64,000 nt of DNA from Calditrichota bacterium (GTDB lineage Bacteria > Electryoneota > AABM5-125-24 > Hatepunaeales > Hatepunaeaceae). Below, one piece after another: positions 1 to 64,000 of the stretch; positions within the stretch are counted from its first letter, which is position 1, and each line of letters begins with the position of its first letter. Location of the stretch: assembly GCA_016867835.1 (NCBI GenBank), contig VGIQ01000001.1, positions 10,094-74,093 of the forward strand, in the 5' to 3' direction. A program made the position numbers and the translations under genes. The notes under the pieces were generated by a model. It was given only the letters and a program-made list of their open reading frames with translations. It had not been told where the DNA came from and made no database searches.

Positions 1-238
1 CTGATCGAAAGGCATATCTAACTCCTTGATAATTGGGAATAAACGGTGAAGGTTGAGGCGCCATTGCCGGCATATGGTCCGGCCGGGGTCAAGGCTGCAA
101 CTGCCGTGGAAGATGTCGCAAGGTAATGAACCGCACCTCGAAAATCAAGCCTCACTCTCACCTCTCGCAACGATGGGGCAACTCGGGGGATCGCGTCAGG
201 GACTTTGAAAGCAGCGACTCCTGTTCCTATCTTGAGAG

Positions 239-1150
239 GTGAACATCAAGCGCGGTTTGGGACAAGCCCTCCTATATGGAGCGGCGGCACTTGCCGGATG
301 GGCGTTGGCAGGTCTTTTTAGGCCTCCCGCTCCCGAACCGGATCCGCTCGCTCCAACCCCGGCGCTCGGTCGAGCCATCGCCACAGCACTGCATCAAGTC
401 CTGACCGATGCCTATTTTGCGCCGTTGGAACGGCTCTCGGCTTACATGCTCGAGCACCCCGATCGAGGCGAGGTCAACATCGACCAAATGGCCAAGTGGG
501 CACCCGATGACGACCTCCCGACCTGCTTCGTCTGGTGGACCGACGGCAGCCGTCTCGCCACCGACCATCCGGTCGATCCCGACGCGATGCAGATAGTGCT
601 CGACAATCTGCGGAGCACCTTAGGTGAAGGCCTCCGCCCGGGTCAACTCTTCATACGTACCTTTAAAGCGCACGGTGAGCGCCACTGGCTTGGATTCCTG
701 CCGGTGCCGATGACGAATCTGATGCCTTACCAGTTCGCCGGCTGCTTCTTTTCCATCGACCGTTATCTGGAGAAGGACGTCCCCCGCCTGATCGACGGGT
801 TCATCGACCGGCCGCGCTTCCCGCTGGCGGAGTTCGAGAGCGATCATCCGGGAGTCCGCCCGGACGGACATGTCGCGCTGCGAATCCTGAACGGCGACGA
901 TGAGGTCTTCCTGGAGCGGGGCCGGACATTTACGCCGGAACAGTTGCTCTATTCCGAGTCGAAGTCCAATCCCGGGCCGGTGATTGTGGCTTTGCAGCGC
1001 AACTGGGACCTCGAAATCTACAGTTCCCGTTACCGGCAGACCACCCCGGCGCCTTCACCTATTCCGGCATACGCGGCTCTTATGTTGGCTATGGTAATGG
1101 CCATTACCGGGTTTCTGCTGCTTCGCACTGTCTCGCGTGTCGGTACATGA
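239..1150 (+). CDS. hypothetical protein with a hydrophobic N-terminal (signal/TM) segment and a C-terminal TM helix
   Basis: 303-aa ORF with GTG start. N-terminus LLYGAAALAGWALAGLF and C-terminus AALMLAMVMAITGFLLL are hydrophobic. No catalytic motif recognised. Confidence 0.45.
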   Translation: MNIKRGLGQALLYGAAALAGWALAGLFRPPAPEPDPLAPTPALGRAIATALHQVLTDAYFAPLERLSAYMLEHPDRGEVNIDQMAKWAPDDDLPTCFVWWTDGSRLATDHPVDPDAMQIVLDNLRSTLGEGLRPGQLFIRTFKAHGERHWLGFLPVPMTNLMPYQFAGCFFSIDRYLEKDVPRLIDGFIDRPRFPLAEFESDHPGVRPDGHVALRILNGDDEVFLERGRTFTPEQLLYSESKSNPGPVIVALQRNWDLEIYSSRYRQTTPAPSPIPAYAALMLAMVMAITGFLLLRTVSRVGT

Positions 1151-2294
1151 CTTCCTACCCGCTGAAGTCCCAAACTTACAACACTGTTCCTTGACCGCTC
1201 ACTCACTTTACACCCGTGCCCGCCCCCGACTTGCCGAGATCGCTCCCTACGAACCGGGCAAGCCGATCGCCGAGGTTGAGCGCGAGTTAGGCCTCACCGG
1301 CGTGGTGAAACTGGCCTCCAATGAGAACCCTCTCGGACCATCACCGCGAGCGCTGGAGGCTGTCGGAGAGGCTCTTCGCGGCTTGCACCGCTACCCCGAC
1401 GGTGCGGCATTTGAACTGCGGTCGAAACTGGCTGTACGGCACGGCGTCTCCTTTGACTCGGTGGTTATGGGCAACGGCTCGACGGAACTGGTGGAACTGG
1501 TAGCCGAAGCCTTTATCGGCGACGGCGAGGAGGCGGTTATTGGGCGCTATGAGTTCTTCAAATACCGCATTGCAGTCCAGATCATGAACGGCGTCGTCTG
1601 CTGGGCCGAAATGCCGGGTCTAGGTTACGATCCTGATGCGCTTCTGAGGGCTTTGACTCCGCGGACTAAGGTGCTCTTCATCGCCAATCCTAACAACCCG
1701 ACCGGGACCTTGCTTGACCGGGATGGCACGGACTATCTGATAAACCGGGTGCCCGGCGACCTGATCGTCGTTTTCGATGAAGCCTACTACGACTATCGCG
1801 TTCCGGAGGTCTATCCCGACACCCTCACATATGTTCGTGAGGGCCGTCCGGTGATCGTCTTTCGCACTTTTTCCAAATCCTATGGACTGGCCGGCCTGCG
1901 CGTCGGCTATGCCATCGCCCCGTTGCCCCTGGCGAACGCCCTGCAGCGGGTTCGCGAGACCTTCAATGTCAACTCGTTAGGTCAGGCGGCGGCACTAGCG
2001 GCGCTTGACGACGACGACTTTCTGGCCCGCAGCATCGCCCTCAATCGCGAGCAGATGATGGTCTTCGAGTCGGAACTGCTCCGATTGGGGCTTAAGTTTG
2101 TCCCGAGTGCTGCGAATTTCCTGCTCGTCCGGACGCTGCTGCCGGGACGGGAGTTGTTCAACCGCTTGCTGCGACTTGGCGTTGTCGTCCGGCCCGTCGA
2201 TTCCTATGGCCTTAACAATTACGTCCGGGTCTCGATAGGACTTCCGGAAGAGAATCGACGCTTCTTCGACACCTTGGGCGAGGTCGTTGGATGA
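1137..2294 (+). CDS. hisC: histidinol-phosphate aminotransferase (class II PLP aminotransferase)
   Basis: N-terminal KLASNENPLGPSP motif typical of HisC. Length (385 aa) and PLP-lysine region (FSKSYGLAGLRVGY) are consistent. Overlaps the upstream ORF by 14 bp. Confidence 0.8.
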   Translation: MSVHDFLPAEVPNLQHCSLTAHSLYTRARPRLAEIAPYEPGKPIAEVERELGLTGVVKLASNENPLGPSPRALEAVGEALRGLHRYPDGAAFELRSKLAVRHGVSFDSVVMGNGSTELVELVAEAFIGDGEEAVIGRYEFFKYRIAVQIMNGVVCWAEMPGLGYDPDALLRALTPRTKVLFIANPNNPTGTLLDRDGTDYLINRVPGDLIVVFDEAYYDYRVPEVYPDTLTYVREGRPVIVFRTFSKSYGLAGLRVGYAIAPLPLANALQRVRETFNVNSLGQAAALAALDDDDFLARSIALNREQMMVFESELLRLGLKFVPSAANFLLVRTLLPGRELFNRLLRLGVVVRPVDSYGLNNYVRVSIGLPEENRRFFDTLGEVVG

Positions 2295-2405
2295 CGATAA
2301 CGGCGGTTTCTGCGGTTCGGGGTGAGATTGCCTAGGCAAGCGTGTCATGGGCGATCTTATTCGTCTTATGATGGATGCTGACCTTCGTCAGCATGATGCA
2401 GGTGA

Positions 2406-3326
2406 TTGATGCTGACCTTCATCAGCATGATGCAAGACCATACAGTGATGGACCTCTTCAACCGCATCCTGCTTTCCCTTCTCTATCTTCTGACTATCAC
2501 GGTCGTCGTTTTCGTCGCAATAGACGCATGGGACTATTGGGCGACGCCGGGCATCGAGCGACCTTATCACCCCCGTCATTCGGATTATAAGCCTTCAGGC
2601 CGGATCGCTCACGGATTAGGGATTGCCGGATCGTCCTTGATGGTGGCGCTGCTCACCTATTCCGCACGTAAGCGGCTGCGAATCTTCCACGGCCGAGGCA
2701 ACATTCGCTGGTGGCTCAACTACCATATCTGGATGGGAATCACCGGCCCTCTTTTAGTCGTCCTGCACACATCGTTCAAGATCGGGGGGATAGTCGCGGT
2801 TTCGTTCTGGTCGATGGTCGGGGTGGCGCTCTCGGGTATCCTCGGTCGCTACCTATACCTGCAAATCCCGCGCACCCGGACCGGCGTTGAATTCCCACTT
2901 AAAGACCTGCAGAACGAAGAGATCCGTATGACAGCCGATCTAATGGATCGGTTTAACCTATCCGGAGACTCACTGGCGGCGGTGCAGGACTTCGAAGCAG
3001 GTCGAGCCAGGAGTGGGCTGCCCGGCCTATTCGGTATGCTTCTCGACAGCATTACCCGACCTTACCGACTGCACTTGCTCAGGAGGCGTTTGCAATCCGG
3101 GGGGAATCTCGACCGCTCAACTTTTCAGCAAGTGCTGCGTCTCGTCCGACGTCGGGTACTGCTATCCCGTCGCATTCGGTTCCTTGACACGGCACATCAG
3201 TTGCTGCATCACTGGCACGTTATCCACCGCCCGTTCGCAGTGGTGATGTTGGTGATTATGGTGATTCACATTGTCGTGGCGCTCCTGTTCGGCTACGTCT
3301 GGCTGCTTGGGCCTGAGGGCTCATGA
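2406..3326 (+). CDS. hypothetical polytopic membrane protein
   Basis: 306-aa ORF with several hydrophobic helices (LLSLLYLLTITVVVFVAI, LGIAGSSLMVALL, ITGPLLVVL, VAVSFWSMVGVALSGILG, VVMLVIMVIHIVVALLF). No known catalytic motif. Confidence 0.5.
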   Translation: MMLTFISMMQDHTVMDLFNRILLSLLYLLTITVVVFVAIDAWDYWATPGIERPYHPRHSDYKPSGRIAHGLGIAGSSLMVALLTYSARKRLRIFHGRGNIRWWLNYHIWMGITGPLLVVLHTSFKIGGIVAVSFWSMVGVALSGILGRYLYLQIPRTRTGVEFPLKDLQNEEIRMTADLMDRFNLSGDSLAAVQDFEAGRARSGLPGLFGMLLDSITRPYRLHLLRRRLQSGGNLDRSTFQQVLRLVRRRVLLSRRIRFLDTAHQLLHHWHVIHRPFAVVMLVIMVIHIVVALLFGYVWLLGPEGS

Positions 3327-3476
3327 TGCCAGACGGGCACTTTTTTGAAGGATAGTTGCGAATGTTAACTTTTGCTATTGCAACTATCGGTCAAAGACGC
3401 TAAATTCAACTCGTGATGTCATCGGACCTGACTGGACATCACCTTCAGCCCGGCCTTTACCCTAAGGAGAGTTGGA

Positions 3477-3524
3477 TGCCTCGTAAGTCGTCTTTAGCGG
3501 GCGCTCGATGCCGAAGATAGCCGT
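3477..3524 (+). other. 15-codon upstream ORF (MPRKSSLAGARCRR) whose stop overlaps the leuB start; possible translational-coupling uORF
   Basis: Strong SD-like AAGGAGAG sits 6 nt upstream of this ATG, not of the leuB ATG at 3508. It is in a different frame from leuB. It is not leucine-rich, so it is not a classic leu leader peptide. Confidence 0.3.
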
Positions 3525-4551
3525 CATACCCGGGGACGGGATCGGTATCGACGTTACCCGTGAGGCTTTGAAGGTTCTCGCCGCTATTCGCGACCAGGGC
3601 GTCGATTTGACCTGGGATGAGTTCGATTACGGCGCCGAGAAGTATCTCGCCACCGGAATCACCCTCCCCGATGCCCAGATCGACGAGTTTCGCCGCCACT
3701 ACGACGCTGTCTATGTCGGCGCGGTCGGCGACCCTCGCGTCCCCGATATGAAGCATGCTGCCGACATTCTGCTCGGTCTCCGATTCAAACTCGACCTCTA
3801 CGTCAACTACCGTCCCTGCCGACTGCTCGACGAATCGCTCTGCCCTCTGAAGGGCAAGCGCCCTTCCGATGTCAACTTCGTCGTTTTTCGTGAGAACACC
3901 GAGGGAATGTATGCCGGCGTCGGCGGGCACCTGAAGAAGGGCACTGCCGACGAGGTGGCGCTTCAGACTTCGATCAACACCCGCAAGGGCGTCGAGCGGA
4001 TCATTCGCCACGCCTTCGAGTATGCCAGGACATTCGGCCTAACCCGGGTGACGATGTCCGACAAGTCGAACGCGATGCGCTTCGAGGGTGACCTTTGGCA
4101 GCGGACGTTCTACGAGGTGGCTGCCGAATATCCGGACATCGAAGCTAACCATTGGTACATAGACGCGCTCCTGATGCAGATGGTGAAGCGACCCGAGCAG
4201 TTTCAGGTGATCGTCACGTCCAATATGTTCGGCGACATTGTAACCGATATGGGCGCGCAGATTTGCGGCGGGCTCGGTCTGGCGGCATCGGGGAACATCC
4301 ATCCCGGGCGGGTGTCGCTCTTCGAGCCGGTGCACGGCTCGGCGCCGAAGTATGCCGGCAAGGATGTAGCCAATCCCCTGGCTGCGATCCTGACCGCGGG
4401 ACTGATGCTGGAGCACCTTGGCCATCCGCAATGGACCTGGCAGCTTGAAGATACTGTCAAGGAGATGATTGCTTCCGGCGAAGTGCCGGTCGATATGGGA
4501 GGGAAGTTGGGGACGGCGGCGACAGGGGATAGGGTGGTGAGGGGGCTATAG
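3508..4551 (+). CDS. leuB: 3-isopropylmalate dehydrogenase (isocitrate/isopropylmalate dehydrogenase family)
   Basis: N-terminus MPKIAVIPGDGIGIDV and the NMFGDIVTDMGA and GSAPKYAGKD motifs of beta-decarboxylating dehydrogenases. 347 aa. Sits adjacent to leuC/leuD. Confidence 0.8.
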   Translation: MPKIAVIPGDGIGIDVTREALKVLAAIRDQGVDLTWDEFDYGAEKYLATGITLPDAQIDEFRRHYDAVYVGAVGDPRVPDMKHAADILLGLRFKLDLYVNYRPCRLLDESLCPLKGKRPSDVNFVVFRENTEGMYAGVGGHLKKGTADEVALQTSINTRKGVERIIRHAFEYARTFGLTRVTMSDKSNAMRFEGDLWQRTFYEVAAEYPDIEANHWYIDALLMQMVKRPEQFQVIVTSNMFGDIVTDMGAQICGGLGLAASGNIHPGRVSLFEPVHGSAPKYAGKDVANPLAAILTAGLMLEHLGHPQWTWQLEDTVKEMIASGEVPVDMGGKLGTAATGDRVVRGL

Positions 4552-5323
4552 TAATCCTAGATCTCTAAGCCTTGCCCTTAATGAGGCATCTCTTCCTATG
4601 TATTTGAAACCATGAATTTTAACAGACCTATTGTCAGGCATGATTTCGGAATCAAAGTAAGGTGCAATAGGCTGGAGATGATCGATAATGCCATTTTCTG
4701 CAAATTGAAAGACAACGCCTGCCAGGTGATCTGCCAACTGTAAGATGCGAGTGTCGTGGGAGGGACGGCAAGGTGAATACGGTTTCAATGACATTATCCA
4801 ACGGTGCCCAGCGATGCCCCTGCTGCTGGAAAGTCCTTTGCAAGCTTTGCAATATTCGGTCTTGAGTAGTTGTCCGTCGGTCGAACACAATGATTCCCTT
4901 ATGCCAAAACCCTTCGGCCCATCTCCGCTTCAAAAAGAGATTGAACCTTGAACTGAGCTGTTCGAACACCTCGTGCTCGATGGTGCTTTTCAGCGGACCA
5001 CAGGTATGCTTATCAATGATGACGCAAAAAGAACTGAAATCCCTGTGATGAAGTTGCCAAACCGACTCAATACGAGTCCATAGTGCGTTGCGATCATCGT
5101 GTGTCAGGTGCGAATAAACACCCTTTCCATGCCGCAGGTGCTTGAAATGAAACTCGACCCGTACTCCTGCATCCGGAAAGAAATCTCGTTGGATGTTTTC
5201 GATGTATTCAGTGACTTTTCGCCAGGCGCCTTCAAAGAGTGCTATGCCAGCCAGAACGTAGTGTCTGGTCGATTCCGCCCCCAAACCGGTATCACCGGAT
5301 TCATCTACGTAGAGGATATACAT
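4546..5323 (-). pseudogene. DUF3800-family protein gene, apparently frameshifted (N-terminal part in ORF 4652..5323, C-terminal part in ORF 4546..4890)
   Basis: N-terminus MYILYVDESGDTG is the DUF3800 hallmark. The conserved C-terminal segment (RILQLADHLAGVVFQF...) continues in a different frame after a C/G-tract near 4755-4770. The region is visibly lower in GC than its flanks. Confidence 0.5.
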
Positions 5324-5462
5324 TGGTTATCTCGGATAGAGTAAACGCTGGGTGGTTTCCCAACGAGGCCCCCTACGAAGCCTCTCCCAGCGTTGATATA
5401 GGATACGAAACGACTTTGTCAAAGTCAAGCAAAATCGAATCCAATGAGGTTCGCTTAACAAA

Positions 5463-6737
5463 TTGACCCTCGCTGAGAAGATCCTCGCCCGCCATTCGGG
5501 TCGCGACCGCGTCAAGCCCGGCGACCTAATGATGGCGAAGGTCGATATGGTGCTCGGCACCGACGTCACCGTCCCGCTCTCGGTCGAGGTTTTTCGCTCG
5601 ATGGGCGCGACGCGCCTTTTCAATCCGGCGAAGGTCGTCCTCGTCAACGACCACTTCGTCCCGGCCAAGGACGTCCAGGCCGCGACGCTCTCGCAGACGA
5701 TGCGCAACTTTGCCCGCGAGCAGGGTGTCGTTCATTACTACGAGGTCGGAAGGTCGGGGATCTGCCATTCGCTTCTGCCCGACGAAGGCCTCGTCGCACC
5801 GGGGGACCTCGTTGTCGGCGCGGACAGCCATACCTGCACTTACGGCGCGTTAGGCGCCTTCTCAACCGGCATCGGCTCGACCGATATGGCTTGCGCCTGG
5901 GCATTGGGGGAACTCTGGTTCCGCGTTCCGGAGACGATCCGGATCGACCTCTATGGTGAACCGGCTCCCTATGTCGGGGCCAAGGACATCATCCTAAACG
6001 TTATCGGAACACTTGGCGTCGATGGCGCGATCTATCAAGCACTTGAATTCGGCGGTGAAGCAATCCGCCAAATGACCATGGACGGACGGATCACGCTCTG
6101 CAATATGGCTATCGAAGCCGGCGCCAAAGCCGGCCTGATCGAACCGGACTGGACCACCGCAGCCTATATTGATGAAATCCGTCGCCGCAAGGGGCGTCCG
6201 GCGATGCCCGAAGCAGCCCTCGACCTGACCAGCGATCCCGATGCGCGTTATACGCGGCGGCTTGCCTTCGACGTCGGCTCCATCCGGCCTACCGTGGCGG
6301 TTCCCTACCTGCCATCGAACATTGCACCGGCGGCTGCGTTGGGTGACATCAAAGTTGATCAGGTAGTGATTGGCTCCTGCACCAACGGACGGATCGAGGA
6401 CTTCCGTATCGCTGCCGAAGTGTTGGGCGAAAGGCCGGTTCATCGGGAAGTTCGGCTGCTCATCATCCCGGCTACGCCTGAAATCTATAAAGCGCTCATC
6501 AGCGAAGGTCTTGCCGCGCAATTTATGGAAGCCGGAGCGGTTATCACGCCACCTACCTGCGGGCCTTGCATCGGCGGGCATATGGGGGTTCTGGGTGCCG
6601 GTGAGACCGGCCTCTTCACCACCAACCGCAACTTTCACGGCCGCAACGGGCATCCCGATTCACGGGTCTATCTGGCTGGACCGGCAGTGGCCGCGGCGAG
6701 CGCGGCAGCCGGGAGGATCGTTGAGCCGGAGAGATGA
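5463..6737 (+). CDS. leuC: 3-isopropylmalate (or homo-)aconitase-type dehydratase large subunit, archaeal-type (~420 aa)
   Basis: TTG start. Aconitase-family motifs are present (MTLAEKIL..., DSHTCTYGALGAF, CTNGRIED, PPTCGPCIGGHMG). 424 aa matches the LeuC/HacA type. Confidence 0.8.
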   Translation: MTLAEKILARHSGRDRVKPGDLMMAKVDMVLGTDVTVPLSVEVFRSMGATRLFNPAKVVLVNDHFVPAKDVQAATLSQTMRNFAREQGVVHYYEVGRSGICHSLLPDEGLVAPGDLVVGADSHTCTYGALGAFSTGIGSTDMACAWALGELWFRVPETIRIDLYGEPAPYVGAKDIILNVIGTLGVDGAIYQALEFGGEAIRQMTMDGRITLCNMAIEAGAKAGLIEPDWTTAAYIDEIRRRKGRPAMPEAALDLTSDPDARYTRRLAFDVGSIRPTVAVPYLPSNIAPAAALGDIKVDQVVIGSCTNGRIEDFRIAAEVLGERPVHREVRLLIIPATPEIYKALISEGLAAQFMEAGAVITPPTCGPCIGGHMGVLGAGETGLFTTNRNFHGRNGHPDSRVYLAGPAVAAASAAAGRIVEPER

Positions 6738-7285
6738 TGCGCTCACTGACTCTCTCGCCTGCCAATAGAGCAAAGTTCACTATGACCAACGATAGAGAAG
6801 AGCGGATCACCTTCGAACGGCTCTCCGACAGCCTCGGTTTCCGGGTCAACTATCTGGCGCGGCTGATGCGCAGTGAACTGGAGTTTCGCATCAAGCCGTT
6901 TGGGTTGAACGGCACTACCTGGCCGGTGATGGTTGCGCTCTACGAACAGGACGGTCAGTCCCAAAGCGATATTGGCGACCGCACCGGAATGGACGCGCCG
7001 ACGATGACCCGGGCTCTCGACAACCTCGAAGCGAGACGCTACATCGACCGCTACCGCGACGACCACGACCGCCGGGTGCAATTGATCCTGTTGACCCGCG
7101 AAGGTCGCAGCGTCGCCATCCGCGCAGCGCAAATCGGTGAGGAAATCAACCGCGAAACAGTCCAGTTGCTGTCGGAAGAGGAGCGGGAGATTCTTTGGAG
7201 CAGCGTCTCGCGAATCGAGACTGCTCTGAAGAGCCTGATCGAAAAACGGGTGGATTATTATGCTGACGAGGCGAGTCGGGTATGA
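6734..7285 (+). CDS. MarR-family transcriptional regulator
   Basis: Winged-helix region (LTRALDNLEARRYIDRYRDDHDRRVQLILLTREG) typical of MarR. ATGA overlap with the leuC stop. Inserted between leuC and leuD. Confidence 0.7.
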   Translation: MMRSLTLSPANRAKFTMTNDREERITFERLSDSLGFRVNYLARLMRSELEFRIKPFGLNGTTWPVMVALYEQDGQSQSDIGDRTGMDAPTMTRALDNLEARRYIDRYRDDHDRRVQLILLTREGRSVAIRAAQIGEEINRETVQLLSEEEREILWSSVSRIETALKSLIEKRVDYYADEASRV

Positions 7286-7354
7286 CCATTGTGTGGGTTA
7301 GCGGGCAAGCGAGTAGACGGGTAAGCGAGTAGCGGGCTTCAGAATTAGGGAGGT

Positions 7355-7852
7355 TTGTTGGGAGTTGCTTTCAAATACGGCGATTCGGTCGATACCGACG
7401 TCATCATTCCGGCGCGTTATTGCACCCGGTTCGATGCGGTTTATCTGGCGCAGCACTGCCTCGAAGACCTCGACGCGACATTTGCCAGCCGGGTCCGCCC
7501 CGGAGACATCGTCGTGGCAGGCGAGAACTTTGGCTGTGGCTCGTCGCGCGAGAACGCGCCGATTGCCATCAAAGGCGCCGGTGTTGCGGCGGTTATCGCA
7601 AAATCGTTCGCCCGCATTTTTTACCGCAACTCGATCAACATCGGCCTGCCGATCCTGATCTGTCCCGACGCCGTTGAAGGCATTCAAGACGGTGATAAAG
7701 TCGAGGTCGCACCCGCCAACGGGACGATTCGCAACCATACCCGGGGCGGGGAGTGGCAGGCAGCGGCGTTTCCGGCCGAGATCCAGGGCATCATCGAAGC
7801 CGGGGGACTGGTTGGCTATGTACGAGCCAGACTCCAAAACGCAGCCTCTTGA
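7355..7852 (+). CDS. leuD: 3-isopropylmalate dehydratase small subunit (LeuD, short archaeal-type)
   Basis: [22 protein letters not shown] and [14 protein letters not shown] are LeuD swivel-domain motifs. 165 aa. Confidence 0.8.
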
Positions 7853-8053
7853 CGCTCGTGGAGGGCGGGTTTCAACCCCCCAATAACGGATAGGAATGTC
7901 TGCCCTTCTGCACGGGCGACGCTGTGCAAAATCACCCAATCAAACGTCGGATACTGTGCCAAACCACACCTATACTGCATCAGTCCGTCCGGTATAGGCC
8001 AATAGCCTTGTAGATAGCCCGTTAGAATCACGTAAGTATCTAATAATCAGTTA

Positions 8054-8069
8054 TGGAACGATATTTGCA
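8054..8069 (+). promoter_or_regulatory. candidate sigma-54 (-24/-12) promoter TGGAAC-N5-TTGCA upstream of the catabolic operon
   Basis: TGGAACgatatTTGCA matches the TGGCAC-N5-TTGC spacing (GG and GC 10 nt apart). It sits about 55 nt upstream of the 8125 start in an AT-richer intergenic region. A sigma-54 activator is encoded in the window. Confidence 0.4.
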
Positions 8070-8124
8070 AATGCGACCTTTACAGATACAAGTGTGTGCA
8101 AAAATTGCATAACAGGGCATTTTA

Positions 8125-9399
8125 ATGACTGGTATCGTGCCTGACCATAAGCCCGGATCAGGTCCTTATGGTGCGGCTTACATCCCTTATGGCGCCTGGG
8201 GCGGCAGTTGGTTTCCGGCCTGGCACACCAGCGCGTTGGCTGAGATCGATATCGGACGGTTCGCCGCTGAGGCTTTTGCCTTTGTCCTTGGGCAGCGCGG
8301 CATCCGCACTGTCGACCTCGACTACCTGATCAGTGGCTCGACGATTCCCTGGCTTTTCAAGTTCTGGGGTTCGCCCTATCTGTCGCATCTCTTCGGCAAA
8401 CGACTGCCCGGTTTTCACCTCGAGCAGGCCTGTGCGACGGGATTGCAGGTGATCGTCAAGGCGACCGCACAGGTTGCCTCGGGCAGCCACCGCGCGGTCG
8501 GGGTGCTCGCCTTCGACAAGACGAGCAACTCGCCGGCTTCGATCTTCCCAAACCAAGGCAGTTACCGCCGGACGGAAGTCCAAAGCGACGTGTGGGACAA
8601 TTTCGGCTTCGACCCGTCGGCGGGAGCCTCCGGACGGGCGCAAGCCTCCGGCGAGACTTCGATGATTGCTTGCGCCGGGCGAGCCTGCCGTCAGTTTAAA
8701 TTGGACTTCAGCGAGATTGCCGATCTCGCCTGGCATCGTTATCAGCAGTATTTCGACGCCAGGTCCTCGGGCTGGCTGGACCGGATTCTCTTCCCGATGT
8801 CGGTTCTCGACGTGCGTGGGCAGAAGATCGGAACCGTCGATGAAGACACCGGCGTCCGACGCTACGAATCGGCGGATCAGATCCGAGCCGAGCGGCAGAT
8901 CGACGCCGGGGTCAGCGCCGGAACCCAGACCCACGCCTCGGACGGAATGTTCGGGATGGTCGTAACCGACCGGGAGGGTTTGTCGCAATTCAGTTCCCGC
9001 CCTGAGATCGCGATTCAACTGCTTGGCGCAGCCGAATATCGCACCGCGCTTGGAATGATGCCCGAAGCCCCCGCGTTAGCCGCCGCGCAACTCCTGAACC
9101 GGCTCGGCCTGAAGATCGGCGATGTTACGACCTTCTACGACCACAATCCATTCGCTGTTAACGACTTGATCTTCGCGCGGCACTTCGGGATAGATTGGCA
9201 CCCGATGAACGAGACCGGCTGCCCGCTTGTCTATGGCCATCCGCAAGGTCCAACATTGGTGCGGGTCACCGTCGAAGCCCTTGAAAGAACCGTTGAAAAG
9301 GGCGGCGGACTCGCCCTGGTCTTCGGCTGTGCAGCCGGTGATGTCGGGATAGCCGCACTCTTTCGGGTCGATGATCATAAAGCGGGGGGATCAAAGTGA
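8125..9399 (+). CDS. divergent thiolase-family protein
   Basis: Active-site-like EQACATGLQV (thiolase N-terminal Cys region) and C-terminal GHPQGPT ... FGCAAGDVG resemble thiolase His/Cys signature regions. GTGA overlap with the next gene. Confidence 0.55.
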   Translation: MTGIVPDHKPGSGPYGAAYIPYGAWGGSWFPAWHTSALAEIDIGRFAAEAFAFVLGQRGIRTVDLDYLISGSTIPWLFKFWGSPYLSHLFGKRLPGFHLEQACATGLQVIVKATAQVASGSHRAVGVLAFDKTSNSPASIFPNQGSYRRTEVQSDVWDNFGFDPSAGASGRAQASGETSMIACAGRACRQFKLDFSEIADLAWHRYQQYFDARSSGWLDRILFPMSVLDVRGQKIGTVDEDTGVRRYESADQIRAERQIDAGVSAGTQTHASDGMFGMVVTDREGLSQFSSRPEIAIQLLGAAEYRTALGMMPEAPALAAAQLLNRLGLKIGDVTTFYDHNPFAVNDLIFARHFGIDWHPMNETGCPLVYGHPQGPTLVRVTVEALERTVEKGGGLALVFGCAAGDVGIAALFRVDDHKAGGSK

Positions 9400-11450
9400 A
9401 GACGATGCGACAGGCGACAACGGAGACGCTCGGACTGGGTCATCCGCTCGCCTTCTTCAAAAATGGCCGGCTGCCGGTTACCGCGGCTGAACTGGTTGAA
9501 CGAGTCTTTGGCGGCGCCACTGGCCGCGGCGCGCTCGTCATCAGCGGCGGAAACGGGATCGTCGGGTCGGGCAAGGCGATGCAGTTGGGAGCGCGGCTGC
9601 TCGATTACGGTGTGCCGGTAGTGACCCTCGACCTGCCTGATGCTCCACCCGGGCTGAAAGGGCAAATGGACGGCCTCATCCGGTCGTTCGGGCCAGCCGG
9701 GGCTGCTGCCATTGCAGCCAATATCGTCCAAATGACTTACGACGGCAGGCGCCTACCCGCGACCTTGACCCGGTTCAACCCACGATTCGTCCTCGAGGCG
9801 ATTCCCGAAGTGCTCGCCATCAAGCGGGCGCACTATGCGCTCTGGCGCGAGGTCTATCCAGAGATCACCATCCGGTCGGTTACGTCCGGCTTCCCGAGCC
9901 GGGAACTCGGGGTGGGGGTCTTCCATCCCTCGTTTCCGCATCCGATCAACAAGGTCTGGGAGGTGGTAGAGGATTCCCCATCCGATGCGGCACGCTTGCT
10001 CTGGGCGCTCGGGCTGGTGCCGGTGCCGGTGGGGGATTACTGGTCGTTCATTCTCGATGTGCTCTTCTGCGGTGTAACGCTTGCGGCACTCCGGTTTCAG
10101 GAAGCGGCAAATATGCCGGCCTGGAAGGTAGATAAACTGGTACGGCTATTGGTGGGACCGAATCCCCTCCGGGCGCATGATGCCATTGGCGCGGGGGCGT
10201 CGTTCCTCACCTGGTCGTGCCTCTATCATCTGGCCGGGGAGTATGGCGACCTCTTTCAACCGGCGGCGGAACTCGAACGCCGCAAGGCTTCGGGCGAGAC
10301 GTGGTATTCCTCGTTTAGGCCGGTAGTGGACCGGCCGTTCACGGACGGCGATCGCCTCGAAGCCTGGATTCTGGGGCCGTTGCTGCAGATGACGAGCCTC
10401 ATCCTGCGCGAGTCGCGAGCCCACCTGGCACACATCAACGCCATCGGGGAAATGTGTGCACAGTTCACCAGAGGAGTTCCGGTGCTGGCACGGTCGTTAG
10501 GAACGACAAGGGTAATCGAAATAGTAGAGCGATATCACCGTCTCCATCCCGAGGCTGCCACGAGGGCGTGGCATCCCGAGGCTTTTTTGGCGCTTGAAAG
10601 CCCCGAAGGCGCGATGCTCTATGTCAACGCCGGGCACGACGGGACGGTCGGAGTGGTGACGATCAGCCGGGAGGCGCTGAACGGCGATGTCATCGCCGAA
10701 TTGAACCGCGCTTTCGACTGGTTGATCGCAGAGGGTATCGAACGGGTGATCCTGTCCGGCGACTTCCACCTTTCGACGCAGATGATCGGCGCCGATACCG
10801 GCGAATTCTATCCAGCCCTTACGGACGAGCAAGCCGGCTTCAACCTCTCCAGCGAGTGGACCCGCACCGCGCGGCGGCTCTTCGATGGATTCAAGGTCAG
10901 TGTCGGTTTCATCGGCGGCAAGCGATGCCTCGGCGGGATGCTCGAACTGATGGAACATTGCCACTTCGTAGTCGCGGAGCGGGATACTCAGTTGGGACTG
11001 CCCGAAGTGACTCTGCCGGTCGTGCCGGGAATGGACGGGACGCATATTCTCTTTCGCCGCGCAAAAGAAGCCGATTGGAGCCGTGTGGCGCAACTCTTGA
11101 TGACCGGCAAGGCGGTGAAAGCGGCTGATGCCGTCGGATGGCTCTGCGACCGGGTCGGGACGACGGACGAAGCGCTAGCCCAAACGTGGGGGTTGGCTAT
11201 GAATGGATCAGCGCCGGAACGATCCTTGCGCCGGGAGAGCCTCAAACTGTCGGCCGGACTGTTCGAAGCGGTGGAGGCATCAACTGGTGCTGCAGGACGA
11301 CAGGCGATTGCCGAGTCGGCACGGGACTGCGTGGGAATCGATTATGAAACTGCACTCGAACGACAAGCGCGACATTCTGCCGGTTTTATGATCGGTGAGG
11401 CATGTCGGAAAGGGGCGGTGGGATCCGCCGCCAGGCGGGTGCTGGGATAA
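9396..11450 (+). CDS. fused 3-hydroxyacyl-CoA dehydrogenase (N-terminal) / enoyl-CoA hydratase (C-terminal) protein
   Basis: N-terminal Rossmann region (ISGGNGIVGSGKAMQLGARLL). C-terminal crotonase-like region (GVVTISREALNGDV ... GGKRCLGGMLELMEHCHFVVAE). 684 aa. Confidence 0.65.
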   Translation: MKTMRQATTETLGLGHPLAFFKNGRLPVTAAELVERVFGGATGRGALVISGGNGIVGSGKAMQLGARLLDYGVPVVTLDLPDAPPGLKGQMDGLIRSFGPAGAAAIAANIVQMTYDGRRLPATLTRFNPRFVLEAIPEVLAIKRAHYALWREVYPEITIRSVTSGFPSRELGVGVFHPSFPHPINKVWEVVEDSPSDAARLLWALGLVPVPVGDYWSFILDVLFCGVTLAALRFQEAANMPAWKVDKLVRLLVGPNPLRAHDAIGAGASFLTWSCLYHLAGEYGDLFQPAAELERRKASGETWYSSFRPVVDRPFTDGDRLEAWILGPLLQMTSLILRESRAHLAHINAIGEMCAQFTRGVPVLARSLGTTRVIEIVERYHRLHPEAATRAWHPEAFLALESPEGAMLYVNAGHDGTVGVVTISREALNGDVIAELNRAFDWLIAEGIERVILSGDFHLSTQMIGADTGEFYPALTDEQAGFNLSSEWTRTARRLFDGFKVSVGFIGGKRCLGGMLELMEHCHFVVAERDTQLGLPEVTLPVVPGMDGTHILFRRAKEADWSRVAQLLMTGKAVKAADAVGWLCDRVGTTDEALAQTWGLAMNGSAPERSLRRESLKLSAGLFEAVEASTGAAGRQAIAESARDCVGIDYETALERQARHSAGFMIGEACRKGAVGSAARRVLG

Positions 11451-11533
11451 GGGAAGGAAGCACCTGGCGGGCTGACTCCTCCAGGTGTTAAAGTGGGCGG
11501 GAATGATCCCACCCTCCAAGAGCCATCGGCAAG

Positions 11534-12979
11534 TTGGAAATCGGGAGCATCGTGGAGTTTCGCGAACCGATCGACCAGTTGGTGAACAGCCCGCAAAGGT
11601 TCACCTCACAACTCAAGTTCCCTGTGCCGGAGCGAATCAAAATCTACGATTCGACCCTGCGCGACGGCGAACAGATGCCGGGCGTCGCCTTTTCGCCGGG
11701 GCAGAAGTATCAGGTCGCCAAGGCGCTCTCGGAGATCGGCTGCGACATCCTCGACCTCGGTTTCCCCTATGCTGCGCTCTCCGATCGCTATGCACTACAG
11801 ATGATCGTCCAAGCCAAGCGGCTCGGCGAAATCCGCAAGGAGGTCGATCTGCTGGTGATGTGCCGTTCGACCCAGCAGGACATCGACGCGACCATTCAAT
11901 CGCTGCGCGACATCGACGTCGATATCAACGAGGTGACTTTCTTCATTTTCACCTCAGGCTCCGACCTGCACCTGAAGTATAAGATTGGCAAGACGCTCCT
12001 GAAGCGGGATGGGATCGATCCGGCGAAGTGGCTCGATCAGCCGGTCTCCTACTATCGCGATGCCAATATCCGGATGCAGTGCGACGCGATCCGGTATGCT
12101 CGCGAAAGAGGCGTCGAGCGGATTGAATTCGGCGGCGAAGACGGCTCCCGCGCCGACCTCGACTATACCATCGAACTTGCAAAGGCCGGCTACGATGCCG
12201 GCGGGACGCGCTACAGTTTTCCCGATACGGTCGGCTGCTTCACTCCGGAAGGCGTCGATTATTACATTCCGCGCATCGTCGCCGAGTTCCCGAATCGCGA
12301 TCTGGTCTGCCACTTTCATAATGACTTCGGTCTCGCGACGATCAACACCTTGCGCGCGATGTCGCATGGCCTCAACGTCCCGACCTGCACCGCCAACGGA
12401 ATGGGCGAACGGGCTGGAAACGCGCCGCTGCATCAGGTTACGGTTGCGTTGAAACTGCTCTACGGCGTTCACCTGCCACGTTTTCGTTACGAGAAGTTGC
12501 GTGAACTGAGGCAACTGGTCGAGGAGTTTTCGGGAATCCCGGTCTCGGCGCACGAGCCGGTCATAGGTGAGGGGGTCTTTACCCACGAGTCGGGCATTCA
12601 CACCGCGGGACTCTTAATCGACGCCTCGATCTATCAGGTGATTCCACCGGAATTAGTCGGTGCGCGCATCCGGTATGTCTTCGGCAAGCACTCCGGGCTG
12701 GCTGCGGTTAAGGCAGTGCTTGAGAAGCCCGAGTACCGGTCTGGCCTTGAGCGGGACGGAGTCGAAGTGAACGACGACCTGATCGAAGCGGTTACGCTCT
12801 TCGTCAAGGATGCCCGCCAGAAGCGGACCCGGAGCGACCAGTTCACCTCGATCACCGAGGCCTACTACCGCGAATACGACCGACTCGGCATATCGGAATT
12901 GCGGCTGGTGGAACTCGCTTCGACTATCGGGCGGCTGCTGAAAGAAGGCCACTTCAACCATGTGGAGAGGAAGAAGTAG
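11534..12979 (+). CDS. 2-isopropylmalate / citramalate / homocitrate synthase-family (DRE-TIM metallolyase) enzyme
   Basis: IYDSTLRDGEQMPGVAFS is the LeuA/CimA/NifV hallmark. HFHNDFGLATINTL is the metal-binding HxH region. 481 aa. The true start may lie upstream of 11534. Confidence 0.7.
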   Translation: MEIGSIVEFREPIDQLVNSPQRFTSQLKFPVPERIKIYDSTLRDGEQMPGVAFSPGQKYQVAKALSEIGCDILDLGFPYAALSDRYALQMIVQAKRLGEIRKEVDLLVMCRSTQQDIDATIQSLRDIDVDINEVTFFIFTSGSDLHLKYKIGKTLLKRDGIDPAKWLDQPVSYYRDANIRMQCDAIRYARERGVERIEFGGEDGSRADLDYTIELAKAGYDAGGTRYSFPDTVGCFTPEGVDYYIPRIVAEFPNRDLVCHFHNDFGLATINTLRAMSHGLNVPTCTANGMGERAGNAPLHQVTVALKLLYGVHLPRFRYEKLRELRQLVEEFSGIPVSAHEPVIGEGVFTHESGIHTAGLLIDASIYQVIPPELVGARIRYVFGKHSGLAAVKAVLEKPEYRSGLERDGVEVNDDLIEAVTLFVKDARQKRTRSDQFTSITEAYYREYDRLGISELRLVELASTIGRLLKEGHFNHVERKK

Positions 12980-12981
12980 TA

Positions 12982-13050
12982 GGACAGGCATTCCTGCCTG
13001 TCCGGAATTTGGCATGGGGATGGGACGGGACAGACAAGAATGTCTGTCCT
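12982..13050. repeat. composite REP-like element: paired hairpins GGACAGGCATTCCTGCCTGTCC and GGGACAGACAAGAATGTCTGTCC nested in an outer palindrome
   Basis: Perfect 9-bp stems with 4-nt loops. The same family recurs at 32420-32476, 32556-32640 and 40383-40455. Confidence 0.7.
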
Positions 13051-13077
13051 ACTGTACAGATTAGATAGGAGTTCACA

Positions 13078-14232
13078 ATGTCGCTTGACTGGCTGCCTCG
13101 CGAAGGGGGATTGAAGGACCATGACCTCTGGGGGGATGAGTTCTTTGGCGGTGAAGCCCCCACCGTCCGTTATGAACTGAAACCGGTTACAGCCCCTGAC
13201 GGCAACGTTGCCGAAGGCTTGTTCACGGCCTGGATCACGCTCGATAACCCGGCGCAGTTCAATTCCTACACCACGCACATGGTGAAGGGCGTCATCGCCG
13301 GGTTTCACAAAGCCTCGATGGATCGGCGGGTGGTGGCGATCGTCTTTACCGCGGTCGGCGAACGCGCCTTCTGCACCGGCGGGAATACCCGGGAGTATGC
13401 CGAATACTACTCCGGCCGGCCGCAGGAATACGGCCTCTATATGGACCTCTTCAACGCGATGGTCGATGCCATTCTGAACGCCAAGAAGCCGGTCATCTGC
13501 CGGGTCAACGGGATGCGCGTGGCGGGCGGTCAGGAGATCGGAATGGCCTGCGACCTCACCATCGCAGCCGATACGGCCGTCTTCGGCCAGGCCGGTCCGC
13601 GACACGGTTCGGCGCCGGATGGCGGATCGACCGACTTCCTCCCCTGGATGCTGCCACTCGAGCAGGCGATGTGGAGCTGCATCAGTTGCGAACTCTGGAG
13701 CGCTTACAAGATGGCGCGCTACGGCCTGGTGTCGAAGGTTGCGCCGGTGCTGGTTCGCGCGTCGGGATCGGAATCCCAACCTGCGCGCGAAAAGTTCATC
13801 CGCAACCCTTTGGTCATCACCGACCGCTATGTCGAAGAGGGCGAGATCGTCTATGGCGAACCGGTCACCGGCGCTGCTGCAGCGTTGGCTAAAGAGCAGT
13901 TTAAGGCAGCGACCTACGACTTCAGCCGGCTCGACGCCGAGGTCAACAGACTGGTCTGGACCTTCACTAACCTTTTCCCGGGCTGCCTCATCAAGTCGAT
14001 CGACGGCATCCGGCAGAAGAAGAAGTTCTGGTGGGATCAGACCAAACTTGCCAACCGGCACTGGCTGGCGACGAATATGATGGGCGAAGCGTTCCTCGGC
14101 TTCCACGCCTTCAATACCAAGAAACAGACCGGGAAGGACACTATCGATTTCATCAAGTTCCGGCAGTTGCAAGCGGAGGGGCATCCGTTCGACGCGGAAC
14201 TGATGGAAGCCGTGTTGGGAAAGAAAATCTAA
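13078..14232 (+). CDS. crotonase-superfamily enzyme of ring-hydrolase length (candidate 6-oxocyclohex-1-ene-1-carbonyl-CoA hydrolase-like; specific function unproven)
   Basis: Crotonase core (AFCTGGN ... KPVICRVNGMRVAGGQEIGMACDLTIAAD). 384 aa is much longer than canonical 260-aa hydratases and matches the long ring-cleaving members. The 460-aa minus-strand ORF 12865..14247 is its shadow. Confidence 0.55.
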   Translation: MSLDWLPREGGLKDHDLWGDEFFGGEAPTVRYELKPVTAPDGNVAEGLFTAWITLDNPAQFNSYTTHMVKGVIAGFHKASMDRRVVAIVFTAVGERAFCTGGNTREYAEYYSGRPQEYGLYMDLFNAMVDAILNAKKPVICRVNGMRVAGGQEIGMACDLTIAADTAVFGQAGPRHGSAPDGGSTDFLPWMLPLEQAMWSCISCELWSAYKMARYGLVSKVAPVLVRASGSESQPAREKFIRNPLVITDRYVEEGEIVYGEPVTGAAAALAKEQFKAATYDFSRLDAEVNRLVWTFTNLFPGCLIKSIDGIRQKKKFWWDQTKLANRHWLATNMMGEAFLGFHAFNTKKQTGKDTIDFIKFRQLQAEGHPFDAELMEAVLGKKI

Positions 14233-14299
14233 CCACAAAGAACACAAAGATCACAAAGATCATAGGGAATACTTGGTGTTCTTTGTGCTCTTCGTGGTG
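14230..14299. repeat. palindromic gene-junction repeat (AACTAACCACAAAGAACACAAAGA ... TGTTCTTTGTGCTCTTCGTGGTG), copy 1
   Basis: Imperfect 25-bp inverted repeat with an 18-bp loop. It begins within the stop codon of the upstream gene. The same family occurs at 16884, 17825, 18661 and 24202. Confidence 0.7.
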
Positions 14300-14310
14300 A
14301 AAAGGAAAAA

Positions 14311-15057
14311 ATGGGCATTCTGAAAGGGAAAACCGCCATTGTCACCGGCGGGTCGTTAGGGATCGGCGCCTCAGTCGCCCTCAAACTCGCCTCCGACGGC
14401 GCCGATGTGGCGCTCAACTACCGCAAGCATGCGGACGAAGCCGAAGCTGTCGCCGAACAGATCCGCACCATGGGCCGCCGGGCGCTGGTGATCCAGGCCG
14501 ACACATCGTCCTTTGCCGATGCCGAAGCGATGGTCGCTCGCGTCAAGGCGGAATGGGGCCGGGTGGACATCCTCGTCTGTAACGCGGGGATCACCAGAGA
14601 CGCGGTGCTCTGGAAGATGACCGAAGAGCAGTGGGACGCGGTGATCGGGACGAACCTGAAGGGCTATTTCAATTACGTCCGCGCGGCTGCGCCGGTGATG
14701 CGCGAGCAGAAGTACGGGCGGATCGTCTGCGTCACCTCGATCAATGGGCTGCGCGGCAAGTTCGGCCAGTCGAACTACGCGGCCTCCAAAGCCGGCATCC
14801 ACGGGCTGGTGAAGAGCGCCGCCAAGGAATTAGGGCGGTCGGGCGTCACCGTCAACGCCGTCGCGCCGGGGATGATCCTGACCGATATGATGGCTGCGCT
14901 GCCGGAGGAGGTCAAGCAGAAGGCGGTGGACGAGACGGCGGTGGGCAGATTGGGGGAGCCGGACGACATCGCGCATGTGGTCAGTTTCTTCTGCAGTGAC
15001 TTCGCAAAGCATGTGACGGGGGAGATTATCAAGGTGGATGGGGGGCAGTATATCTGA
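14311..15057 (+). CDS. short-chain dehydrogenase/reductase (3-oxoacyl-ACP reductase-like; candidate hydroxyacyl-CoA dehydrogenase)
   Basis: TGGSLGIGASVA (TGxxxGIG), NAG, and Y..K catalytic motif (SNYAASKAG). 248 aa. Confidence 0.85.
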   Translation: MGILKGKTAIVTGGSLGIGASVALKLASDGADVALNYRKHADEAEAVAEQIRTMGRRALVIQADTSSFADAEAMVARVKAEWGRVDILVCNAGITRDAVLWKMTEEQWDAVIGTNLKGYFNYVRAAAPVMREQKYGRIVCVTSINGLRGKFGQSNYAASKAGIHGLVKSAAKELGRSGVTVNAVAPGMILTDMMAALPEEVKQKAVDETAVGRLGEPDDIAHVVSFFCSDFAKHVTGEIIKVDGGQYI

Positions 15058-15069
15058 CTTGATCTCCAT

Positions 15070-15250
15070 TCGCCCCCCCTTTGATTCCCCCCCGCAGAGC
15101 GGGGGGGAGAGAAGGCAGAAGCGCGCCTGCGACTATTACTCCCCCGCGCAAAGCGGGGGGGAGTGAAGATGGAACGTTGTAGTGTATTCGCAACCGCCTG
15201 ACAAGGGGGCAAGACGCTCTACTCCCCCGCGCAAAGCGGGGGGGAATTAA
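15070..15250. repeat. three GC-rich hairpin repeats (CCCCCGC-N4/5-GCGGGGG), two of them near-identical 27-mers (TACTCCCCCGCGCAAAGCGGGGGGGAG)
   Basis: Hairpins at about 15083-15103, 15138-15162 and 15220-15244. The same hairpin core occurs 4x in tandem inside the CDS at 19552-19712. Confidence 0.7.
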
Positions 15251-15264
15251 AGGGGGGGCTGGAT

Positions 15265-15702
15265 GTGCATTGGAGTGGAATTAGGGATGGAAAATCCCCA
15301 ATGAGAGCAATCCCAAAGCGCTTGCCTAAAACTAAGCCTCATTCCGTCAATTTCGCCCGCAGCCTACGCCGTAAGATGACTGACGCCGAGCGGCGGCTGT
15401 GGGCAAGGCTGCGGTCAGGGCGAATAAGCGCCAAATTCCGGCGTCAGGAGCCTATCGGATCTTACATCGTGGACTTTGCTTGCATAGAAAGAGGATTGGT
15501 CATAGAACTTGACGGCTCGCTGCATTACACCGATGAAGGCAAGAAGAGGGATGAAGTTCGGGACGCCTACCTGCGGTCGTTGGGATTCATGGTGTTGAGG
15601 TTCTCAGATCGGGATGTGATGAACAATATCGAGGGGGTATGTCAGGCGATCCTTGAGCAAGTTCAATGGAAAAACGAAGAAAAGGAAGAGTCAGGAAAAT
15701 GA
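15265..15702 (+). CDS. DUF559 / Vsr-like endonuclease-domain protein
   Basis: MTDAERRLWARLR ... KFRRQEPIGSYIVDFACIERGLVIELDGSLH is the DUF559 signature. Lower GC than neighbours. The start could be M at 15301. Confidence 0.7.
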   Translation: MHWSGIRDGKSPMRAIPKRLPKTKPHSVNFARSLRRKMTDAERRLWARLRSGRISAKFRRQEPIGSYIVDFACIERGLVIELDGSLHYTDEGKKRDEVRDAYLRSLGFMVLRFSDRDVMNNIEGVCQAILEQVQWKNEEKEESGK

Positions 15703-16886
15703 GTAACATCCTCGCCCTATCCGCTTGCCGGACTCCGATGGGGTCGTTCGGCGGGACGCTGAAGGATATGGCATCCTACGACATCGGAGCCGTGGCTGTG
15801 AAGGCCGCCGTCGAGCGCGCCGGACTGACGCCGGAGCAGATCGACGACGTGATCCTTGGCTCGTGCCGTCAAGCCGGCAATGGGCCTAATCCGGCTCGCA
15901 CGGCATCCGTCCGGGGCGGCATCCCGACCTCGGTGCCGGTCATCACCCTCAATATGGCATGCCCGTCGGGGATGCGAGCCATCCAGTTCGCGGCTAATGA
16001 AATCGCCTCCGGGATGGCTTCCACGGTGCTGGTCGGCGGCTTCGACTCGATGAGCACCATCCCCTATCTCCTTAAGGGAGCGCGCTGGGCTGGGTTCAAG
16101 ATGGGCGACCGCAAACTGGAAGACGGCTGGTCCGACGCCACCGACCCGCTCATCGGGCAGGGCATGGGCGCCACCGCTGAAAACCTCTTCGACAAGTGGC
16201 AGATCCCCCGCCGCGACCAGGATGAGTACGCGGCAGCCTCGCACATCAAGGCGCATACCGCGTGGGAGAACGGCTGGTTCGACGAGGAGGTTGTCCCCAT
16301 CACCTTCCCGCCCGACAAGAAGACCGGTGAGTCGGTGGTCTTCGCCAAAGACGAGACGATCCGCTTCCCTGTGGATGCCGAGAAGATGGGGAAACTGCCG
16401 CCGGTTTTCCGTAAGGACGGGACGGTAACAGCGGGCAATGCCTGCGGGATGTCGGACGGGGCTTGCGGGTTGGTGCTGACGTCATCAGAACGCGCTTCGG
16501 AACTGGGCGCCAAACCGCTCTTTTCGGTGGTCGAGATGGCATTCACCGCCACCGAACCGGCAACTATGGGCGAAGGTCCCGGCATCGCTATCCCTGCGGT
16601 GCTGAAGAAAGCCGGGATGACCCTTTCCGACATCGACCTGATCGAAGTCAACGAAGCCTTCGCCATTCAGGTGCTGGTGAACGAAAAGATGGTCGGCTGG
16701 GACCGGGATAAACTGAACATCCACGGCGGAGCCATCGCGTTAGGGCATCCGACCGGCATCTCGGGCGCGCGGATCGCGGTGACGCTCTATCATGCGCTGA
16801 AGCGGCTGAATAAGGAGATCGGGCTGGCTTCAATCTGCGGCGGAGGAGGTGTGACCGGGGCAATGATCATCAAGAGGGAAAACTAA
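15699..16886 (+). CDS. acetyl-CoA C-acyltransferase (thiolase II)
   Basis: MSNILALSACRTPMGSFGG at the N-terminus. Cys region NMACPSGMRAI. C-terminal GHPTGISGARI and ICGGGGVTGAM. Preferred start is ATG at 15699 (GGAAGAG/AGGAAA upstream) rather than 15666. Confidence 0.85.
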   Translation: MSNILALSACRTPMGSFGGTLKDMASYDIGAVAVKAAVERAGLTPEQIDDVILGSCRQAGNGPNPARTASVRGGIPTSVPVITLNMACPSGMRAIQFAANEIASGMASTVLVGGFDSMSTIPYLLKGARWAGFKMGDRKLEDGWSDATDPLIGQGMGATAENLFDKWQIPRRDQDEYAAASHIKAHTAWENGWFDEEVVPITFPPDKKTGESVVFAKDETIRFPVDAEKMGKLPPVFRKDGTVTAGNACGMSDGACGLVLTSSERASELGAKPLFSVVEMAFTATEPATMGEGPGIAIPAVLKKAGMTLSDIDLIEVNEAFAIQVLVNEKMVGWDRDKLNIHGGAIALGHPTGISGARIAVTLYHALKRLNKEIGLASICGGGGVTGAMIIKREN

Positions 16887-17366
16887 CCACAAAGGCACAA
16901 AGAACACAAAGACTTTCTTGTCATAAATGATAGAGATCATTCCTGAGGATATAGACCTGACCGGCAAGAATTTGTTGATGCGGCCTTTCAGGTTCACAAA
17001 GCGCTTGGGTCGGGGCTTCTTGAATCAGCCTACGAATCCTGCATCGCGCATGAGATTGTGTCGCGAGGGCTCGATGACAAGACGCAGGTGATTCTTCCCG
17101 TCATCTACAAAGGAGTCAGGATCGATGCGGGATTTCGATTGGATTTGGTCGGCGAAGACAAGGTCATGTCGAACTGAAGGCGGTAGAAGAACTCCACCTG
17201 ATTCGTGAAGCACAATTGATCACATATCTTCGACTCTCGGGCATTCGGCTTGGTTTCCTAATGAATTTCAACGCTAAACTTATTAAGAACGGAATTAGGC
17301 GAATTGTAGTATGATAAGTTTCCTCGAAACATATTCTTAGTGTTCTTCGTGCTCTTTGTGGTAACA
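16884..17366. repeat. palindromic gene-junction repeat, copy 2, with halves split by a ~420-bp insertion (GxxExxY pseudogene)
   Basis: Left half ACCACAAAGGCACAAAGAACACAAAGA at 16887-16913. Right half TTAGTGTTCTTCGTGCTCTTTGTGGTAAC at 17338-17366. The two halves are reverse complements. Confidence 0.65.
16927..17330 (+). pseudogene. GxxExxY-family (PD-(D/E)xK nuclease-like) gene disrupted by at least two frameshifts
   Basis: Frame 1 gives AAFQVHKALGSGLLESAYESCIAHEIVSRGL ... RIDAGFRLDLVGEDKV, then a stop. The conserved continuation VELKAVEELHLIREAQLITYLRLSGIRLGFLMNFNAKLIKNGIRRIVV is in another frame. The N-terminal DLTGK... is also out of frame. Confidence 0.6.
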
Positions 17367-17371
17367 TCCCG

Positions 17372-17827
17372 ATGGAAATCTACGAACGCAATATAAACGC
17401 TGCGGTCCGGCGCGACGGAGACGATCATATCGTCACCAAAGCCTCGCTGCTTGACCTGAACCACAACATGCGAGTCGAAATCCGCGTCTGCATCGCCAAC
17501 CGGACGGTCGTCGCAGCCGAGGCGCAAATGGTGAAAGCCCCCTTTGGCATCTGCGACCAGACCGCCGCCTTTGCCCGCAATTTGACCGGACTCAGGATCG
17601 AGCGGGGCGTAACGCGCAAAGTCGCCGAAGTGATGGGTCGGTCGTCGGGCTGCACCCACCTTTACGAACTGGCCATCGAAGCCGTGCGCCTATCATCGAA
17701 TGTGCTGTTAGGCTTCGAAACCGGCGACCGCGAATGGCGTGAACGGCGCTTGACAGACGAGGAGTTCATCGAGCGGGCGAAGGGATTCCTGGCCAACTCT
17801 TGCCTGCCGTTTAGAATTGAAAACTAA
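17372..17827 (+). CDS. hypothetical protein (possible DUF2889-like; SGCTHLYEL motif)
   Basis: 151-aa ORF between two palindromic junction repeats. Family assignment is from memory of a Cys/His motif only. Confidence 0.4.
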   Translation: MEIYERNINAAVRRDGDDHIVTKASLLDLNHNMRVEIRVCIANRTVVAAEAQMVKAPFGICDQTAAFARNLTGLRIERGVTRKVAEVMGRSSGCTHLYELAIEAVRLSSNVLLGFETGDREWRERRLTDEEFIERAKGFLANSCLPFRIEN

Positions 17828-17875
17828 CCACAAAGAGCACAAATAGCACAAAGAAATGTGATTTTGTGATCTTTA
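17825..17875. repeat. palindromic gene-junction repeat, copy 3 (degenerate right half)
   Basis: AACTAACCACAAAGAGCACAAATAGCACAAAGAAATGTGATTTTGTGATCTTT. Confidence 0.5.
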
Positions 17876-17899
17876 AGCGCCTTGTAATGGAAGAAAAGA

Positions 17900-18667
17900 A
17901 TGGATTCCCATTATATCAAGATCGATCCGGACGACCACCGCCTCGACATCATTCTCTCCCATCCACCCGTCAACATTCTGACTGGCGCGGTGATGAAGGA
18001 GATGATCCGAGTTTTGCAGGACGCCTCCTCCGATCCCCACCTGCGAGCCGTCGTCATTCGGTCTGAGGGGAAAGCCTGGTCGGCCGGGGCGGACGTGAGT
18101 GAACACCTGCCCGGGCAGTTTGAACCCATGCTCGACACCTTCGGCGAATTGTGCGAACTGGTGCGCACCTATCCGGTGCCAACCGTTGCTGCGGTGGACG
18201 GGCTCTGCCTTGGCGGCGGCTGTGAACTGGCGCTAATGTGCGATTTTGTACTGGCGTCGGAGCGCGCCAAGTTCGGTCAGCCGGAGATCAAAGTCGGTGT
18301 CTTCCCTCCCGCGGCTTGTGCCCATTTCGCGATGAAGATGGGCTGGCAGAACGCGATGGAGGTGATCCTGACCGGGGATGTCTTCAGTGCAGAAGACGCA
18401 GCAAAAATGAAATTGGCAACGAAGGTGTTTCCGGTGGATCGTTTTTCGGACGAAGTGGACCGATTCGTTGACCGGATCATTTGCAACAGTGGAGTTGTCC
18501 TTCGAGTGGCAAAGAGAGCGGCGCTCGAAGGGATGCGCCTTTCGCCCGAAATGGCGGCACAGGAATCGGATCGCATCTATCGGCAGGAACTGATGACGAT
18601 GGCGGACGCGGTCGAGGGGCTAAACGCCTTTATGGAAAAGCGCGAACCAAACTGGAAAGACAACTAA
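17900..18667 (+). CDS. enoyl-CoA hydratase/isomerase (crotonase family; candidate dienoyl-CoA hydratase)
   Basis: RAVVIRSEGKAWSAGADV and GLCLGGGCELALMCDFVLASE are crotonase oxyanion-hole motifs. 255 aa. Confidence 0.8.
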   Translation: MDSHYIKIDPDDHRLDIILSHPPVNILTGAVMKEMIRVLQDASSDPHLRAVVIRSEGKAWSAGADVSEHLPGQFEPMLDTFGELCELVRTYPVPTVAAVDGLCLGGGCELALMCDFVLASERAKFGQPEIKVGVFPPAACAHFAMKMGWQNAMEVILTGDVFSAEDAAKMKLATKVFPVDRFSDEVDRFVDRIICNSGVVLRVAKRAALEGMRLSPEMAAQESDRIYRQELMTMADAVEGLNAFMEKREPNWKDN

Positions 18668-18725
18668 CCACTAGGCACGCAAAGAGCGCCAAGAATTCTT
18701 TGTGGTCTTTGTGTTCTTGGTGGTA
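18661..18725. repeat. palindromic gene-junction repeat, copy 4
   Basis: AACTAACCACTAGGCACGCAAAGAGCGCCAAGAA ... TTCTTTGTGGTCTTTGTGTTCTTGGTGGT. Confidence 0.6.
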
Positions 18726-18738
18726 AAAAGAGGCCGAA

Positions 18739-20025
18739 GTGTTTTCTCAATTCAAATCCTGGTATGAAGAACGGCACGCTTACGCTAAAGGGTGGAAGGC
18801 GCGCACCGGCGGCAAAGTGATGGGCTGCTTTTGCAGTTATGCCCCCGAGGAAATCCTCGTCGCGGCGAACTGGCTCCCGGCGCGCGTGTTAGGCGGTCAC
18901 CAGCCCCAGGACGTCGCCGAAAAATATATGTTCGGGATGTATTGTCCCTTTTCCCGCGACGTCCTGGCGCAAGGGCTTAAAGGGCGCTACGACTATCTCG
19001 ACGGCATCCTGCTGACGCAAAGTTGCATTCACCTGCGGCAGTCGTTCAACTCATGGCAGATGCACGTTCCGGTGCCGTTCAATTACTACATCTATATGCC
19101 GCAGAAGGTTCAGACGCCTCATGCAGTGCCCTATCACCGGAGCGAACTGGCGAAGTTTCGCGCGGCTCTGGAGGCCTACGACGGGACAACGCTAAGTGAA
19201 GACGACCTGAACCGCGGCATCGCCGTCGTCAACGAGAACCGCCGCTTGATGCGCGAAGTCTATGAGTTTCGCAAAGGCGACAGCCCCAAGGTGACCGGCA
19301 CCGAAGCGATGTGGATGACCACCTCGAGCATGTGGGTTGATAAGGAGGAACATTCCGCCGAACTGCGGCGGGTGCTGAAGGAACTGCCCAACCGAAGCCT
19401 TACCCGCCAGACCGGGGCGAAATTGATGATCATCGGCTCGGAGAACGACGACATCCCGTTCATCGAGATGGTCGAAAAGGTCGGCGCGACGGTGGTGATG
19501 GACGAACACTGCACCGGGACGCGGTATTTTTGGAATCAATGTGAGGTTCCCCCCCTTCAATCCCCCCCGCTCAGCGGGGGGGAAGTGCGCGAGGATAAAT
19601 CCCCCCCGCTTAGCGGGAGGGAAGTGCGCGAGGATAAATCCCCTCCGCTTAGCGGGAGGGAAGTGCGCGAGGATAAATCCCCCCCGCTTAGCGGGGGGGA
19701 CGAGAAGGGGGGGCGCGACCTGATGACCGCGATCGCCCAGCGCTACATCGACCGCCCGACCTGCCCGGTGAAAGACTGGGAGGATCGCACCCGCTTCGAG
19801 CATATCCTGCGTCTGGCGCGGGAGTGGGAGGTGCAAGGCGCCATCATCATCCAGCAGAAGTTCTGCGACCCGCACGAGTGCGACATGGTGCCGCTAAGAG
19901 CCTTCCTGAACGAGCACGACATCCCGAACCTGATGCTCGAGTTCGACGCTACCACGCCGCTGGGGCCGTTTAGGATCAGGGTAGAAGCGTTCTTGGAGAT
20001 GATCGGGCAGGAGGAGTTGTTTTGA
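18739..20025 (+). CDS. 2-hydroxyacyl-CoA dehydratase / benzoyl-CoA reductase subunit family protein (HgdB/BcrB-like), carrying an in-frame 4x13-aa repeat insertion
   Basis: GTG start. Family-typical Cys-containing N-terminal region (GCFCSYAPEEIL ... LTQSCIHLRQS) and C-terminal FCDPHECD. 428 aa. Confidence 0.65.
   Translation: MFSQFKSWYEERHAYAKGWKARTGGKVMGCFCSYAPEEILVAANWLPARVLGGHQPQDVAEKYMFGMYCPFSRDVLAQGLKGRYDYLDGILLTQSCIHLRQSFNSWQMHVPVPFNYYIYMPQKVQTPHAVPYHRSELAKFRAALEAYDGTTLSEDDLNRGIAVVNENRRLMREVYEFRKGDSPKVTGTEAMWMTTSSMWVDKEEHSAELRRVLKELPNRSLTRQTGAKLMIIGSENDDIPFIEMVEKVGATVVMDEHCTGTRYFWNQCEVPPLQSPPLSGGEVREDKSPPLSGREVREDKSPPLSGREVREDKSPPLSGGDEKGGRDLMTAIAQRYIDRPTCPVKDWEDRTRFEHILRLAREWEVQGAIIIQQKFCDPHECDMVPLRAFLNEHDIPNLMLEFDATTPLGPFRIRVEAFLEMIGQEELF
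19552..19712 (+). repeat. 4 tandem copies of a 39-bp unit (AAGTGCGCGAGGATAAATCCCCCCCGCTTAGCGGGAGGG) inside the CDS, each containing a CCCCCGC-TTAG-GCGGG hairpin
   Basis: Translates in frame as SPPLSGGEVREDK / SPPLSGREVREDK x4. Copies differ at 1-2 positions. The hairpin core is identical to the intergenic repeats at 15070-15250. Confidence 0.8.
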
Positions 20026-20026
20026 A

Positions 20027-20068
20027 TGTAGAATGCAGAATGTAGAATGTAGAATGAGGAACGAGGGT
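20027..20068. repeat. short tandem repeat (GAATGTAGAAT)n
   Basis: gaatgtagaatgcagaatgtagaatgtagaatgaggaacgagg lies directly after the stop of the preceding gene. Confidence 0.6.
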
Positions 20069-20137
20069 TATTGCTTTGGAGGGGTATAGGTGTTATCTTT
20101 CAGAAAATCAGAATTTCTGAACGGTAGAGGGATTACA

Positions 20138-20407
20138 ATGAAAGTTCAACTACGTTCGAGACGCCAGATCACGCTTCCGGAAGAGGCGGTCAGCGAGTTG
20201 GGAATCAATGAGGGGGATGAGTTCATCGTGAAAGTCGAGGGCGATTCGCTGCGCCTGCTGCCGGTCGTTACCATTCCTCGGGATGAAGCCTATCTCTTCA
20301 CACCGGAATGGCAGAGGGCGCTTCAAACCGCCGAGAAGGAACTGCGCGAGGGCGAATACGAGACCTTCGCGAGCGTCGATGACCTGCTGAAGGACCTGAA
20401 CGACTGA
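20138..20407 (+). CDS. AbrB/MazE/SpoVT-family antitoxin
   Basis: MKVQLRSRRQITLPEEAVSELGINEGDEFIVKVEGDSLRLLPV is a swapped-hairpin AbrB-type motif. The ORF could start at 20090. Its stop overlaps the next start (ATGA). Confidence 0.6.
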   Translation: MKVQLRSRRQITLPEEAVSELGINEGDEFIVKVEGDSLRLLPVVTIPRDEAYLFTPEWQRALQTAEKELREGEYETFASVDDLLKDLND

Positions 20408-20673
20408 TGCAGATCATCCGGCTGAGTCAATTCAAGCGGATGTGGAAGAAACTGCCTGCGGACGTTCAGGCGAGGGCAGCGAAAGCGATCCGCCTGCTTG
20501 CCGCCGACCGGTCGCATCCGTCGCTTGGCTTGAAGCGGCTGCAACGGCTGCCTCAATACTTGGAGGTGCGCATCGACCGCGACCACCGGTTGATATGCCA
20601 GATGGGGAGCGAGGTTATCGTGCTGGTGGCGGTAGGGAGGCATGAGGTGTTGGGGAGGGTGAGGCAAAAGTGA
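20407..20673 (+). CDS. RelE/ParE-superfamily toxin (type II TA)
   Basis: 88-aa basic protein translationally coupled to the antitoxin. The pattern LPADVQARAAKAIRLLAAD ... YLEVRIDRDHRLI ... VLVAVGRHE resembles the RelE/ParE fold. Confidence 0.5.
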   Translation: MQIIRLSQFKRMWKKLPADVQARAAKAIRLLAADRSHPSLGLKRLQRLPQYLEVRIDRDHRLICQMGSEVIVLVAVGRHEVLGRVRQK

Positions 20674-20737
20674 AGCTAAACATCATCATTCCTTCGGAAG
20701 ATGGAATTCAGATCTACATTTCTTTGTAAAAACAGGA

Positions 20738-21742
20738 ATGAAGGCACTTTATTCAAATTGCATTTTCTGCGGCTGCGACTTAGACGAGACCAATAGATCT
20801 CGCGAGCATATCGTTCCACAGATCATAATGGGATCATTCATCAGTCAAGATGTCTGCAGATGCTGTAACAGCAAATTGAGCGAGGCGGATAAGCTTATAC
20901 TGAATGATCCACGGATTATTCAAGCTATAAACTGTCTTGAACTTTCTGATATTCAAAATAACATCCTGAGAATAGGTGAAACCATAGGAACAGATACACA
21001 GGATGGCGCCGAAAGAAGGTTTCATATGAAGGATGGGCACCCTATACTTATTCCCAAGCCATCTTTTACGGGTGAAAGAGTCGCGGATATAGATAACACC
21101 TTGCCTCTACTGCGCACATTGTTATCCAGAGACAAGGAGCTGAATTGGCCAAACGAAAAGGCAGGCCGATACATCGGTGAAATCGTAACGCCAGAATTTC
21201 TCAAACTCAAGCCGCATGAGAGTATCGATCTTCGAGAAGCGGGATACTCAATCGAAATGAGGCAGATTGGAAACATAGAGACACATTTTCCTGCCATTTC
21301 GTTTCAAGATCATAGATTGATCGCTAAAATAATATACGAGATCAGTTTCTATCTGCTTTCGCCCGAGATCGCTGAGTCAGCGATGAAAGATCTTGACTAT
21401 TATAGAGATGTAGCTTACGGAAGTATTGAAAGAGAAGAAGGCAGATTGTTTACAAGATCGGTGGAGCTTCTTAACGAACCCAACTATCTTCATAGGATTC
21501 AGATCTCATTCTCTGCCTCAAGCTTTCTTACGGTTGACATCGACCTCTTTGCAAGTGTAAACTATCACGCTATCATCAGAACTGATAGAACCTATCCGCT
21601 GCCAATTCTAAATTCCCGGCAGGTTACCGCTGTCGGGTTGGGGATGACCTTTAACGATACATCGAATAGACACTTTGCGATAAGGTACTTCAATGATGCA
21701 GATTGGGCGGTCGAAAGATTCGATGACGGAGAAGAACAGTGA
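20738..21742 (+). CDS. HNH-endonuclease-domain protein with ~270-aa uncharacterised C-terminal region
   Basis: CIFCGCDLDETNRSREHIVPQ ... CRCCNSKLSE is the HNH motif (CxxC, catalytic His in EHIVP, second CxxC). 334 aa. The region is markedly AT-richer than the window. Confidence 0.65.
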   Translation: MKALYSNCIFCGCDLDETNRSREHIVPQIIMGSFISQDVCRCCNSKLSEADKLILNDPRIIQAINCLELSDIQNNILRIGETIGTDTQDGAERRFHMKDGHPILIPKPSFTGERVADIDNTLPLLRTLLSRDKELNWPNEKAGRYIGEIVTPEFLKLKPHESIDLREAGYSIEMRQIGNIETHFPAISFQDHRLIAKIIYEISFYLLSPEIAESAMKDLDYYRDVAYGSIEREEGRLFTRSVELLNEPNYLHRIQISFSASSFLTVDIDLFASVNYHAIIRTDRTYPLPILNSRQVTAVGLGMTFNDTSNRHFAIRYFNDADWAVERFDDGEEQ

Positions 21743-22890
21743 CAATATCAACCCAAATGATCAATACTTGGACAGCTTCTTGGAAGCAACTGAGATACCT
21801 CGAGCGAGTGGGAGCATTACTTGCCATAGCAACTCTGACCGCCTCCTTATTTTATTGGGCGGGGAATGGATTCGCCGAGATACAAAATACACTTGGCTAC
21901 TATCCATCTGGAGTTGAAGAAGCGCTAGAGCAAAACCGCGAACTGGACCTAAAATATCCAACACGCCCGGGTCTAAGCAAGGATCTGGGAGAGGTTGCGG
22001 GAGTCTTGCTTTTCTTCATCGGAATTTGTCTAATCTTGTCATTGATTGATGCAGCCGTGAAATTGCCAATCTTGGCGGGATTGTTGGTCGCCCCAATATC
22101 TTTCCTATCGGGCAAGGGAACCACACATGAATACCTCATTCTATCCTTGCTCAACAATAACGCTATTGGTGGCAGAGGCGTGCTTTCACTTATCATGATA
22201 ACGCTTTCCGGAGTATTTGCGATGAGGGCTTTTCGGAAATCTTGGAGATTAAATTTCTCATTGCTAACTGCACTTGGAGTATTCGCGTCTTGGATAGGTA
22301 ATTTCATGGGTCAAGAATACAGCTATCGCGCCGGTATTTTGACGGCAGCTGCTGGAATTCTCCTTATCATAGCGCCAAAATCACTTAGGGATTCTTGTCT
22401 GACTTCCATCGAAGTGACTGGCGAAATATCTAAAGGTAGGCTTGACAGCTTGATTCAAAAAGCCACATTGTCTACCAGAATATTTGGCATTGCCTATTCT
22501 ATTCTTGGGCTTATTCTTGTTCTGGGAGTTGCAGGAACTATGGGAGATGAGTTTCTACAAGGAATCAAGAGAGGGGCACCTGTTAGTGATTCAAGCGGAA
22601 TCTTAGTGCTGGCCGTCATTCAGATATTGATAGGGATAGCTTTGCTTATGCTCTCTTTGATATCATCTAATCCAGCAATGCGGCGTCGATATCAGTTTTC
22701 CATCATCATAGGGATCATCTGGATCTTATTGCCTTATGAGGCACTTGACTTGTTAGCCCGATTGACCGATCCCGGCTTAAATGCTTTTGTAAAACTGTTG
22801 ACGTCTATTGGAATGATTATTGTACTCAAGACCGCAATTAGAGCTCGGGACGCCATTTATATGAATGTCAGCAATTCCAAGGAAACATAA
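21739..22890 (+). CDS. polytopic membrane protein (about 8-10 predicted TM helices), unknown function
   Basis: GTG start overlapping the upstream stop (GTGA). Repeated hydrophobic helices (VGALLAIATLTASLFYW, VLLFFIGICLILSLI, LPILAGLLVAPISFL, ILLIIAP, IFGIAYSILGLILVLGVAG, ILVLAVIQILIGIALLMLSLI, IIIGIIWILLPY, IGMIIVL). Low GC. Confidence 0.6.
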   Translation: MTISTQMINTWTASWKQLRYLERVGALLAIATLTASLFYWAGNGFAEIQNTLGYYPSGVEEALEQNRELDLKYPTRPGLSKDLGEVAGVLLFFIGICLILSLIDAAVKLPILAGLLVAPISFLSGKGTTHEYLILSLLNNNAIGGRGVLSLIMITLSGVFAMRAFRKSWRLNFSLLTALGVFASWIGNFMGQEYSYRAGILTAAAGILLIIAPKSLRDSCLTSIEVTGEISKGRLDSLIQKATLSTRIFGIAYSILGLILVLGVAGTMGDEFLQGIKRGAPVSDSSGILVLAVIQILIGIALLMLSLISSNPAMRRRYQFSIIIGIIWILLPYEALDLLARLTDPGLNAFVKLLTSIGMIIVLKTAIRARDAIYMNVSNSKET

Positions 22891-22911
22891 TCCGCATCAT
22901 TCGGAATACTA

Positions 22912-24204
22912 ATGTCCACCTACCCCACCGAACCCCTGAAGTGCTGGGCTAAAGCCAAGGAACTTCGGGATAACTACTATCGCGACTACGCCACCGCCCA
23001 CGAGTGCGGCGGGTTGCGCTGGACCGGCGGCGCTTGGTCGTTCGACGCCATCCCCGCCGGGCTAGGGCGCGACGTCTGGCCCATCACCGGCGAGCCTTAC
23101 GGCGCGTCGATGGCCTTCAACAAGCCATTCAGCCAGCGCGCCCTCGAAGCCGCCGAAGCCAAGGGCTGGGCGCGCGATCTCTGCAGTTATATGCGCAACT
23201 ACTGGGGGTCGATGTATCTCGACGAGTTCAACTTCGGCGGGAAGTATCCGAAGCCCGACTTCGCCTTTCAGGATCATATCTGCTGCTCCCACGCCAAGTG
23301 GTATCAGCATGTCGCGGAATACAAGCAGATCCCCTACTTTTGTATCGACGTTTCGGTCGGTCCCTATCACCTGATCGACGACCACAAACTGAACTTCGTC
23401 GTCGGGCAGATGCACGAGTCGATTGACTTCCTCGAGCGCATCACCGGCCGCCGCTACGACGACGAACTGCTGATCGAAGCGGTGCAGAACGAGACGCGAG
23501 CCACCTCCGCCTGGGCCGAGGTCTGTGCCCTCAACAAGGCGATCCCGGCACCGCTCGACGAAAAGACGATGTATTCGCTCTACGTCCTCGGGACGCTCAA
23601 CAAGTCGAAGAAGGAGTTCGCCGACTTCTACGAGGAATTGCGGGACGAGGTTGCCGACCGCGTGGCGCGCGGCATCGCTGCCGTTCCGAGCGAGCGTTGC
23701 CGGCTGATGTCCGATACCCAGCCGCCGTGGGGCTTCTTGAAGATATTCCGCTACCTCGAAGGCTTCGGCGCGGTCTCGGTCGGGAGCCTTTACACCTTCG
23801 CCCTAATCGGCATCTGGGAAGAGAAGCCGGACGGCAGTTGGGGCGCGCGGACAACTCCGATGGCCCTCGGCTTGCCGATGGATACCCGCGATCAGGCGCT
23901 CCGGATACTGGCGGACTGGAACCTCTCCAAACCCGAATGGCAGCATTTCTATGACGCAAGTTTGAAGTCGAAGATGATGCTGCGGATCGTCAAGGAATGG
24001 AAACTCGACGGCGTCATGCTGCACCTGAATCGCGGCTGCGAAGGCCTCTCCTGCGGCATAATGGAAAACCGCCTCGCCATCGCCGAAGCCGGCGTGCCGG
24101 TGATGACCTTCGAAGGCAATATGGGCGACGAGCGGGAGTTCGACGAAGCGAAGACCAAAGACCGCATGGATGCGTTCATGGAGACGCTGGGACTTAGGAA
24201 TTAA
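22912..24204 (+). CDS. 2-hydroxyacyl-CoA dehydratase / benzoyl-CoA reductase subunit family protein (HgdA/BcrC-like)
   Basis: [23 protein letters not shown] and [10 protein letters not shown] are Cys-motif regions typical of the HGD-D family. 430 aa. Confidence 0.65.
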
Positions 24205-24270
24205 CCACAAAGAACACAAAGATCACAAAGATATCCTGGTGCTCTTGGTGTGCTTTGTGGTGAGAATAAT
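24202..24270. repeat. palindromic gene-junction repeat, copy 5
   Basis: AATTAACCACAAAGAACACAAAGATCACAAAGA tatcc TGGTGCTCTTGGTGTGCTTTGTGGTGAG. Confidence 0.65.
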
Positions 24271-24286
24271 CATTAGGGATAGATAA

Positions 24287-25084
24287 TTGATTACAGCCGG
24301 ACTTGACCTGGGGTCGAAGACCACCAAGGTCGTCATCCTGCGCGACGGCGAAGTGCTGGCTCGCGTGAAGCGGTTTTCGGGGTTCGAACAAGAGGTCGTC
24401 GCGGCTGAAGCCTTGCGGGAAGCCTGCGCCCTCGCTGGCATCGCCGAGAGCGAACTGTCCCGTATCGCGGCAACCGGAGCCGGCCGCCGGGTAGCGCCAT
24501 TCGCGCAGGATCTCCTGACCGAGGTAGGCGCCGCGGCGCGGGGCGCCATCGCTCGCAACGACGCAGTGCGCACTGTGCTCGACGTTGGAGCCGAGGAAGG
24601 ACGCGCCATTCTGGTCAATCCCGACGGCCGGGTGAAGGACTTTGCGGTCAATGAGAAGTGCGCCGCCGGAGCGGGCACGTTTATCGAGTCGATGTCGCGC
24701 GCCCTCGAAGTGAAACTCGAGGAGTTCGGCCCGCTCGCGCTGACTTCGCAGCAGGCGGTGCCGATGAATGCCCAATGCGCAGTATTCGCCGAGAGCGAGG
24801 TGGTATCGCTGCTCCACGCCCGGACGCCGAAGCAGGACATCGCTCGCGCAGTGCTCGACGCCATCGCCAGCCGCATCGTCTCGATGGCCCGGCGAGTCAG
24901 CATCACACCGGCGGTCGTGCTAATGGGAGGGATGGCTCACAATACCGGCTTCATTGTATCGCTGAAGCGGACGCTCGAGATGGAGATCGAAATCCTATCC
25001 GATCCTGAGTTTGTCCCGGCCGAGGGAGCCGCGTTCCACGCCGCCGAGCGCTTTGCCGAAGCCGAAGTGCCGGCGGTGGCGTAG
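24287..25084 (+). CDS. BadF/BadG/BcrA/BcrD-type ATPase (dehydratase activator / reductase ATP-binding subunit), copy 1
   Basis: MITAGLDLGSKTTKVVIL is the acetate/sugar-kinase-fold N-terminus. NEKCAAGAGTFIE is the [4Fe-4S]-bridging Cys region. 265 aa. Non-ATG (TTG) start. Confidence 0.75.
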   Translation: MITAGLDLGSKTTKVVILRDGEVLARVKRFSGFEQEVVAAEALREACALAGIAESELSRIAATGAGRRVAPFAQDLLTEVGAAARGAIARNDAVRTVLDVGAEEGRAILVNPDGRVKDFAVNEKCAAGAGTFIESMSRALEVKLEEFGPLALTSQQAVPMNAQCAVFAESEVVSLLHARTPKQDIARAVLDAIASRIVSMARRVSITPAVVLMGGMAHNTGFIVSLKRTLEMEIEILSDPEFVPAEGAAFHAAERFAEAEVPAVA

Positions 25085-25085
25085 G

Positions 25086-25135
25086 AAGTAAGCGGGTAGG
25101 CGAGTAAGCGGGTAAGCGGGTAAGTGAACAGGCGG
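25086..25135. repeat. short tandem repeat (GTAAGCGG / GTAAGCGAG)n
   Basis: gtaagcgggtaggcgagtaagcgggtaagcgggtaagtgaac. An inverted copy of the motif lies at 25530-25550 (cttactcgcttactc). Confidence 0.6.
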
Positions 25136-25144
25136 GAGTAGAAA

Positions 25145-25521
25145 ATGGGGACGGTCTTCAGGAAGGTGGAGGATATAGAGGTCTGGAAGCGGGCATGCAG
25201 GCTTGCGGTCGATCTCTATTCCCTCTGCGATCAGGAGCCGCTCGCCAAGGATTGGGGGCTTCGAGATCAGTTGCGGCGTGCGGCAGTTTCCATTGCATCG
25301 AACATCGCGGAGGGATATGAGCGAAACTCGCAAGCGGAATTCAGGAGATATCTCTTGATCGCCAAAGGTTCCTGCGTGAATTGAAGACGCAACACTACAT
25401 CCTGCAGGCATCCGGTAAGATTAGCGAGGCAGATTTGACAACCCTGATCGAACGCTGCATAGAACTATCTCAGATGATCGGCAGCCTCGCCTCCGCCATT
25501 CGCAAACAACATCTTGCATAA
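25145..25521 (+). pseudogene. four-helix-bundle (23S rRNA intervening-sequence-type) protein gene with a -1 frameshift
   Basis: The ORF ends ...[16 protein letters not shown]. The conserved continuation [43 protein letters not shown] is in the next frame (shift at about 25375-25381). Confidence 0.5.
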
Positions 25522-25568
25522 TAACTAACGCTTACTCGCTTACTCATTCAAATCAACAACAGTCCGCA

Positions 25569-26459
25569 TTGGAGGAGTCAGCAATGTCAGTCGAATACTG
25601 GCGGTGGAAGGAATACAACTGGCGCAACGAAGCGGTCGATCCGCGCGGCGGAGGCATCCTCTCCGGAGGCGTCGATGTCGGATCGGTCTCATCGCAGGCG
25701 GTGGTGCTCTACGAAGGCAATCTCTACGCCTACAGCAATATGCGCACCGGCTCCGACTCGCCTGACAGCGCCCGCAAGGCGTTCGAGTGGGCGCTCGAAG
25801 GCACGGGACTGCAGGTTGGCGATATCCCCTTCATTGTCGGCACCGGTTACGGGCGGGTCAATGTGCCGTTTGCTCATAAAGCCATCACCGAGATTGCCTG
25901 TCATGCCCGCGGTGCCAATTATATGTATGGCCCGGCTGTCCGGACGCTGCTCGATATGGGCGGGCAGGACTGCAAGGCGATCCGCTGCGACGAACGGGGC
26001 AAGGTGACGAACTTCCTGATGAACGACAAGTGCGCTGCCGGGACCGGACGCGGGATGGAAGTCTTTGCCGATTTACTCGCAATCCCCATTGAGCAGGTCG
26101 GCGAAATGTCGTTCCAGGTCGAGAGCGAGCCGACGCCGGTCTCTTCGACCTGTGTCGTCTTCGCCAAGACCGAAGCCGCCGGGCTGCTCCGGTCCGGCTG
26201 GCCGAAGAACCTTGTCCTCGCGGCCTACTGCTCGGCGATGGCGCATCGCGTCGTTTCGCTGATCGAGCGGCTCGGTATGGAAGGCGGGTTCGCGATCACC
26301 GGCGGCATTGCCAAGAACAGCGGCGTCGTCCGGCGCCTCGAAAAGGAACTCGGCGTTACCTCGATGACCAGTTCCTACGACACTCAGATCGCGGGTGCGC
26401 TCGGCGCGGCACTATTTGCGAAGGCGCTGCTTGAGAAGGGCTTGGGGCTCAAGGCTTAG
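25569..26459 (+). CDS. BadF/BadG/BcrA/BcrD-type ATPase, copy 2 (distinct paralogue)
   Basis: GVDVGSVSSQAVVL and NDKCAAGTGRGME. 296 aa. The likely start is ATG at 25584 (MSVEYW). Confidence 0.75.
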   Translation: MEESAMSVEYWRWKEYNWRNEAVDPRGGGILSGGVDVGSVSSQAVVLYEGNLYAYSNMRTGSDSPDSARKAFEWALEGTGLQVGDIPFIVGTGYGRVNVPFAHKAITEIACHARGANYMYGPAVRTLLDMGGQDCKAIRCDERGKVTNFLMNDKCAAGTGRGMEVFADLLAIPIEQVGEMSFQVESEPTPVSSTCVVFAKTEAAGLLRSGWPKNLVLAAYCSAMAHRVVSLIERLGMEGGFAITGGIAKNSGVVRRLEKELGVTSMTSSYDTQIAGALGAALFAKALLEKGLGLKA

Positions 26460-26484
26460 GGCTCAAGATCACTCAAGGGGTGAG

Positions 26485-26870
26485 ATGATGTCAAGGGACT
26501 ACCGGAAACTTCGGGTATTTCGATCGGCGCAAAGTCTTGCCCTTATGGTCTATGAATCGACCAGACTATTTCCAAATGAAGAGTTGTTCGGAGCAACGAA
26601 CCAATTGCGCCGGGCAGCGCTATCAGTTCCAACTAACTCCGTTGAGGGCTCTCATCGCACCAGTCGCGGAGATTGCTTGAGATTCCTCGACGTTGCGATG
26701 GGGTCGCTTGCAGAAACTGGATACCTGATCGACTTCGCTGCCAGTCTCGGCCATTTGCCGCAAGACAAACGGGACAATCTGCTTGCCCAATAGACTGAAT
26801 GCGCCCAACTCCTCGGCGCGCTTATCAATTCACACCGCAGGGCGAATGATTCCAAAATTCTTAAGCCCTG
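26485..26870 (+). pseudogene. second four-helix-bundle (IVS-type) protein gene, interrupted by an in-frame TAG at 26791-26793
   Basis: MMSRDYRKLRVFRSAQSLALMVYE ... NSVEGSHRTSRGDCLRFLDVAMGSLAETGYLIDFA is the family core. The reading frame continues after the TAG (TECAQLLGALIN...) as the expected C-terminal helix. Confidence 0.45.
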
Positions 26871-26905
26871 AACCTTAAGCCTTAAGCCCTAAGCCATGAG
26901 CCTAA
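26860..26905. repeat. short tandem repeat (CTTAAGCC)n
   Basis: cttaagccctgaaccttaagccttaagccctaagccatgagcc. Confidence 0.6.
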
Positions 26906-26906
26906 T

Positions 26907-27188
26907 ATGATCGCCAACTACGGCTACACCGATGGATCGGGCAGTTACTACATCACTATCGACACCGACCGATGTGCCACCTGCGCCGAACACTCCTGCA
27001 CCCAAGCCTGTCCGGTTGGGATGTTCGTCGTCGAGCCGGACGACTATGACGATGACGTCGCCTCGATAGGCACCACCTTCCGGCACAACATCAAGTATGC
27101 CTGCGCACCCTGCAAGCCGGTAGCAAATCGGCCGCCGCTGCCTTGCGCAGCGGCTTGCAAAGCCGGCGCAATAAGCCACTCGTGGTAG
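26907..27188 (+). CDS. ferredoxin-like Cys-rich protein (8 Cys; probable 2x[4Fe-4S])
   Basis: CATCAEHSCTQACP plus CAPC ... CAAAC. 93 aa. Sits directly upstream of a ferredoxin-oxidoreductase-like gene. Confidence 0.55.
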   Translation: MIANYGYTDGSGSYYITIDTDRCATCAEHSCTQACPVGMFVVEPDDYDDDVASIGTTFRHNIKYACAPCKPVANRPPLPCAAACKAGAISHSW

Positions 27189-27189
27189 T

Positions 27190-27252
27190 GGCAAGTATTA
27201 AGTATCAAGTGCCAAGTATCAAGTATCAAGTGCCAAGTATCAAGTATCAAGT
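27190..27252. repeat. short tandem repeat (CAAGTATCAAGTG)n
   Basis: gtatcaagtgccaagtatcaagtatcaagtgccaagtatcaagtatcaagtgtcaagtg. The same motif occurs at 29735-29770 and 61823-61852. Confidence 0.7.
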
Positions 27253-27257
27253 GTCAA

Positions 27258-29732
27258 GTGGGCCGGATAACCATTGTTGTTGATGGGCGGGAGGTCGAGG
27301 TTCAGACGGGCGGCCGCCTGAGACTCGAACTGATCGCGTCCGGCATCTACTTGCCCGGACTGTGCGATCATCCCGACCTTGATCCATTTCGGCCCTTCCA
27401 ATGGTCTGAATCGGTCTGGCGGGGAAATGCAGAATACGGAATGAGGAATGAGGAAGGCGGACTTGATGATGGAACACTGCATTCCAGCCACCTCAATCCG
27501 CACTGCGACCTCTGTCTGGTCTCCATTGAGGGCGTCGGGCTGGTGCGGTCGTGCGATGCGATCGTCCGCGAGGGAATACGCGTCCGGACTAATGGCGACG
27601 ATATCACCCGGGCGCGTCGAGACGCTTTGAAGGCGATCCTCGCCCGTCATCCCCACGCCTGCCTTACCTGCGCCCAACGGCACGGCTGCGACCGACTCAG
27701 TTGCAGCATGAACGTTCCGGTCCTCGAACGCTGCTGTGAATTGCTGGGCCGCTGCGAGATCGGCCGGGTCTCGGAGTGGGTAGGCATCCCTCCTGATACG
27801 CCTCCCTATCGCAATGAAGGTCGTCCTGCCGTAATCGATGAACCGCTCTACCTGCGCGACTACGAACTTTGCATTAGTTGCACCCGCTGCGTCCGCATAT
27901 GCCGCGACGTCCGCGGCGTCGATGCGCTCGGCGCGTCGATCGTCAAATCGGGTGTTGTCGTCGGGACGAACGAACCGACACTTGCCGACTCGGACTGCCG
28001 CTTCTGCGGCGCCTGTGTCGAAGTTTGCCCCACCGGCGCCTTGCGCGACAAGCCCGGGATAGCGCCTCTGATAGAAGGGCAGGCGCCTTGCGTGGAATCG
28101 TGCCCGCTCGGTATCGACATCCCCGGCTACCTCGCTGAAATCGCGGCTGGTCGTCCTTTGAATGCGTTAGAGATCATTCGCGACCGCGCTGCGCTGCCGG
28201 GCGTGCTCGGCTACGCCTGCTTTCATCCCTGTGAAGCGAACTGCCGCCGGACGGCGCTCGGCGAGCCAGCCTCGATCTGCCTCCTGAAGCGGTTCGCCAG
28301 CGACGTTGCAAGCGAATGTGAAGTCCACGCGCCTAAAGTGCCTCCGTCCGGTCGCCGGGTGGCCATCGTCGGCTCCGGGCCGGCCGGTCTGGCCGCTGCC
28401 TATGACCTCTTGCGGATGGGCCATGCGGTCACGGTCTTCGACCGCAATGCCCGCCCCGGAGGGATGCTCCGTGAAGCGATTCCCAACTTCCGTCTGCCCG
28501 ATGCGGTCATCGACCGCGATCTGAAATATCTCAAAGACCTGGGAATGGGTTACCACCCCGGCGGGGAGTTGGGACGCGATTTCACTCCTGAAGACCTGCA
28601 CGATTTGAATTTCGACGCTCTGTTAGTGGCAATAGGGCTGAGTCAGACTGCCCGGCTCGGTGTGCCCGGCGAAGAGCATCCTGCAGTAATTAGAGGGCTT
28701 GACTTTCTAAGGTCCATTTCAAGCGGGAATCCCCCCGAACTGGAGGGTGATGTCATTGTGGTGGGCGGAGGCGCGGTGGCGGTCGACTGTGCGATGAGCG
28801 CGCTCCGGGTTGGCGCGTCGAATGTCCGCATGGTCTGCCTTGAAAGCCGTGAAGAGATTCCGGCGCATCCCGACGAACTCCGTCTGGCGCAGGACGAGGG
28901 GATCGCCATCGATTACGGCTGGGGCGTCGAGTCATTCAACGTCCGGGACGACGAATTGACCGGTATCCGACTGAAGAAGTGCACCCGCGTCTTCGACCCC
29001 GCCGGTCGGTTCAGCCCGCTCTATGATACTACGACCACGAAAGACCTCCCCGTCCGGAGTGTGATCGTCGCCATCGGGCAACGGCTTGGGATAGACCGCC
29101 GGTTTCTGACCGGTAAGGGATTGTTCACTTGCGGGGATATGGTTACCGGACCGACGACCATCGTCGAAGCGATGGCGGATGGACGTCGCGCCGCACGAGA
29201 GGTTGACCGGTTTCTGGGCGGCAAGGGCGAAGTGTCGAAGAGTATTGCCAGGTCAGCCGGGGGCAGCCTTGGTCGCATCGGCGGCTTTGCAAGCCTTGAC
29301 CGCTCACACCCTCTGGAACAGCCTGTTTCGGAGCGCACCACCAACTTCGACCCGATCCAGGTCGGCTTCGACGATAGTGCAGCCCGCCTGGAAGCAAGCC
29401 GCTGCCTGCAGTGCCATTTGCGCGCCAGGATCAGTCCCTCACCTTTGCCTCCGGATGAATGGCGCCGGTTCAAACCCGAAATGGTTGACGACGTGCCGGC
29501 ACTCGAGGGCGTCCTGATTCTTGCCGATGCCGACCGCAAGACGATTCGTATTAGCGGCGCCTCGGACCTGAGAACCCTCTTCCGTGAAGCCCACCACGAA
29601 AATCCCGATGCCGTATGGTGCCGGTGGGAGATAGATCCGCTCTATACCAAACGGGAGTCGGAACTCCTCGCGGCGCATCTGGCTGCGCACGGCGCGATGC
29701 CGGTGTCGGGGGAATTGGATGATCTCTTCTGA
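27258..29732 (+). CDS. multidomain iron-sulfur flavoprotein: NuoG/HoxU-like 2Fe-2S N-terminus + 2x[4Fe-4S] ferredoxin + GltD/NfnB-like FAD/NAD(P)H oxidoreductase (candidate ferredoxin:NAD(P)H oxidoreductase)
   Basis: GTG start. N-terminal GRITIVVDGREVEV ... CDHPDL. 4Fe-4S motifs CISCTRCVRICRD and CRFCGACVEVCPTG. Dinucleotide folds RVAIVGSGPAGLAAAYDL and VIVVGGGAVAVDCAMSA. 824 aa. Confidence 0.65.
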   Translation: MGRITIVVDGREVEVQTGGRLRLELIASGIYLPGLCDHPDLDPFRPFQWSESVWRGNAEYGMRNEEGGLDDGTLHSSHLNPHCDLCLVSIEGVGLVRSCDAIVREGIRVRTNGDDITRARRDALKAILARHPHACLTCAQRHGCDRLSCSMNVPVLERCCELLGRCEIGRVSEWVGIPPDTPPYRNEGRPAVIDEPLYLRDYELCISCTRCVRICRDVRGVDALGASIVKSGVVVGTNEPTLADSDCRFCGACVEVCPTGALRDKPGIAPLIEGQAPCVESCPLGIDIPGYLAEIAAGRPLNALEIIRDRAALPGVLGYACFHPCEANCRRTALGEPASICLLKRFASDVASECEVHAPKVPPSGRRVAIVGSGPAGLAAAYDLLRMGHAVTVFDRNARPGGMLREAIPNFRLPDAVIDRDLKYLKDLGMGYHPGGELGRDFTPEDLHDLNFDALLVAIGLSQTARLGVPGEEHPAVIRGLDFLRSISSGNPPELEGDVIVVGGGAVAVDCAMSALRVGASNVRMVCLESREEIPAHPDELRLAQDEGIAIDYGWGVESFNVRDDELTGIRLKKCTRVFDPAGRFSPLYDTTTTKDLPVRSVIVAIGQRLGIDRRFLTGKGLFTCGDMVTGPTTIVEAMADGRRAAREVDRFLGGKGEVSKSIARSAGGSLGRIGGFASLDRSHPLEQPVSERTTNFDPIQVGFDDSAARLEASRCLQCHLRARISPSPLPPDEWRRFKPEMVDDVPALEGVLILADADRKTIRISGASDLRTLFREAHHENPDAVWCRWEIDPLYTKRESELLAAHLAAHGAMPVSGELDDLF

Positions 29733-29780
29733 GACTCCAAGTATCAAGTATCAAGTGTCAAGTATCAAGAGCAGAGAGCA

Positions 29781-30272
29781 ATGAAACGTAAAGCGCCGCT
29801 TCCGCCCGGCCTCATTATTCGCAATCTGCGTCGGGAAGACAAGGTTCGCCTGATAGAACTCGACGCCCAATTGACCGGCCTCCGGCGCGACCTCTATTAC
29901 GACCGTAAGTTTCGCCGCTTCTTCGGGGAAGACGCGCCTATCCTGCTCGGCCTTGTGGCTGAAGCCGCAGGCCGGCTTGTCGGGTATATTCTGGGCGAAG
30001 TCAATACCGGCGAATATGGCATAATGCAGCCGGTCGCGTCGGTCGATACGATCGGCGTCGATCCGCAATATAAGCGGACCGGCGTCGGGCGGACGCTGCT
30101 CGAAGAATACTGCGCCGTCGCGGCCAAAGCCGGCGTCGAGACGATGACGACGCTCGTCTCTGAAGACTGGCCCGAAGTGATCTCCTTCTTTAAGGAGCGC
30201 GGCTTCCATCCGGCGAAACTGGTTGCGTTCGAGCGGGAACTCCCGCGTGAGGGGCTCTTTGGCCGCGGATAA
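29781..30272 (+). CDS. GNAT-family N-acetyltransferase
   Basis: IGVDPQYKRTGVGRTLLEEY is the acetyl-CoA-binding motif A. 163 aa. Confidence 0.75.
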   Translation: MKRKAPLPPGLIIRNLRREDKVRLIELDAQLTGLRRDLYYDRKFRRFFGEDAPILLGLVAEAAGRLVGYILGEVNTGEYGIMQPVASVDTIGVDPQYKRTGVGRTLLEEYCAVAAKAGVETMTTLVSEDWPEVISFFKERGFHPAKLVAFERELPREGLFGRG

Positions 30273-30354
30273 CCTGCAACCGCCCCGGGCAGCGCTGCTC
30301 GACGGCTGGGAGCCGAGGTTCATCGGCAGCGAACCGCGACTCAGCGAGGTCGCC

Positions 30355-30483
30355 GGAATGTATCGCGAAATCGGCTTCGAGGTGATGATCGTCCCTTTCG
30401 ACCCGGTAGAGTGCGAAGGCTGCTGCAAGGAGTGCTTCAGCGAAGGCGAGTCGGGGGCGATGGTAGTCTATACGAAGAAGTGA
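30355..30483 (+). CDS. small Cys-rich ORF (42 aa; CEGCCKEC) of unknown function
   Basis: MYREIGFEVMIVPFDPVECEGCCKECFSEGESGAMVVYTKK. A longer ORF from 30223 overlaps the GNAT gene in another frame. Weak call. Confidence 0.2.
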   Translation, partial: GMYREIGFEVMIVPFDPVECEGCCKECFSEGESGAMVVYTKK

Positions 30484-30590
30484 GCGAGTAAGTGAGTAAG
30501 CGAGTAAGCGAGACATTTTCGCCTATGCTCCCACAAACTCGGCTGCCCGCACACTCGTTCACTCGTCTACTCGCTCACTCGCACACTTTC
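30481..30590. repeat. inverted pair of (GAGTAAGC)n short tandem repeats flanking a 36-bp spacer
   Basis: gagtaagtgagtaagcgagtaagcgag ... cactcgttcactcgtctactcgctcactcgc. Confidence 0.6.
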
Positions 30591-30613
30591 CATATTATTA
30601 AGAGTAAGGACTT

Positions 30614-31648
30614 ATGAAGGCAGCAATTTTTTATGGGCCGCATCAACCTCTGCGCATCGAAGACGTCCCGATGCCGGTCGCCGGCCCGGGTGAGTTGTTG
30701 GTCAAAGTTGCCGCTTGCGGGCTTTGCCACACCGACCTACACTACCTCGACCACGGCGTCCCGACGTTCAAGACGCCGCCTCTGATCCTGGGTCACGAAG
30801 CATCCGGGACCGTCGCCGCATTGGGCACTGGCGTCAAGGGTTGGAACGAAGGCGACCGGCTCCTCCTGCCCGCCGTGTTAACCTGCGGCGTATGCCGGAA
30901 CTGCCGGGAGGGGCGCGAAAACATCTGCGACGATATGCGGATGTTCGGCAACCACCTCGACGGCGCCTTTGCTGAGTACGTGGTTGCGCCAGCTAAGGAC
31001 GCGCTCCATCTGCCCGACGCGGTGCCGCTGATCGAGGGGTCGATTATCGCCGACGCAGTTTCGACGCCATTCCACGCGGTGGTGAATCGTGGCGCCGTGA
31101 AACCAGGCGACCGGGTAGCGGTCTTCGGCTGTGGCGGGGTAGGAATCAACTGCGTGCAAATCGCTGCCGCGCAAGGAGCGGTCGTGGTAGCGGTCGATAT
31201 CGCGCCGGAGAAACTGGAACTGGCGCGGCAGTTCGGCGCGGCGCACACCATTGATGCTTCGACAGTCGAGGGCGGGCGCTTCGACAAAGCCATGCGGAAA
31301 CTTCTCGGCGACGGCGTCGATGTGGCGTTCGAGGCCATCGGCAAGCCGGAGACGATCCAGGCGGCGTTCTCGACCCTGCGCAAGGGCGGACGCTGCATCC
31401 TGATCGGTTACACCAATCAAACGGTCGAACTGCCTGCAGCGAAGATCATGTTCTTCGAGCAGGGCATCACCGGATCGCTCGGCTGCCGGCCGGTCGATTA
31501 TCCCCGCATCATCGACATGGCAGCAACGGGGCGAATCAAGGTGAAGGAACTGGTAACCGGTCGCTATCCGCTAGAACAGATCAATGAGGCGTTCGAAGAA
31601 CTGCGCCGCGGCGCGCCGCAGGTGATCCGGCTGGTGGCGGTTCCTTAG
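30614..31648 (+). CDS. Zn-dependent alcohol dehydrogenase (MDR family; candidate hydroxyacyl-CoA dehydrogenase)
   Basis: CGLCHTDLH is the catalytic Zn motif. The structural Zn Cys cluster (CGVCRNCREGRENIC) and GCGGVGIN cofactor fold are present. 344 aa. Confidence 0.85.
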   Translation: MKAAIFYGPHQPLRIEDVPMPVAGPGELLVKVAACGLCHTDLHYLDHGVPTFKTPPLILGHEASGTVAALGTGVKGWNEGDRLLLPAVLTCGVCRNCREGRENICDDMRMFGNHLDGAFAEYVVAPAKDALHLPDAVPLIEGSIIADAVSTPFHAVVNRGAVKPGDRVAVFGCGGVGINCVQIAAAQGAVVVAVDIAPEKLELARQFGAAHTIDASTVEGGRFDKAMRKLLGDGVDVAFEAIGKPETIQAAFSTLRKGGRCILIGYTNQTVELPAAKIMFFEQGITGSLGCRPVDYPRIIDMAATGRIKVKELVTGRYPLEQINEAFEELRRGAPQVIRLVAVP

Positions 31649-31664
31649 CGAGCGGAATAGAACC

Positions 31665-32165
31665 GTGTCCGACCAGCGACTCTCCGCCATTATGTTCACC
31701 GACATCGTCGACTACACAAGCAAGATTCGCATCGATGAAGCAAAAATGCTGCGCCTGCTGGAGGTGCACAACCGGATGCTGCGCGAGATTTTCGACCGGC
31801 ACGAAGGCGAGGTCGTCAAGGGCACCGGGGACGGCTTTCTGGCGCGCTTCAACAGCGCGACCAGCGCGGTTCTGGCGGCATTGGAGATCCAGAAGGACCT
31901 GACTGAATACAATCGGGGGAAGCCGGACCACGACCAGATTGAGGTGCGCATCGGCGTTCATCTGGGGGACATCGTCATTCGGGAGGGCGATGTTTTCGGC
32001 GACGGCGTCAACGTGGCGGCGCGGGTGCGGCCCCTCGCGGTGCCGGGCGGCATCTGCATCACTCGCGCCATCTACGATGTGGTGCACAAGAATATGGGGC
32101 AGGAAGTTTATCCGTTTGGTAAGAAACGTCTAAAAGGACTTGATATTACTGGGGGCAGTTTATAG
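31665..32165 (+). CDS. stand-alone class III adenylate/guanylate cyclase catalytic domain protein
   Basis: AIMFTDIVDYTS ... KGTGDGFLARF ... RIGVHLGDIV matches the cyclase homology domain. 166 aa, GTG start, no sensor domain. Confidence 0.7.
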   Translation: MSDQRLSAIMFTDIVDYTSKIRIDEAKMLRLLEVHNRMLREIFDRHEGEVVKGTGDGFLARFNSATSAVLAALEIQKDLTEYNRGKPDHDQIEVRIGVHLGDIVIREGDVFGDGVNVAARVRPLAVPGGICITRAIYDVVHKNMGQEVYPFGKKRLKGLDITGGSL

Positions 32166-32285
32166 TTGCCCTTTCCGAGAGTGGGTGTTCGCGTAGGGTC
32201 GGATTCCAATCCGACCATCTCTTGGGCGATTTGGAAATCGCCGCCGTTAATATTACCTGGTGCAATATATTGTGTCAAGAAGGGC

Positions 32286-32392
32286 GCTTGTCATGCTGAA
32301 CGCAGTGAAGCATCACGACCTAAGATGGACATTCCAGACGAGATCCTTCACTTCGTTCAGGATGACACTAATCGATGCACCCCTTAATGTTA
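32286..32392 (+). repeat. ~105-bp MITE-like dispersed repeat with internal ~25-bp terminal inverted repeats, copy A
   Basis: gtcatgctgaacgcagtgaagcatc ... gatccttcacttcgttcaggatgac. It is the near-exact reverse complement of 51722-51828. Confidence 0.75.
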
Positions 32393-32419
32393 ATGGGTGC
32401 AGATAATTGTGGTATTCTC

Positions 32420-32476
32420 CAGTAGGGCAGGCATTCCTGCCTGCCCTTTGGACGGACAAGAATGTCCGTCCTACTG
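32420..32476. repeat. composite REP-like element (GGGCAGGCATTCCTGCCTGCCC + GGACGGACAAGAATGTCCGTCC)
   Basis: Same hairpin family as 12982-13050. Confidence 0.7.
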
Positions 32477-32555
32477 ATGCTACTATTTGATGCCCCGATT
32501 AATAATAGGATTTTCCTCTCACCCAATCCTTATTAATAACTGCAGAAAAGCGTTG

Positions 32556-32640
32556 CCTTGGCAGGGGGCGGACATTCTTATCCGCCCCCTGCCAAGACGA
32601 GCTTCCAATTCAGGGCGGACAGGAATGTCTGCCCTCCAAG
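32556..32640. repeat. composite REP-like element (long hairpin CTTGGCAGGGGGCGGACATTCTTATCCGCCCCCTGCCAAG + GGGCGGACAGGAATGTCTGCCC)
   Basis: 16-bp perfect stem. Same family. Confidence 0.7.
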
Positions 32641-32750
32641 AACAACAATATGCACTCATTAATAAAGAGCGGATTCGGACCACACAGTGCTTTCCATTAG
32701 CCTTGTATTGAGCCAAGTGAGTAGTTTCGCTCGAACAGCCTTAATATCCC

Positions 32751-33926
32751 TTGCATAAAGTCCTCACCGGCAATTCCGCCGTCAGTCATGCCGTTCGGCT
32801 GGCGCGAGCCGAGGTGATCGCCGCCTATCCGATAACGCCGCAAACGTCCATCGTCGAAGAACTCGCCGAGATGTGTGCCGACGGCCGGTGCAGCGCGCGA
32901 TTCATCCACAGCGAATCGGAGCACTCCTCGATGTCGGCTTGCATCGGAGCGTCGGCGGCCGGTGCGCGGGCCTTTACAGCGACCTCGAGCCAGGGGCTTG
33001 CCTATATGCACGAGATGCTCCACTGGGCAGCCGGCGGCCGGCATCCGGTAGTGATGGCAGAAGTGAACCGCAGTCTTGCGCCGCCCTGGACGATCTATAC
33101 CGACCAGCAGGACAGTCTCTCGCAGCGCGACACCGGCTGGCTGCAGTTCTATTGCCGGGACAATCAGGAGGTGCTCGACAGCACTCTGCTCGCGTTCAAG
33201 GTCGCCGAGCGCGTCTCATTGCCGGCGATGGTGGTACTCGATGCGTTCGTCCTGTCGCACACCGTCGAACCGGTCGATATTCCCGATCAATCTCTGGTCG
33301 ATCGGTTCCTGCCCCGGCGGGAGGCGGCTTACCGGATCGATCCCGACCACCCGGCAGCCTTCGGTGGGATGAAGGGTGTTCAAGCCTGGATGGAGACGCG
33401 GGTAGAACTCGAACAGGTGATGGAAGCGACTCCAGATCTCATCGCCGAGGAAGCGGCGCTCTGGAAGTCCCTCACCGGACGATGCCTGAATGCCCTTCAA
33501 GCCTACCGGATGGAGGACGCCGAGGTGGCACTGCTGGCCGCTGGAACAGCCGCCATCACTATGACCCTCGCCGTCGATCACCTGCGGGAGGCAGGCATAA
33601 GGGCTGGAGCCCTCGGACTATGGCTCTTTAGACCCTTTCCCGTCGCCGATCTACGTCGGCGGTGCGAACGTCTCGAGCATCTCGTCGTCTTCGACCGGTC
33701 GTGCTCGTATGGGCATGGCGGCATCTTCGCAGCCGAATGCCGGTCAGCGCTTTATGACCTCCCGCAACGGCCCCGGGTGATCGGTCTGGCCGGTGGACTG
33801 GGCGGCCGGGAGATAGATCCGAAGACGCTTGCAGAGGAAACGGCGCGCAGGGTAGAAAGCAGAGGGCAGAAGTCAGGAAATGCGCTATTGGAGTGGTTCG
33901 GAGTGAGGGGAAGGGGGGGGCAGTGA
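32751..33926 (+). CDS. 2-oxoacid:ferredoxin oxidoreductase alpha subunit (PorA/VorA/KorA-like)
   Basis: AVSHAVRLARAEVIAAYPITPQTSIVEEL is the N-terminal domain signature of OFOR alpha subunits. TTG start, 391 aa. Confidence 0.65.
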   Translation: MHKVLTGNSAVSHAVRLARAEVIAAYPITPQTSIVEELAEMCADGRCSARFIHSESEHSSMSACIGASAAGARAFTATSSQGLAYMHEMLHWAAGGRHPVVMAEVNRSLAPPWTIYTDQQDSLSQRDTGWLQFYCRDNQEVLDSTLLAFKVAERVSLPAMVVLDAFVLSHTVEPVDIPDQSLVDRFLPRREAAYRIDPDHPAAFGGMKGVQAWMETRVELEQVMEATPDLIAEEAALWKSLTGRCLNALQAYRMEDAEVALLAAGTAAITMTLAVDHLREAGIRAGALGLWLFRPFPVADLRRRCERLEHLVVFDRSCSYGHGGIFAAECRSALYDLPQRPRVIGLAGGLGGREIDPKTLAEETARRVESRGQKSGNALLEWFGVRGRGGQ

Positions 33927-33931
33927 AGGTG

Positions 33932-34819
33932 ATGCCACAGTCGGCGGCGGGTTTTGCCAATACGGATGTCCTCTGCAGCGGGCATTTGGCCTGCCCCGGC
34001 TGTGGTGGAATACTCGCACTCCGGATGGCAGTCCGGGTGCTTGCGCCGGACTGCGTCTTTGTGATTCCCGCCTGCTGTATGGCAGTAGTTGACGGGCCCT
34101 GGCCGATTTCGGCGCTCGGCGCGGCGCTCTACCATACCGCCTTTGCGGCAACGGCCTCGACCGCAGCCGGGCTTTTGAACGGCCTGCGCTCCCAGGGACG
34201 GAGTGAGACCGTCGTTGTCGGCTGGGCCGGTGATGGGGGGACGTTTGACATCGGCCTGGCGGCAGTCTCAGCTTCGGCGTCGCGCAACGACGATATGCTC
34301 TATGTCTGCTATGACAACGAAGCCTATATGAACACCGGCATCCAACAATCGTCGGCGACGCCCTACGGCGCCTGGACGACAACGACGCCCGCCGGTTCGC
34401 CCAAGAACCGGCCCAAGAAGGACGCCCTGACTCTGATGTTGGCGCACGACATACCCTACATTGCCTCCGCGAATCCGGCCTATCCCGAAGACTTCGAGCG
34501 GAAGTTCCGGACTGCCAAAGGAATGCACGGCTTTCGGTTTATCCATGTCTTTTCCGCCTGTCCGCCGGGGCATAAGTCGGTCGAAGCCGATTCGATCGTC
34601 ATCAGCCGCCTTGCGACCGAAACCGGCATCTTCCCTCTATACGAGGTAGCAAACGGGCAGGGACGATTGACCCTCGACCCTCCGCGCCGGCCGGTTGGAG
34701 ACTACCTCGCTCTCCAGCGCCGGTTCGCCCATTTCAAAGAGGAAGACATCGTCCGCGCACAGGAGGACGTCGAACGGGGACATCAGCGGCTGCTGAAACT
34801 GCTCGCGCTGCAGGAGTGA
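33932..34819 (+). CDS. 2-oxoacid:ferredoxin oxidoreductase beta subunit (TPP-binding)
   Basis: GHLACPGCGG and the TPP region GDGGTFDIG. Start chosen at ATG 33932 (MPQSAAG) after a GA-rich SD. The ORF frame opens at 33893. Confidence 0.75.
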   Translation: MPQSAAGFANTDVLCSGHLACPGCGGILALRMAVRVLAPDCVFVIPACCMAVVDGPWPISALGAALYHTAFAATASTAAGLLNGLRSQGRSETVVVGWAGDGGTFDIGLAAVSASASRNDDMLYVCYDNEAYMNTGIQQSSATPYGAWTTTTPAGSPKNRPKKDALTLMLAHDIPYIASANPAYPEDFERKFRTAKGMHGFRFIHVFSACPPGHKSVEADSIVISRLATETGIFPLYEVANGQGRLTLDPPRRPVGDYLALQRRFAHFKEEDIVRAQEDVERGHQRLLKLLALQE

Positions 34820-34853
34820 CGACAATCGCCCGCCGAACTGAAAGCGTCGCGAG

Positions 34854-35447
34854 ATGACGCAACATCCAGCCTCTATCATGGCCGGTGGGAACTCGTTACG
34901 TATGGGCTTCCCGAAGGCAATGCTCACCAAAGAGCGCGAGCCGGTGCTCCGGCTGATGGCGGAGGCTCTGAAACGGTGCGGCTGGACGTTGTCGTCGGTT
35001 GTGGTCGCCACCGAAGACCTTGCCGAATGGGTGCACTGGACGCTCGACCGGCCTCTGGTCATCGTCAACGACCGGCCCGAGCGCGGCCCGATCAGTTCCT
35101 TACGGCTGGCTCTGAACTCCCTGCCGGCGGGAGCGCCCGGTTTGCTTATCTGGCCGGTCGATCACCCCGTCATCAAGGACGGGACATTGCTGAGCATTCA
35201 GCGCGCCGCCAATGCCGTCAACGCCGTCGTGCCGCTCTTCGCAGGTCGTCGCGGTCATCCGGTCTGGTGGGGACGGCAGACCTTTCGGCATCTGAAGAGC
35301 CGGATTGCCAATGGCGGCGCCCGCAAGGTGCTCTATCTGCCGGCAGTCAACGTCTGCGAGGTCGAGGTTGACGATCCGGGAGTTCTGGTCAACATCGACA
35401 CTTCGGAGGATGCGGAAAGGTATGGTCTTCAAGGGGCGAGCGAGTGA
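34854..35447 (+). CDS. MobA/MocA-like molybdenum cofactor nucleotidyltransferase
   Basis: IMAGGNSLRMGFPKAML matches the LAGGxSxRMG signature. 197 aa. Confidence 0.6.
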   Translation: MTQHPASIMAGGNSLRMGFPKAMLTKEREPVLRLMAEALKRCGWTLSSVVVATEDLAEWVHWTLDRPLVIVNDRPERGPISSLRLALNSLPAGAPGLLIWPVDHPVIKDGTLLSIQRAANAVNAVVPLFAGRRGHPVWWGRQTFRHLKSRIANGGARKVLYLPAVNVCEVEVDDPGVLVNIDTSEDAERYGLQGASE

Positions 35448-36235
35448 GCGAGTATTTGGTAGAAGTAGCGAGACGAATTGAGGCTGGGGAGCGGTTTGCG
35501 TTGGTAACCATCGTCAAAGCGACCGGCTCAACGCCGCGCAAGGAAGGCAGCCGGATGCTCGTCGATCCCGCCGGGGACGTCGTCGGGTCGGTCGGTGGAG
35601 CTGCGGTTGAACGGCTCGCCATCCTGAAGGCTCTCGAAGCCATGGCATCGGGGCAGATATCCCGGCTCGAACTAAGCCTGAATGACCTCGAAGCGGTTGA
35701 GACCGGCATGATCTGCGGTGGGCGGGTCGAATTGCTGATCGAGCCGTTCGGCACCGGTCCGGCTCTGCACCTCTTCGGAGCCGGACACGTCGCTCAGCCG
35801 ACGGCGCGGCTCGCCGTTGACCTCGGCTTATCGGTAACGATCTATGACGAGCGTCCCGAGTGGGCTTCCGCCGGGAGATTTCCCCGCTGCCGAATCGTAA
35901 CCGGCCGGTATGAAGACCTGGCCGATGCGCTAATGTCAGCACCCGATGACTTGATCGCCATAATGACCCATTGCCACGCCGACGACTACCGGGTCCTGAC
36001 GCGAGTGGCGCGAAAGCCCTGCCGATACCTCGGAGTCATAGGCAGCCCCCGGAAATCTCTGGAAATTAAGAAACGGCTTTCCGATGACGGCTTCTCAAAG
36101 GATGAAATTGCCCGCATCGAATGCCCCATTGGGCTCGACATAGGATCGCACACACCGGTCGAGATTGCCATTGCCGTCGCCGGGCGGCTGGTGCAAGTGA
36201 GGGCTTCAGGCTCTCAGCCGGTGGCTCTGGAATGA
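35444..36235 (+). CDS. XdhC/CoxI-family molybdenum hydroxylase accessory protein
   Basis: RFALVTIVKATGSTPRKEGSRMLV N-terminal domain. Rossmann-like LHLFGAGHVAQ. Confidence 0.75.
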   Translation: MSEYLVEVARRIEAGERFALVTIVKATGSTPRKEGSRMLVDPAGDVVGSVGGAAVERLAILKALEAMASGQISRLELSLNDLEAVETGMICGGRVELLIEPFGTGPALHLFGAGHVAQPTARLAVDLGLSVTIYDERPEWASAGRFPRCRIVTGRYEDLADALMSAPDDLIAIMTHCHADDYRVLTRVARKPCRYLGVIGSPRKSLEIKKRLSDDGFSKDEIARIECPIGLDIGSHTPVEIAIAVAGRLVQVRASGSQPVALE

Positions 36236-36441
36236 TTGAAATCTGCATATCAGTGTTAACGGCCTATTCGTTGTATACTTCTGTAATCAAAGGGTCGATA
36301 CCGTTCATTGGGATCAACCCTATGAATAAAAACTGTCACCCATCTCCCCGCACGTTTGTTACCCATCAGTCCGGTCTATACACCCCCCTCGAAGCAAGGG
36401 GGAGAATACAATAATAATCTGCACCCGGAAGTATATGACTA

Positions 36442-37386
36442 ATGCTGCCCAAGTTTGACATCCATAGACCGGCGACGCTCCCGGAGGCGCTCCGGTATCT
36501 CGCCGACCATCAGGATCGTCGCGTCAAGGTGCTTGCCGGAGGCACTGACCTGCTCGTCGATATGCGCCTGCCGGTCATTCCGAACGGCACCCGGCCGCCG
36601 CTTGGCCGTCCGCCGGAGGGCATCTGGGAAGCGCGTAGTTCCTCTGCCGGGCGCCCTGAGGTCCTTTGCGCGCTCTGGAGGTTGAATGAACTGCGCGGCA
36701 TTCGCATAGGGACGGGAGTTATTCGTATCGGAGCGCTTACGACGATCGCCGAACTCGAGCGTTCGCCAGTCGTCCGGGAGCATCTCCCGGCGCTTGGCGA
36801 TGGCGCACGGCAACTCGGCTCGGCACCGGTGCGCAACCGGGGAACTTACGGCGGCAACCTTTGCAACGGTCGGCCAGCCGCCGATACTGCCATCCCAACT
36901 ATCGCGCATCGGGGCCAGGTTCAGGCTGTCTCGCTACGAGGTGAAAGGAATATCCCGGCGGAAGATTTCATCATCGCGCCAGGAAGGACCGCCCTCGAAC
37001 CAGACGAGATCGTCTCCAACGTCATCTTCGATCTGCCGTCCGACTGCCGGATGCAGAGCCGTGGCGCATATCTCAAACTAGCCCAGCGCAAGAGCCTCGA
37101 GATTGCGGTCGTCGGAGTTGCAGGAGCGGTTTGGGTGGACCGAGTCGGGCAGGTGTCAGATGCTGTCATCGCCCTCGGAGCGGTCGGTCCCCGGCCATTG
37201 GTAGCAAGGCAAGCATCGGAAGCGCTTATCGGGTCGGAGATGGATGAGTCGCAGATGCTGAAAGCCGCAGTGTTGGCGTCGGAAGCCGCGACTCCGATTA
37301 CCGATTACCGGGGCGGAAAGGACTACCGGAGCAAAATGGTCGCCGTGCTGACGCGACGGGTTTTGGAGCAGATCTATGGCGCTTGA
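36442..37386 (+). CDS. molybdenum hydroxylase FAD-binding (medium) subunit (CoxM/XdhB/HcrB-like)
   Basis: FDIHRPATLPEALRYLADHQDRRVKVLAGGTDLLVDMRL is the FAD-binding domain. C-terminal CO-dehydrogenase flavoprotein domain. Confidence 0.8.
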   Translation: MLPKFDIHRPATLPEALRYLADHQDRRVKVLAGGTDLLVDMRLPVIPNGTRPPLGRPPEGIWEARSSSAGRPEVLCALWRLNELRGIRIGTGVIRIGALTTIAELERSPVVREHLPALGDGARQLGSAPVRNRGTYGGNLCNGRPAADTAIPTIAHRGQVQAVSLRGERNIPAEDFIIAPGRTALEPDEIVSNVIFDLPSDCRMQSRGAYLKLAQRKSLEIAVVGVAGAVWVDRVGQVSDAVIALGAVGPRPLVARQASEALIGSEMDESQMLKAAVLASEAATPITDYRGGKDYRSKMVAVLTRRVLEQIYGA

Positions 37387-37894
37387 GTCTCTTCCAGAGT
37401 CGCAGGGCGCCCTAAGAGCGCCAGGCAAAGTCCTGATGAGCCTCCGTGTCAACGGCATTGCCTATGACGTCGCCGTCGAACCGCGCCATATGCTGGTCGA
37501 ACTCCTGCGCGACGACCTCGGCTTGACCGGCACCAAGGTCGGCTGCAACATGGGCGATTGCGGTGCCTGCACGGTGTTGCTCGACGGCCTGCCGGTCTTC
37601 TCGTGCCTGGTGCCGGCGCTTGAGGTTGACGGACGCGATGTGACCACCATCGAAGGTCTGGCCGAAAACGGGCACTTGCACCCGCTGCAAGAGGCTTTCG
37701 TCGAGGTCGGCGCCATCCAGTGCGGCTTCTGCACCCCCGGCATGGTGCTCTCGTCGCTGGCGCTCCTGCGGGAGACGCCCGATCCAACGGACGAAGACAT
37801 ACGAAGAGCCTTGTCCGGCAATCTCTGCCGATGCACGGGGTATCAAAAGATATTCGAGGCGATACGGGAAGCGAGTAAGCGAGCGAGCGTTTAG
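37376..37894 (+). CDS. molybdenum hydroxylase [2Fe-2S] small subunit (CoxS/XdhA/HcrC-like)
   Basis: CNMGDCGACTV and CGFCTPGMV are Cys motifs. Confidence 0.8.
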   Translation: MALESLPESQGALRAPGKVLMSLRVNGIAYDVAVEPRHMLVELLRDDLGLTGTKVGCNMGDCGACTVLLDGLPVFSCLVPALEVDGRDVTTIEGLAENGHLHPLQEAFVEVGAIQCGFCTPGMVLSSLALLRETPDPTDEDIRRALSGNLCRCTGYQKIFEAIREASKRASV

Positions 37895-37898
37895 CCCG

Positions 37899-40289
37899 AT
37901 GAGCAAGTATCAGATTCTCAACAGCCGCGCGCCGCGGATCGATGCCCTTGACAAGGTAACCGGACGGGCGCTCTACACGGACGACATCGCCCGCCCGGGT
38001 GCGCTCCACTGCGCCATCCTGCATAGCCCCATTGCGCATGGCCGCATCCTTCGGATCGACACCTCGCGAGCCGAGCGGCTGCCCGGCGTCAAGGCGGTCA
38101 TCACCGGCAAGGATATCGGCAGCATAGTCTATGGCGTTTCTCCAGCCCGTTACGACGAGTCGATACTGGCTCGCGAACAGGTGCGCTATGTGGGTGACGA
38201 GGTGGCCGCCGTTGCCGCGATAGACCTCGACCGGGCTCGCGAAGCCGTCTCATTGATTGAAGTCGATTATGAGGAACTACCCCCGGTTCTGGATGGCCAG
38301 ATCGCAATGGACGACGGTCAGCCGCAATTGCACGACAAGTACCCGCGCAACATCTGCGCCGAGGTGCACTGGAACTTCGGAGATTGCGATGCCGCCGAAC
38401 GTGAGGCAGATTTCATTCGCACCGATCGGATCATTTCGAAAATGCAGGATGCCGCATTCCTCGAGCCGCAAGCGGTTCTGGCTGAAGTCGATGCCTCGGG
38501 GCGGCTCACGATGTGGTCATCGACGCAGGCTCCTCACTATGTCCAGCGGACGCTCGCAATGGCTTTGGGACTGCGTCCGGAGAAAGTCCGGGTGATCAAA
38601 CCGGCGGTTGGCGGCGGTTTCGGGCCAAAAGCCTCCTGCTCTACAGCCGAACTGGTCGTCTGTGCACTCGCGCTAAGAACCGGCAAGCCGGTGCGGATGA
38701 CCTTCGACCGCGAGCAGGTTTTTCTCCACTCCCGCGCCCGGCATCAGTTCTTCCACACGATGACGACCGGCGTCAAGCGCGACGGGACGCTCCTCTTCCT
38801 GCGCCATAAGTGCATTCTCGACGGTGGAGCCTTCGCCAGTTTCGGCATCGCGACGGTCTATTATGCCGGGTCGTTGTTAGGCGGCCCCTACCGGCTGAAG
38901 AATATGACCTACGACGGTTATCGGGTGGTAACGAACAAGCCCGCCTGCGGCGCTCAGCGCGGCCATGGCGCGGTCATCGCGCGGGCGCTCTTTGAGACGC
39001 AACTTGACCGGATCGCGGGAGAACTGCATATCGATCCCCTCGAACTGCGACTTCGCAATGTCATGGGGCGAGGCGAAACGACCTGCAACGAACTCTACAT
39101 GTCGAGCCTGGGGATGCGGGAGTGTCTTGAGGCAGTAAGGGATGTTGCCGGATGGGACTCGCAGCAAAACTTGGAGGGTGGGATTCTTCCCGCCCGCGAT
39201 GACAGCCGAGTTCGTCGCGGGCGCGGCGTCGCGTGCGGCTTCTTCGTATCGGGAGCCGGCTACCCGATTTACCGGTCGGAGACCTTCCACGCGACGGTCG
39301 TTACCCGCGTCAGCGAGACTGGCGGTCAGGTAATCGTCGAGTCTGGCGCCGCCGACATCGGGCAGGGTTCGGATACGATGCTGGCGATGATCACCGCCGA
39401 AGTGCTCGCCGTGCCCCTCGCCGATGTCAAAGTGGTCAGCGGCGACAGCGACCTCTCGGTCGATTTGGGGGCATACTCAAGCCGGACGACGCTGATGGCC
39501 GGAGCCGCCGCCCGGGAAGCCGCCGAAGCATGCCGGGACCAGATACTAACCGAAGTTGCCCGCCGCTGCGGCGTCGAGGCGGCTCATCTGCGCATCGAGC
39601 AAGGCTATGTCAAGTCGTCGAACGGGTCGCTCGACTTTGCAGCCATCCGCAAGGAGTTCGCCGCCGAGCATTTCAACTTCGGGGACATCCCCGATACGCC
39701 CGACCTCACCTTCCGCGAAGCTGCACGGATCGCCTACCTTGGGCGGGGGACGATCGTCGGAACGGGCAAATACAAACCGCCGAAATTGGGAGGTTCGTTC
39801 AAAGGCGCTACGGTCGGGACTTCACCAGCCTTCGGTTGCTCGGCGCAGATCGCCGAGGTCGCGGTCGATATGGAGACCGGCGAAGTGACTGTTGAGCGGG
39901 TGGTTGGAGCTCACGACTGCGGCTTTGCGATCAACCGTACGCAAGTCGAAGGGCAGATGCAGGGGTCGGTTTCGATGGGGATGGGCGAGGCTCTTTTCGA
40001 GCAGATACACTACGACCGACGGGGCAACATCCTGAATGCCAACCTCGCCGAATACAAGATTCCGACGGCGATGGACATTCCCAGGATCGAAGCCGTCGTC
40101 ATCGAGACCGACGAACCGAACGGCCCGTTCGGCGCCAAGGAGGTCGGCGAAGGCGCCATTATGCCGACGATCCCGGCTATTCTCAATGCTATCTACGACG
40201 CCGCCGGCGTCCGGATCGAAGAACTGCCCGCGACGCCGGAACGGATAGTCACCGGGTTGAAGGCAGAGGACTTAGGCGGTTGTAAGTAG
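37899..40289 (+). CDS. molybdopterin-binding large subunit of a xanthine-dehydrogenase-family hydroxylase (candidate 4-hydroxybenzoyl-CoA reductase-like alpha subunit)
   Basis: 796 aa. Ald_Xan_dh-type regions (VAAVAAIDLDRAREA, GGGFGPK, GQGSDTM, AVDMETGEV). Confidence 0.75.
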   Translation: MSKYQILNSRAPRIDALDKVTGRALYTDDIARPGALHCAILHSPIAHGRILRIDTSRAERLPGVKAVITGKDIGSIVYGVSPARYDESILAREQVRYVGDEVAAVAAIDLDRAREAVSLIEVDYEELPPVLDGQIAMDDGQPQLHDKYPRNICAEVHWNFGDCDAAEREADFIRTDRIISKMQDAAFLEPQAVLAEVDASGRLTMWSSTQAPHYVQRTLAMALGLRPEKVRVIKPAVGGGFGPKASCSTAELVVCALALRTGKPVRMTFDREQVFLHSRARHQFFHTMTTGVKRDGTLLFLRHKCILDGGAFASFGIATVYYAGSLLGGPYRLKNMTYDGYRVVTNKPACGAQRGHGAVIARALFETQLDRIAGELHIDPLELRLRNVMGRGETTCNELYMSSLGMRECLEAVRDVAGWDSQQNLEGGILPARDDSRVRRGRGVACGFFVSGAGYPIYRSETFHATVVTRVSETGGQVIVESGAADIGQGSDTMLAMITAEVLAVPLADVKVVSGDSDLSVDLGAYSSRTTLMAGAAAREAAEACRDQILTEVARRCGVEAAHLRIEQGYVKSSNGSLDFAAIRKEFAAEHFNFGDIPDTPDLTFREAARIAYLGRGTIVGTGKYKPPKLGGSFKGATVGTSPAFGCSAQIAEVAVDMETGEVTVERVVGAHDCGFAINRTQVEGQMQGSVSMGMGEALFEQIHYDRRGNILNANLAEYKIPTAMDIPRIEAVVIETDEPNGPFGAKEVGEGAIMPTIPAILNAIYDAAGVRIEELPATPERIVTGLKAEDLGGCK

Positions 40290-40382
40290 AGTTCCTTAAG
40301 ATAATGGTGGATCTATTCGCTCCATTATCTTCCCCCCACCGCTCGCCTCTTATACTACTGGCAGATTGTAGTTGCCATTCCT

Positions 40383-40455
40383 GGAGGGCGGACATTCCTA
40401 TCCGCCCTGATTCAGTATTCCTTTCCAGAAGGGCGGACAGGAATGTCCGCCCTCC
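40383..40455. repeat. composite REP-like element (GGAGGGCGGACATTCCTATCCGCCCT + GGGCGGACAGGAATGTCCGCCCTCC)
   Basis: Same family, with outer palindrome GTTGCC...GGCAAC. Confidence 0.7.
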
Positions 40456-40486
40456 AAGGCAACTGTTTGTTAAACAGAATAATAGT

Positions 40487-40822
40487 TCACTCCTCCCCGG
40501 TCTGAAACCCGATGTTGCGCGATTCGTGCTTGTCGGACCCCATCTTGATCTCACCGTAACGTTCTTCATATCGGCGGATGTTCTCGTCGAGGGCCTTGAG
40601 CAGCGATTTGGTGTGAATCGGCGTCAGCACGATCCGCGCCTGCACGACCGCTTTCGGCATTCCGGGCAGCATTCGGGTGAAGTCGATGACGAACTCGGCT
40701 GATGAATGACTGATGAGCGCCAGGTTGGCATAGATGCCCTGACCGGTCTTCTCGTCGATCTGGACTTGAATCTGCTGGGAAGGTTGACTTTGGTTCATGG
40801 GATGGACTTTAGTTATAGACAA
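40487..40822 (-). CDS. small conserved hypothetical protein (DUF3467-like)
   Basis: GIYANLALISHSSAEFVIDF resembles the DUF3467 core. 111 aa. The start may be the internal Met. Confidence 0.45.
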   Translation of the reverse strand: MSITKVHPMNQSQPSQQIQVQIDEKTGQGIYANLALISHSSAEFVIDFTRMLPGMPKAVVQARIVLTPIHTKSLLKALDENIRRYEERYGEIKMGSDKHESRNIGFQTGEE

Positions 40823-40980
40823 AGAATTAATGCCAATGCCGAATAGGAATGCACAATGGAGATTCGGCTAAAATAACGTGACTTGAACACGCCGGACGAG
40901 GGCGTCCGGTATGCACAAGTTGAGGTTTTCAACAGATCATCAGAGCAATATCATCATCATCATTAGCATCATCATCGGCA

Positions 40981-41883
40981 TCACTTAACGATATTCTCTT
41001 TACGGTTCAAGTCGTCGAGAAAGAGCAGGTTGAGGCAGGGCGTTCCGGCTTCGAGAAAGTAGTCCATCACGCCGGGGGGATCACCCTTGACCGGTAGCGG
41101 CTCGTAGAACCAGCCGCCATGGGTGAAGCGGAGTTTGGCTCCGGCGCCGAGCGAGGCTTGGCTTCCGCCGACGTTGATATAGCAGAAATAGTCCTTGGGA
41201 TCGCCGTAGAGAGCCATTCGCTTGCGGATGGCATCGCGCAAGTGCGCCGGACGGATCAGGTCGAGGCCGCTCCGTTCGACGCAGCCGAGCGCCTGGCGTT
41301 GCGCATACTCATCCCACTCCGCGCCGCGGTCGCCGGTTCCGCCAAAGGTCACGGCCGTGGAGCCAATCTTCAAAACCCCCTCCTCGAACAGATAACGTTC
41401 CAGTTCCGGCCAGGTGAAGCCCGGCTCATTAGCGCCGAAACTGGAGGCCCCCACCGAGCAGATCCCCACCATCTTTACCTTAAGTTCCTGCAGTGCTGCC
41501 AATAGAGCCAGATTGAGCGCTGGGAATGAGCCGGTGAGCGAGACGGCGACTTTGCTCCCGGGCCCGATGTTGCGCGCCTTTAGTTCCTTCACCAGCCACG
41601 CAGCCCAGCCCGGTTTGGTCGCCAGTTCCTTCGCTTCTTCGTAGCCGACGGTGGTGGTAATGGACGTCCAGGGCAGCCCTATCAGACCGGTCTTGAACGT
41701 GTCGCGCATCGTGTCGGCGGTCTCCATCAACAGCCGGTAGTGCCAGACGCGCTCGTATCCACGCTTGACAGTAGCCTCAGCGCGCCCGGCTACTATTTCG
41801 ACCGCAGCAGCGCTGTCCGACTTCGATGCCAATGTCAATGAAAATGCCAATGCCAATGTCAAAATCACAGGATGGCGATCCAA
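40981..41883 (-). CDS. hypothetical secreted protein
   Basis: Signal-peptide-like N-terminus (ILTLALAFSLTLAS, encoded by a GCCAATG tandem repeat). 300 aa. No motif recognised. Confidence 0.45.
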   Translation of the reverse strand: MDRHPVILTLALAFSLTLASKSDSAAAVEIVAGRAEATVKRGYERVWHYRLLMETADTMRDTFKTGLIGLPWTSITTTVGYEEAKELATKPGWAAWLVKELKARNIGPGSKVAVSLTGSFPALNLALLAALQELKVKMVGICSVGASSFGANEPGFTWPELERYLFEEGVLKIGSTAVTFGGTGDRGAEWDEYAQRQALGCVERSGLDLIRPAHLRDAIRKRMALYGDPKDYFCYINVGGSQASLGAGAKLRFTHGGWFYEPLPVKGDPPGVMDYFLEAGTPCLNLLFLDDLNRKENIVK

Positions 41884-41960
41884 CTGGTTAGCTCAAAGGC
41901 TTGGAAACGATCTGTCTAACTTCACCATCAGCATCAGCATTAGCATCGGCATTCCTCACC

Positions 41961-43373
41961 TCAGTAGCCAAAACTGATCGTGAACGTCAGAGCCACCGCG
42001 CTTCCCGCTGGAACCGGCACCGGAAAGAGGACCCGGTCGGAGGCCTCCCGAATTGGCTCGACGGAATGGCCGCCCGCCTCGGCAGACTCCACAGTCGCAT
42101 AGCCATAAATACGCTGTTCGACATGCACTACGGCTTCGCGGGCTCCGCCGTTGCGCAGGTCGACGCGCCAGGTCTCAGAGTGGCGGTCGCGCGTAGGGCG
42201 GGATTGCGTAAGTCGCGTCCGCCGGGCGGTAAGATCGAAAGCGCCTCCGAGGTCGAGTTCGATCGTTCCCCCGGCCGGTGTGCCAGGGAGAAAATCCTGC
42301 CCGGCGAAGATGAGCGCTCCCGAATTGTCCCGGCGATAGAATCCGACATCACCCTCGGGCAAGGGGCGCGCAGACTTGCCTGTGCCGGCGCCGCTCTGAA
42401 ACGAGACCTTCACCCGCACTTCCCGGCTGTCGAGCAGATGCGGGAAGAGGTAGCGACGCTCATACTTGAATACAACAGGTTCGAATGCTGGCACCTGAAG
42501 CGTCTGCCCGGCCGATAGGCTGACCGGGCGGGGCAGAGTGTAGCGGTAGTATTCGTCGAATCGCTCCCCCGAAACTTGAGCTGCTGCCTCCGGTCGGCCA
42601 AATTTCTCCCGCCCTTCCGACGCTTCGTCGCCGCTTCCGCCTTCCGGGTCGTCGGACCGGTGCACTTTCCCGGCGACCAGCGTCACCGTCGCATCCTCCA
42701 AATCAAGTTCGAGGTCGTTGGCGATGGTGAAATTCGCACTCAGCGACAGCGTCTCGTCGCTTAGGTCTGCCCGGTAGTCGCACATCCAGGTGATGCCGGT
42801 GGTCAGGTAACTGATCTCGACAAGACGACCTTTGACGCCTTGAGCCGCATTGACTTCCCAGCGCAGCGTAGGTCGGGTGTAGAGGCCGTCGGGCAAGCGC
42901 GGGTAGAACATCTCCTTCAATTTACCTCGCTCAACGACCTGAACAATGACATCGCCGGTGTCGGGCTGCAGAAAAAGGTGCGTCGCGTCGAAGCGAAGCA
43001 ACCGGCCGGCATAGGTAGCATCGTCGGCGCTGAACGAGAACCACTGCCCGCGGTAGCGATCCATCAGTTTCTCCTGGCTAACCAGGTCGTAGTGGTAAGC
43101 GAGCGAGAGCGTGCGAATGTTTTCGCCGCCCCGTCCCGACGGCACCACGTTGGCGGTATGGCCGAAGATGCCGGGAGCGATGCCGGTGAAGTCGATCGTC
43201 TGACTGCCCCGCACCAGATCGACCTGCCTGGTGTCGCGAACCTGTGCCAAATCGCGATTATAGATGTCGATCGCAACGGTCGATTCGGGTGCACCTTTTA
43301 GGGAAGCCGGATCGACTGCAGCAATAAGAATGGCAAGGATTGCGGTCAGACGCATCGTGTCATCCTTTATCAT
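41961..43373 (-). CDS. hypothetical secreted protein (possibly DUF4139-like)
   Basis: N-terminal signal peptide (LTAILAILIAAV). 470 aa. Family guess is low confidence. Confidence 0.4.
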   Translation of the reverse strand: MIKDDTMRLTAILAILIAAVDPASLKGAPESTVAIDIYNRDLAQVRDTRQVDLVRGSQTIDFTGIAPGIFGHTANVVPSGRGGENIRTLSLAYHYDLVSQEKLMDRYRGQWFSFSADDATYAGRLLRFDATHLFLQPDTGDVIVQVVERGKLKEMFYPRLPDGLYTRPTLRWEVNAAQGVKGRLVEISYLTTGITWMCDYRADLSDETLSLSANFTIANDLELDLEDATVTLVAGKVHRSDDPEGGSGDEASEGREKFGRPEAAAQVSGERFDEYYRYTLPRPVSLSAGQTLQVPAFEPVVFKYERRYLFPHLLDSREVRVKVSFQSGAGTGKSARPLPEGDVGFYRRDNSGALIFAGQDFLPGTPAGGTIELDLGGAFDLTARRTRLTQSRPTRDRHSETWRVDLRNGGAREAVVHVEQRIYGYATVESAEAGGHSVEPIREASDRVLFPVPVPAGSAVALTFTISFGY

Positions 43374-44728
43374 AATGCCTCGTCCGGGCCGGCCGGATCG
43401 TAGTATTGTTCATCCAATTCGTTAGATTCATTTGCAAGGTGGTATTTGCTGCCGCGTCGGTCGCCGATCCGGACGAGGATGCCGGATTCGATAAGGCTTT
43501 GCAGCCGTCGCCGGGCGGTCGCTTCACTGCACTTAAACCGGCGTGCCCAGAGGCTGCTTGTCAGGCCGGCGGGATGTTCAAACAGGAACTGCTCCCATTC
43601 GGTCGGGATGTCGGGATAGCGCCTTGCCGGTTCGTCCGCAGAGGCGTCTCCCGCGATGCCGCCGTCGAAAATGATCGCCTTGGCCGGGATCGAGGTGCCG
43701 GCCGTAAGAATGAGCGCCCGGGCGATGACGTTCTCCAGTTCGCGGACATTGCCGGGCCAGACGTAAATATCGAGTCGGGCGAGGGCTTCGCGGAAGAGTG
43801 TCGCCCGGGGTCTTGCGGGATTGGCGGCGTTGAGCCGTTCAAGGATATGATTTGCGAGCAACGTTATATCACCGTTGCGACGACGCAGCGGCGGCAGATG
43901 TATCGGCAGGACAGCTATCCGGTAATAAAGGTCGCGGCGAAACCGGCCCGCGGCGACGGCTTCATCGAGTGGAGCATTGGCGATCGCTATGAGCCGAAAA
44001 CTGACCGCCTTGATCCCACCACCGACGCGCTGCAGTTCCCCCGTCTGGAGGACTCGCAGGAGCGCGGCTTGAGCCCGGGGCGAAAGTTCTCCAACTTCGT
44101 CCAGAATAACCGTTCCTCCGGCGGCAGACTCGAGCCGCCCCGAATATCCACCTTTGGCCGCACCGGTGAAGGCGCCGGCTTCGAATCCGAAAAGATCCGA
44201 CTCGATCAAGCCCTCCGGTATGGCGCCACAGTTGACGAACGTGCAGGGATTATTCGACCTACTGCTATGCCGGTGAATCAAGCGCGCAACCAATTCCTTA
44301 CCGGTGCCGGTTTCGCCCGCAATCAGAACCGGGAGATCGCTGGCGGCGGCGCGTCCTGTTAGTGCCAATGCCTGCCGCAAGAGCGGTGCACGACCTATCG
44401 CAATGCTGCTCCACTCGTCGATCTCAAAATGGCCGTCCCGCTGAAGAGCGCCGCTGTCGTAAAGCCCCATGCGCAGTGACTCGCGCACTTCACCGTCTGT
44501 CGGCTGATGGTCGGAGTGCACCGCGATAAGAATGTCGTCTGAAGGCGGTGTCAGCCGGGCTTCATTCAGATCGACACAGGTGAGCAGGTTATCGCAGACC
44601 CGGTGAACGGGATGACGAGCCGCCTTCGGACGGCGGGTTGATGGTATCCAGGAGTCGATCAGCGTCGGAAGTTCCCGTGCCAGATCCGGCGAGGTGCGCA
44701 AAAGAAACTCATAAGCATGAAGCCGCAC
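43370..44728 (-). CDS. sigma-54-dependent transcriptional activator (bacterial enhancer-binding protein)
   Basis: AAA+ Walker A GETGTGKELVAR. ESDLFGFEAGAFTGA is GAFTGA-like. Arg finger and C-terminal HTH present. ~130-aa N-terminal domain of unknown type. Confidence 0.8.
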   Translation of the reverse strand: MRLHAYEFLLRTSPDLARELPTLIDSWIPSTRRPKAARHPVHRVCDNLLTCVDLNEARLTPPSDDILIAVHSDHQPTDGEVRESLRMGLYDSGALQRDGHFEIDEWSSIAIGRAPLLRQALALTGRAAASDLPVLIAGETGTGKELVARLIHRHSSRSNNPCTFVNCGAIPEGLIESDLFGFEAGAFTGAAKGGYSGRLESAAGGTVILDEVGELSPRAQAALLRVLQTGELQRVGGGIKAVSFRLIAIANAPLDEAVAAGRFRRDLYYRIAVLPIHLPPLRRRNGDITLLANHILERLNAANPARPRATLFREALARLDIYVWPGNVRELENVIARALILTAGTSIPAKAIIFDGGIAGDASADEPARRYPDIPTEWEQFLFEHPAGLTSSLWARRFKCSEATARRRLQSLIESGILVRIGDRRGSKYHLANESNELDEQYYDPAGPDEAL

Positions 44729-44805
44729 GAGGTTGCGGGCTATCTCTTATTGCCCGGAATGGTCGGGACCGCCCCCCTGCATCACTCCGGCATCAGTTGT
44801 TGCCA

Positions 44806-45741
44806 TCAGCAGATTTCCACTCGGTTGCGACCGTTTTGCTTGGCTGCGTAAAGGCTTCGGTCGGCGGTTTCGAGAAGTTCTTCGCCGGTGCGCACCAACT
44901 GGTCGGGATAGACCGCACCGCCGATGCTGACTGTCACATGAGACGGCAGCGGCAGGTCGGACTCAAGCGCCGACAGGTCGCACTCCTCGATGCTGCGCCG
45001 GAGCCGCTCGGCGACGAAGGCGACGCCCTCGCATGCTGTCTCGGGCAGAAGGACGACGAATTCTTCCCCCCCGTATCTCCCGGCGGTATCGATCGAGCGC
45101 AAGGACTCCTTGATGAGGCGGGAGACCTCGACCAGTACCCGATCCCCGGCGAGGTGGCCGAAGCGGTCATTCACCTTCTTGAAGTGATCGATGTCGATGA
45201 TGAGCAACCCGAACCGGCCGCTGAACCGGATCGCGCGCGAAAACTCGGCGGTGAGCCGCTCCGACAGGTGCCGCCGGTTGACCAGTTTGGTCAGGCCGTC
45301 GGTTACCGACATCTCGTAGAGTTTCTTGTTCTCGCGGTTCAGGTGATCGCATTGCTGCTCGAGCGACCGATGGTGCAAACTGCGCTGAACACGGCCCAGG
45401 AGTTCCGTCGGCCCGGCCGGGCGAGGCAGGCAGTCGCTTACGCCCAGCCCCCAGAGCCGCTCGCTCTCGCGACCGGAATCGTCGGTTACAGCGATGATCG
45501 AGAGCCCGGCATCGTAGCCCCGGGCGCGAATGACCAATTCGACCGGGATGGCGGTGTCGCCCTGCCAGTCAAAGAGGATCAAATCGAGCGGCTTGCGGCC
45601 GATGACCTCAATCGCTTCAGCAGGATCTGTGGCTTCGACGACGTCGAGCCCCGGCGCATGCCGCAAGGCTTCCACTAAGCCGTCGTTCTTCAACGACGGC
45701 GATGCGATTAGTACGCTGCGTCTTCCCTCTTGTTCTGCCAT
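44806..45741 (-). CDS. response regulator receiver + GGDEF diguanylate cyclase
   Basis: Receiver (LIASPSL..., DLILFD). RYGGEEFVVLLPE is the GGEEF active site. Confidence 0.8.
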   Translation of the reverse strand: MAEQEGRRSVLIASPSLKNDGLVEALRHAPGLDVVEATDPAEAIEVIGRKPLDLILFDWQGDTAIPVELVIRARGYDAGLSIIAVTDDSGRESERLWGLGVSDCLPRPAGPTELLGRVQRSLHHRSLEQQCDHLNRENKKLYEMSVTDGLTKLVNRRHLSERLTAEFSRAIRFSGRFGLLIIDIDHFKKVNDRFGHLAGDRVLVEVSRLIKESLRSIDTAGRYGGEEFVVLLPETACEGVAFVAERLRRSIEECDLSALESDLPLPSHVTVSIGGAVYPDQLVRTGEELLETADRSLYAAKQNGRNRVEIC

Positions 45742-45825
45742 AAGTTGTATCGTTGCGAAGTGAATTCTTGACGGCTCTATTCGAACTAACTGAAGATGAA
45801 TTGGACTCCAAATCGAGAGGCATCT

Positions 45826-46497
45826 CTACTCTTCAAGTGCGCGTTTAGCATCTTCGAACACCTTGACCTGCGGCTGCGAAGCGTCGATCACCCGAATCCG
45901 ATGAGGTTCTTCACGTGCAATGGCAAGGTAGCCTTCGCGGACGCGGGCGAGGAACTCGAAGCCTTCACGTTCCATCCGGTCGACCGGACGGGGGATACGC
46001 TTTAGTGCAGAATCCGGCGTCAGGTCGAAGAGGAGCGTCCGCTCGGGGACCAGACCGCCCGCAGAATGCCGGTTGACGTTCCGGACAAACTCCCGGTCAA
46101 GCCCCCGCCCGAAGGCTTGGTAAGCGTCGGACGAATCGTAGAACCGATCGAGCAGGACGGTCCTGCCCTGGTCGAGCGCCGGTGCGATTACCTGCCGAAC
46201 CAGTGCCGCACGGGCCGCGCTGAAGAGGAGAAACTCCGTCATTGCGCCCGGAATATCATCTCTCGCGCCGGAAGTCTGCGCTGAGACTACATCGCCGAGC
46301 AGAATCTGCCGGATCGCTTCCCCGACCGGGGTGCCGCCCGGCTCGCGCAGAAGGACCACCTCATTGCCCTGCACCCTTAGATATTCTGCCAACGACGCGG
46401 CCTGGGTTGACTTGCCCGAGCCGTCGATTCCTTCGAGGGTGATCAGTTTACCCGGCACGGCGACCCGCCTTGCCGCCCTGCAAGAGATTGTAAACAC
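45826..46497 (-). CDS. tmk: thymidylate kinase
   Basis: LITLEGIDGSGKSTQ P-loop. DRF/DRY lid region. Confidence 0.85.
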   Translation of the reverse strand: MFTISCRAARRVAVPGKLITLEGIDGSGKSTQAASLAEYLRVQGNEVVLLREPGGTPVGEAIRQILLGDVVSAQTSGARDDIPGAMTEFLLFSAARAALVRQVIAPALDQGRTVLLDRFYDSSDAYQAFGRGLDREFVRNVNRHSAGGLVPERTLLFDLTPDSALKRIPRPVDRMEREGFEFLARVREGYLAIAREEPHRIRVIDASQPQVKVFEDAKRALEE

Positions 46498-47203
46498 CGA
46501 CGCCGATCATCAGAAGCGACCCCGCCATGCTGCCGGTGAAATGGACGCCCCCGACCTCGAAGAGGTTCAGCCGCGCATCATAGTGCCGGACGATCTCATT
46601 GAAGAACCTGAAGATACCGTAGAGAACCAGAAACAGGTGAAAGAGTTCTCCTTCGAAGCGGCGGTACGGTGTCCTTAGAATGAGTGCGATGCCGATCCCG
46701 GCGGCGTAAAGCGATTCGTAAAGTTGCGTAGGGTGGAGCGCTTTCCCCGGATAGACCGCCCCGGCGAGGCAAGTCTCAGGGAAGCGCAGACCCCAGGGCA
46801 GATCGGTCGGTGTGCCGAAGCAGCAGCCGTTGAGATGGCAGCCGATCCGTCCCAATGCCAGGCCAAAGGCGAGCGACGGCATCATCACATCGGCGACTTG
46901 CAGGAAACGGAGACCGCGCTTGCGTGTCTGCCAGATCACTATCGGAATCGCGGCGGCAACGCCTCCCAGGACGACCAGCCCGGCAATGCCGATGGTGCCG
47001 TCGCTCTGTATCGGGCTGATCGCGTCGAGCCACCGGCCTTCGAACTCCCGCCAATGCGCAATCACATAGGTAAGTCGAGCACCTGCCAGCGAGCCGACCA
47101 TAATCCAGAGCGTCAGATCGGATATCGCCTCGGTCGAAACGCCCATTGCCTTCCCCCGCCGAGCAGCCAGATAGAAACCGAAGACGAAGGCGAGCATCAC
47201 CAT
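46448..47203 (-). CDS. lgt: prolipoprotein diacylglyceryl transferase
   Basis: GRIGCHLNGCCFGTPTDLPWGL is the Lgt signature. Confidence 0.8.
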   Translation of the reverse strand: MVMLAFVFGFYLAARRGKAMGVSTEAISDLTLWIMVGSLAGARLTYVIAHWREFEGRWLDAISPIQSDGTIGIAGLVVLGGVAAAIPIVIWQTRKRGLRFLQVADVMMPSLAFGLALGRIGCHLNGCCFGTPTDLPWGLRFPETCLAGAVYPGKALHPTQLYESLYAAGIGIALILRTPYRRFEGELFHLFLVLYGIFRFFNEIVRHYDARLNLFEVGGVHFTGSMAGSLLMIGVGVYNLLQGGKAGRRAG

Positions 47204-47275
47204 GAGGCCGTAACTGTGAAGTTTGAAGGCGCCTATCTGAAAGATGACCGGATGCAGTTGAGTCCTTTCGTAAGA

Positions 47276-48046
47276 TCAGGCCGCCGGACGGCCGTAATGA
47301 ACATCGGTGTTGTAATCGATCCGCACCTTGCCCGAGCGCTCGAACCTTGCGAACGCGGTATCGACGGCTTTTAGCAGGTCGTGATAGTCCGGGTCATATG
47401 GAAGCGGCATATAGGAAGCCGAGAGTATCCGTGCCATAAGCCCTTCCCGGTTCAGGTCCTGGTGGTTTTGGAGCGACCGGGTCTCGAACCGCCCACTGAA
47501 GAACGCGTTCAAGCGGCCCTGATAGCGGAAGAAATCGTCGAGTGCTTCCATTCCGCGGCGAAAGCGAACGATTATTTCCTCATACGCTTCGTTGAAGCCG
47601 CCTTCCCGAATGCGCCGGTTCCAGAAGATGACCGTGCTCCCGGATGGCTTCAGAATGCGCGCGAACTCGATCCGGGCGCGATCGGCATCGAACCAGTGAA
47701 AGGCCTGACCGGCGGCGGCGCAGTCGAACTGCCCGCTCGCGAGCGTCGTCGCTTCGGCCGAACCGTCAACCGATGTCCAACTCAAGACACGGTAGTGACG
47801 TTCGGCTTCACGCCGCATTTCAGGATTCGGCTCGACAGCCCAGACCCGGCAGCCTAAGGCGAGGAACGGTTCGCAAGATAGCCCCGATCCCGACCCGACA
47901 TCGGCCACCATTGAGCCGGGTCCAAGTCCCAACTCGGCCTTTAGGAAGTCCTGCATCGCGAGCGGATAGCGCGGTCTCGCCGCGTGATAGAAGGGCGTCC
48001 GGGAACTGAACCGGCCTTTGGGATCAACTTCGGCGTTCAGGGACAT
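47276..48046 (-). CDS. class I SAM-dependent methyltransferase
   Basis: VADVGSGSG is motif I. Confidence 0.7.
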   Translation of the reverse strand: MSLNAEVDPKGRFSSRTPFYHAARPRYPLAMQDFLKAELGLGPGSMVADVGSGSGLSCEPFLALGCRVWAVEPNPEMRREAERHYRVLSWTSVDGSAEATTLASGQFDCAAAGQAFHWFDADRARIEFARILKPSGSTVIFWNRRIREGGFNEAYEEIIVRFRRGMEALDDFFRYQGRLNAFFSGRFETRSLQNHQDLNREGLMARILSASYMPLPYDPDYHDLLKAVDTAFARFERSGKVRIDYNTDVHYGRPAA

Positions 48047-48693
48047 CCGCCTACCACCAGGACGATCTCACCCTTCAAAGTCCGCTTGGAACAGATATCT
48101 CGCAGTTCACCGAGTGTCCCGCGGAAGACTTCCTCATGCAATTTGGTCAATTCACGGCAGAGGGCAGCGGGCCGATCCGATCCGAAAGCAGTTTCCATTT
48201 CCGAAAGCGTCCGTCCGATACGGTGCGGGGCTTCGAAGAAGACCATCGTCCGTTCTTCAGCCGCGAGTGCAGTCAGGCGCCCGGAACGTCCTTTAATCGG
48301 AAGAAAGCCCTCAAAGGCAAAGCGATGAAACGGCAATCCCGCGTGAAGCAAGGCCGTCGTGACTGCCGTAGGACCGGGGAGGACTTCGAGTGGGAGTCCG
48401 GCGTCGATTATGGAACGGATCACCCGATAACCGGGATCGGATAGCCCCGGCGTTCCGGCATCCGATACAAGGGCAATCTGCTCGCCCCTTGCAATGCGCT
48501 CGACGACGGTGGCCGCTACCTTGCTTTCGTTCTGGTCATTGCATGACTGAAGGCGTTTATGCAGGCTGAGGTGTTTGAGAAGCAAGCCCGTGCGTCGAGT
48601 GTCTTCGGCGAGCACCAGGTCGGCGTTCGCGAGGGCTTCGACGGCGCGCCGGGTGATGTCACCGAGATTGCCGATGGGAGTTGCCACCAGCAT
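48037..48693 (-). CDS. rsmI: 16S rRNA (cytidine1402-2'-O)-methyltransferase RsmI-like
   Basis: MLVATPIGNLGDITRRAVEALANADLVLAEDTRRTG is the tetrapyrrole-methylase-fold N-terminus typical of RsmI. Short at 218 aa. Confidence 0.65.
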   Translation of the reverse strand: MLVATPIGNLGDITRRAVEALANADLVLAEDTRRTGLLLKHLSLHKRLQSCNDQNESKVAATVVERIARGEQIALVSDAGTPGLSDPGYRVIRSIIDAGLPLEVLPGPTAVTTALLHAGLPFHRFAFEGFLPIKGRSGRLTALAAEERTMVFFEAPHRIGRTLSEMETAFGSDRPAALCRELTKLHEEVFRGTLGELRDICSKRTLKGEIVLVVGGCP

Positions 48694-48733
48694 CAGCGAA
48701 CCGGAACGTGAAGTGGAAGGTAGACCCAGAGTA

Positions 48734-49237
48734 TTATTGAAGACGTTTGATCATCTGAACGCAGGGACTATCAGCACCCCACAAGGTCGGAAACTCCTCC
48801 AATCTTCGAAAGCCCAAATCACAATAGAATGCACGGGTTTGTTTGTAGAACAAATCCGGATGGGTATCGGATAGGGTCTTTACCTGCAGGAACTCAACTC
48901 CGTGTTTTCGCAGATGGTTTTCGATAACCTCCATTAGTCTTCGACCTATCCCCTGACGATGATATGCCGATAGTACTCCCATCACCAACACTTCAGCCGC
49001 ATATTCGCCGGTCAGCTCTACGGTTAGAAATCCAATCGGGGTTTTATCCCTCCATGCCACCAGAGTCGGAAGTCGATCGATCTTGATCACAAAATCGCGT
49101 ATTGAGGATTCGATGCCGAACCACTCCGGAAGCGACCGCAGGATAGGCTCGCAGATTGCGGCCTGCCCGGTCACCGGGCCCTGGATGGTAATGTTCTGTT
49201 TCGACGACATCAGTTTGATCATGCCGTTGTTGGTCAA
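48734..49237 (-). CDS. GNAT-family N-acetyltransferase
   Basis: HRQGIGRRLMEVIENHL. Confidence 0.7.
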   Translation of the reverse strand: MTNNGMIKLMSSKQNITIQGPVTGQAAICEPILRSLPEWFGIESSIRDFVIKIDRLPTLVAWRDKTPIGFLTVELTGEYAAEVLVMGVLSAYHRQGIGRRLMEVIENHLRKHGVEFLQVKTLSDTHPDLFYKQTRAFYCDLGFRRLEEFPTLWGADSPCVQMIKRLQ

Positions 49238-49252
49238 CTCAAGATTGATGCT

Positions 49253-50146
49253 TCATCGGATAGGCCATATAACGAAAATGGCGACGTCCCAGACCGCATG
49301 CGAAATGAGCCCGGGCCATAGCGTGCCATAGTAGCGGAACATCGCCCCCCAGAATAGACCGCAGATCAGCGCTGCGCCGAGGAGCATCAGGTTGAAAGCC
49401 CAGACATGCACCAGTGCGTAGATCAGACTCCCTGCCAGCCAACCGGCGGTGTTTCCATATCGCTGCGCCATCCGGAGTTGCACGTAGCCGCGCCAGAATA
49501 TCTCCTCCGCCGGGCCGATCCACAAGCCGAGCAAGAGGCCTATCGCCACCGGCGAGGCTTGCGCCTTGGTGGCGTAAATGCCGGCGATCTCGGGTTTGGC
49601 GAAGTCGAAGAGCAGTGTTGCGATCCTGTCTCCGGCGAGGAACACGCCATAGAGCACTCCCGCCGAAACCAACCCGATTATCAGATGAACCGGCCGAAAA
49701 CGAAAGAGGGCGTTACGAGACGACCGGCTTAAGTAGAGACCGATAGCAGTCAGGGTTCCTGCTGCAACTGCCATCGCCAGCCAGAAGTTGACCGCCGTCT
49801 TGGTCCAGGGGCTGAAGAGGACGAACCAGAAGAGCGCCGCAACCGCGACGCTACCCCACAGCGCCCAGTTCCGGTTAGTGCCTTCAGTCGGCCGTCTATC
49901 TATGCTGACAATCTCCTCTCTTCCCCCCCCGATAAATCGGGGAACTACCGGCGGGATGGTTTTCGTCTTTAGAAGAACCTGCCAAGCACAATGGAGATCA
50001 TCAACAGGACGCCGAACATCAAATGATGCTGTGCAGTCAGGACATCGAGCATCGCGATCTCCTCTACCTGGTTCGGGCGGCTGGCCAGCATCTTGCCGAT
50101 ATTCTTCAATGCCGGCGGGAGCGAAAGCAAAACGAGGAGCGACCAA
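49253..50146 (-). CDS. CPBP-family (CAAX) intramembrane metalloprotease
   Basis: EEIFWRGYV and HAVWDV are CPBP motifs. The N-terminal ~60 codons overlap the next gene, so the true start is probably an internal Met. Confidence 0.6.
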   Translation of the reverse strand: MVAPRFAFAPAGIEEYRQDAGQPPEPGRGDRDARCPDCTASFDVRRPVDDLHCAWQVLLKTKTIPPVVPRFIGGGREEIVSIDRRPTEGTNRNWALWGSVAVAALFWFVLFSPWTKTAVNFWLAMAVAAGTLTAIGLYLSRSSRNALFRFRPVHLIIGLVSAGVLYGVFLAGDRIATLLFDFAKPEIAGIYATKAQASPVAIGLLLGLWIGPAEEIFWRGYVQLRMAQRYGNTAGWLAGSLIYALVHVWAFNLMLLGAALICGLFWGAMFRYYGTLWPGLISHAVWDVAIFVIWPIR

Positions 50147-50907
50147 AGCGGCAGGATACCGCCCATTGCCATCCAGACGACAGCGACAAATGCGCCGCCG
50201 ACGAGTAGTAAATACTCGATCTTGGCTCCGGAGTGCCCGATCAGACCGGCAAAAGTGCGGATGCGGGCTTCGCCGTCGTGACGGATGTCGCGAGTGTTAT
50301 TGGCGTGCAGGATCGCGGCGGTCAAAAGACCGATGGGGATCGAAACCAGGAGCGGGGTAGTCAGCGCCGGACGGGCGAACTCGCCGGTCAGCGCAGCGTA
50401 GGATCCGATCACCATCAGCGGCCCCATCAGGAGGAATACGCCGACGTCTCCGAGGGCTATATATTTGTATCCGACCGGCCGGCCCGTGTAGAGGTAGCCG
50501 CCCAGCAGGCCGATCACGCCAAGCGTCAGCATCGGAACTCCGCGCACCGCTACCAGCACCAGTCCAAGCGCGATGCCGATCCCGAAGGCGATCCAGCCGC
50601 CGCGGAGCACCTGGCCCGGTGTCAGGAGGCCATCGGCGATGACCCGGCTCGAGCCGAAGGTGTAATCCTTATCGACGCCGCGCTTCCAGTCGAAGTAGTC
50701 GCTGATCAGGTTGGTCGCAGTATGGTAGAGGATCGAGCAGATCACCACCAGCGGGAAGAGTTCCCAGGCGACCGGCCCTTCATAGGAGAAGGTGAGGAGA
50801 GCTCCGGTCAACACCGGGACGATGGAAGCCGGAAAGGCAAAGGCGCGGATCGCCTGCAGCCAGATGCTGAAACGGCTCCGCTCGAGGGGAACTGTATTGG
50901 CAGTCAT
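49969..50907 (-). CDS. UbiA-family prenyltransferase (MenA-like)
   Basis: NLISDYFDWKRGVDKD Asp-rich motif. 8-9 TM helices. 312 aa. Confidence 0.7.
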   Translation of the reverse strand: MTANTVPLERSRFSIWLQAIRAFAFPASIVPVLTGALLTFSYEGPVAWELFPLVVICSILYHTATNLISDYFDWKRGVDKDYTFGSSRVIADGLLTPGQVLRGGWIAFGIGIALGLVLVAVRGVPMLTLGVIGLLGGYLYTGRPVGYKYIALGDVGVFLLMGPLMVIGSYAALTGEFARPALTTPLLVSIPIGLLTAAILHANNTRDIRHDGEARIRTFAGLIGHSGAKIEYLLLVGGAFVAVVWMAMGGILPLWSLLVLLSLPPALKNIGKMLASRPNQVEEIAMLDVLTAQHHLMFGVLLMISIVLGRFF

Positions 50908-51040
50908 TTTAGGTCCTGAATTGAGGGATGGGTGGAAGAATTGGCGATGAAGAATCGAAGATCAGGCCCAATCCTTTAATATAGGATTTGAGCCGCGAGA
51001 GCACAAGTTGGGAATGGAATGCAAGGCAGACCGGTTCTTA

Positions 51041-51655
51041 CTACCTCCTGGTGATGCGGTGGCTGCCTTCGACAACATTTCCGTCCGGGGTCATTGTCGG
51101 GCGAGGCATATCGAAGGTGCTGGTGAGTCGTCCATAAGCCGGCCCTCCCAGCCGCGATATAGGCCGGTAGCGGTCGAGTTCTACGACCTTGCCGTCGGGC
51201 GTGAGGAGATCCTCGCGGATGTGAAACCGGACGACTTCGCCGATCACTACCGACCCGCCGAGGGGGGCGTCGGAGAGTTCAATCACCTGCCTAACCTTGC
51301 ACTCCATCGCCACCGGCGATTCGGCAACCCGGAAGGGATTCACCAGGTCCGACTTAAGCGGTGTGAAGCCGGCTTCGGCAAATTCACTCACCCCGTCGGG
51401 AAACTCGCCGGAGGCGTAGTTCATCGCTTCAGCCATATTCTCAAGCACCGTGCAGGCGACGAACTCGCGGGTCGATTTCGCGTTCAATAGCGAATGCTTG
51501 GCTTTCCCAAACCGGTTCCGATTGGGGCAGAAAAGAATCGTCGGCGGCACTGCGGAAACGGCTTGAAAGTAACTGAACGGCGCAAGATTTGGGACGCCTT
51601 CGAACGAGAGCGTCGAAATGAACCCGATCGGACGCGGAATGATGATCGATAGCAT
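51041..51655 (-). CDS. flavin reductase-like (FMN-binding split-barrel) protein
   Basis: PRPIGFISTLSFEGVPNLAPFSYF. Start chosen at the internal Met (MLSIIIP). The ORF extends to 51841 only by reading into the MITE-like repeat. Confidence 0.6.
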   Translation of the reverse strand: MLSIIIPRPIGFISTLSFEGVPNLAPFSYFQAVSAVPPTILFCPNRNRFGKAKHSLLNAKSTREFVACTVLENMAEAMNYASGEFPDGVSEFAEAGFTPLKSDLVNPFRVAESPVAMECKVRQVIELSDAPLGGSVVIGEVVRFHIREDLLTPDGKVVELDRYRPISRLGGPAYGRLTSTFDMPRPTMTPDGNVVEGSHRITRR

Positions 51656-51721
51656 CAAGCCGTGCCGGTCCGGCGGAGAAAGATCGGATGGATCGATGGT
51701 GCGGAACAAGTTCAACGATGT

Positions 51722-51828
51722 ACTAAGGGGTGCATTCGATGGTGTCATCCTGAACGAAGTGAAGGATCTCGTCTGAAATGCCCATCTTCGCGGGTCGAGA
51801 TGCTTCACTGCGTTCAGCATGACAAGTG
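51722..51828 (-). repeat. MITE-like dispersed repeat, copy B (reverse complement of 32286-32392)
   Basis: gtcatcctgaacgaagtgaaggatc ... gatgcttcactgcgttcagcatgac. Flanks also match (cttgtcatgc / gcaccccttaat). Confidence 0.75.
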
Positions 51829-51971
51829 CCCTGGTTGACACTCTTCACTCTACACTCTTCACACCAAGGCCTATAGATTCATGTGCCGGGTGGACGAGGA
51901 CGTCCACCCGCACCACATCTCCCCGTTACATGCCGGACGAGGACGTCCGGTTTACACGAGCATTCTACGCA

Positions 51972-52325
51972 CTAAGGCTTATAGGTTCCCAGCCGCTCCT
52001 TCTCCTTTTCCATTTCAGCCCGGCGGACTTTGGTCAACAGGAGTGCTTCCTCAGCCCAGTCTTTCGCTTCGGCGGCCTTGTCCCGCGCCTCGTTGACGTA
52101 GTTCACTTTTTCCAGATCCATCGCTTCGACGAACGCCTTCTGTGCCTTGCGATATTCCTTCTCGGCCCAGAACTCGGCGTTTAGTCGGTCGGCTTCCTTC
52201 AGATACTGCTCGGCTTTACGCAGGTCGGACTTGGCCGAGAAGTCACAACCGGCTGCGAAAGCAAAGAGGGCCGCGAGAGTTAGGCCGACCCAGCCGGAAG
52301 GGCGGCTACTTATGATTGCGCCAGG
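51972..52325 (-). CDS. hypothetical lipoprotein with coiled-coil region
   Basis: LAALFAFAAGC is a lipobox. Ala/Glu/Lys-rich helical repeat region. Start chosen at an internal Met to avoid overlap with tag. Confidence 0.45.
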   Translation of the reverse strand, partial: PGAIISSRPSGWVGLTLAALFAFAAGCDFSAKSDLRKAEQYLKEADRLNAEFWAEKEYRKAQKAFVEAMDLEKVNYVNEARDKAAEAKDWAEEALLLTKVRRAEMEKEKERLGTYKP

Positions 52326-52908
52326 CATCGCGCTGAAGTCGTTCGATCTCCTCATAGCGGTGGCAGGTGGTGATGTGATCGTTGACGAGGCCGACGGCTT
52401 GCATATGAGCATAGGCAATAGTCGGACCGAAGAACTTGAATCCCTGTCTTTTCATATCCTTCGCAAGAGCCTCCGCTTCCGGCATTACGGATGGGATGGC
52501 TGCGTCGCTGGCGCAGGGGACTTTCACTTTGGGACGATACGGGACAACAAATCGCGCAAACGAGCCATATTCGCGGCTCACCTGAAGGAGCGCCCGGGCA
52601 TTGCCAATGACCGCGGCGATTTTGGCCCGGTTGCGAATGATCCCGGAATCGCCGAGGAGCCGTTCGATATCCTTCTCGCCCCAGGTGGCAACAACCGCCG
52701 GATCGAACCCGGCGAATGCGTTCCGGAAGGCATCGCGCTTTTTCAAGATGGTCAGCCACGATAGGCCGGCTTGAAAGACCTCGAAGACGAGGTGCTCAAA
52801 CTGTTCACGGTCCGCGGTGCGCGGGACGCCCCATTCAGCGTCGTGATAATCGGTCAGGAGCGGATGCGCGAGGCACCACTGGCAGCGGGGCGGATATGAT
52901 TCGTTCAA
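52306..52908 (-). CDS. tag: DNA-3-methyladenine glycosylase I
   Basis: CQWCLAHPLLTDYHDAEWGVP and EHLVFEVFQAGLSWLTILKKR are Tag signatures. Confidence 0.8.
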   Translation of the reverse strand: MNESYPPRCQWCLAHPLLTDYHDAEWGVPRTADREQFEHLVFEVFQAGLSWLTILKKRDAFRNAFAGFDPAVVATWGEKDIERLLGDSGIIRNRAKIAAVIGNARALLQVSREYGSFARFVVPYRPKVKVPCASDAAIPSVMPEAEALAKDMKRQGFKFFGPTIAYAHMQAVGLVNDHITTCHRYEEIERLQRDAWRNHK

Positions 52909-52926
52909 TCTCGTAGGCGGTTGGAC

Positions 52927-53532
52927 TTACTTGCTGCCCATCATCCCGGCTTCGACAAGGTCGCAGATGGCGTGCCAGGCGCAGATGTGCAGTTCCTGAA
53001 TGCGCGCCGTGTTGTCGGCCGGAGCGATAAAGACGAGGTCGCAGAGGGTGGTCATTTTCCCACCGCTGCCACCGGTGAAACCGAGTGTTCGGGCGCCGCA
53101 TGACTTCGCCGCTTCGAGTGCGGCGAGGATATTGGGCGAATTGCCCGATGTCGAAATGCCGCAGACGAGGTCGCCCCGCCTGGCGAGCGCTTCCACCTGC
53201 CGCGCGAAGATACGGTCAAAGCCGTAGTCATTGCCGACTGCGGTCAGGATGCTCGTGTCGGTCGTCAGCGCTATCGCCGGCCAACCCTCCCGCTCGCGCG
53301 CAAAACGACCGACCAATTCGGCGGCAACGTGCTGGGCGTCGGCGGCGGACCCGCCGTTTCCGCAAAGCAACAACTTGCCGCTCGAACGAAGACACTCGAC
53401 GATTGCCGTCGCGATCTCGAGCAAGACCGGCTCCGATTCGGCAGCGAAGCGCTGGTGAGCCTCGCTCTGCGCGGTCAGGATCGCCCTAAGCGCTGTATGT
53501 TCAGAATGACTTTGCGTTCTTGCGCTCAACAA
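52927..53532 (-). CDS. gmhA: SIS-domain phosphoheptose isomerase (GmhA/DiaA family)
   Basis: [23 protein letters not shown]. Confidence 0.8.
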
Positions 53533-53661
53533 TAATGTAACGCCAGCATCTTGCTGGCACCATCTTGCCGCCAGGATGGCGGCGCTACGGCTGCACCTGT
53601 GGGGTGAGTGCTTTCATCAACTATATTGAAGGGAAGTTCTCATCCTAATACCTGGTCTTAC

Positions 53662-54273
53662 CTACAACCCACGAATACGATCCATGATCTGGTCGGCGAT
53701 AGCTTGATAGGCTTCCTTTTCGGAGCGTCCCGGTGGAAGATCGGGCCGGAAGGGTTCGCCGACGTCGATCCGCAGTTCACCGCGATGTCTTGTCAGGTAG
53801 AGCAAGCCGCTCAAGCCCTCCCGCAGATGATGTGTGCCGCTGACTCTAACCGGTAGAACCGGGCTACCTGTCCGCATGACCAGAAGCCCGATTCCAGGCT
53901 TGGCGCGCAGTTCGGAGCCGATGACCGAGCGGCGTCCTTCGGGCAGGATCACCAGAGCCTTGTCGCGATCAAGCAATTCGAGCATCGTCGCAAGCGACTC
54001 TCTATCGGCACCCCGCCGTCGCACCGGCAGGCAGTTCCAATAGCGCAGGAGCCACTTCAGCGGCCCAACGAAAGCCTCGATCTCGACTGCGAAGTGAACT
54101 TCCCGCGGCAGAAAAGCGCCGACCAATGGCCCGTCGGCACGGGAATAATGGTTGACGGCGATGATGAGTCGCCCGGTCCGGGGGACGCGCTCAAAGCCGG
54201 TTGCCCGGAGACCCCAGAGGACTTTTGCCAGCACTCGCGCGAACGCCTGTGAAAACGCATAGCCCCGCCTCAC
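53662..54273 (-). CDS. plsC: 1-acyl-sn-glycerol-3-phosphate acyltransferase
   Basis: NHYSRADGP (HX4D motif) and PEGRRS (PEGTR-like motif). Confidence 0.75.
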   Translation of the reverse strand: MRRGYAFSQAFARVLAKVLWGLRATGFERVPRTGRLIIAVNHYSRADGPLVGAFLPREVHFAVEIEAFVGPLKWLLRYWNCLPVRRRGADRESLATMLELLDRDKALVILPEGRRSVIGSELRAKPGIGLLVMRTGSPVLPVRVSGTHHLREGLSGLLYLTRHRGELRIDVGEPFRPDLPPGRSEKEAYQAIADQIMDRIRGL

Positions 54274-54301
54274 GCGAACCGGCTCCCGAGCGAGTAATTT
54301 C

Positions 54302-55948
54302 TCAGCCGCGACTCACATCCGCGACCGCATCGACCAACGCCGGCACAACCGGCATCACGAGATCGCCCGACTGCTCGCCCATCAGACAGATCTGCAGCCA
54401 GTTGCGGGCGACCAGGTAATAACTGCGGTAACTGAGCAAATAGCCCTTCTCCATCATCCGGTCGCCGACCTTGACGGAGTCGATCCCGGGCGGAAAGACA
54501 ATCGTAATAACCGCAGGGGAGTAGATCTGGTCCTCGCCGACGAGATTGAATCCCGCCGCCCGAAGTTCTGCACGAAGGCGGGTCGATAGTGCGCTTTTCG
54601 CGGTGGACGATTCGACATTACCGGCGGTCTCAAGAGCCCTCTTCAAGGCATAGACGAGGTTCGTCGAGATGGTGTAGGGAAGCCCCTGATGCTCCGCATA
54701 GTAGCCTATGTCGAGGTATCTCGGGAGGCGCTGCGGCTGGGGACGCACCCGGTGATTGTAAAAGATCAGGGCGAGACCGGGAAACCCGGCGAGGGCTTTA
54801 CCCGATACCGATGCCGCCATATAGACGCCGCGCAGATCAAGCGGCACCGCGCCGAGGCTGCTCATGCAGTCGAGGCAGAGTTTGATCCCGCGTTGACGAC
54901 AAATGCGTTTGACGCCGGGAAGATCGTTGACGATCCCTGACGAGGTCTCACAGTGCACCATCCAGAGCCACTTCACTGACCCCATCCGGTCGAGTTTGCG
55001 GGCGATCCGGTCGAGCGGCAGCGGCTCGCCCCATTCCGATTTAAGGACCTTATAATCGAGTTGCCAGCGACGGGCGTGATCGACCAACCGGCCTCCAAAT
55101 TCACCGTTGGTGACGACCAGTCCTCGTCCTTTCAAGCCTGCAATCTGACCGGCAACGGTGTCATTGCCAAGCGTTCCCGAGCCCATTAGAATCTCGACGA
55201 ACTTCGCCCCCGAAAGACGCCTTAGGGACTCCTTGATCAACTGGACATCGGCGACGAACTGAGCCCCGCGATGCGACACCGGCAGATCGGCAAAGACCCT
55301 CCGGACGTCCTGTGAGATCGCTACCGGGCCGGGCATGAGGTTGACTTTAGGCAGGAGCGCCACGTCGGCGGCGCCGTTGGGGGAGAATTCCGGCAGCCGC
55401 GTAGCAAAGTCCTCCAGGGTCAGCATCATCGGCTGGAACTGCGCTTCACCAGTCCCGACCAGATGCGCAAAGGGCTTGAACCCCAGATGGCGGTAAAGTT
55501 TGATCTGTCTGGTGGTGCCGGAAATGAGTGCGAGGTTGTAGCCTTTGGTGCGGGAGTACTCGATCAATTTCAGAATGAGCCCTTGCAGCAGCGTCGCGCC
55601 GCGGTGCGCCGGGTCGATGGTCAAAAGGCGGATTTCGCAAGCCGTCCGGCCGGGCGGGATGAAGGTATTCAGGTTGGATAACTTGGCATCGAGCGAAAAG
55701 GGGCGCTTGTCCCGCATCGCCAGCATTCCGATGACCTGCTGCTCTTTCACGGCGATGACGTAGGTGTTCTCGGTGTGAAACTTATCGACCAGAACGCCTT
55801 CGCCGTTAGGATTGTGCTGGGGTATCTCCTCTACAAACGCCCGGTAGTTGAGCCGGTGAATCTGCTCAAACTCCCACGGCTCGGTGGCGATCCTAAAGGT
55901 GAATCCGGTTGGCGTGGACATAGATGGAATCTTTTTGCTCAAGTGCAA
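54302..55948 (-). CDS. fusion of an N-terminal GNAT-like domain and a C-terminal class V (AGXT-like) PLP-dependent aminotransferase
   Basis: N-terminal ~170 aa is acetyltransferase-like. The C-terminal ~370 aa shows a class-V fold pattern (GSGTLGNDTVAG ... SSGIVNDL ... SGKALAGFPG). Confidence 0.55.
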   Translation of the reverse strand: MHLSKKIPSMSTPTGFTFRIATEPWEFEQIHRLNYRAFVEEIPQHNPNGEGVLVDKFHTENTYVIAVKEQQVIGMLAMRDKRPFSLDAKLSNLNTFIPPGRTACEIRLLTIDPAHRGATLLQGLILKLIEYSRTKGYNLALISGTTRQIKLYRHLGFKPFAHLVGTGEAQFQPMMLTLEDFATRLPEFSPNGAADVALLPKVNLMPGPVAISQDVRRVFADLPVSHRGAQFVADVQLIKESLRRLSGAKFVEILMGSGTLGNDTVAGQIAGLKGRGLVVTNGEFGGRLVDHARRWQLDYKVLKSEWGEPLPLDRIARKLDRMGSVKWLWMVHCETSSGIVNDLPGVKRICRQRGIKLCLDCMSSLGAVPLDLRGVYMAASVSGKALAGFPGLALIFYNHRVRPQPQRLPRYLDIGYYAEHQGLPYTISTNLVYALKRALETAGNVESSTAKSALSTRLRAELRAAGFNLVGEDQIYSPAVITIVFPPGIDSVKVGDRMMEKGYLLSYRSYYLVARNWLQICLMGEQSGDLVMPVVPALVDAVADVSRG

Positions 55949-56019
55949 AATGCTGAGTGCTCGAGTGTTGGTGCAAGGTGCTCAAGTGCTCCTTTGTTGA
56001 ATGCACGAGTGCCGGGCAC

Positions 56020-57159
56020 TCAGTCCTGCTGGCTGCCGCTCAGGAACCCGGCTGAGAACATCCGCTCCATCTCGGGATCGGTGAACCTGCCGTCTTTACG
56101 AATCAACTTGCCGTCGAACCAAACCTCGCCGCCGCCGTATTCGGGACGCTGAATAAGGACCAGATCCCAATGCACTGCCGACCGGTTGCCGTTGTCGGTT
56201 TCCTCATAAGCCTGTCCGGGGGTGAAGTGGAGCGAGCCGGCGATCTTCTCGTCGAATAGAGTATCCTTCATCGGGTGCAGGATGAAGGGATTCAGTCCGA
56301 GCGAGAATTCGCCGATGTAACGGGCGCCTTCGTCGGTGTCCAGGATGCGGTTCAATTTCTCGGTCTGCGGCCCGGCGGTCGCTTCGACGATCTTGCCGTC
56401 CTTAAAGACGAACCGGATATTCTCGTAGATATGCCCCTGGTAGAGCGACGGGGTGTTATACTGGATGGTGCCGTTCACCGACGTCCGCACCGGCGCGGTG
56501 AAAACTTCGCCGTCCGGGACGTTGCGGTGGCCGTCGCATTTGCGCGGGGGGACGCCCTGGATAGAGAACGACAGGTCGGTGCCGGGAGCGGTGATGCGCA
56601 CCTGATCGGTCGCGTCCATCAGGGCAAAGAGGCGGTCCTGCGCCGCCGACATCCGGTCGTAGTCGAGGATGCAGACCCGATAGTAGTAATCGGCGAAGGT
56701 CTCTTGAGGCTGCTGCGCAAGTTGCGCCATGGCGTTGTTGGGATACCTTAGGACGACCCAGCGGGTCTTTTTGACACGCTGTTCGAGGTGCACCGGGTGA
56801 TAGAAGAGGCGGTTGAACCGCTCGAGTTGCGCCGGCAGAATGTCAGCCAGATCGAATGGGTTGTCCGATCCACGCAGACCGATGTAGCAATCGGCGCGGG
56901 TCATCAGTTCGAGGTGCAGTTCCGCCTGCCGCTTCATCTGATCGTCCGTAGCCCCGGCGATGAATTGGCGCAGGAGCGACTCGTCGCTGTAGAACCAAAA
57001 GGGCGTCGCTCCGCGCTCGGTCGTCAGACGCAGAACGGACTTGGCGAGGTCGAGCGTCTCCCTACCCTTGACTTCGAGATAGAGCGTCTCGCCAGGCTTC
57101 AGGGCGAGTGAATAGTCGAGCAGGATGCTTGCGAGGCGGTCGTTGCGGGGATCAGGCAT
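56020..57159 (-). CDS. M29-family aminopeptidase (aminopeptidase T/S-like)
   Basis: MPDPRNDRLASILLDYSLALKPGETLYL N-terminus is typical of AmpS/PepS. Start chosen at the internal Met 57159; the ORF opens at 57282. Confidence 0.7.
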   Translation of the reverse strand: MPDPRNDRLASILLDYSLALKPGETLYLEVKGRETLDLAKSVLRLTTERGATPFWFYSDESLLRQFIAGATDDQMKRQAELHLELMTRADCYIGLRGSDNPFDLADILPAQLERFNRLFYHPVHLEQRVKKTRWVVLRYPNNAMAQLAQQPQETFADYYYRVCILDYDRMSAAQDRLFALMDATDQVRITAPGTDLSFSIQGVPPRKCDGHRNVPDGEVFTAPVRTSVNGTIQYNTPSLYQGHIYENIRFVFKDGKIVEATAGPQTEKLNRILDTDEGARYIGEFSLGLNPFILHPMKDTLFDEKIAGSLHFTPGQAYEETDNGNRSAVHWDLVLIQRPEYGGGEVWFDGKLIRKDGRFTDPEMERMFSAGFLSGSQQD

Positions 57160-57346
57160 AGGATATGAGTATCGAAGGACGATTAACGAATAACGAACCA
57201 CAACTCTCTTCAGCAAGTCAATATAAGCGCTCAAGCCCGGTTGGACAAGAGGACTTGAAGCCCAAGCCTGGGTATCTGTCATCCCGGCGTATCGTCATAA
57301 GAGGTGGCTTTGAATGGCGGGCGCTTGAAATTATATTAAAGGACTT

Positions 57347-57670
57347 ATGAAACTAACCGAGTGGAATCTGGAACAACTCGATCAAGCCCTTGCCGCCGAT
57401 TTAGGGCCGTTGCTCGCGGCCTTTATGGCACCGTGGTGCGAGCCGTGCCGCACCGTCGCTCCGCTGCTCGAAGGCGTTGATGAAGACTTTAACGGCCGGG
57501 TCCAACTGGTGCGAATCGACATCGAAGAGCATTCCTCCCTCGCGAGTCGTTATCGCATCCGCGCCATACCGACCTTGATCCTCTTCGTCAAGGGCGCCGA
57601 ACGAGGCCGCATTGTCGGAGCCGCCGCCCGGACGGAAATCGTCAAACGGGTGCGGAACCTGATGCTCTAA
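57347..57670 (+). CDS. trxA: thioredoxin
   Basis: FMAPWCEPCR (WCxPC). Confidence 0.85.
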   Translation: MKLTEWNLEQLDQALAADLGPLLAAFMAPWCEPCRTVAPLLEGVDEDFNGRVQLVRIDIEEHSSLASRYRIRAIPTLILFVKGAERGRIVGAAARTEIVKRVRNLML

Positions 57671-57795
57671 TGTTAGTGTTAATGCTAATGTCAACGATGA
57701 CAAGCCGGGGCTGCGGGGGGATTCCGGCGATCCCTGCCGATCTTATGTTTGGTGCTTGCCAATGAACCACTCGCCCCGATTCGGAACCGCCTGAA

Positions 57796-58755
57796 ATGCC
57801 GCGCGTTCGTCGGGTCGAACCGCGTCCTTCCCGACCCCCCCGGTCTCGCAAAGGCCGGTTCACCTACTTCCTCTTTCTTATCCTGATTGCCCTTCTGGCG
57901 CTCGATTGGCAGTTTCGCCTGACCGAACGTATCATTGGGCGGCATCTGGTGCGGCACAACGACGAGCGCGAGCCGTGGGGAACGCTCTGGACGATGGAGG
58001 AGAAAGCGCGCACTGCATCGCGTCGAATGGAGGAAGAGTCGGCTCAACTCGGCCTCTTGCGCGAACGGGCTGACCGTGCCGGGTCGTTCGGCGAGATTGC
58101 AGAACTGCTCGGCGACGGTGAAACCGTCGTCCTGTCGCCTTCCCGCTTCGTAAGCCTCTATTTGGCGCTGCCGGAGATGCTCCGGCCGGATTTGATCCCG
58201 CCCAAAGACCTCCTGGCGCATTACTATACCAGTGACTGGCGGCGCACGCTCCTGACCCGCCCGGGCGGGCTGGTAGCGGGCTGCCGCGCAGTGCTGCTCG
58301 ACGCTCACGACCAGCCGCTCCTGACACTTCACCTTGAGCCGCGATTTCTCTTCACTTCAGCAAAAGCCCGCACTTTGGCGACCGGCGGACTGGCGGCCGA
58401 TCCGGCATTCGCCGGTCGCATCTACCCCGGCGAGAAATTCATCCAGTATCTCTTCATTCTGCCCGAAGCCGACCGCAACAACCTTTTCCCGGACCCCGAG
58501 ATGCTCCTGTCGCTTCCCAAGCCGCTGCGCTATGTCGGATTGGCGCCCGAGCGAGGAGATGGGTTTGCGGTCATCGGATTCGAAGCCGCTGGCGAGGCGG
58601 GTCCGGTCGTCGCAACGCACCCGATCTCACCCCGCACCTTCGAACGGCTCGCATTTGCATTGACCTGGGAGGGCAGCGATACGCTCTTTGCGCCCTCGTC
58701 CGACGGCGGTGAAGCCTACCCTGTCGAGCCTGACGAATCCGAGGTCGGGGAGTAG
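57796..58755 (+). CDS. hypothetical membrane-anchored protein
   Basis: N-terminal TM (FTYFLFLILIALLALDW). 319 aa. No motif recognised. Confidence 0.45.
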   Translation: MPRVRRVEPRPSRPPRSRKGRFTYFLFLILIALLALDWQFRLTERIIGRHLVRHNDEREPWGTLWTMEEKARTASRRMEEESAQLGLLRERADRAGSFGEIAELLGDGETVVLSPSRFVSLYLALPEMLRPDLIPPKDLLAHYYTSDWRRTLLTRPGGLVAGCRAVLLDAHDQPLLTLHLEPRFLFTSAKARTLATGGLAADPAFAGRIYPGEKFIQYLFILPEADRNNLFPDPEMLLSLPKPLRYVGLAPERGDGFAVIGFEAAGEAGPVVATHPISPRTFERLAFALTWEGSDTLFAPSSDGGEAYPVEPDESEVGE

Positions 58756-58757
58756 CG

Positions 58758-60728
58758 ATGCGGCGGCTGCTCATAGTGGTCAACCTGCTGATACTGATCG
58801 TCATAGCGGGCGGTGTCGCAGCCTACTATCGACTGGCGCCCGGCATTCCGCGGTTGCCGGACGACCTGCGGCTTTTGGCTTCCACCCCTGCGACGGAAGT
58901 CTATAGCCGGGGCGGAGAACTGCTGGGCCGACTGGGTGGACGCCATTATATCGCCCTCGACCGAATATCGCCGCACTTCCTGAACGCTGTCGTTGCCGCC
59001 GAAGACCGGCGGTTCTTCGAGCATCGGGGCATCGACCGAATTGCGACGGTGCGGGCGCTGTGGCAGAATCTGCGGCAGCGCGGCGACGCCCCGGGCGGTT
59101 CGTCTATCACCCAGCAACTTGCCAAGAACCTCTTCTTCTCCTTCAAGCGGTCCTGGGAGCGCAAGGCGCTCGAAGCGCTCACCGCCTTCGCCATTGAGGC
59201 GCGATTCTCTAAGGAGGAGATCCTTGAAGCCTACTGCAATCTGGTCTATTTCGGGCGGTTTGCTTACGGCGTCGAACGGGCATCGCGCACCTATTTCAAC
59301 AAGCATGCCCGGCAGTTGGAACTGCACGAAGCGGCGCTGTTGGCCGGTCTCCCAAATGCCCCGGCGCGGCTCGATCCGTTCAGCAACCCGGATCAGGCGC
59401 GCGAGCGGCAGCGGCTCATCCTTGAGCGAATGGCCCGTGCCGGCTATATTGAGTGGCGACAGATCGACAGTCTGACTGCCCGGCCGGTGACGCTCTCAAA
59501 TGCCGCTCCGCCGCCGGAGAGGGGTTCGTTTGCCGTAGATGCCGCACTCGAAGGGGCTCGCGGCAGGTTGAGTGGCGACCTCGTCAATTACGGCGGGGTG
59601 AAGATTTACACCACCATTGACCCACGTCTGCAGCGGATTGCCGAGCGCAAGGTCGCAGCCGGCGTCGATCTCCTCGAGCGCAGCATTCGTCCTCCTAAGG
59701 TGGGTGAAGACCCCTCCGGCCGGCTCGAAGGCGGTCTCGTCGCCGTTGAAGTGAAGAGCGGCCAAATCGTCGCTCTGGTCGGCGGCCGCAACTACCTCGA
59801 CAGCCCCTATAACCGCGCCACCCGGTCGCGCCGCCAGCCCGGTTCAGCCTTCAAGCCGGTGATCTACCTAACCGCTCTTGAGCAGGGCAACATTACGCCG
59901 GCATCAGTCTATCGCGATGAACCGGTTGCGCTCAAGATCGACTCGCGACGCACCTGGAGGCCGACCAATTTCGATAAGCGCTTCACCGGCCCGGTGGTGC
60001 TGAAACTTGCGCTGATGAAGTCGATCAACACCGTTGCCGCGCAGTTGATAAGTGAGACCGGCCCCGATAAGGTGATCGCCACCGCCCGCCGACTCGGCAT
60101 TGAGTCGCCGCTCGAGCCGCATCTGTCGCTGGCACTCGGCTCGACCGGGCTCACCATGGTCGAAATGGCGACCGCGATTGCGACCATCGCTCGGGAGGGC
60201 TACTTCATCGAGTCGCGCCTCCTGTCGCGAATAGAGGGCCCCGGCGGCGAGACCCTGGCGTCGCTTGCATCTGCCGGTGAGCAGCGTTTCGACCCGGAGA
60301 CGACTTATATGCTTATCGATATGCTGTCCGGCGTCCTCGATAGCGGCACCGGGACAATTGTGAGGCGGCGCGGATTCAGCGGGACGGCGTTCGGCAAAAC
60401 CGGAACCTCGAGCGACTACCGGGATAGTTGGTTCGTCGGAGCCAGTCCGCATCTGGCTGTGGTCGCCTGGGTAGGCTACGACGACAACCGCAAGATGTAT
60501 CTGAAGAACGGCGTCGGCGTTACCGGCGCTTCGGGGGCAGCGCCAATCTGGGCCGACTTTATGATCGCCGCGACGGAAGGCGATCCGCCGCGCGAGTTTC
60601 AGGTGCCCGACGGTGTCGAACGTTCTTTCGTAGAACCTGTTACCGGGCGCGTCAGTCGCAACTATCTGGACGGGTATCTGCCGGTAATGCTCAAATCGGA
60701 GTCTAAATCGGGGTGGTTTGGGTTTTGA
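58758..60728 (+). CDS. class A penicillin-binding protein (GT51 transglycosylase + transpeptidase)
   Basis: VVAAEDRRFFEHRGID is the GT51 motif. SAFKP (SxxK), SIN, KTGTS. Confidence 0.85.
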   Translation: MRRLLIVVNLLILIVIAGGVAAYYRLAPGIPRLPDDLRLLASTPATEVYSRGGELLGRLGGRHYIALDRISPHFLNAVVAAEDRRFFEHRGIDRIATVRALWQNLRQRGDAPGGSSITQQLAKNLFFSFKRSWERKALEALTAFAIEARFSKEEILEAYCNLVYFGRFAYGVERASRTYFNKHARQLELHEAALLAGLPNAPARLDPFSNPDQARERQRLILERMARAGYIEWRQIDSLTARPVTLSNAAPPPERGSFAVDAALEGARGRLSGDLVNYGGVKIYTTIDPRLQRIAERKVAAGVDLLERSIRPPKVGEDPSGRLEGGLVAVEVKSGQIVALVGGRNYLDSPYNRATRSRRQPGSAFKPVIYLTALEQGNITPASVYRDEPVALKIDSRRTWRPTNFDKRFTGPVVLKLALMKSINTVAAQLISETGPDKVIATARRLGIESPLEPHLSLALGSTGLTMVEMATAIATIAREGYFIESRLLSRIEGPGGETLASLASAGEQRFDPETTYMLIDMLSGVLDSGTGTIVRRRGFSGTAFGKTGTSSDYRDSWFVGASPHLAVVAWVGYDDNRKMYLKNGVGVTGASGAAPIWADFMIAATEGDPPREFQVPDGVERSFVEPVTGRVSRNYLDGYLPVMLKSESKSGWFGF

Positions 60729-61822
60729 AGGGAAGGCGATTAAGTGCCGTGGGTCGGGCGATGATTCTGATCCTGCTGACCGCGAGCGTTTCGCTTGCTG
60801 CCGGACCTCCCTATATCTGCGCAGTCTGCGGCAAAGAGATCACCCGTCAAGCCGGCGTCGTCGATGGCAAACTCTACCATCCCGAGTGCTTCCGCTGCAC
60901 CACCTGCGGCGAAGCCATCCAGGGCGACTACTTCCGCGACAATGACGGGAAGTATCACCACAAGGGCTGTTTTGAAGCCCGCAACCGGCCGGTATGCGCC
61001 TGGTGCGGGCGCGTAATACTCGACCGCAAATACACCGGCTACCGGGGAAAGTCCTACCACAACGACTGCTTCAAGCGACGGGTGGCGCCGATTTGCGACA
61101 TCTGCGGCGAAGCCCTCACCGACTCCTCCATCACCGACTTCTGGGGCACCCAGTTTCATTCCCGACACGCCGGGGAATTCCCTATTTGCACGGTCTGCGG
61201 ACGGCTTATCGCTCGCGACGGACGGATTATCGCCAGGGGGCGGCATCTCTGCCCGATCTGCCTCGAAACGGCGGTCACCGATCCGGCCGCTGCCCGGGCG
61301 CTGCTTGAGGAAGTGCGCGAACAACTTGCCTCAATAGGGATCGTAGTGACGACGCTCGGTCTCCGGATCGAACTGGTAACCGGCGAATGGCTTGCCGCAA
61401 GCCGCAGCAGCGACGTCGTCGGGCCGCATCCTTACGCCGCGACGCGCTGGCAGGCCGGCAATCCCCGCGACGGCGACGAAACAGCAGTCATCTATGTCCA
61501 AACCAGCCTGCCCGAAGATCTAACGCGCGGCATCATTGCCCACGAGATGATGCATGTCTGGCAGCATGAACACCGTGCCGACAACCTCCCGTCAGACTTG
61601 CGCGAAGGCAGCGCCAACTGGGCTTCATCGCTGATCTACAATCGCTCCGGCACCGGTCGCGGGCGATTCTTTATCAACAACTTCGAGAAGTCGCCTGACC
61701 CGGTCTATGGCGAAGGCTATCGCAAGATCGGCAGGTATGCCGACAGCCGCGGCGTCGAAGGGGTGCTCGATCTGCTGCGCATCGAGAGCGCACTGGCAGG
61801 ATCGGGGCGAGGACGGAGATAG
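60713..61822 (+). CDS. LIM-like tandem zinc-finger protein with C-terminal DA1-like HEMMH zinc-peptidase motif
   Basis: Repeated CxxCG...H..CFxCxxCG units followed by AHEMMHVWQHEH. A signal-like MILILLTASVSLAAG suggests a start near 60761. Confidence 0.5.
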   Translation: MVWVLKGRRLSAVGRAMILILLTASVSLAAGPPYICAVCGKEITRQAGVVDGKLYHPECFRCTTCGEAIQGDYFRDNDGKYHHKGCFEARNRPVCAWCGRVILDRKYTGYRGKSYHNDCFKRRVAPICDICGEALTDSSITDFWGTQFHSRHAGEFPICTVCGRLIARDGRIIARGRHLCPICLETAVTDPAAARALLEEVREQLASIGIVVTTLGLRIELVTGEWLAASRSSDVVGPHPYAATRWQAGNPRDGDETAVIYVQTSLPEDLTRGIIAHEMMHVWQHEHRADNLPSDLREGSANWASSLIYNRSGTGRGRFFINNFEKSPDPVYGEGYRKIGRYADSRGVEGVLDLLRIESALAGSGRGRR

Positions 61823-61962
61823 CAATCAAGTATCAAGTGTCAAGTGTCAAGTGATCGAGAGTCCTGTTGTCAGTGATCGGGGTTGGAGGTTAAAAGACCT
61901 ACCGGCAAAAAAGTCCTCCCTCGGCTCCTTCCTTAATCCAGTAATTTCCACTACTTAAGCCT

Positions 61963-61977
61963 TACGTCCCGCTGGCA
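61963..61977 (+). promoter_or_regulatory. sigma-54 promoter TGGCAC-N5-TTGC upstream of flgB
   Basis: cTGGCACggcggTTGCTt, 47 nt upstream of the flgB start. Followed by a hairpin (ttgctttg...caaagcaa). Confidence 0.55.
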
Positions 61978-62023
61978 CGGCGGTTGCTTTGTTTCGCTGC
62001 GAAGGAAAAGCAAAGCCTGACCG

Positions 62024-62428
62024 ATGCTGAAAGAACTTCTTTTCGACGCGACGCACATCCCGATCCTGGGACGGGGCCTCGATGCCTACGCCCTCAGGCA
62101 GCGCGCTATTGCGTCAAACATCACCAATGCCGAAACACCCGGTTACGAGCGGCGCATCGTCAAGTTCGAGGACCAACTTCGGGAAGCGCTCGGCCAGAAG
62201 GCTCTCGCCGGTTCGGGCGACCGCCGCGGCTCGTCCGGGATGCGTCCCGATGCCGTCGAGCCGAAGATCGACTACGATCCCAAGCCGAGCGACATCAACG
62301 ACCTCAACAATGTCGATATCGACGCCGAGATGGCCGCACTCGCCGAAAACCACATGCAGTTCAACATGGCGGTGCGGCTACTGAAGCATAACTTCGAGAT
62401 GCTGAACCTCAGCATCCGCGGGCAGTAA
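62024..62428 (+). CDS. flgB: flagellar basal-body rod protein FlgB
   Basis: IASNITNAETPGYERR. Confidence 0.85.
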   Translation: MLKELLFDATHIPILGRGLDAYALRQRAIASNITNAETPGYERRIVKFEDQLREALGQKALAGSGDRRGSSGMRPDAVEPKIDYDPKPSDINDLNNVDIDAEMAALAENHMQFNMAVRLLKHNFEMLNLSIRGQ

Positions 62429-62429
62429 T

Positions 62430-62933
62430 ATGGAAAAAATTTCCGGCCTCTTCGCTTCGCTGAGGATAAGTTCATCCGGTCTGGCCGCTCAACGCCGGCG
62501 AATGAACATCATCGCCGAGAACCTCGCCAACGCCAACACCACCAAGACCGACGAAGGCGGGCCTTACAAGCGCAAGATCGTCCGCTTCTTTGAGCAATTG
62601 AAGAGCGCTGAAGTGCGGCGCGGTGCGGCAGAGCAGCGCGACGAGGGCTTAGAATCGACGAGCAGCGGGCATATCAGCGGCGGTTCCGGCAGCCAGGTGC
62701 TCCGGCGCACCTATTCCGGGGTTCGGATCGAAGTGGTGCAGGACAAGGCTGAGCCCGAGCGGGTCTATGATCCGACTCATCCCGACGCCGATGAAGCCGG
62801 ATACGTCGCTATGCCCAAGGTTGACACCATCGTCGAAATGGTCGATATGATCACCGCTGCGCGAGCCTACGAAGCCGGGGTCACGGCTATAAACACGGCC
62901 AAGGATATGGCACGCAAGGCTCTGGAAATATAG
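62430..62933 (+). CDS. flgC: flagellar basal-body rod protein FlgC
   Basis: RMNIIAENLANANTTKTDEGGPYKRK. C-terminal ITAARAYEAG. Confidence 0.85.
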   Translation: MEKISGLFASLRISSSGLAAQRRRMNIIAENLANANTTKTDEGGPYKRKIVRFFEQLKSAEVRRGAAEQRDEGLESTSSGHISGGSGSQVLRRTYSGVRIEVVQDKAEPERVYDPTHPDADEAGYVAMPKVDTIVEMVDMITAARAYEAGVTAINTAKDMARKALEI

Positions 62934-62936
62934 TCC

Positions 62937-63134
62937 ATGAATTCGACCGAACCGGTTCGTCCCGACTCCTCTGCAGTGCTTGCCTTACGCCGCGCAGCGC
63001 TTGAGGAGCAGACCGCCAGGGCTATCCAGCGGGCGCAGAAACAGTATCTGGCTAACAACTTGAACGGGAATTCGCCCCGCCTGCCGGCGCCTGGCCCGGC
63101 GCACCTCGGCTCGCGCATCGACGTGGAGGCATAG
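62937..63134 (+). CDS. small hypothetical ORF between flgC and fliE
   Basis: 65 aa, no motif. Tight spacing with neighbours suggests it is real but unproven. Confidence 0.3.
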   Translation: MNSTEPVRPDSSAVLALRRAALEEQTARAIQRAQKQYLANNLNGNSPRLPAPGPAHLGSRIDVEA

Positions 63135-63137
63135 CCC

Positions 63138-63452
63138 ATGGCTGACAACATCATCCGCCTCGACCAACTCCACCCCCCCCGGCTTCAACCCTCGGAGGTT
63201 AGGCCGCTCGCGACTCCGTCGCCTGCCGATCAACCCGGTTTTGGCGATGTCATCAAGAAACTGGTGAGCGACGTCAATTCTGCCCAGCAGTCGGCCGAGA
63301 CCGCGACCAACCAAATGATGACCGGCGAACTGGAAGACGTCCATCAGGTCGTAGTGGCTATGGAAGAGGCGCAGGTCAGTTTCCGGCTCTTGATGGAAGT
63401 GCGCAACCGGATGGTCGAAGCCTACAAAGAAGTGATGCGAATGCAAGTTTGA
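63138..63452 (+). CDS. fliE: flagellar hook-basal body complex protein FliE
   Basis: FGDVIKKLVSDVNSAQQSAETATNQMMTGE ... RNRMVEAYKEVMRMQV. Confidence 0.8.
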   Translation: MADNIIRLDQLHPPRLQPSEVRPLATPSPADQPGFGDVIKKLVSDVNSAQQSAETATNQMMTGELEDVHQVVVAMEEAQVSFRLLMEVRNRMVEAYKEVMRMQV

Positions 63453-63561
63453 TATATATGGCTTCAATCTTCTGGTCTTAGGCTTGAATGTCATGGCTTT
63501 AGGCTGATCCGACAACCGATCATTTGCTACGGCTCCAACTTCGTTTTTCAATTACGTTTCC

Positions 63562-64000
63562 ATGCCTTCATTTATCGCCCAAATCGTCACCCTCGTCCGA
63601 ACGCTCTTCCGCCGACTCCCGGCAGAGAAGCGAACCGGGATGATCGTCTCGTTCCTGCTCATTGCGGGCGCGACAGTGGCGCTCCTGATATGGGCCATCA
63701 GGCCGCAGTATAAGGTCCTCTACAGCGATCTATCGCTGGAGGATTCGGGGCAGATCGTCGAAGTCCTGCAGAAGGAAGCGATCCCGTTCAAGTTGGAACA
63801 GGAGGGCCGTCGCATCCTGGTGCCGTCGAGCGTCGTATATCAGACGCGTCTGAAGTTGGCGGCGTCCGAACTACCTCGCGAGCATGGCTCGGGTTGGGAA
63901 CTCTTCGACCGGTCGAATCTCGGCGTTACCGACTTCGTCCAGAAATTGAACTACCGTCGGGCGCTGGAGGGCGAACTGGCGCGTACGATATTGCAACTTG
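63562..64000 (+). CDS. fliF: flagellar M-ring protein FliF (N-terminal part; continues beyond window)
   Basis: TM helix then YKVLYSDLSLEDSGQIVEVLQKEAIPFKLE ... RRALEGELARTI. Confidence 0.8.
   Translation, partial: MPSFIAQIVTLVRTLFRRLPAEKRTGMIVSFLLIAGATVALLIWAIRPQYKVLYSDLSLEDSGQIVEVLQKEAIPFKLEQEGRRILVPSSVVYQTRLKLAASELPREHGSGWELFDRSNLGVTDFVQKLNYRRALEGELARTILQL

Follow-up and report, generated by a model that had tools for sequence, protein, structure and literature searches.

A dispersed GC-rich palindrome in frame, as a tandem array, within a bzdN gene of Calditrichota

Introduction

Coding sequence can be colonised by mobile GC-rich hairpins; yeast mitochondrial genes have examples in their GC clusters and byp elements. 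The Rickettsia palindromic elements (RPEs; Ogata et al. 2000, 2002, with summaries in PMC10969869 and PMC3184786) are short palindromic repeats located between genes as well as in frame within unrelated housekeeping genes. RPE insertions occupy fold-compatible loops and add a peptide derived from the element, and the host proteins apparently remain functional. REPs are GC-rich stem-loops of 20–40 bp, dispersed and often clustered, which occur occasionally at flexible linkers within ORFs such as those of tRNA synthetases and repair proteins (Di Nocera et al. 2013, PMC3733652). REPs and REPINs are mobilised by RAYTs, IS200/IS605-like Y1 transposases whose genes the repeats flank. The REP and RPE superfamilies are defined by a GTAG/CGTC tag at one end of the palindrome, RPEs terminating in CGTC (PMC3733652).

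Here we describe a palindromic element in a window of 64,000 nucleotides (the whole stretch of Calditrichota DNA that was analysed). It is a new example of a known phenomenon, selfish DNA inside protein-coding genes. New is the occurrence of a single-hairpin insert at the same bzdN codon in related Calditrichota and its absence from the closest orthologues.

Results and Discussion

The host gene and its neighbours in the window are the following:

18739..20025, plus strand: bzdN, benzoyl-CoA reductase bzd-type subunit N, 428 aa, host of the insert (ORF; Pfam HGD-D in two stretches)
22912..24204, plus strand: bzdO, catalytic partner subunit (TIGR03191, 738 bits vs cutoff 449)
24287-25084, plus strand: bzdP-like BcrAD_BadFG ATPase gene (BcrAD_BadFG family)
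25569-26459, plus strand: bzdQ, BcrAD_BadFG ATPase gene (436 bits vs cutoff 380)

The earlier label of the host gene, HgdB/BcrB-like, proved to be wrong. With the TIGR03190 equivalog the protein scores 497.1 bits (cutoff 453.8) in two stretches with the insert between them, it matches PDB entry 8s02_B ("BzdN") at E=1e-143, and its AlphaFold model superimposes on that structure with a TM of 0.94, normalised to the target. All six ligands of the [8Fe-9S] double-cubane cluster are present: C32/C69/C96/C258/C342/C376 align to Cys36/73/100/263/293/327, the cluster ligands of Aromatoleum BzdN (PMC11971306). They are invariant across 59 aligned homologues, and more than 100 invariant alignment columns are kept. 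By these sequence criteria the gene is assigned to BzdN, the BcrC-type [8Fe-9S] double-cubane subunit of ATP-dependent benzoyl-CoA reductase. The bzd/oah cluster is complete in the window with bzdO/P/Q intact, and the enzyme is predicted to be most likely still functional with its insert.

The ortholog alignment confirmed the original prediction that, compared to the rest of the family, the segment has been inserted. Among the best 120 homologues almost all have 374–376 aa, the longer ones carrying this insert or an N-terminal extension, and the Pfam, NCBIfam and PDB matches to the window protein all split exactly at the inserted segment. Compared to orthologues of 374 aa the net gain is 54 aa (162 bp) and not the 52 aa first proposed for the low-complexity loop. 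The loop itself could be placed in the structure: the element replaces a 3-residue loop between residues 273 and 277 of 8s02_B, 10 residues past the ligand Cys263 and 16 ahead of Cys293. Residues 281–324 of the AlphaFold model have a pLDDT below 50, and the remainder of the BzdN fold is confident. The model thereby predicts a disordered Pro/Gly/Ser/Glu/Arg/Lys loop just ahead of the BzdN helix 278–288. An overlap of the insertion site with CoA-binding residues 269–271 and 281–288 (PMC11971306) was considered and dropped, as these numbers belong to BzdO and not to BzdN. With the 60-aa insert as peptide query, a short and low-complexity sequence, no match at E<=10 was obtained among 5.8 billion proteins.

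At the DNA level the genic element consists of the following parts:

19549..19713, plus strand: complete insert, a palindromic element of 165 bp = 55 codons (palindrome near-perfect and in frame with bzdN)
19549..19570, plus strand: left terminus, C7-TTCAAT-C7-GC (matching left end in the intergenic copy and in copies from other genomes)
19562..19582, plus strand: hairpin 1, C7GC-TCA-GCG7 (direct sequence reading; hairpin-pattern scan)
19583..19621, plus strand: 39-bp unit 1, 18-nt spacer and hairpin 2, right arm GGGAGGG (sequence, TRF)
19622..19660, plus strand: 39-bp unit 2, spacer and hairpin 3, arms CCCCTCC / GGGAGGG (sequence, TRF)
19661..19699, plus strand: 39-bp unit 3, spacer and hairpin 4, full C7/G7 arms (sequence, TRF)
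19691..19713, plus strand: right terminus, GC-G7-ACGAGAA-G7, inverted repeat of the left terminus (terminus comparison, fold)

Starting exactly at a codon boundary of bzdN, the element opens with an outer C7 (19549-19555) followed by TTCAAT and closes with an outer G7 (19707-19713) preceded by ACGAGAA. The hairpin core C7GC-N3-GCG7 comprises 21 nt with a 9-bp stem and a 3-nt loop. Each 39-bp unit is headed by the 18-nt spacer AAGTGCGCGAGGATAAAT, and the three units differ pairwise by 1–2 substitutions. TRF reports the array at 19559-19700 with period 39, 3.6 copies, 95% matches and a score of 256. Direct sequence reading and TRF agree with the original prediction of an in-frame tandem array, in length a multiple of three (165 bp), within an enzyme gene. 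Of the four tandem 39-bp copies proposed there, the four hairpins stand; full 39-mers number only three, following one leading hairpin. The element encodes PPLQ-[SPPLSGG/R-EVREDK]x3-SPPLSGG-DEKGG; the BzdN translation through the array reads PPLQSPPLSGGEVREDKSPPLSGREVREDK, and insert-derived peptides would include EVREDKSPPLSGR.

A second copy of the family was located between an SDR gene (14311-15057) and a DUF559 gene (15265-15702), 4.3 kb upstream of the genic copy:

15073..15258, plus strand: intergenic copy, 186 bp, three hairpins, 23-nt terminal inverted repeats (hairpin scan, terminus comparison)

Its hairpins are spaced by unique stretches of 34 nt and 61 nt. Both termini (C7-N6-C7GC ... 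GCG7-N7-G7) are common to the genic and the intergenic copy and the internal spacer is related, so that the proposed identity of the two repeats holds, with the correction that the shared hairpin has a loop of 3 nt where CCCCCGC-N4-GCGGGGG had been given. The intergenic copy was also considered as a CRISPR-like locus of hairpins with unique spacers, and this was rejected (three 21-nt repeats, unequal spacers of 34 and 61 nt, the whole element palindromic). At the corresponding place in locus L001 the intergenic copy is absent.

The hairpin pattern occurs 14 times in the window compared to 1.24 expected, and none of 100 shuffles reached as many. All 14 matches are confined to two places, 15089-15242 and 19564-19697; the pattern is not due to chance. 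Similarly, 13 of the 34 C/G runs of at least six nucleotides in the window fall within the two elements, and the bzdN CDS contains seven C7/G7 runs. Both copies are predicted to fold strongly, with −126.4 kcal/mol for the RNA of 19540-19725 (z = −9.1) and −69.1 kcal/mol for the DNA of the intergenic copy (z = −9.3). The search of Rfam gave no match to the element, the best hit, mir-188 at 27 bits (gathering score 72), being a chance one. A terminator scan found no plus-strand terminator and only weak minus-strand matches of a hairpin plus ATTTAT.

The history of the insert can be followed in related bzdN genes. A single-hairpin version of 45 or 57 bp, with the peptide SPPLSG/PPASGG, is present at the same codon in related Calditrichota (P0004/P0122, P0005/P0123), while the nearest orthologues P0002 and P0003 and most others are free of it. 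At the bzdN site of L083/L004 exactly 45 bp have been gained between an H and a Y codon with zero duplicated bases; empty sites are found in L005 and in more than 20 other loci. A protein-based metagenome scan added 25 bzdN loci, all 25 insert-free and used solely as empty sites. In another metagenome scan the 39-mer spacer had 0 matches, and exact-protein look-ups of the window BzdN gave none either, the source contig apparently lying outside what these searches covered; the four-hairpin allele is known from one metagenome contig. The window protein has the NCBI accession MBM3327868.1, and its source is probably the Lake Tanganyika sample "K_DeepCast 250 m", the related contigs being named Ga0194125_*. 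No differences were seen among the single-hairpin alleles from 6 and 3 assemblies, which is a weak test of variation as these were retrieved by exact protein match.

According to the original prediction, the same peptide in unrelated lineages would mark an ancestral feature. Half of this was found, since P0004/P0122 and P0005/P0123 carry the single-hairpin copy at the same codon and the insertion is thus not private to the window lineage. Because the carriers do not belong to unrelated lineages and the majority of orthologues are insert-free, the segment nevertheless counts as an insertion rather than a feature of the family. As related Calditrichota share the site while the closest orthologues lack the insert, the insertion either is older or has recurred; among the alleles compared, what is specific to the window lineage is the 39-bp amplification alone. 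In a neighbour-joining analysis (numpy NJ) the insert-bearing bzdN were monophyletic in 0 of 500 bootstraps, and the window gene clustered with the insert-less P0002/3/7/9 at 90%. This non-monophyly may mean that the same codon was hit repeatedly, that several precise losses occurred, or that the insert spread by recombination.

Beyond the two window loci, exact matches to the hairpin core lie on six contigs of MAG VGIO01. The C7-N-C7GC head was present in 9/9 hairpin matches of the Calditrichota MAGs VGIO01 and MWJR01, in 8/10 of MAG CAYYHI01 and in 6/9 in Anaerolineae, compared to 0/8 in Clostridia terminators. The family occurs in Calditrichota, Anaerolineae, Burkholderiales, Chromatiales and Planctomycetota; its minimal copies of 44–47 bp consist of the two termini alone. 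Hairpin-plus-spacer arrays recur with periods of 29–59. The three genic ones have periods of 39, 36 and 30, and periods divisible by three were seen in 3/3 genic arrays vs 2–3/6 elsewhere, a difference that is not statistically significant.

Like the RPEs, the family has in-frame copies at fold-compatible sites of unrelated genes. Besides BzdN these are a loop of Dus (between residues 229|235 of 1vhn), a loop of ValRS (597|604 of 1gax), MutS2, PMT-type (PMT_2) glycosyltransferases, a family-4 UDG and another HGD-D protein, a paralogue. RPEs, however, measure ~105–150 bp and belong to AT-rich, obligate intracellular Rickettsia, whereas the present family consists of C7/G7 runs, goes down to 44 bp, is tandemly amplified in a gene and lives in free-living Calditrichota, Anaerolineae and others. 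Judged by this C7/G7 composition and the host phylum, homology to RPE-1 to RPE-10 seems implausible.

With REPs and REPINs the family shares a short GC-rich palindrome (the 21-nt hairpin) in many dispersed copies. It differs from them in that GTAG is not a feature of the family, neither RAYT nor TIRYT turned up in the vicinity of the copies, and the double C-run/G-run "hairpin within a hairpin" and the spacer-bearing tandem arrays are atypical of REPs. GTAG flanks no hairpin of the genic copy, and the linkers of other copies (TTTAATT, TTTAGTT, AGAAA, AAAT) contain neither GTAG nor CGTC. The designation as an element of the REP kind is a functional analogy only; the GTAG/CGTC tag is absent as a family feature. 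Within the genic copy, CGTC in minus-strand reading adjoins hairpin 4 only, and CTAC borders one intergenic hairpin on the wrong side. Judged by eye, only ~5 of 14 Calditrichota copies fit GGGGWSAS, a motif known from TIRYT-associated TIRs (PMC3733652), and this is taken as no more than a lead.

MITEs (Correia/NEMIS, ERIC, Nezha, RUP, BOX) resemble the family in the ~23-nt TIRs of the window copies of 165–186 bp, in the single long stem-loop, in presence/absence polymorphism and in occasional in-frame ORF fusions. Such TIRs, C7-N6-C7GC / GCG7-N6-7-G7, stand at both ends of both window copies. Unlike in MITEs, neither a target-site duplication nor a cognate IS was seen in the family, and its minimal copies (44–47 bp) are below the usual MITE size. 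No target-site duplication was seen in the filled vs empty comparison of L083/L004, and the other copies have no direct repeat in common. Neither Y1_Tnp nor any other transposase family recurred among the 55 ORFs that lie within 2.5 kb of 16 copies. In the window and, apart from the ISL3 and DDE_Tnp_1 genes that L083 carries, in the fetched loci no autonomous IS with the same TIRs was found. Because neither a target-site duplication nor a transposase or RAYT was seen, it is solely from the distribution of the copies that we infer mobility. VNTR-type in-frame intragenic repeats are comparable in their 3n unit and in a low-complexity protein segment that varies by slippage with no break of the frame. 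In contrast to VNTR-type contingency loci, the unit derives from a dispersed palindrome, the host is a cytoplasmic redox enzyme, not a surface protein, and the array is so far known with a single copy number.

We consider it probable that the locus represents a small non-autonomous palindromic repeat in a surface loop of BzdN, amplified in steps of 13 codons and tolerated as a passenger rather than kept as an adaptation. An element of the form C7-N6-C7GC ... GCG7-N7-G7 with a 9-bp GC hairpin core would have lodged in a short BzdN surface loop. Its C7 and G7 runs code for Pro-Pro and Gly-Gly in any frame and on either strand. As these arms code PP/GG everywhere, the minimal element is open in six frames and always yields a linker-like PP..PP..GG..GG peptide; open frames were counted as 6/6 for the minimal element and 3/6 for the window array. 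Family copies which land in loops can persist inside genes because of this six-frame-open, linker-like coding. The starting state would have been a single hairpin of 45–57 bp, as in the relatives, from which the hairpin-plus-spacer unit (39 bp, 13 codons) would have multiplied in the window lineage, most probably because the 21-nt hairpins, almost identical in sequence, slipped during replication or recombined unequally with each other. The outcome would be four hairpins and, if translated as predicted, a presumably neutral disordered loop of 54 aa. Broader and rather doubtful is the view of an undescribed, cross-phylum family of mobile palindromes adapted to genes, with six-frame PP/GG linkers and codon-multiple growth, which would be moved by a mobilising enzyme and would generally, and to this day, supply core enzymes with disordered loops.

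If the loop had instead evolved within the host, as an ancestral low-complexity feature of a Calditrichota subclade grown by intragenic tandem duplication, a PP..GG peptide at the same codon in three related lineages and the flanking residues ETH common to L001 and L004 would be accounted for. This is very improbable: the DNA is a near-perfect palindrome, its termini and spacer match the intergenic copy 4.3 kb upstream, the same head recurs in unrelated genes and genomes, the gene tree intersperses insert-less orthologues with carriers, and the carriers differ in peptide yet keep the DNA architecture. That the insert is removed or skipped (intein-like, intron-like or by translational bypass), leaving the mature BzdN free of the segment, deserves hardly any credence, although the mitochondria of Magnusiomyces do skip GC-rich hairpin insertions in coding regions. 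The byp elements are organellar and skipped by the ribosome, so that the frame need not be kept, whereas the alleles of 45, 57 and 162 bp net are all 3n and stop-free in the host frame. Rfam gave no intron or ribozyme match and an intein would need a far longer segment; these candidates were set aside on size and frame conservation.

Co-option of the insert, whether as an RNA/DNA structure regulating the bzd operon, as a homopolymer contingency locus or as a new loop for docking or tethering close to the [8Fe-9S] cluster, is unlikely. The very stable mRNA structure (−126 kcal/mol), the seven C7/G7 runs inside the CDS and the position between Cys263 and Cys293 speak for it, as does an element identity of 87% between the window and L083 with flanking CDS at 73–77%. 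However, most orthologues manage without the insert, it is predicted to be unstructured, and the single-hairpin alleles are identical in their 6 and 3 assemblies, weak as this test is. Substitutions break the runs in the array and in L083 (GGGAGGG, CCCCTCC, CCCTCGC, GGAGTGG), as in decay and not as in maintenance. Moreover, the on/off switching by copy number that was originally suggested did not hold up: since 39 bp stays in frame, gain or loss of a unit cannot switch bzdN on or off and gives length variation; to silence bzdN, one of its seven C7/G7 runs would have to slip by ±1. A real element with a hairpin count falsified by short-read metagenome assembly of the 39-bp repeat likewise has a low probability. 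The four-hairpin allele stems from one contig and the array of ~140 bp is near read length, but the units can be told apart by substitutions at 19644 and 19696, hairpin 1 has the loop TCA and not TTA, and the total length preserves the frame with the downstream domain intact.

Conclusion

The bzdN insert opens no long-standing question. For the annotation of MAGs, length-variable BCR subunits are to be expected, and errors of assembly and frame are likely to arise from the C7/G7 runs and the 39-bp units. The predicted disordered loop of 54 aa near the [8Fe-9S] cluster offers a natural "permissive site" to engineer or tag BzdN. Selfish DNA in genes, classically known from the RPEs of Rickettsia and a few REP families, extends to free-living anaerobes. 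The host is in this case a mechanistically demanding radical enzyme, and the coding of PP/GG in every frame accounts for the tolerance of the element.

Host Gene and Insert

The ORF at 18739-20025 (+, 428 aa) matches Pfam HGD-D in two stretches. The original prediction had called it HgdB/BcrB-like, but the NCBIfam equivalog TIGR03190 (497 bits versus a cutoff of 454) and the PDB chain 8s02_B, 'BzdN' (E=1e-143), identify it as BzdN, the BcrC-type subunit that carries an [8Fe-9S] double-cubane cluster (PMC11971306). Among the best 120 homologues almost all are 374-376 aa long, and the few that exceed this length do so through this insert or an extension at the N terminus. The alignment with 8s02_B breaks at query residue 268 (chain 273) and resumes at 326 (chain 277), 57 residues replacing 3. 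The segment is thus an insertion relative to the family, as had been supposed, with a length of 54 aa instead of 52.

The insert starts 10 residues past the Cys263 equivalent and ends just ahead of BzdN helix 278-288. C32, C69, C96, C258, C342 and C376 correspond to the cluster ligands Cys36, 73, 100, 263, 293 and 327 (PMC11971306); all six are invariant in a 59-sequence alignment. An AlphaFold model from 59 sequences (mean pLDDT 81.9) fits 8s02_B closely (TM 0.94, target-normalised), and its residues 281-324 have a pLDDT below 50 and are devoid of secondary structure. The bzd operon is complete, comprising oah, SDR, thiolases, a dienoyl-CoA-hydratase-like ECH, bzdN, bzdO and two BcrAD_BadFG ATPases including bzdQ. 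No signs of decay of bzdN were seen in the cluster cysteines, the model or the surrounding operon.

Anatomy of the Element

Parts of the genic element (sequence reading of 19300-19960)
19549-55 (+): outer C7, then TTCAAT
19562-82 (+): hairpin 1, C7-GC-TCA-GC-G7
19583-19621 (+): 39-bp unit 1, 18-nt spacer AAGTGCGCGAGGATAAAT and hairpin
19622-19660 (+): 39-bp unit 2, 18-nt spacer AAGTGCGCGAGGATAAAT and hairpin
19661-19699 (+): 39-bp unit 3, 18-nt spacer AAGTGCGCGAGGATAAAT and hairpin
19707-13 (+): outer G7 ending the element, preceded by ACGAGAA

A tandem 39-bp hairpin repeat is confirmed, although the four full copies described before are three units and a leading hairpin, and the hairpin loop has 3 nt, not 4. 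TRF gives a period of 39 with 3.6 copies, 95% matches and a score of 256. Single substitutions separate the units: GGGAGGG stands in units 1-2 and CCCCTCC in unit 2. Matches to the hairpin pattern number 14 in the window versus 1.24 expected, a count reached by none of 100 shuffles; all of them are confined to two places, which also hold 13 of the 34 C/G runs of at least 6 nt. As RNA, a 186-nt stretch with the genic element folds into one long stem (-126.4 kcal/mol, z = -9.1), and therefore the whole 165-bp element is a palindrome, beyond a mere row of hairpins.

A Dispersed Family

The intergenic copy at 15073-15258 starts with CCCCCCCTTTGATTCCCCCCCGC and ends with GCGGGGGGGAATTAAAGGGGGGG. 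The two copies share their termini, and the first intergenic spacer is similar to the genic 18-nt one, which bears out the proposal that both are the same repeat. It folds end to end as DNA (-69 kcal/mol, z = -9.3).

With one genome scanned per species, the core CCCCCCCGCNNAGCGGGGGGGA was found at 52 loci. The query did not demand the outer C-run, which was scored 3-9 nt upstream of the match. This run was present in 9/9 core matches from the Calditrichota MAGs VGIO01 and MWJR01, in 8/10 of the unclassified MAG CAYYHI01 and in 6/9 from Anaerolineae. It was also seen in isolated instances among Chromatiales, Planctomycetota and Burkholderiales, the last with the isolate Ramlibacter monticola. 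It was found in 0/8 Clostridia matches, which are ordinary terminators. Clostridia/Acutalibacteraceae matches (loci L012, L023, L027, L031, L039, L041, L048) were rejected as family members, showing a terminator-like hairpin followed by TTTCATTTTCGGGCATAGCCCTA; this hairpin is conserved and evidently marks a single orthologous locus shared by many gut MAGs.

Calditrichota copies typically continue past the head with tandem units of hairpin and spacer, whose periods are 29, 32, 36, 39 and 59, so that tandem growth is a habit of the family. The largest array among the loci examined, at L016 2043-2250 just downstream of a Dus gene, repeats a 29-bp unit (GCCGCAAGCGGGGGG + AGAAGCAAGCAACA) 6.7 times behind a family head; it is open in several frames and lacks a recognisable gene.

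Further in-frame copies, all built as C7-N-C7GC...G7, are found in Calditrichota, Anaerolineae, Burkholderiales (including cultured Ramlibacter monticola) and Chromatiales.

In-frame copies in other genes
L016 617-1846: Dus tRNA-dihydrouridine synthase; two 36-bp units, ~42 residues replace 5 (1vhn residues 229|235)
L019 5613-8000: ValRS; ~35 residues replace 6 (1gax residues 597|604)
L029 305-2743: MutS2; between domains III and V
L015 1387-3753: PMT-type glycosyltransferase; in frame
L021 1584-3893: PMT-type glycosyltransferase; in frame
L022 2-1324: family-4 UDG; N-terminal linker
L025 67-915 (-): family-4 UDG; N-terminal linker
L049 3418-5058 (-): another HGD-D protein (paralogue); 30-bp units

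All in-gene copies encode PP..PP..GG..GG peptides because C7/G7 code for Pro-Pro/Gly-Gly in any frame on either strand. The minimal element of L001 (44 bp) is open in 6/6 frames, the window array in 3/6.

History at the bzdN Site

Two groups of related Calditrichota orthologues carry single-hairpin copies at the same bzdN codon: P0005/P0123 (L004, L083-87) with a copy of exactly 45 bp that separates ...ETH from YDRL..., and P0004/P0122 (L001-3) with 57 bp. L083, from MAG VGIO01, is syntenic with the window, including the MazE/ParE pair after bzdN and the 7-mer array at the stop codon; its element is identical to the ends of the window element at 39/45 positions, with 73-77% in the flanking CDS. 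The closest relatives of the window gene (P0002, P0003; 86% identity outside the insert) have an empty site, N-x-x-x-P-Q|x-D-R, as do >20 other loci.

In a bootstrapped NJ tree computed with the loop excluded, the insert-bearing genes were monophyletic in 0/500 bootstraps and the window bzdN grouped with four insert-less sequences (90%). Since close relatives are empty as well, the loop would have been colonised more than once, or the element precisely lost several times, or moved by recombination. What sets the window's lineage apart is the 39-bp amplification alone, and the four-hairpin form comes from one contig only.

The window's BzdN is NCBI MBM3327868.1, and P0123, its paralogue or orthologue with a 15-aa insert, is MBM3327190.1 (VGIO01 contig Ga0194125_10018014). 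The two accession numbers are close, which suggests one MAG with two syntenic bzdN loci of ~79% identity; these would stem from duplication of the cluster or from two populations binned together.

Surroundings of the bzd Cluster

Short tandem arrays (units of 7-9 nt, 3-10 copies) lie at almost every gene boundary of the bzd cluster, for example CACAAAGAx x3, CAAGTAT x9.7 and GTAAGCGG x4.6. Often they form inverted pairs around one gene (ECH 17900-18667, the IVP gene at ~26500-26800, the remnant 16913-17334), an arrangement with which the transcript could form long 5'/3' stems. The related loci L001 and L083-L085 have arrays at the same positions with other unit sequences: 8-mers throughout in L001, and at the bzdN stop GAATGCA x4.7 in L083 versus GAATGTA x4.7 in the window. 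These arrays may be more unusual than the bzdN insert itself.

The gaps between bzd genes hold small 'selfish-looking' genes, each bracketed by inverted short arrays. A low-GC island at 20090-22890 (0.475 versus ~0.59) parts bzdN from bzdO.

Features around the bzd genes
Short tandem arrays: 14234-14262, 16888-16912, 17335-17360, 17829-17854, 18697-18724, 20024-20056, 24206-24232, 25088-25136, 25529-25545, 26446-26467, 26860-26903, 27192-27259, 29738-29769, 30479-30512, 30548-30587
15265-15702: DUF559 endonuclease-like gene, 7 nt downstream of the intergenic palindromic copy
16913-17334: small ORF, apparently frameshifted, GxxExxY/PD-(D/E)XK-type look (by eye)
25145-25500: 23S_rRNA_IVP four-helix-bundle gene, frameshifted
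26395-26793: 23S_rRNA_IVP four-helix-bundle gene, intact
20090-20407: MazE-like antitoxin, low-GC island
20407-20673: ParE-like toxin, low-GC island
20738-21742: HNH_5 protein, low-GC island
21739-22890: 383-aa multi-pass membrane protein, no Pfam match, low-GC island
L001 7644-8027, 8555-8770, 14024-14392; L083 4108-4488: small 'selfish-looking' genes of related loci

The MazE/ParE pair also follows bzdN in L083, L085 and L087, and other small genes stand there in L001. The slot upstream of the thiolase looks like a recurrent insertion hotspot: it holds the palindromic element and DUF559 in the window, a 367-aa ORF without Pfam match in L001, and ISL3-family and DDE_Tnp_1 transposases in L083 (1-2305), the VGIO01 orthologous locus.

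Nature and Growth of the Insert

Functionally, the family matches the Rickettsia palindromic elements and the REP-in-ORF cases catalogued by Di Nocera et al. (PMC3733652), which are in frame, lie within flexible linkers and have tRNA synthetases and repair proteins among their hosts. However, the defining GTAG/CGTC tag of REP/RPE is not a feature of this family, and in contrast to MITEs it has no target duplications. No transposase recurs near the 16 copies examined. Homopolymer architecture and in-gene tandem growth set the family apart from REP, RPE and MITEs, and our non-exhaustive literature search found no published description of such a C7/G7 family.

The suggested on/off switching by copy number does not hold: gain or loss of 39-bp units cannot turn bzdN off, and only +/-1 slippage in its seven C7/G7 runs could do so. 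Runs broken by substitutions, in units 1-2 and in L083, have the look of decay rather than maintenance. We favour a non-autonomous palindromic element that BzdN tolerates in one of its surface loops. Once there, it would have grown through slippage or unequal exchange, with the 21-nt hairpins serving as direct repeats, and selection would let only 3n products through; the periods of genic arrays are 39, 36 and 30.

Follow-up and report, generated by a model that had tools for sequence, protein, structure and literature searches.

A candidate mobile HNH nuclease cassette with a putative membrane-protein passenger in a benzoyl-CoA reductase operon

Free-standing HNH homing endonucleases (T4 mob, I-HmuI-type) are lone HNH ORFs that lie between conserved, co-oriented genes without disrupting them. 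Foreign composition, a patchy distribution and some decayed copies are common among them. They are most frequent in viral collections, and their DNA-binding modules are typically fast-evolving. HNH DNases are also common as toxins, e.g. colicins and polymorphic toxins. The Pfam subtype HNH_5 (PF14279), to which Septu PtuB belongs, is described in a figure legend of PMC11464382 as the HNH type that acts as an effector together with AAA15/21 ATPases in defence systems. In metagenomes, integron gene cassettes reportedly carry PF14279 endonucleases as one of their most frequent functions (PMC7370490).

The window, i.e. the whole 64-kb stretch of DNA analysed, contains an AT-rich 2.2-kb block between bzdN and bzdO, genes of one operon that encode two subunits of a bzd-type benzoyl-CoA reductase. 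The original prediction had called the flanking genes HgdB-like and HgdA-like; they were identified as BzdN (TIGR03190) and BzdO (TIGR03191) instead. The block (~20684–22902) can tentatively be read as a compact, laterally acquired nuclease cassette and not as a dedicated two-gene system. The features of the locus were as follows.

18739–20025, plus strand: bzdN, upstream host gene (NCBIfam TIGR03190, 497 bits, match in two stretches)
20090–20407, plus strand: MazE/AbrB-type antitoxin (Pfam PF04014, E 3e-8; GC3 0.64)
20407–20673, plus strand: ParE-like toxin (Pfam PF24732, E 1.3e-10; GC3 0.79)
20674–20737, no strand: left junction and cassette leader (direct-repeat copy and small hairpin)
20738–21742, plus strand: HNH_5 nuclease, 334 aa (Pfam HNH_5 and family-specific ~270-aa C-terminal domain)
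21739–22890, plus strand: orphan inner-membrane protein of 383 aa, polytopic (~10 TM segments with short loops)
22891–22911, no strand: right junction (second direct-repeat copy, then GGAA)
22912–24204, plus strand: bzdO, downstream host gene (NCBIfam TIGR03191, 738 bits)

The low GC content predicted for the block was confirmed, with a GC3 of ~0.44 versus 0.78–0.82 in the flanking genes. The GC and GC3 values were 0.430 and 0.445 for the HNH gene, 0.442 and 0.432 for the membrane-protein gene, 0.599 and 0.776 for bzdN, and 0.608 and 0.821 for bzdO. Across the 64 kb, only the 1-kb bins at 21–23 kb fell below 50% GC. The block is foreign DNA that was inserted precisely into the spacer between the toxin–antitoxin (TA) pair and bzdO. 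Within bzdN, an in-frame palindromic tandem repeat was found (39 nt, 3.6 copies, 19559–19700).

A TA pair does lie immediately upstream, as had been predicted. It consists of two small overlapping genes, each with a Pfam family match, as in type II systems, and the toxin start overlaps the antitoxin stop (ATGA). The antitoxin start preferred by the gene callers was the ATG at 20138, which results in 89 aa. The GC content of the antitoxin gene is host-like, and this gene is therefore outside the AT-rich block; the GC content of the ParE-like toxin gene is host-like as well.

The cassette has the same orientation as the bzd operon. No plus-strand terminator was found between bzdN and bzdO, no promoter-like site was found in the 64-nt cassette leader (promoter scan), and Rfam showed no match in the region. 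Its expression would depend on transcripts that start at the TA or bzd promoters and read through into the cassette.

An 8-nt direct repeat (CATCATTC) was found at both cassette borders (20684–20691 and 22895–22902), and it grows to 12 nt when one 4-nt indel is permitted. A match this good occurred in only 64 out of 5000 shuffled sequences and 74 out of 5000 genomic pairs drawn at random (p about 0.013); the junction-motif statistics are post hoc. The leader contains the hairpin CATTCC-TT-C-GGAA-G-AT-GGAAT (20687–20707). Related hairpins adjoin the cassette in the window, in L015 (two copies) and in L007, but nowhere else in 252 kb (L numbers denote loci of the nuclease family), and their stems show compensatory changes. 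The 13-mer ATCATTCGGAATA (22896–22908) begins 6 nt past the stop codon of the membrane gene, and the same motif occurs at the same offset in L036. With at most one mismatch, ATCAT[T/G]CGGAATA was found in 236 kb only in the window and L036, each time 6 nt after the stop. A candidate cassette-border motif is ATCATKCGGAATA. The insert-free bzd junction was reconstructed as ...AAACATCATCATTCGGAATACTAATG...

The border repeat and the position in the spacer agree with the precise insertion that had been proposed; the spacer between the membrane gene and bzdO is 21 nt and not 20 bp. At other family loci, the L017 islet is bounded by a 35-nt direct repeat, and a leader of ~185 nt is repeated around the L005 gene. 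A flanking repeat was absent at most family loci. Exact look-ups with ParE and BzdO gave insert-bearing contigs only and no insert-free allele, so that homing is putative. Five assemblies of the bzdN–bzdO locus were 100% identical in the alignment and so offer no polymorphism for selection tests on the window copy.

The nuclease begins with MKALYSNCIFCG...EHIVPQ...CRCCNSK. Its HNH_5 match (residues 8–48, E 2.3e-8) scored 34.3 bits, above the Pfam gathering cut-off of 27.5 bits. The zinc cysteines are C8, C11, C40 and C43, and all catalytic residues (E23-H24, N44 and D51) are intact, which is in line with the predicted 334-aa HNH protein. The C-terminal domain contains the conserved polar residues K197, E201, H252 and D267. 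This part had been described as not placeable, and it stayed so: residues 58–334 had no Pfam match even at E 10, and the domain had no convincing fold match or relative in the PDB. The AlphaFold2 model of the nuclease was confident (pLDDT 90.7, pTM 0.86), and a Foldseek search of the model against the PDB gave nothing at E≤1e-3. A PDB sequence search with the nuclease family profile gave nothing meaningful. The BFVD fold search gave one uncharacterised Myoviridae protein (E 5e-4) with a TM of only 0.26–0.31.

With Septu PtuB and other HNH_5 proteins, the nuclease shares the Pfam subtype, two CxxC zinc knuckles and the EH...N...D catalytic set. Unlike in Septu, the gene has no PtuA-type AAA15/21 ATPase beside it but is surrounded by those for the ParE-like toxin, the 10-TM protein, BzdN and BzdO. 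The nuclease also differs from PtuB in having no PADLOC PtuB match at E≤1 and an extra ~270-aa C-terminal domain. Compared to McrA-type (type IV) HNH enzymes, the domain order is reversed, as the HNH domain is N-terminal in the window, and the second domain is not similar to any solved reader domain. No modified-DNA reader domain (SRA, EVE, SBD or McrA N-terminal domain) was recognisable in the nuclease.

The predicted polytopic protein of 383 aa was found as an ORF whose GTG start overlaps the TGA stop of the nuclease gene (GTGA), with GGAG 7 nt upstream. Coupling by this overlap is likely, not certain, because one gene caller starts at the ATG at 21757 (377 aa). About 10 TM segments were identified (Kyte-Doolittle), and an N-in/C-in topology agrees with the positive-inside rule. 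A PDB sequence search gave nothing, and no match was found in plasmid, phage or viral collections (IMG/VR, INPHARED, PLSDB). The AlphaFold2 single-sequence model was unusable (pLDDT 47.5). A word-index search gave no relatives of the membrane protein, and this search was also blind to remote nuclease relatives: each protein found the query only, and every remote nuclease relative was missed. With a profile as the query, only four proteins were recovered.

The pair had been said to match no named system. PADLOC, PHROGs, NCBIfam and Pfam gave HNH_5 only for the nuclease and no family match for the membrane protein. Zorya II (ZorAB+ZorE), Kiwa (KwaAB) and hydrolase-3TM are superficially alike, with a nuclease gene beside a membrane-protein gene. 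However, no HMM of their components matched, the pairing is not kept in the relatives of the window nuclease, and by PADLOC and Pfam the membrane protein showed no relation to MotAB-like or KwaA proteins.

The original prediction was a candidate two-gene, defence-like system. In a genuine defence or abortive-infection system of this kind, the 10-TM protein would act with the nuclease as effector, anchor or sensor. This appears improbable. The GTGA overlap with a good Shine-Dalgarno sequence, the identical foreign composition of both genes, their position within one repeat-bounded unit and the adjoining TA pair would fit such a system. Moreover, L013 and L017 are the two other islets with a neighbour that is likewise low in GC, and in both this neighbour is also an exported protein. 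On the other hand, every other family locus is without the partner. No homologue of the membrane protein was found in 35 family loci (tblastn, E≤10, 228 kb), including L011/L013, L014, L015 and L035 of the closest relatives with downstream sequence, and no co-acquired polytopic partner was found in about 20 family loci. The membrane protein has no detectable relatives in the databases searched and no soluble domain, and neither gene matches defence families. Although the two genes adjoin, overlap and follow a TA pair in this genome, the pair failed this first conservation test, and such signs are insufficient to define a system. The idea that genes for exported or membrane proteins are enriched beside family members was rejected, as the rate was about background. 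These neighbours are mutually unrelated, except for secreted Trypsin_2 proteins in one distant clade.

The tight coupling of the two genes and the frequent use of HNH DNases as toxins would also suit a toxin–immunity or bacteriocin-like pair, with the membrane protein providing immunity or export. We consider this extremely improbable. The nuclease is without a signal peptide, delivery domain or receptor domain, the immunity proteins of nuclease toxins are normally small cytosolic binding proteins and not 10-TM proteins, and family members exist without any such partner.

The nuclease family is rare: at 50% identity, 1.8 billion proteins yielded 118 clusters, whose representatives match over the full length. 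Members have ~330 aa and consist of HNH_5 and a conserved ~270-aa C-terminal domain for which no Pfam model exists. The family is phylogenetically wide. In an alignment of 37 sequences, C8, C11, H24, C40, C43, D51, K197 and H252 were invariant and E23 was at least 90% conserved; N44 was invariant in an alignment of 11 sequences, which was also the basis of the genome scan for family loci. All 37 aligned members matched HNH_5 and no other Pfam family.

At about 20 related loci, the nuclease gene stands alone as an AT-rich islet. Several copies lie within housekeeping operons whose genes run in the same direction, and the conserved neighbours are not disrupted. Besides the window (bzdN/TA and bzdO), this applies to L036/L037, where the gene is flanked by two FtsX permease pairs in a MacB-type operon (GC3 0.25 vs 0.64), to L005, between glgX and glgB, and to L038, 14 nt upstream of tag (GC3 0.30 vs 0.75–0.83). 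In L015, the gene is upstream of PFOR. At least one family copy is a pseudogene. The nuclease gene is split in L009 and L010, and the split of L009 was seen independently in L019 as well. The dN/dS was about 1.3 between L011 and L013 (few changes), and about 0.2 in two family clades, which means purifying selection there.

The nuclease relatives are always without the membrane partner, which argues for a mobile cassette with a passenger and against a two-gene defence system. The best reading, held tentatively, is a selfish mobile nuclease cassette that resembles a homing endonuclease and here has a lineage-specific passenger. The 10-TM protein would then be a passenger or accessory that is dispensable for the nuclease.

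The main rival to the mobile cassette is a stand-alone defence nuclease, i.e. a single-gene anti-phage or anti-plasmid effector of a type IV restriction-like or abortive-infection-like kind, with the membrane protein again as a passenger. In this case, a phage trigger or foreign or modified DNA would be sensed by the C-terminal domain, which would then release the HNH nuclease. HNH_5 is described as an effector with AAA15/21 ATPases (PMC11464382), and two of the 37 relatives weakly matched PtuB models (E about 0.005–0.01). The family is solitary, patchy, AT-rich and sometimes pseudogenised, like type IV enzymes, and the purifying selection in two clades also fits. TA-like neighbours were found in the window (MazE-ParE), L014 (MNT-HEPN), L018 (PIN_4), L009 (DUF6036 nucleotidyltransferase) and L024 (NYN), and the L039 gene adjoins a 1832-aa DEAD/Helicase_C/MZB protein. 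These TA-like modules in four to five loci and the giant helicase hint at a conflict or defence setting. However, no convincing PADLOC family match was found among the 37 aligned relatives. Mainly housekeeping genes and not defence islands flank family members (18 loci, 95 ORFs). Defence genes are not usually found inserted within metabolic or transport operons, and the C-terminal domain is unlike known modified-DNA reader or sensor folds. Overall, a stand-alone defence role is unlikely, though to be taken seriously.

Integron gene cassettes with HNH_5 and TA pairs are, like the window cassette, compact, promoterless units of co-oriented ORFs. An attC site was defined as an imperfect palindrome of 55–140 nt that lies at the 3' end and has the cores RYYYAAC ... 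GTTRRRY. With its 3' spacer of just 21 nt, the window cassette has no palindrome of attC size. An integrase was not observed, and R'/R'' core sites were absent at the cassette borders. An integron attC at the window borders was therefore rejected: core sites are lacking, the spacers are too short and the 5' hairpin has only 21 nt. In L026, a long imperfect palindrome ending in GTTAGGC precedes the gene of a distant family member by 21 nt. An apparent attC upstream of the L023 gene was rejected as a fold-back assembly artefact at a contig end.

Foreign composition, patchy distribution and some decayed copies are also features of the nuclease family, as is insertion between co-oriented genes. 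In the mobile cassette reading, the family would act as a selfish, homing-endonuclease-like gene: the HNH domain would cut DNA, and the C-terminal domain would give target recognition or control. Spread would occur by break-induced repair or by recombination at the short repeats or hairpins of the cassette ends, after which copies would drift and decay. The 10-TM gene would have been co-transferred from the same AT-rich donor as the nuclease gene and would be co-translated with it.

Unlike free-standing homing endonucleases, the family is chromosomal and spans diverse phyla of bacteria, and searches of IMG/VR contigs, INPHARED phages and PLSDB plasmids gave no relatives. As viral collections are the richest source of free-standing homing endonucleases, this speaks against homing. 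Further differences are the second gene of the window cassette and the long C-terminal domain without NUMOD/HTH-type modules; its conservation across phyla and the purifying selection in two clades also speak against homing. Against the cassette reading, the translational coupling and the identical composition suggest that the two genes are expressed jointly and were acquired jointly, as a functional pair would be. The nearest relatives with downstream sequence are only 31–36% identical (L011/L013, L014, L015, L035), and a sub-lineage that keeps the pair may be unsampled.

A more specific form of the mobile cassette reading is rather unlikely. The family would be undescribed nuclease-only mobile cassettes in bacterial operon spacers across phyla, with ends marked by short repeats and a small hairpin that is conserved. 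The C-terminal domain (K197, E201, H252, D267) would contribute to target choice or insertion chemistry, and the window copy would have captured membrane-protein cargo.

As a stand-alone defence nuclease, the family would add a system of one gene whose sensor fold is new. Should the family instead be a self-mobilising cassette, bacterial chromosomes would have their own counterpart of the free-standing homing endonucleases of phages, with a new accessory domain and capable of carrying cargo. This would explain how foreign ORFs come to lie inside tightly packed metabolic operons while the operons stay unbroken.

Two genes of foreign origin interrupt a catabolic operon of the Calditrichota bacterium and form an AT-rich cassette:

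20738-21742, + strand: nuclease ORF, 334 aa, with a Pfam HNH_5 match at residues 8-48 (E 2.3e-8, above the gathering cut-off)
21739-22890, + strand: membrane-protein ORF, 383 aa, with a GTG start overlapping the upstream TGA stop

Both ORFs are real, as the original prediction had it, including the overlap. GGAG lies 7 nt upstream of the GTG start. The membrane protein has ~10 hydrophobic segments, and the positive-inside rule is compatible with an N-in/C-in topology. The predicted low-GC block was also recovered: across the 64-kb window, GC fell below 50% in no 1-kb bins other than those at 21-23 kb. Both genes had a GC of 0.43-0.44 and a GC3 of ~0.44, compared with a GC3 of 0.78-0.82 in the flanking genes.

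Insertion into a catabolic operon was correctly recognised, but the neighbours, taken for HgdB/HgdA-like genes, are BzdN and BzdO, subunits of a bzd-type benzoyl-CoA reductase. They belong to a full benzoyl-CoA degradation cluster (oah, had-like SDR, thiolase, dch, bzdN, bzdO, bzdP/Q-like genes and a ferredoxin-like ORF). The toxin-antitoxin (TA) pair expected upstream of the cassette matched a MazE/AbrB antitoxin and a ParE-like toxin, with host-like composition. Between bzdN and the antitoxin gene, the spacer contains GAATGTA in 4.7 tandem copies (20024-20056), a 7-nt repeat that the AbrB-type antitoxin may use as an operator. Within bzdN, an in-frame 39-nt tandem array (19559-19700; 3.6 copies, 95% matches) contains the G/C-rich palindrome CCCCCGCTTAGCGGGAGGG. 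The array adds ~4 copies of SPPLSG(G/R)EVREDK to BzdN, whose TIGR03190 match thereby falls into two stretches. It has no further copy in the window, and assemblies from other samples break at it. Two 'four helix bundle protein' ORFs (TIGR02436, 23S rRNA intervening-sequence type) at 25145-25384 (truncated, 79 aa) and 26395-26793 are interleaved with the bzdP/bzdQ-like genes. The TA pair and the nuclease cassette are thus not alone in the bzd operon, which has several further small insertions of an accessory kind.

The 64-nt cassette leader has no promoter-like site, and the stretch from bzdN to bzdO has no plus-strand terminator. The cassette would thus most likely be transcribed by read-through that starts at the TA or bzd promoters. 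Other assemblies contain the same four-gene stretch on four short contigs. Over 2.95 kb, all of these matched the window at 100% identity, leaving no polymorphism at the locus. Exact look-ups of ParE and BzdO returned no insert-free bzdN-bzdO allele.

The HNH domain type and the annotation of the gene as 'HNH endonuclease' are already known; the nuclease is identical to the NCBI protein 'MAG: HNH endonuclease [Calditrichaeota bacterium]'. A word-index search with the nuclease returned only the nuclease itself. A HMMER scan of 1.84 billion cluster representatives identified 118 relatives at E<=1e-3, mostly 320-345 aa long and matching over the full length, the nearest being 38% and 36% identical. 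The active site is intact. The zinc ligands C8, C11, C40 and C43, the catalytic His24, Asp51 and the C-terminal K197 and H252 were invariant in an alignment of 37 sequences, in which E23 was at least 90% conserved. N44, E201 and D267 were invariant in an alignment of 11 sequences from closer relatives. As the zinc and catalytic residues are kept across the family, the nuclease is predicted to be active.

All 37 aligned family members matched HNH_5 and no other Pfam model, and none matched a PADLOC family convincingly. The stretch of ~270 C-terminal residues that could not be placed from the sequence resisted placement here as well: the C-terminal 277 residues had no Pfam match, even at E 10. 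An AlphaFold2 model built with the family alignment reached a pLDDT of 90.7 and a pTM of 0.86. Foldseek found nothing in the PDB at E<=1e-3; among predicted viral structures, one uncharacterised myovirus protein matched at E 5e-4 but with a TM of only 0.26-0.31. Hence, the C-terminal domain is without a characterised relative. The clusters of the family that were examined were all tiny, environmental and unnamed, and searches of IMG/VR contigs, phage genomes and plasmids turned up no member.

The original prediction saw in the two genes a candidate defence-like system and took co-occurrence of their homologues as its own yardstick. Some 20 distinct loci encoding nuclease relatives were compared (L005/L006 with the P0121 contig; L007-L010, from Hydrogenedentota and Nitrospiraceae genomes; L011/L013, L014, L015 and L035; L016-L034; L036-L039). 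No gene related to the 383-aa protein was found at family loci (tblastn E<=10, 228 kb, noise only), nor was any co-acquired polytopic partner seen in the ~20 loci. By that yardstick, the pair is not a conserved system. This is the view from the nuclease side, as the membrane protein was searched by word index only, a tool that missed all remote nuclease relatives. The closest relatives with downstream sequence (L011/L013, L014, L015 and L035) were 31-36% identical to the window nuclease; the gene was followed by non-coding DNA and then a convergent gene in L011 and L013, by an MNT-HEPN pair in L014 and by pyruvate:ferredoxin oxidoreductase in L015. Gene coupling, common composition and a single repeat-bounded unit still speak for a genuine two-gene system, which is nevertheless improbable. 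A toxin-immunity pair is far less probable still.

The family is solitary in habit. Among 95 neighbouring ORFs at 18 loci, housekeeping genes prevailed, and a single neighbour recurred, a secreted Trypsin_2 protein of one distant clade (L020/L021 3387-4412 in L021 coordinates; L026 1834-3015; L029 2494-3609). Its gene precedes the HNH gene in one lineage and follows it in another. Since the two adjoin in both lineages and the proteases are ~35% identical across them, this protein may be a real partner of the HNH gene there. L011 and L013, the closest sequenced pair of family loci, have in common a co-transferred, AT-rich gene whose 225-aa product has a signal peptide and is of unknown family.

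In nearly every family locus, the HNH gene was clearly more AT-rich than its surroundings.

Composition of HNH genes and flanks at individual family loci
L036: HNH gene GC3 0.25, flanks GC3 0.64
L038: HNH gene GC3 0.30, flanks GC3 0.75-0.83
L013: HNH gene GC 0.43, flanks GC 0.585
L008: HNH gene GC 0.48, flanks GC 0.61

Several copies, like that in the bzd operon, are inserted in co-directional operons with short spacers. The clearest mid-operon insertion is in L036/L037, where a MacB-type ABC export operon encodes FtsX permeases in two paralogous gene pairs (60-65% identity between pairs) and the nuclease gene (6001-7017) separates one pair from the other. The L005 copy lies between an isoamylase gene and glgB, and the L038 copy 14 nt upstream of tag. 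Decay occurs occasionally. The gene is split into two ORFs in L009 (5986-7029), L019 (1971-3014) and L010 (5977-6998). The Nitrospiraceae copy is a real pseudogene, as L009 and L019 show the identical split in independent assemblies; in L010, a long-read indel error could account for the split.

Selection and neighbourhood bear on the main rival, a stand-alone defence nuclease. The dN/dS was ~0.2 in two clades, indicating purifying selection, and near 1 for L011 versus L013 (~1.3 for the HNH gene, with few substitutions; 0.93 for the 225-aa gene). HNH_5 is used by Septu-type effectors, and TA-like neighbours occurred in 4-5 family loci. A helicase also adjoins the L039 member. This locus (7143-12641), in which an 1832-aa DEAD/Helicase_C/MZB (DUF1998) protein follows the family member and the seven preceding ORFs lack a Pfam match, may be a defence island. 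The purifying selection in two clades, the Septu-type use of HNH_5, the TA-like neighbours and the helicase speak for a defence nuclease, which overall appears doubtful, though better placed than the two-gene system.

The cassette borders are precise. One copy of CATCATTC lies 46 nt before the nuclease ATG (20684-20691) and a second 4 nt past the membrane-gene stop (22895-22902). GGAA follows at both borders, after a 4-nt indel at the left one. A match of this length arose in ~1.3-1.5% of shuffles or random genomic pairs. The 13-mer ATCATTCGGAATA begins exactly 6 nt past the cassette stop codon; across the 236 kb of related loci, it has just one other match at <=1 mismatch, ATCATGCGGAATA, which begins exactly 6 nt past the stop of the L036 nuclease gene (p ~1e-3 for the shared offset, estimated post hoc). 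The left spacer holds a small hairpin, CATTCC-TT-C-GGAA-G-AT-GGAAT. Across 252 kb, related hairpins were found at only two other loci: the spacer following the L015 gene has two of them, and one lies 46 nt past the L007 gene. Their stems differ by compensatory changes.

An AT-rich islet in L017 (lipoprotein gene and HNH gene) is flanked by a 35-nt direct repeat with the terminator-like hairpin ACACTGGCGGACAAGCC... (4230-4264, 4937-4955 and 6036-6070, the weaker copy lying between the two genes). In L005, a ~185-nt leader (7779-7960) is repeated directly after the HNH stop codon (8988-9172; 70-75% identity), and in L038, CAGGAGCAC precedes both start codons. Most family loci have no flanking repeat, so border repeats are a suggestive signature of cassette ends and not a rule.

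HNH_5 (PF14279) endonucleases are listed among the commonest integron-cassette functions (PMC7370490). In L026, a ~165-nt nested imperfect palindrome (590-756) resembles an integron attC site. Its end, GTTAGGC, is the core-site consensus of integrons, and the HNH gene of a distant family member starts 21 nt downstream of it; no integrase was found on this short contig, and no attC-like site at the window cassette borders. The palindromic sites beside the L023 HNH gene are 105-117-nt fold-back inverted repeats at both contig ends (1-242, 2926-3177) and were rejected as assembly artefacts.

We tentatively favour a compact, laterally mobile nuclease cassette, selfish and homing-endonuclease-like, which carries a lineage-specific membrane-protein passenger. 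The nuclease would cut DNA, its C-terminal domain would recognise the target or exert control, the repeats and hairpin at the borders would relate to insertion, and the membrane protein would be dispensable. The novelty lies in a coherent family whose conserved domain is uncharacterised, in its intra-operon habit and, possibly, in cassette ends.

Follow-up and report, generated by a model that had tools for sequence, protein, structure and literature searches.

About half of the short tandem repeats at gene junctions in the window, the whole 64-kb stretch of DNA analyzed here, are probably the two arms of foldback cassettes built like the intervening sequences (IVS) of 23S rRNA. In the proposed organization, a 5' array would lie just past the stop of the preceding cistron and its reverse complement just before the next start, with either a small gene (TIGR02436/PF05635 or TIGR04256/PF13366) or merely a short loop between them. 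The arms pair into a long stem with periodic mismatches, and the cargo genes are decaying. The first-pass annotation had recorded many tandem repeats at gene junctions and proposed a lineage-specific mechanism for them, but missed the key organizing fact, which is inverted pairing around genes of the rRNA-intervening-sequence type.

The arrays are not attributable to chance. Tandem Repeats Finder (TRF; score ≥40, period 6 to 24) reports 19 short-unit arrays in the window, compared with an average of 1.7, and never more than 5, in 30 Markov-2 simulated windows. Fifteen of the 19 are mostly intergenic, whereas 7.7% of the window's DNA is intergenic (binomial p = 6e-14), upholding the claimed enrichment at junctions; of the other four, three are on a gene end or an over-extended start call, and 38957-38984 is the sole truly gene-internal array. 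Arrays reported earlier are recovered at 7299-7337, 20024-20056, 25088-25136, 26860-26903, 27187-27259, 29738-29769, 40950-40983, 41922-41952, and 61826-61853, as is the (GTAAGCGR) inverted pair (30479-30512 with 30537-30587, 78% complementary). The array ascribed to a 13-mer, CAAGTATCAAGTG, is real, but is a run of the 7-mers CAAGTAT/CAAGTGC, and that described as (GCCAATG)n at 41780-41883 is an array of the 6-mer ATGCCA spanning 41826-41862 only. Those at 35433-35455 (a match of two copies) and at 37865-37890 and 57671-57700 (under the TRF threshold) are weak. Inverted pairs of one 6- to 9-nt unit account for about half of the arrays, and about 10 arrays are unpaired. The earlier description lacked the family with the most members, (CACAAAGAN)3, which forms five hairpins (14232, 16886, 17827, 18667, and 24204), together with the inverted pairs 25088/25529, 26439/26860, 16886/17334, 40830/40950, and 41826/41922 and the finding that three of the pairs enclose small genes.

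These three pairs contain decayed genes, two coding for PF05635 four-helix-bundle proteins and one for a PF13366 GxxExxY nuclease, and their flank duplexes have z scores of -3.5 to -5.8 (features are on the + strand unless indicated). The first four-helix-bundle cassette starts 3 nt past the BcrAD gene 1 stop with a 5' arm of (GTAAGCGR)5-6 (25088..25136, by TRF) and has a 3' arm of (CGCTTACT)2 (25529..25545, by TRF; flank duplex z, -3.5). Its cargo (25145..25520) codes for a four-helix-bundle/23S rRNA intervening-sequence protein (PF05635, E 2e-34; TIGR02436, E 2e-33) and has a frameshift at about 25372 that is also present in the Illumina-based contig L001 (100% identical). The second cassette has a 5' arm of (GGCTYRRG)3-4 (26439..26467) that overlaps the final 21 nt of BcrAD gene 2 and is 85 to 91% complementary to the 3' arm, (CTTAAGCC)n (26860..26903, by TRF and inverted pairing), which ends 3 nt upstream of the ferredoxin gene ATG (arm spacing, ∼403 to 413 nt; flank duplex z, -5.8). 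An in-frame TAG at 26794 in its four-helix-bundle cargo gene (26485..26850; PF05635, E 4e-24) removes the end of helix 4, and homology extends beyond the stop. The GxxExxY cassette is bounded by a 5' arm of (CACAAAGNN)3 (16886..16912, by inverted-pair match) and a 3' arm of (TCTTNGTGN)3 with a terminal GTGGT (17334..17362), which fold at -35 kcal/mol when joined by a linker. Three-frame translation of the interval reveals a GxxExxY/PD-(D/E)XK pseudogene (16925..17325; PF13366, TIGR04256) with a frameshift near 17165 and without a start codon; the reconstructed protein matches TIGR04256 (E 5e-38) and its L130 homologue matches PF13366 (E 5e-38). The cargo frameshifts and premature stop are real, and are seen in an independent Illumina-based contig. 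A decay series runs from intact cargo (L003, L012, and plasmids) through the window pseudogenes and a truncated remnant (L146) to empty hairpins.

Empty hairpins, which may be cassettes minus their cargo or non-autonomous copies, make up the other pairs in the window. The arms of inverted pairs are 78 to 91% complementary, and RNA fold z scores are -2.5 to -6.4 for paired arrays and near 0 for solo arrays; the exception among the paired hairpins is 17827..17880 (5' arm (CACAAAGNN)3 intact, 3' arm degenerate), which folds weakly (z, -1.25). The hairpin at 14232..14298 has a 5' arm of (CACAAAGAN)3, a 13-nt loop, and a 3' arm of (NTCTTYGTG)3 (85% complementary; -26.5 kcal/mol, z -5.0), and its first base is the last base of the enoyl-CoA hydratase TAA stop. 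It matches the CACAAAG search pattern, as does the (CACAAAGAN)3/(CTYKGTG)3 hairpin at the HGD-D/BcrAD junction (24204..24261; z, -4.5). In the hairpin at 18667..18724, the 5' arm is degenerate and the 3' arm, (TCTTTGTGG)3, is intact (-32.4 kcal/mol, z -6.4); the hairpin at 30479..30587, with (AGTAAGCG)4, a loop of ∼35 nt, and (CTCRCTCA)5, folds at -47.3 kcal/mol (z, -6.1) and is unchanged in a second sample. Two 6-mer array pairs are on the - strand: ATGCCR/ATCAKC at 40830..40983, between convergent genes and with a GC-rich inner hairpin between its arrays (z, -3.6), and (ATGCCA/ATGTCA)6 with (TCAGCA)5 at 41826..41952, which forms a long hairpin (-45.3 kcal/mol, z -2.5). A Rfam scan of the window finds no family at the gathering threshold and no rRNA, and the single match at E ≤1 is a spurious miRNA, on a different hairpin.

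Synteny identifies the cassettes as insertions in a conserved benzoyl-CoA-type operon whose cistrons are otherwise separated by very short spacers. The window operon is of the anaerobic benzoyl-CoA type, with its nearest relatives in uncultured Anaerolineales, LCP-89, Latescibacterota, and FCB (Fibrobacteres-Chlorobi-Bacteroidetes) group genomes. Spacer lengths for BcrAD1-to-BcrAD2 and BcrAD2-to-ferredoxin are 499 nt and 447 nt in the window, whereas L003, L007, L009, and L012 have ∼0 to 40 nt at these junctions of their syntenic operons; intact four-helix-bundle cassettes are present in L003 and L012 at other junctions of the operon. The elements might instead have arisen in situ as intercistronic RNA elements of benefit to the host, stabilizing the upstream mRNA, providing differential decay, or coupling translation of adjacent cistrons, with the small genes as secondary passengers. 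Their positions directly after stops and before starts fit such roles, as does the location of CACAAAG arms 30 nt or less from a long-ORF end (38%, versus 8% of random positions), and both stabilization and translational coupling are proposed for cyanobacterial STRR hairpins (PMC2670836). However, the syntenic operons of five other metagenome-assembled genomes have spacers of ∼0 to 70 nt and no hairpins, and the elements also occur in rRNA, on plasmids, and between convergent genes. The tandem-array hairpins are not intrinsic terminators because no T-run follows the stem, and none is called as a terminator between 13000 and 32000 (15 calls versus a shuffle expectation of 17.4). Host benefit also leaves the statistical tie to PF05635/PF13366 unexplained, and we regard it as an improbable origin.

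The cassette architecture is general to both gene families across phyla and includes a genuine rRNA intervening sequence. The comparison covered 52 dereplicated four-helix-bundle genes on plasmids, in metagenome-assembled genomes, and on viral contigs. A flanking tandem array is present at 40 of them, compared with 43 of 982 control genes, and 19 (37%) have a strict inverted tandem pair, versus 2 controls (p = 1e-24). On plasmids, seven of eight such genes have inverted tandem 7- to 8-mers, with a different unit in each. The architecture is present in Cyanobacteriota, Bacteroidota, Alphaproteobacteria, Gemmatimonadota, LCP-89, Ignavibacteriales, and Desulfobacterales, and in Azospirillum lipoferum (L210) it is within 23S rRNA (Rfam LSU, 1108 bits), where the intervening-sequence arms are (AGAGGAC/GGATGAC)n and (GTCCTCT/GTCATCC)n. 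GxxExxY genes occupy the fabD-fabG interval and the junction of radA with its neighbor. Tandem CRCRRAG units are found in the flanks of 5 of the 11 GxxExxY genes and of none of the 59 four-helix-bundle genes (p = 4e-5), suggesting that these 8- to 9-mers (CACAAAG here) are tied specifically to the GxxExxY nucleases, which may recognize them. The pattern ACCACAAAG-N-CACAAAG-N-CACAAAG is present in at least 120 metagenome contigs (GC 0.32 to 0.72). Among the matches listed, most are F-loop-R hairpins, with forward (CACAAAG)n, a loop, and reverse (CTTTGTG)n, and one encloses a GxxExxY gene (L130). With the architecture found across many phyla and one window unit so widely dispersed, the mechanism is not specific to this lineage.

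Conservation of the CACAAAG core across GC contents of 32 to 72%, and identical arms in L234, L235, and L244 at loci only 82% identical overall, are what a sequence-specific binder would give, raising the question of whether the arrays are protein-binding platforms, rows of regulator sites whose opposite-strand pairs bend or loop nucleic acid. Proteins of the IHF/HU type are proposed for the Geobacter metallireducens pairs (PMC2700814), and S1/Csp/CsrA-type binders for TAACTGA repeats. This is unlikely here: there are at least eight unrelated units in 64 kb, so that a separate regulator would be needed per site, and four-helix-bundle cassettes elsewhere each have their own unit. Within pairs it is complementarity that is conserved, not sequence, and host regulation does not predict a tie to two small-gene families.

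A gene flanked by an inverted motif, together with dispersed empty hairpins, is also the layout of RAYT and REPIN elements, and the hairpins could be non-autonomous DNA elements moved in trans as single-stranded DNA by an encoded nuclease, with GxxExxY related to the CRCRRAG family as RAYTs are to REPs and with RNA structure incidental. Several features are consistent with this: GxxExxY has a PD-(D/E)XK nuclease fold, one family is present five times within 10 kb and in at least 120 metagenome contigs, wobble pairs do not favor the sense strand, and the F-loop-R hairpins are symmetric by strand. Target-site duplication is absent, as it is for IS200/IS605 and REP elements; among 67 CACAAAG hairpins, direct duplications number 1, 0, and 1 at 1, 2, and 3 nt, and palindromic extensions of the flanks 65, 45, and 26. 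The screen also recovered real RAYT-like Y1_Tnp genes with REP flanks (L003 and L009). However, GxxExxY proteins have no activity known to us, and a GxxExxY gene is present in just 1 to 2 of the 120 CACAAAG loci listed. The four-helix-bundle proteins have the same layout without a nuclease or transposase motif, and their units are idiosyncratic, without a shared family motif, making recognition in trans less likely. Mobilization of this kind is doubtful as the full account, although it is largely compatible with the cassette reading, the main difference being whether the hairpin acts as DNA or as RNA.

Slippage-prone spacers and phase-variable expression, both suggested in the first-pass annotation, fare differently. 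Whole-unit slippage evidently does occur in relatives: at 95.6% identity, L220 and L221 differ in one arm by a single gap of 7 nt, and Coxiella strains have two or three heptamers (PMC4990558). Assemblies of two independent samples, SRR16108672 and SRR7990334, have no indels over 16035-19609 and 29740-31095 (eight arrays, compared at the assembly level), and these equal copy numbers leave phase variation unsupported. Contingency loci, in which slippage-prone repeats switch expression of neighboring genes or act as recombination hotspots, might be expected from the unit-number differences in relatives and from breaks in short-read contigs that fall exactly on arrays; heptanucleotides are the commonest class of long simple-sequence repeats in prokaryotes and slippage is proposed for them, as relayed in PMC4679880 and PMC4692102. 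But the arrays are within an operon, between stop and next start and outside reading frames and promoter spacers, and the affected genes code for central catabolic enzymes rather than surface or virulence functions. Contingency loci would also predict neither inverted pairing nor enclosed genes, and we consider this explanation very unlikely; by position and by copy number in the two samples, the arrays do not qualify as phase-variation repeats.

For about 10 solo arrays, (CAAGTAT)n and (GAATGTA)n among them, the window has no partner array and folding predicts no structure. The (CAAGTAT/CAAGTGC)10 array at the junction of the ferredoxin gene and an 824-aa oxidoreductase gene (27187..27259) has no reverse-complement array in the whole window and no structure (z, -0.2); (CAAGTAT)4.6 (29738..29769) is in direct orientation relative to it, and (TCAAGTG)4 (61826..61853) belongs to the same family. 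Others identified by TRF are (GAATGTA)4.7 (20024..20056), overlapping the HGD-D gene 1 stop, a GTAAGCGR-family array (7297..7337; fold z, +1.2), and (CACTCTT)3.4 at a divergent junction (51839..51862, - strand). The array at 20024..20056 also lies at the left boundary of a low-GC insertion of 2.9 kb. Solo arrays could be half-elements from which one arm was lost.

In the foldback-cassette model, the stem would make the insert tolerable in the operon transcript, through RNase III processing, juxtaposition of the two cistrons, or both. The analogy is with rRNA, from which RNase III excises the insert by cleaving the stem, leaving the host RNA unharmed. Arm length would change by gain or loss of whole units through slippage, and this would account for the distinct unit of each four-helix-bundle cassette. 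Several observations count against the model. About half of the window arrays are solo and are explained only as leftovers, and the strict inverted pair is found at 37% of four-helix-bundle genes. The sense strand folds better in 4 of 10 window hairpins and in 10 of 19 cassettes elsewhere, and this lack of consistent bias argues against a stem selected in the sense transcript, for which G·U wobble pairs should favor folding of the sense strand; a true rRNA intervening sequence does have a sense bias (-80 versus -60 kcal/mol). We know of no catalytic activity for the four-helix-bundle proteins, the cassettes show no target-site duplication or other footprint of known transposition, and the 64-kb window does not include an RNase III gene.

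Among known systems, S23p-type 23S intervening sequences are described in Coxiella burnetii, Leptospira, Xanthomonas, and Brucella; that of Coxiella has a 28-bp terminal-inverted-repeat stem and is excised by RNase III, with two to three copies of the heptamer GACAGAT, depending on strain, upstream of a decaying S23p ORF of the four-helix-bundle family (PMC4990558). The window cassettes share with these the PF05635/TIGR02436 cargo, the decaying ORF, the long inverted-repeat stem, tandem heptamers in the arms (Coxiella and Azospirillum), and unit numbers that vary among strains. They are not 23S rRNA IVS proper, as there is no rRNA in the window by Rfam; the rRNA elements sit in helix 9, 25, or 45, whereas the window cassettes are between protein-coding cistrons, and many window copies lack an ORF, unlike 23S IVS with an S23p ORF. 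RNase III excision is demonstrated for the rRNA elements and would be expected, by inference, for the window cassettes.

The canonical STRR units of heterocystous cyanobacteria are CCCCAGT, TTGGTCA, and CAACAGT (STRR1 to STRR3). None is found in tandem in the window, whose gene content is an anaerobic benzoyl-CoA-type operon and whose source is not evidently a cyanobacterium, and the arrays are therefore not canonical STRRs. They do resemble STRRs in having tandem units of ∼7 bp, in mostly intergenic and often intercistronic locations, in many copies, and with hairpin potential, and 7-bp STRR repeats form a hairpin between hupS and hupL (PMC2670836). On plasmids of Nostoc, Calothrix, and Geminocystis, heptamer arrays flank four-helix-bundle genes; in the literature searched, no paper ties STRRs to genes of the intervening-sequence type. 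Geobacter metallireducens has 24, 21, and 8 opposite-strand pairs (classes 1 to 3) of tandem octa- or heptanucleotides at variable distance, which are read as IHF/HU global regulator sites (PMC2700814). These and the window arrays share three to five tandem 7- to 9-nt units, opposite-strand pairing, several unrelated families per genome, and intergenic locations that include operon-internal spacers (proB-proA) (PMC2700814). They differ in that no enclosed small genes are reported for Geobacter, the loci being compared by published description, and the Geobacter units GTTGCTYN, TCTCCGTS, and MTYCTGA are not tandem in the window.

REP/REPIN elements are likewise intergenic, hairpin-forming inverted doublets near gene 3' ends (PMC3116915), with a small gene in motif flanks, empty copies far outnumbering gene-bearing ones, and no target-site duplication. 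Their arms are a single palindrome of ∼20 to 35 nt, in contrast to the tandem 6- to 9-mers of the window arms, and their cargo is an HUH Y1 transposase rather than a four-helix-bundle or PD-(D/E)XK protein. No Y1_Tnp is found among the scanned window ORFs, the RAYT-like genes of L003 and L009 have REP flanks rather than tandem arrays and look unlike the window cassettes, and the arrays are thus not REP/REPIN-RAYT elements. A palindrome-doublet family at 12978, 32424, and 40382 is separate, and closer to REP than the tandem arrays are. The arrays are also not MITEs, since terminal inverted repeats are present but target-site duplication is essentially absent (67 CACAAAG hairpins).

Other heptamers include GGGAATC in Xanthomonas and GGGGAYT in Nostoc (PMC4692102), and TAACTGA in Beggiatoaceae, Cyanobacteria, and Bacteroidetes (PMC4679880). 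As in the window, these are largely intergenic (∼90%), near the end of the upstream ORF, and in some cases in inverted pairs, and their patchy phylogeny suggests horizontal spread (PMC4692102, PMC4679880). They differ in having one dominant unit per genome, whereas the window has many, and in that G-quadruplex or regulator-binding roles are proposed and gene cargo is not described (PMC4692102, PMC4679880). IVS-like cassettes, as widespread selfish inserts, may account for many of the unexplained heptamer repeats of bacteria.

Tandem Repeats Finder (score of at least 40, period 6 to 24) identifies 19 short-unit arrays in the window; 30 Markov-2 simulations average 1.7 and never exceed 5, and the first-pass annotation was thus right to regard them as non-random. 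It had also placed them at gene junctions, and 15 of the 19 lie mainly in intergenic DNA on the curated gene map, compared with a 7.7% intergenic share of the window (binomial p = 6e-14); a gene end is touched by three of the remaining four. Nearly all of the short-unit arrays it had listed are recovered, with corrections of detail: a supposed 13-mer consists of 7-mers in a run, the repeat read as (GCCAATG)n has a 6-mer unit and spans 41826-41862, the match at 35433-35455 has two copies, and those at 37865-37890 and 57671-57700 are below the program's threshold. The family with the most members had been overlooked; its five (CACAAAGAN)3 arrays are spread from 14.2 to 24.3 kb. Overall, the original observation is confirmed and its interpretation is supported in part.

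About half of the arrays form inverted pairs sharing one unit, as determined by spacer reading and an inverted-repeat scan. These pairs lie at 14232/14272, 16886/17334, 18667/18696, 24204/24233, 25088/25529, 26439/26860, 30479/30548, 40830/40950, and 41826/41922, and the array at 17827 has a degenerate partner. As single strands, the short pairs are predicted to fold into long hairpins (z -2.5 to -6.4), whereas unpaired arrays have fold z values of about 0. The hairpins lack a T-run and none is called by terminator prediction over 13000-32000, and a role as terminators is therefore rejected; they match no Rfam family, none of the repeat units named in the literature is tandem in the window, and no rRNA or tRNA was found there. 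About ten arrays are solo, with neither an inverted partner nor a predicted structure, including (GAATGTA)n and (CAAGTAT)n, the latter at three sites, and a search for partners of the solo GAATGTA, CAAGTAT, and CACTCTT arrays found none. The (CAAGTAT)n arrays at 27194-27250 and 29719-29768 carry a ladder of sigma-70-like matches on the minus (antisense) strand (TTGATA-17-GATACT, 9/12), which may result from the repeat itself or may give rise to antisense transcripts. A 34-bp unit is present twice at 2369-2434, between two genes, each copy with its own hairpin (GATGCTGAC...GTCAGCATG), with a fold z of only -1.8.

About half of the arrays in the window are the arms of inserted foldback cassettes carrying decaying genes of the intervening-sequence type. 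The cargo includes two four-helix-bundle genes matching PF05635/TIGR02436, one frameshifted (25145-25520) and the other with a premature stop (26485-26850), and a GxxExxY gene with a PD-(D/E)XK fold (16925-17325; TIGR04256/PF13366) that is split by a frameshift and has no start codon. Over 24203-27229, the window is matched at 100% identity by a short-read contig from SRR16108672, and the cargo-gene defects are therefore real. The host operon is of the benzoyl-CoA-reductase/2-hydroxyacyl-CoA-dehydratase type with beta-oxidation-like genes, and its gene order is matched in metagenome-assembled genomes of LCP-89, the FCB group, Ignavibacteriales, Anaerolineae, and Latescibacterota; the best relatives of its BcrA-like protein among GTDB species representatives are 75% identical and scattered among several phyla. 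The BcrAD1-BcrAD2 and BcrAD2-ferredoxin spacers are 499 and 447 nt in the window but ~0 to 40 nt in syntenic relatives, from which it follows that the cassettes are insertions.

The window has other insertions and palindromic repeats. An intact DUF559 gene (Vsr-like endonuclease fold) at 15265-15702 is an insertion at the SDR-thiolase junction, its end overlapping the thiolase start, and the same junction is a four-helix-bundle cassette site in the LCP-89 and Ignavibacteriales genomes (L003 and L012, respectively). The spacer ahead of the DUF559 gene (15072-15259) is filled by three copies of a C7-GCTTAGC-G7 hairpin. The same hairpin (fold z -7.7) is in each 39-bp unit of a 3.6-copy, in-frame repeat at 19559-19700 within an HGD-D (BcrB/C-like subunit) ORF (18739-20025), which is translated as (SPPLSGREVREDK)n, a 54-aa insertion that orthologues in L003, L009, L012, and L059 do not have; it recalls the Rickettsia palindromic elements. 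A 2.9-kb block at 20090-22890, with a GC content of 47 to 53% compared with ~60% for the window, is inserted between two HGD-D subunit genes, which are 25 to 70 nt apart in relatives. Encoded in it are proteins resembling a MazE antitoxin and a ParE toxin, one with an HNH domain, and a 383-aa product without a Pfam or NCBIfam match; a (GAATGTA)4.7 array is at the left edge of the block. Apart from the arrays, a REP-like family of GGACAGGCATTCCTGCCTGTCC palindrome doublets is present at 12978-13053, 32424-32635, and 40382-40456, with very strong folds (z -6.3 and -10.3); the last of these sites falls within a probably spurious 132-aa ORF (40304-40702) without a family match.

The same architecture is present in other genomes. 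In the LCP-89 genome, two intact four-helix-bundle genes lie at operon junctions different from those in the window, each with its own inverted heptamer set, (CAGTTGG)6 with (CTAAWCC)4 and (TTTCKAG)3 with (CTCGMAA)4, and a single such gene in the Ignavibacteriales genome lies between (AGTACGA) and (TCGTAAT) arms. The inverted heptamers of the first LCP-89 cassette are seen by eye, but the duplex shuffle (z +1.6) and the 6-mer test both miss them, and strict counts therefore underestimate degenerate cases. The LCP-89 and Ignavibacteriales genes at the same junction were considered as orthologues, which is ruled out, as they have no BLASTP similarity. Empty hairpins, organized as stop, array, loop, inverted array, and start, are found in unrelated Desulfobacterales and Betaproteobacteria operons. 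Together these form a decay series, from intact genes (L003, L012, and plasmids) through the pseudogenes of the window and a 170-nt remnant (metagenome contig L146) to empty hairpins, and the window copies are mostly decayed.

Plasmids and viral contigs provide further examples. A tblastn search with the window protein identifies 29 plasmid records with four-helix-bundle homologues, and seven of the eight plasmid loci fetched have inverted tandem 7- to 8-mers, with a different unit in each; several of the genes are between co-directional host genes, such as cas10/cmr2-cmr3 in Picosynechococcus. The Azospirillum lipoferum locus among these eight is within 23S rRNA (Rfam LSU, 1108 bits) and is therefore a genuine intervening sequence, and its arms are (AGAGGAC/GGATGAC)n and (GTCCTCT/GTCATCC)n; the rRNA intervening sequence and the cassettes thus have the same design. 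A scan of IMG/VR with a four-helix-bundle protein alignment adds 46 loci. By the strict algorithm, a flanking tandem array of at least three units is present for 40 of 52 dereplicated four-helix-bundle genes, compared with 43 of 982 controls, and 19 of the 52 but two of the 982 have a same-period reverse-complement tandem pair (p = 1e-24). The first-pass annotation had proposed a lineage-specific mechanism, which does not hold given the equivalent architecture on plasmids, on IMG/VR contigs, in operons of other phyla, and in an rRNA intervening sequence. A looser screen for reverse-complement 6-mers common to gene flanks has two RAYT-like Y1 transposases with REP palindromes among its top control matches, and screening of this kind therefore detects known hairpin-gene systems. 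These RAYT-like Y1_Tnp (IS200-like) genes, with classic REP palindromes in their flanks, are at 19778-20260 in L003 and 4274-4816 (minus strand) in L009, an FCB group genome, such that REP/RAYT systems coexist with tandem-array cassettes.

GxxExxY genes on plasmids are likewise located between co-directional housekeeping genes, including fabD-fabG in Sphingomonas and radA and its neighbour in Bacteroides finegoldii. Their flanking units are 8- to 9-mers of a single type, C-R-C-R-R-A-G: CACAGAGGA in B. finegoldii (with ends ACCAC...GTGGT), CACAGAG in Bernardetia, CGCAGAGGA in Gemmatirosa, CGCGAAGGA in Sphingomonas, and CTTTGTG at an IMG/VR locus (L266). The CACAAAGAN family of the window, which holds the GxxExxY pseudogene, is of the same CRCRRAG type. 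CRCRRAG tandems flank 5 of 11 GxxExxY genes but none of 59 four-helix-bundle genes (p = 4e-5), and among 982 control genes they flank one.

The pattern ACCACAAAG-N1-2-CACAAAG-N1-2-CACAAAG, with 23 specified bases, has three matches in the window against none expected, and it matches at least 120 JGI metagenome contigs. Among the matches listed, the contigs are from soils, sediments, and wetlands with GC contents of 0.32 to 0.72, the majority are hairpins consisting of (CACAAAG)n, a loop, and (CTTTGTG)n, the median inner segment is 21.5 nt, and one (L130) has an intact PF13366 gene inside the arms. In the same listed matches, 38% of the arms have a long-ORF end within 30 nt upstream, compared with 8% of random positions. 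The hairpin ends have a palindromic extension, T[CA]ACCAC...GTGGT[GT]A, and essentially no target-site duplication was found at the ends of 67 hairpins. Spacer lengths between CACAAAG cores are equal across both arms in 71 of 80 cases, and the intervening nucleotides are in slight excess for Watson-Crick pairing (45% versus 38% predicted by composition). Some loci have the reverse order, with CTTTGTG arrays first, and some arms are several kilobases apart (e.g., 116...4399 in L140), as if bracketing whole genes. The same contigs contain ~270 further tandem-unit families, including CACGAAG, CGCGAAG, and CACAGAG variants, and in L189 a 1,044-aa ORF (10768-13935) that weakly resembles GxxExxY proteins (E 7e-7) adjoins a (CTTTGTG)3 array and may be a fusion protein with this nuclease domain.

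Two other contigs of the window organism bear on copy number. One from SRR7990334 (L083) differs from window positions 16035-19609 by six substitutions, all in the thiolase gene, with no indels, and the other (L085) is an exact match to 29740-31095; array copy numbers are therefore stable at the scale of two samples, giving no support to the phase-variable expression suggested earlier. The slippage-proneness proposed alongside it fares better: the sole gap between two related sequences of 95.6% identity (L220 and L221) is one heptamer in the 3' arm, and the Coxiella intervening sequence has GACAGAT twice or three times depending on the strain (PMC4990558). Over longer distances, these comparisons indicate, arrays gain and lose whole units. 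Three four-helix-bundle cassette loci, L234, L235, and L244, are overall only ~82% identical, with arms (GGTTTTAGGGTGTAGGGTGTA and AACCCTACACCCTAAAACC) identical in all three, which hints at arm constraint. Short-read contig ends coincide exactly with arrays (24203, 27229, 29740, and 19609), consistent with multi-copy sequence, and a practical effect is that the arrays fragment short-read contigs of this organism.

rRNA intervening sequences are excised by RNase III at the stem of their terminal inverted repeats, leaving the rRNA fragmented yet functional, and in Coxiella the cut is at the start of the first heptamer (PMC4990558). By analogy, the cassette stem in an operon transcript would be an RNase III substrate and/or would draw the flanking cistrons together, such that the insert would be tolerated. 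Both arms would grow through slippage of short units, the fastest mutational path to a longer stem, and this would account for the private unit of each four-helix-bundle cassette. The CRCRRAG core, kept across phyla, would need another explanation, the simplest being that the associated GxxExxY nuclease recognizes this sequence specifically, and solo arrays would be half-elements. Alternatively, the hairpins may act at the DNA level, resembling REPINs, in which REP doublets form hairpins; in a wobble-asymmetry comparison of the cassettes and window hairpins, folding of the two strands, sense and antisense, is on average equally strong, which is compatible with either level.

The RNA-level intervening-sequence model can be extended to a broader proposal, which taken as a whole we consider possible rather than probable. 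Tandem 7- to 9-mer foldbacks with a four-helix-bundle or GxxExxY gene may be pan-bacterial, selfish intervening-sequence cassettes that invade rRNA helices and intercistronic spacers because host RNA would be able to shed or tolerate an insert with such a stem. The arms of these cassettes, and derivatives without cargo, may explain much of the intergenic heptanucleotide excess in bacteria, including cyanobacterial STRRs (short tandemly repeated repetitive sequences), Xanthomonas and Nostoc heptamers, Geobacter paired sites, and Beggiatoa-type repeats, and the (CACAAAG)n/CRCRRAG hairpins may be a cross-phylum non-autonomous family recognized by GxxExxY nucleases.

To our knowledge, no role is known for the very large 'four helix bundle protein' and 'GxxExxY protein' families. 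If the link is true, both families and the heptamer repeats are parts of a single kind of insertion element, the intervening-sequence concept extends from rRNA to messenger RNA, and there is a simple annotation rule for cassettes and remnants within operons; it also points to the biochemistry of RNase III stem cleavage and of the binding or cutting of (CACAAAG)n hairpins by GxxExxY proteins. The pattern found from the window and backed by controls may account for a widespread and unexplained class of bacterial repeats. Intergenic heptamer repeats (STRRs) have been on record since 1990, with their function termed unknown (PMC2670836, PMC4679880, PMC4692102), and two of these papers describe heptamers as the most abundant class of long simple-sequence repeats in prokaryotes (PMC4679880, PMC4692102). 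Heptamers are noted in the single intervening sequence of Coxiella (PMC4990558); in the literature searched, no paper was found that connects genes of the intervening-sequence type with inverted tandem arrays as a general rule, and subscription journals and database family notes may hold such a description.

By analogy, the window elements would work like intervening sequences, yet they are assigned to none of the five families that are their closest relatives. These are the rRNA intervening sequences with S23p ORFs, which are defined by a location that the window elements do not share; the cyanobacterial STRR hairpins, such as that at hupS-hupL, which have been proposed to stabilize transcripts or to couple translation (PMC2670836); the paired octa- and heptanucleotide tandems described in Geobacter metallireducens as 'global regulator sites' (PMC2700814); the REPIN/RAYT system; and the GGGAATC and TAACTGA heptamer families (PMC4692102, PMC4679880).
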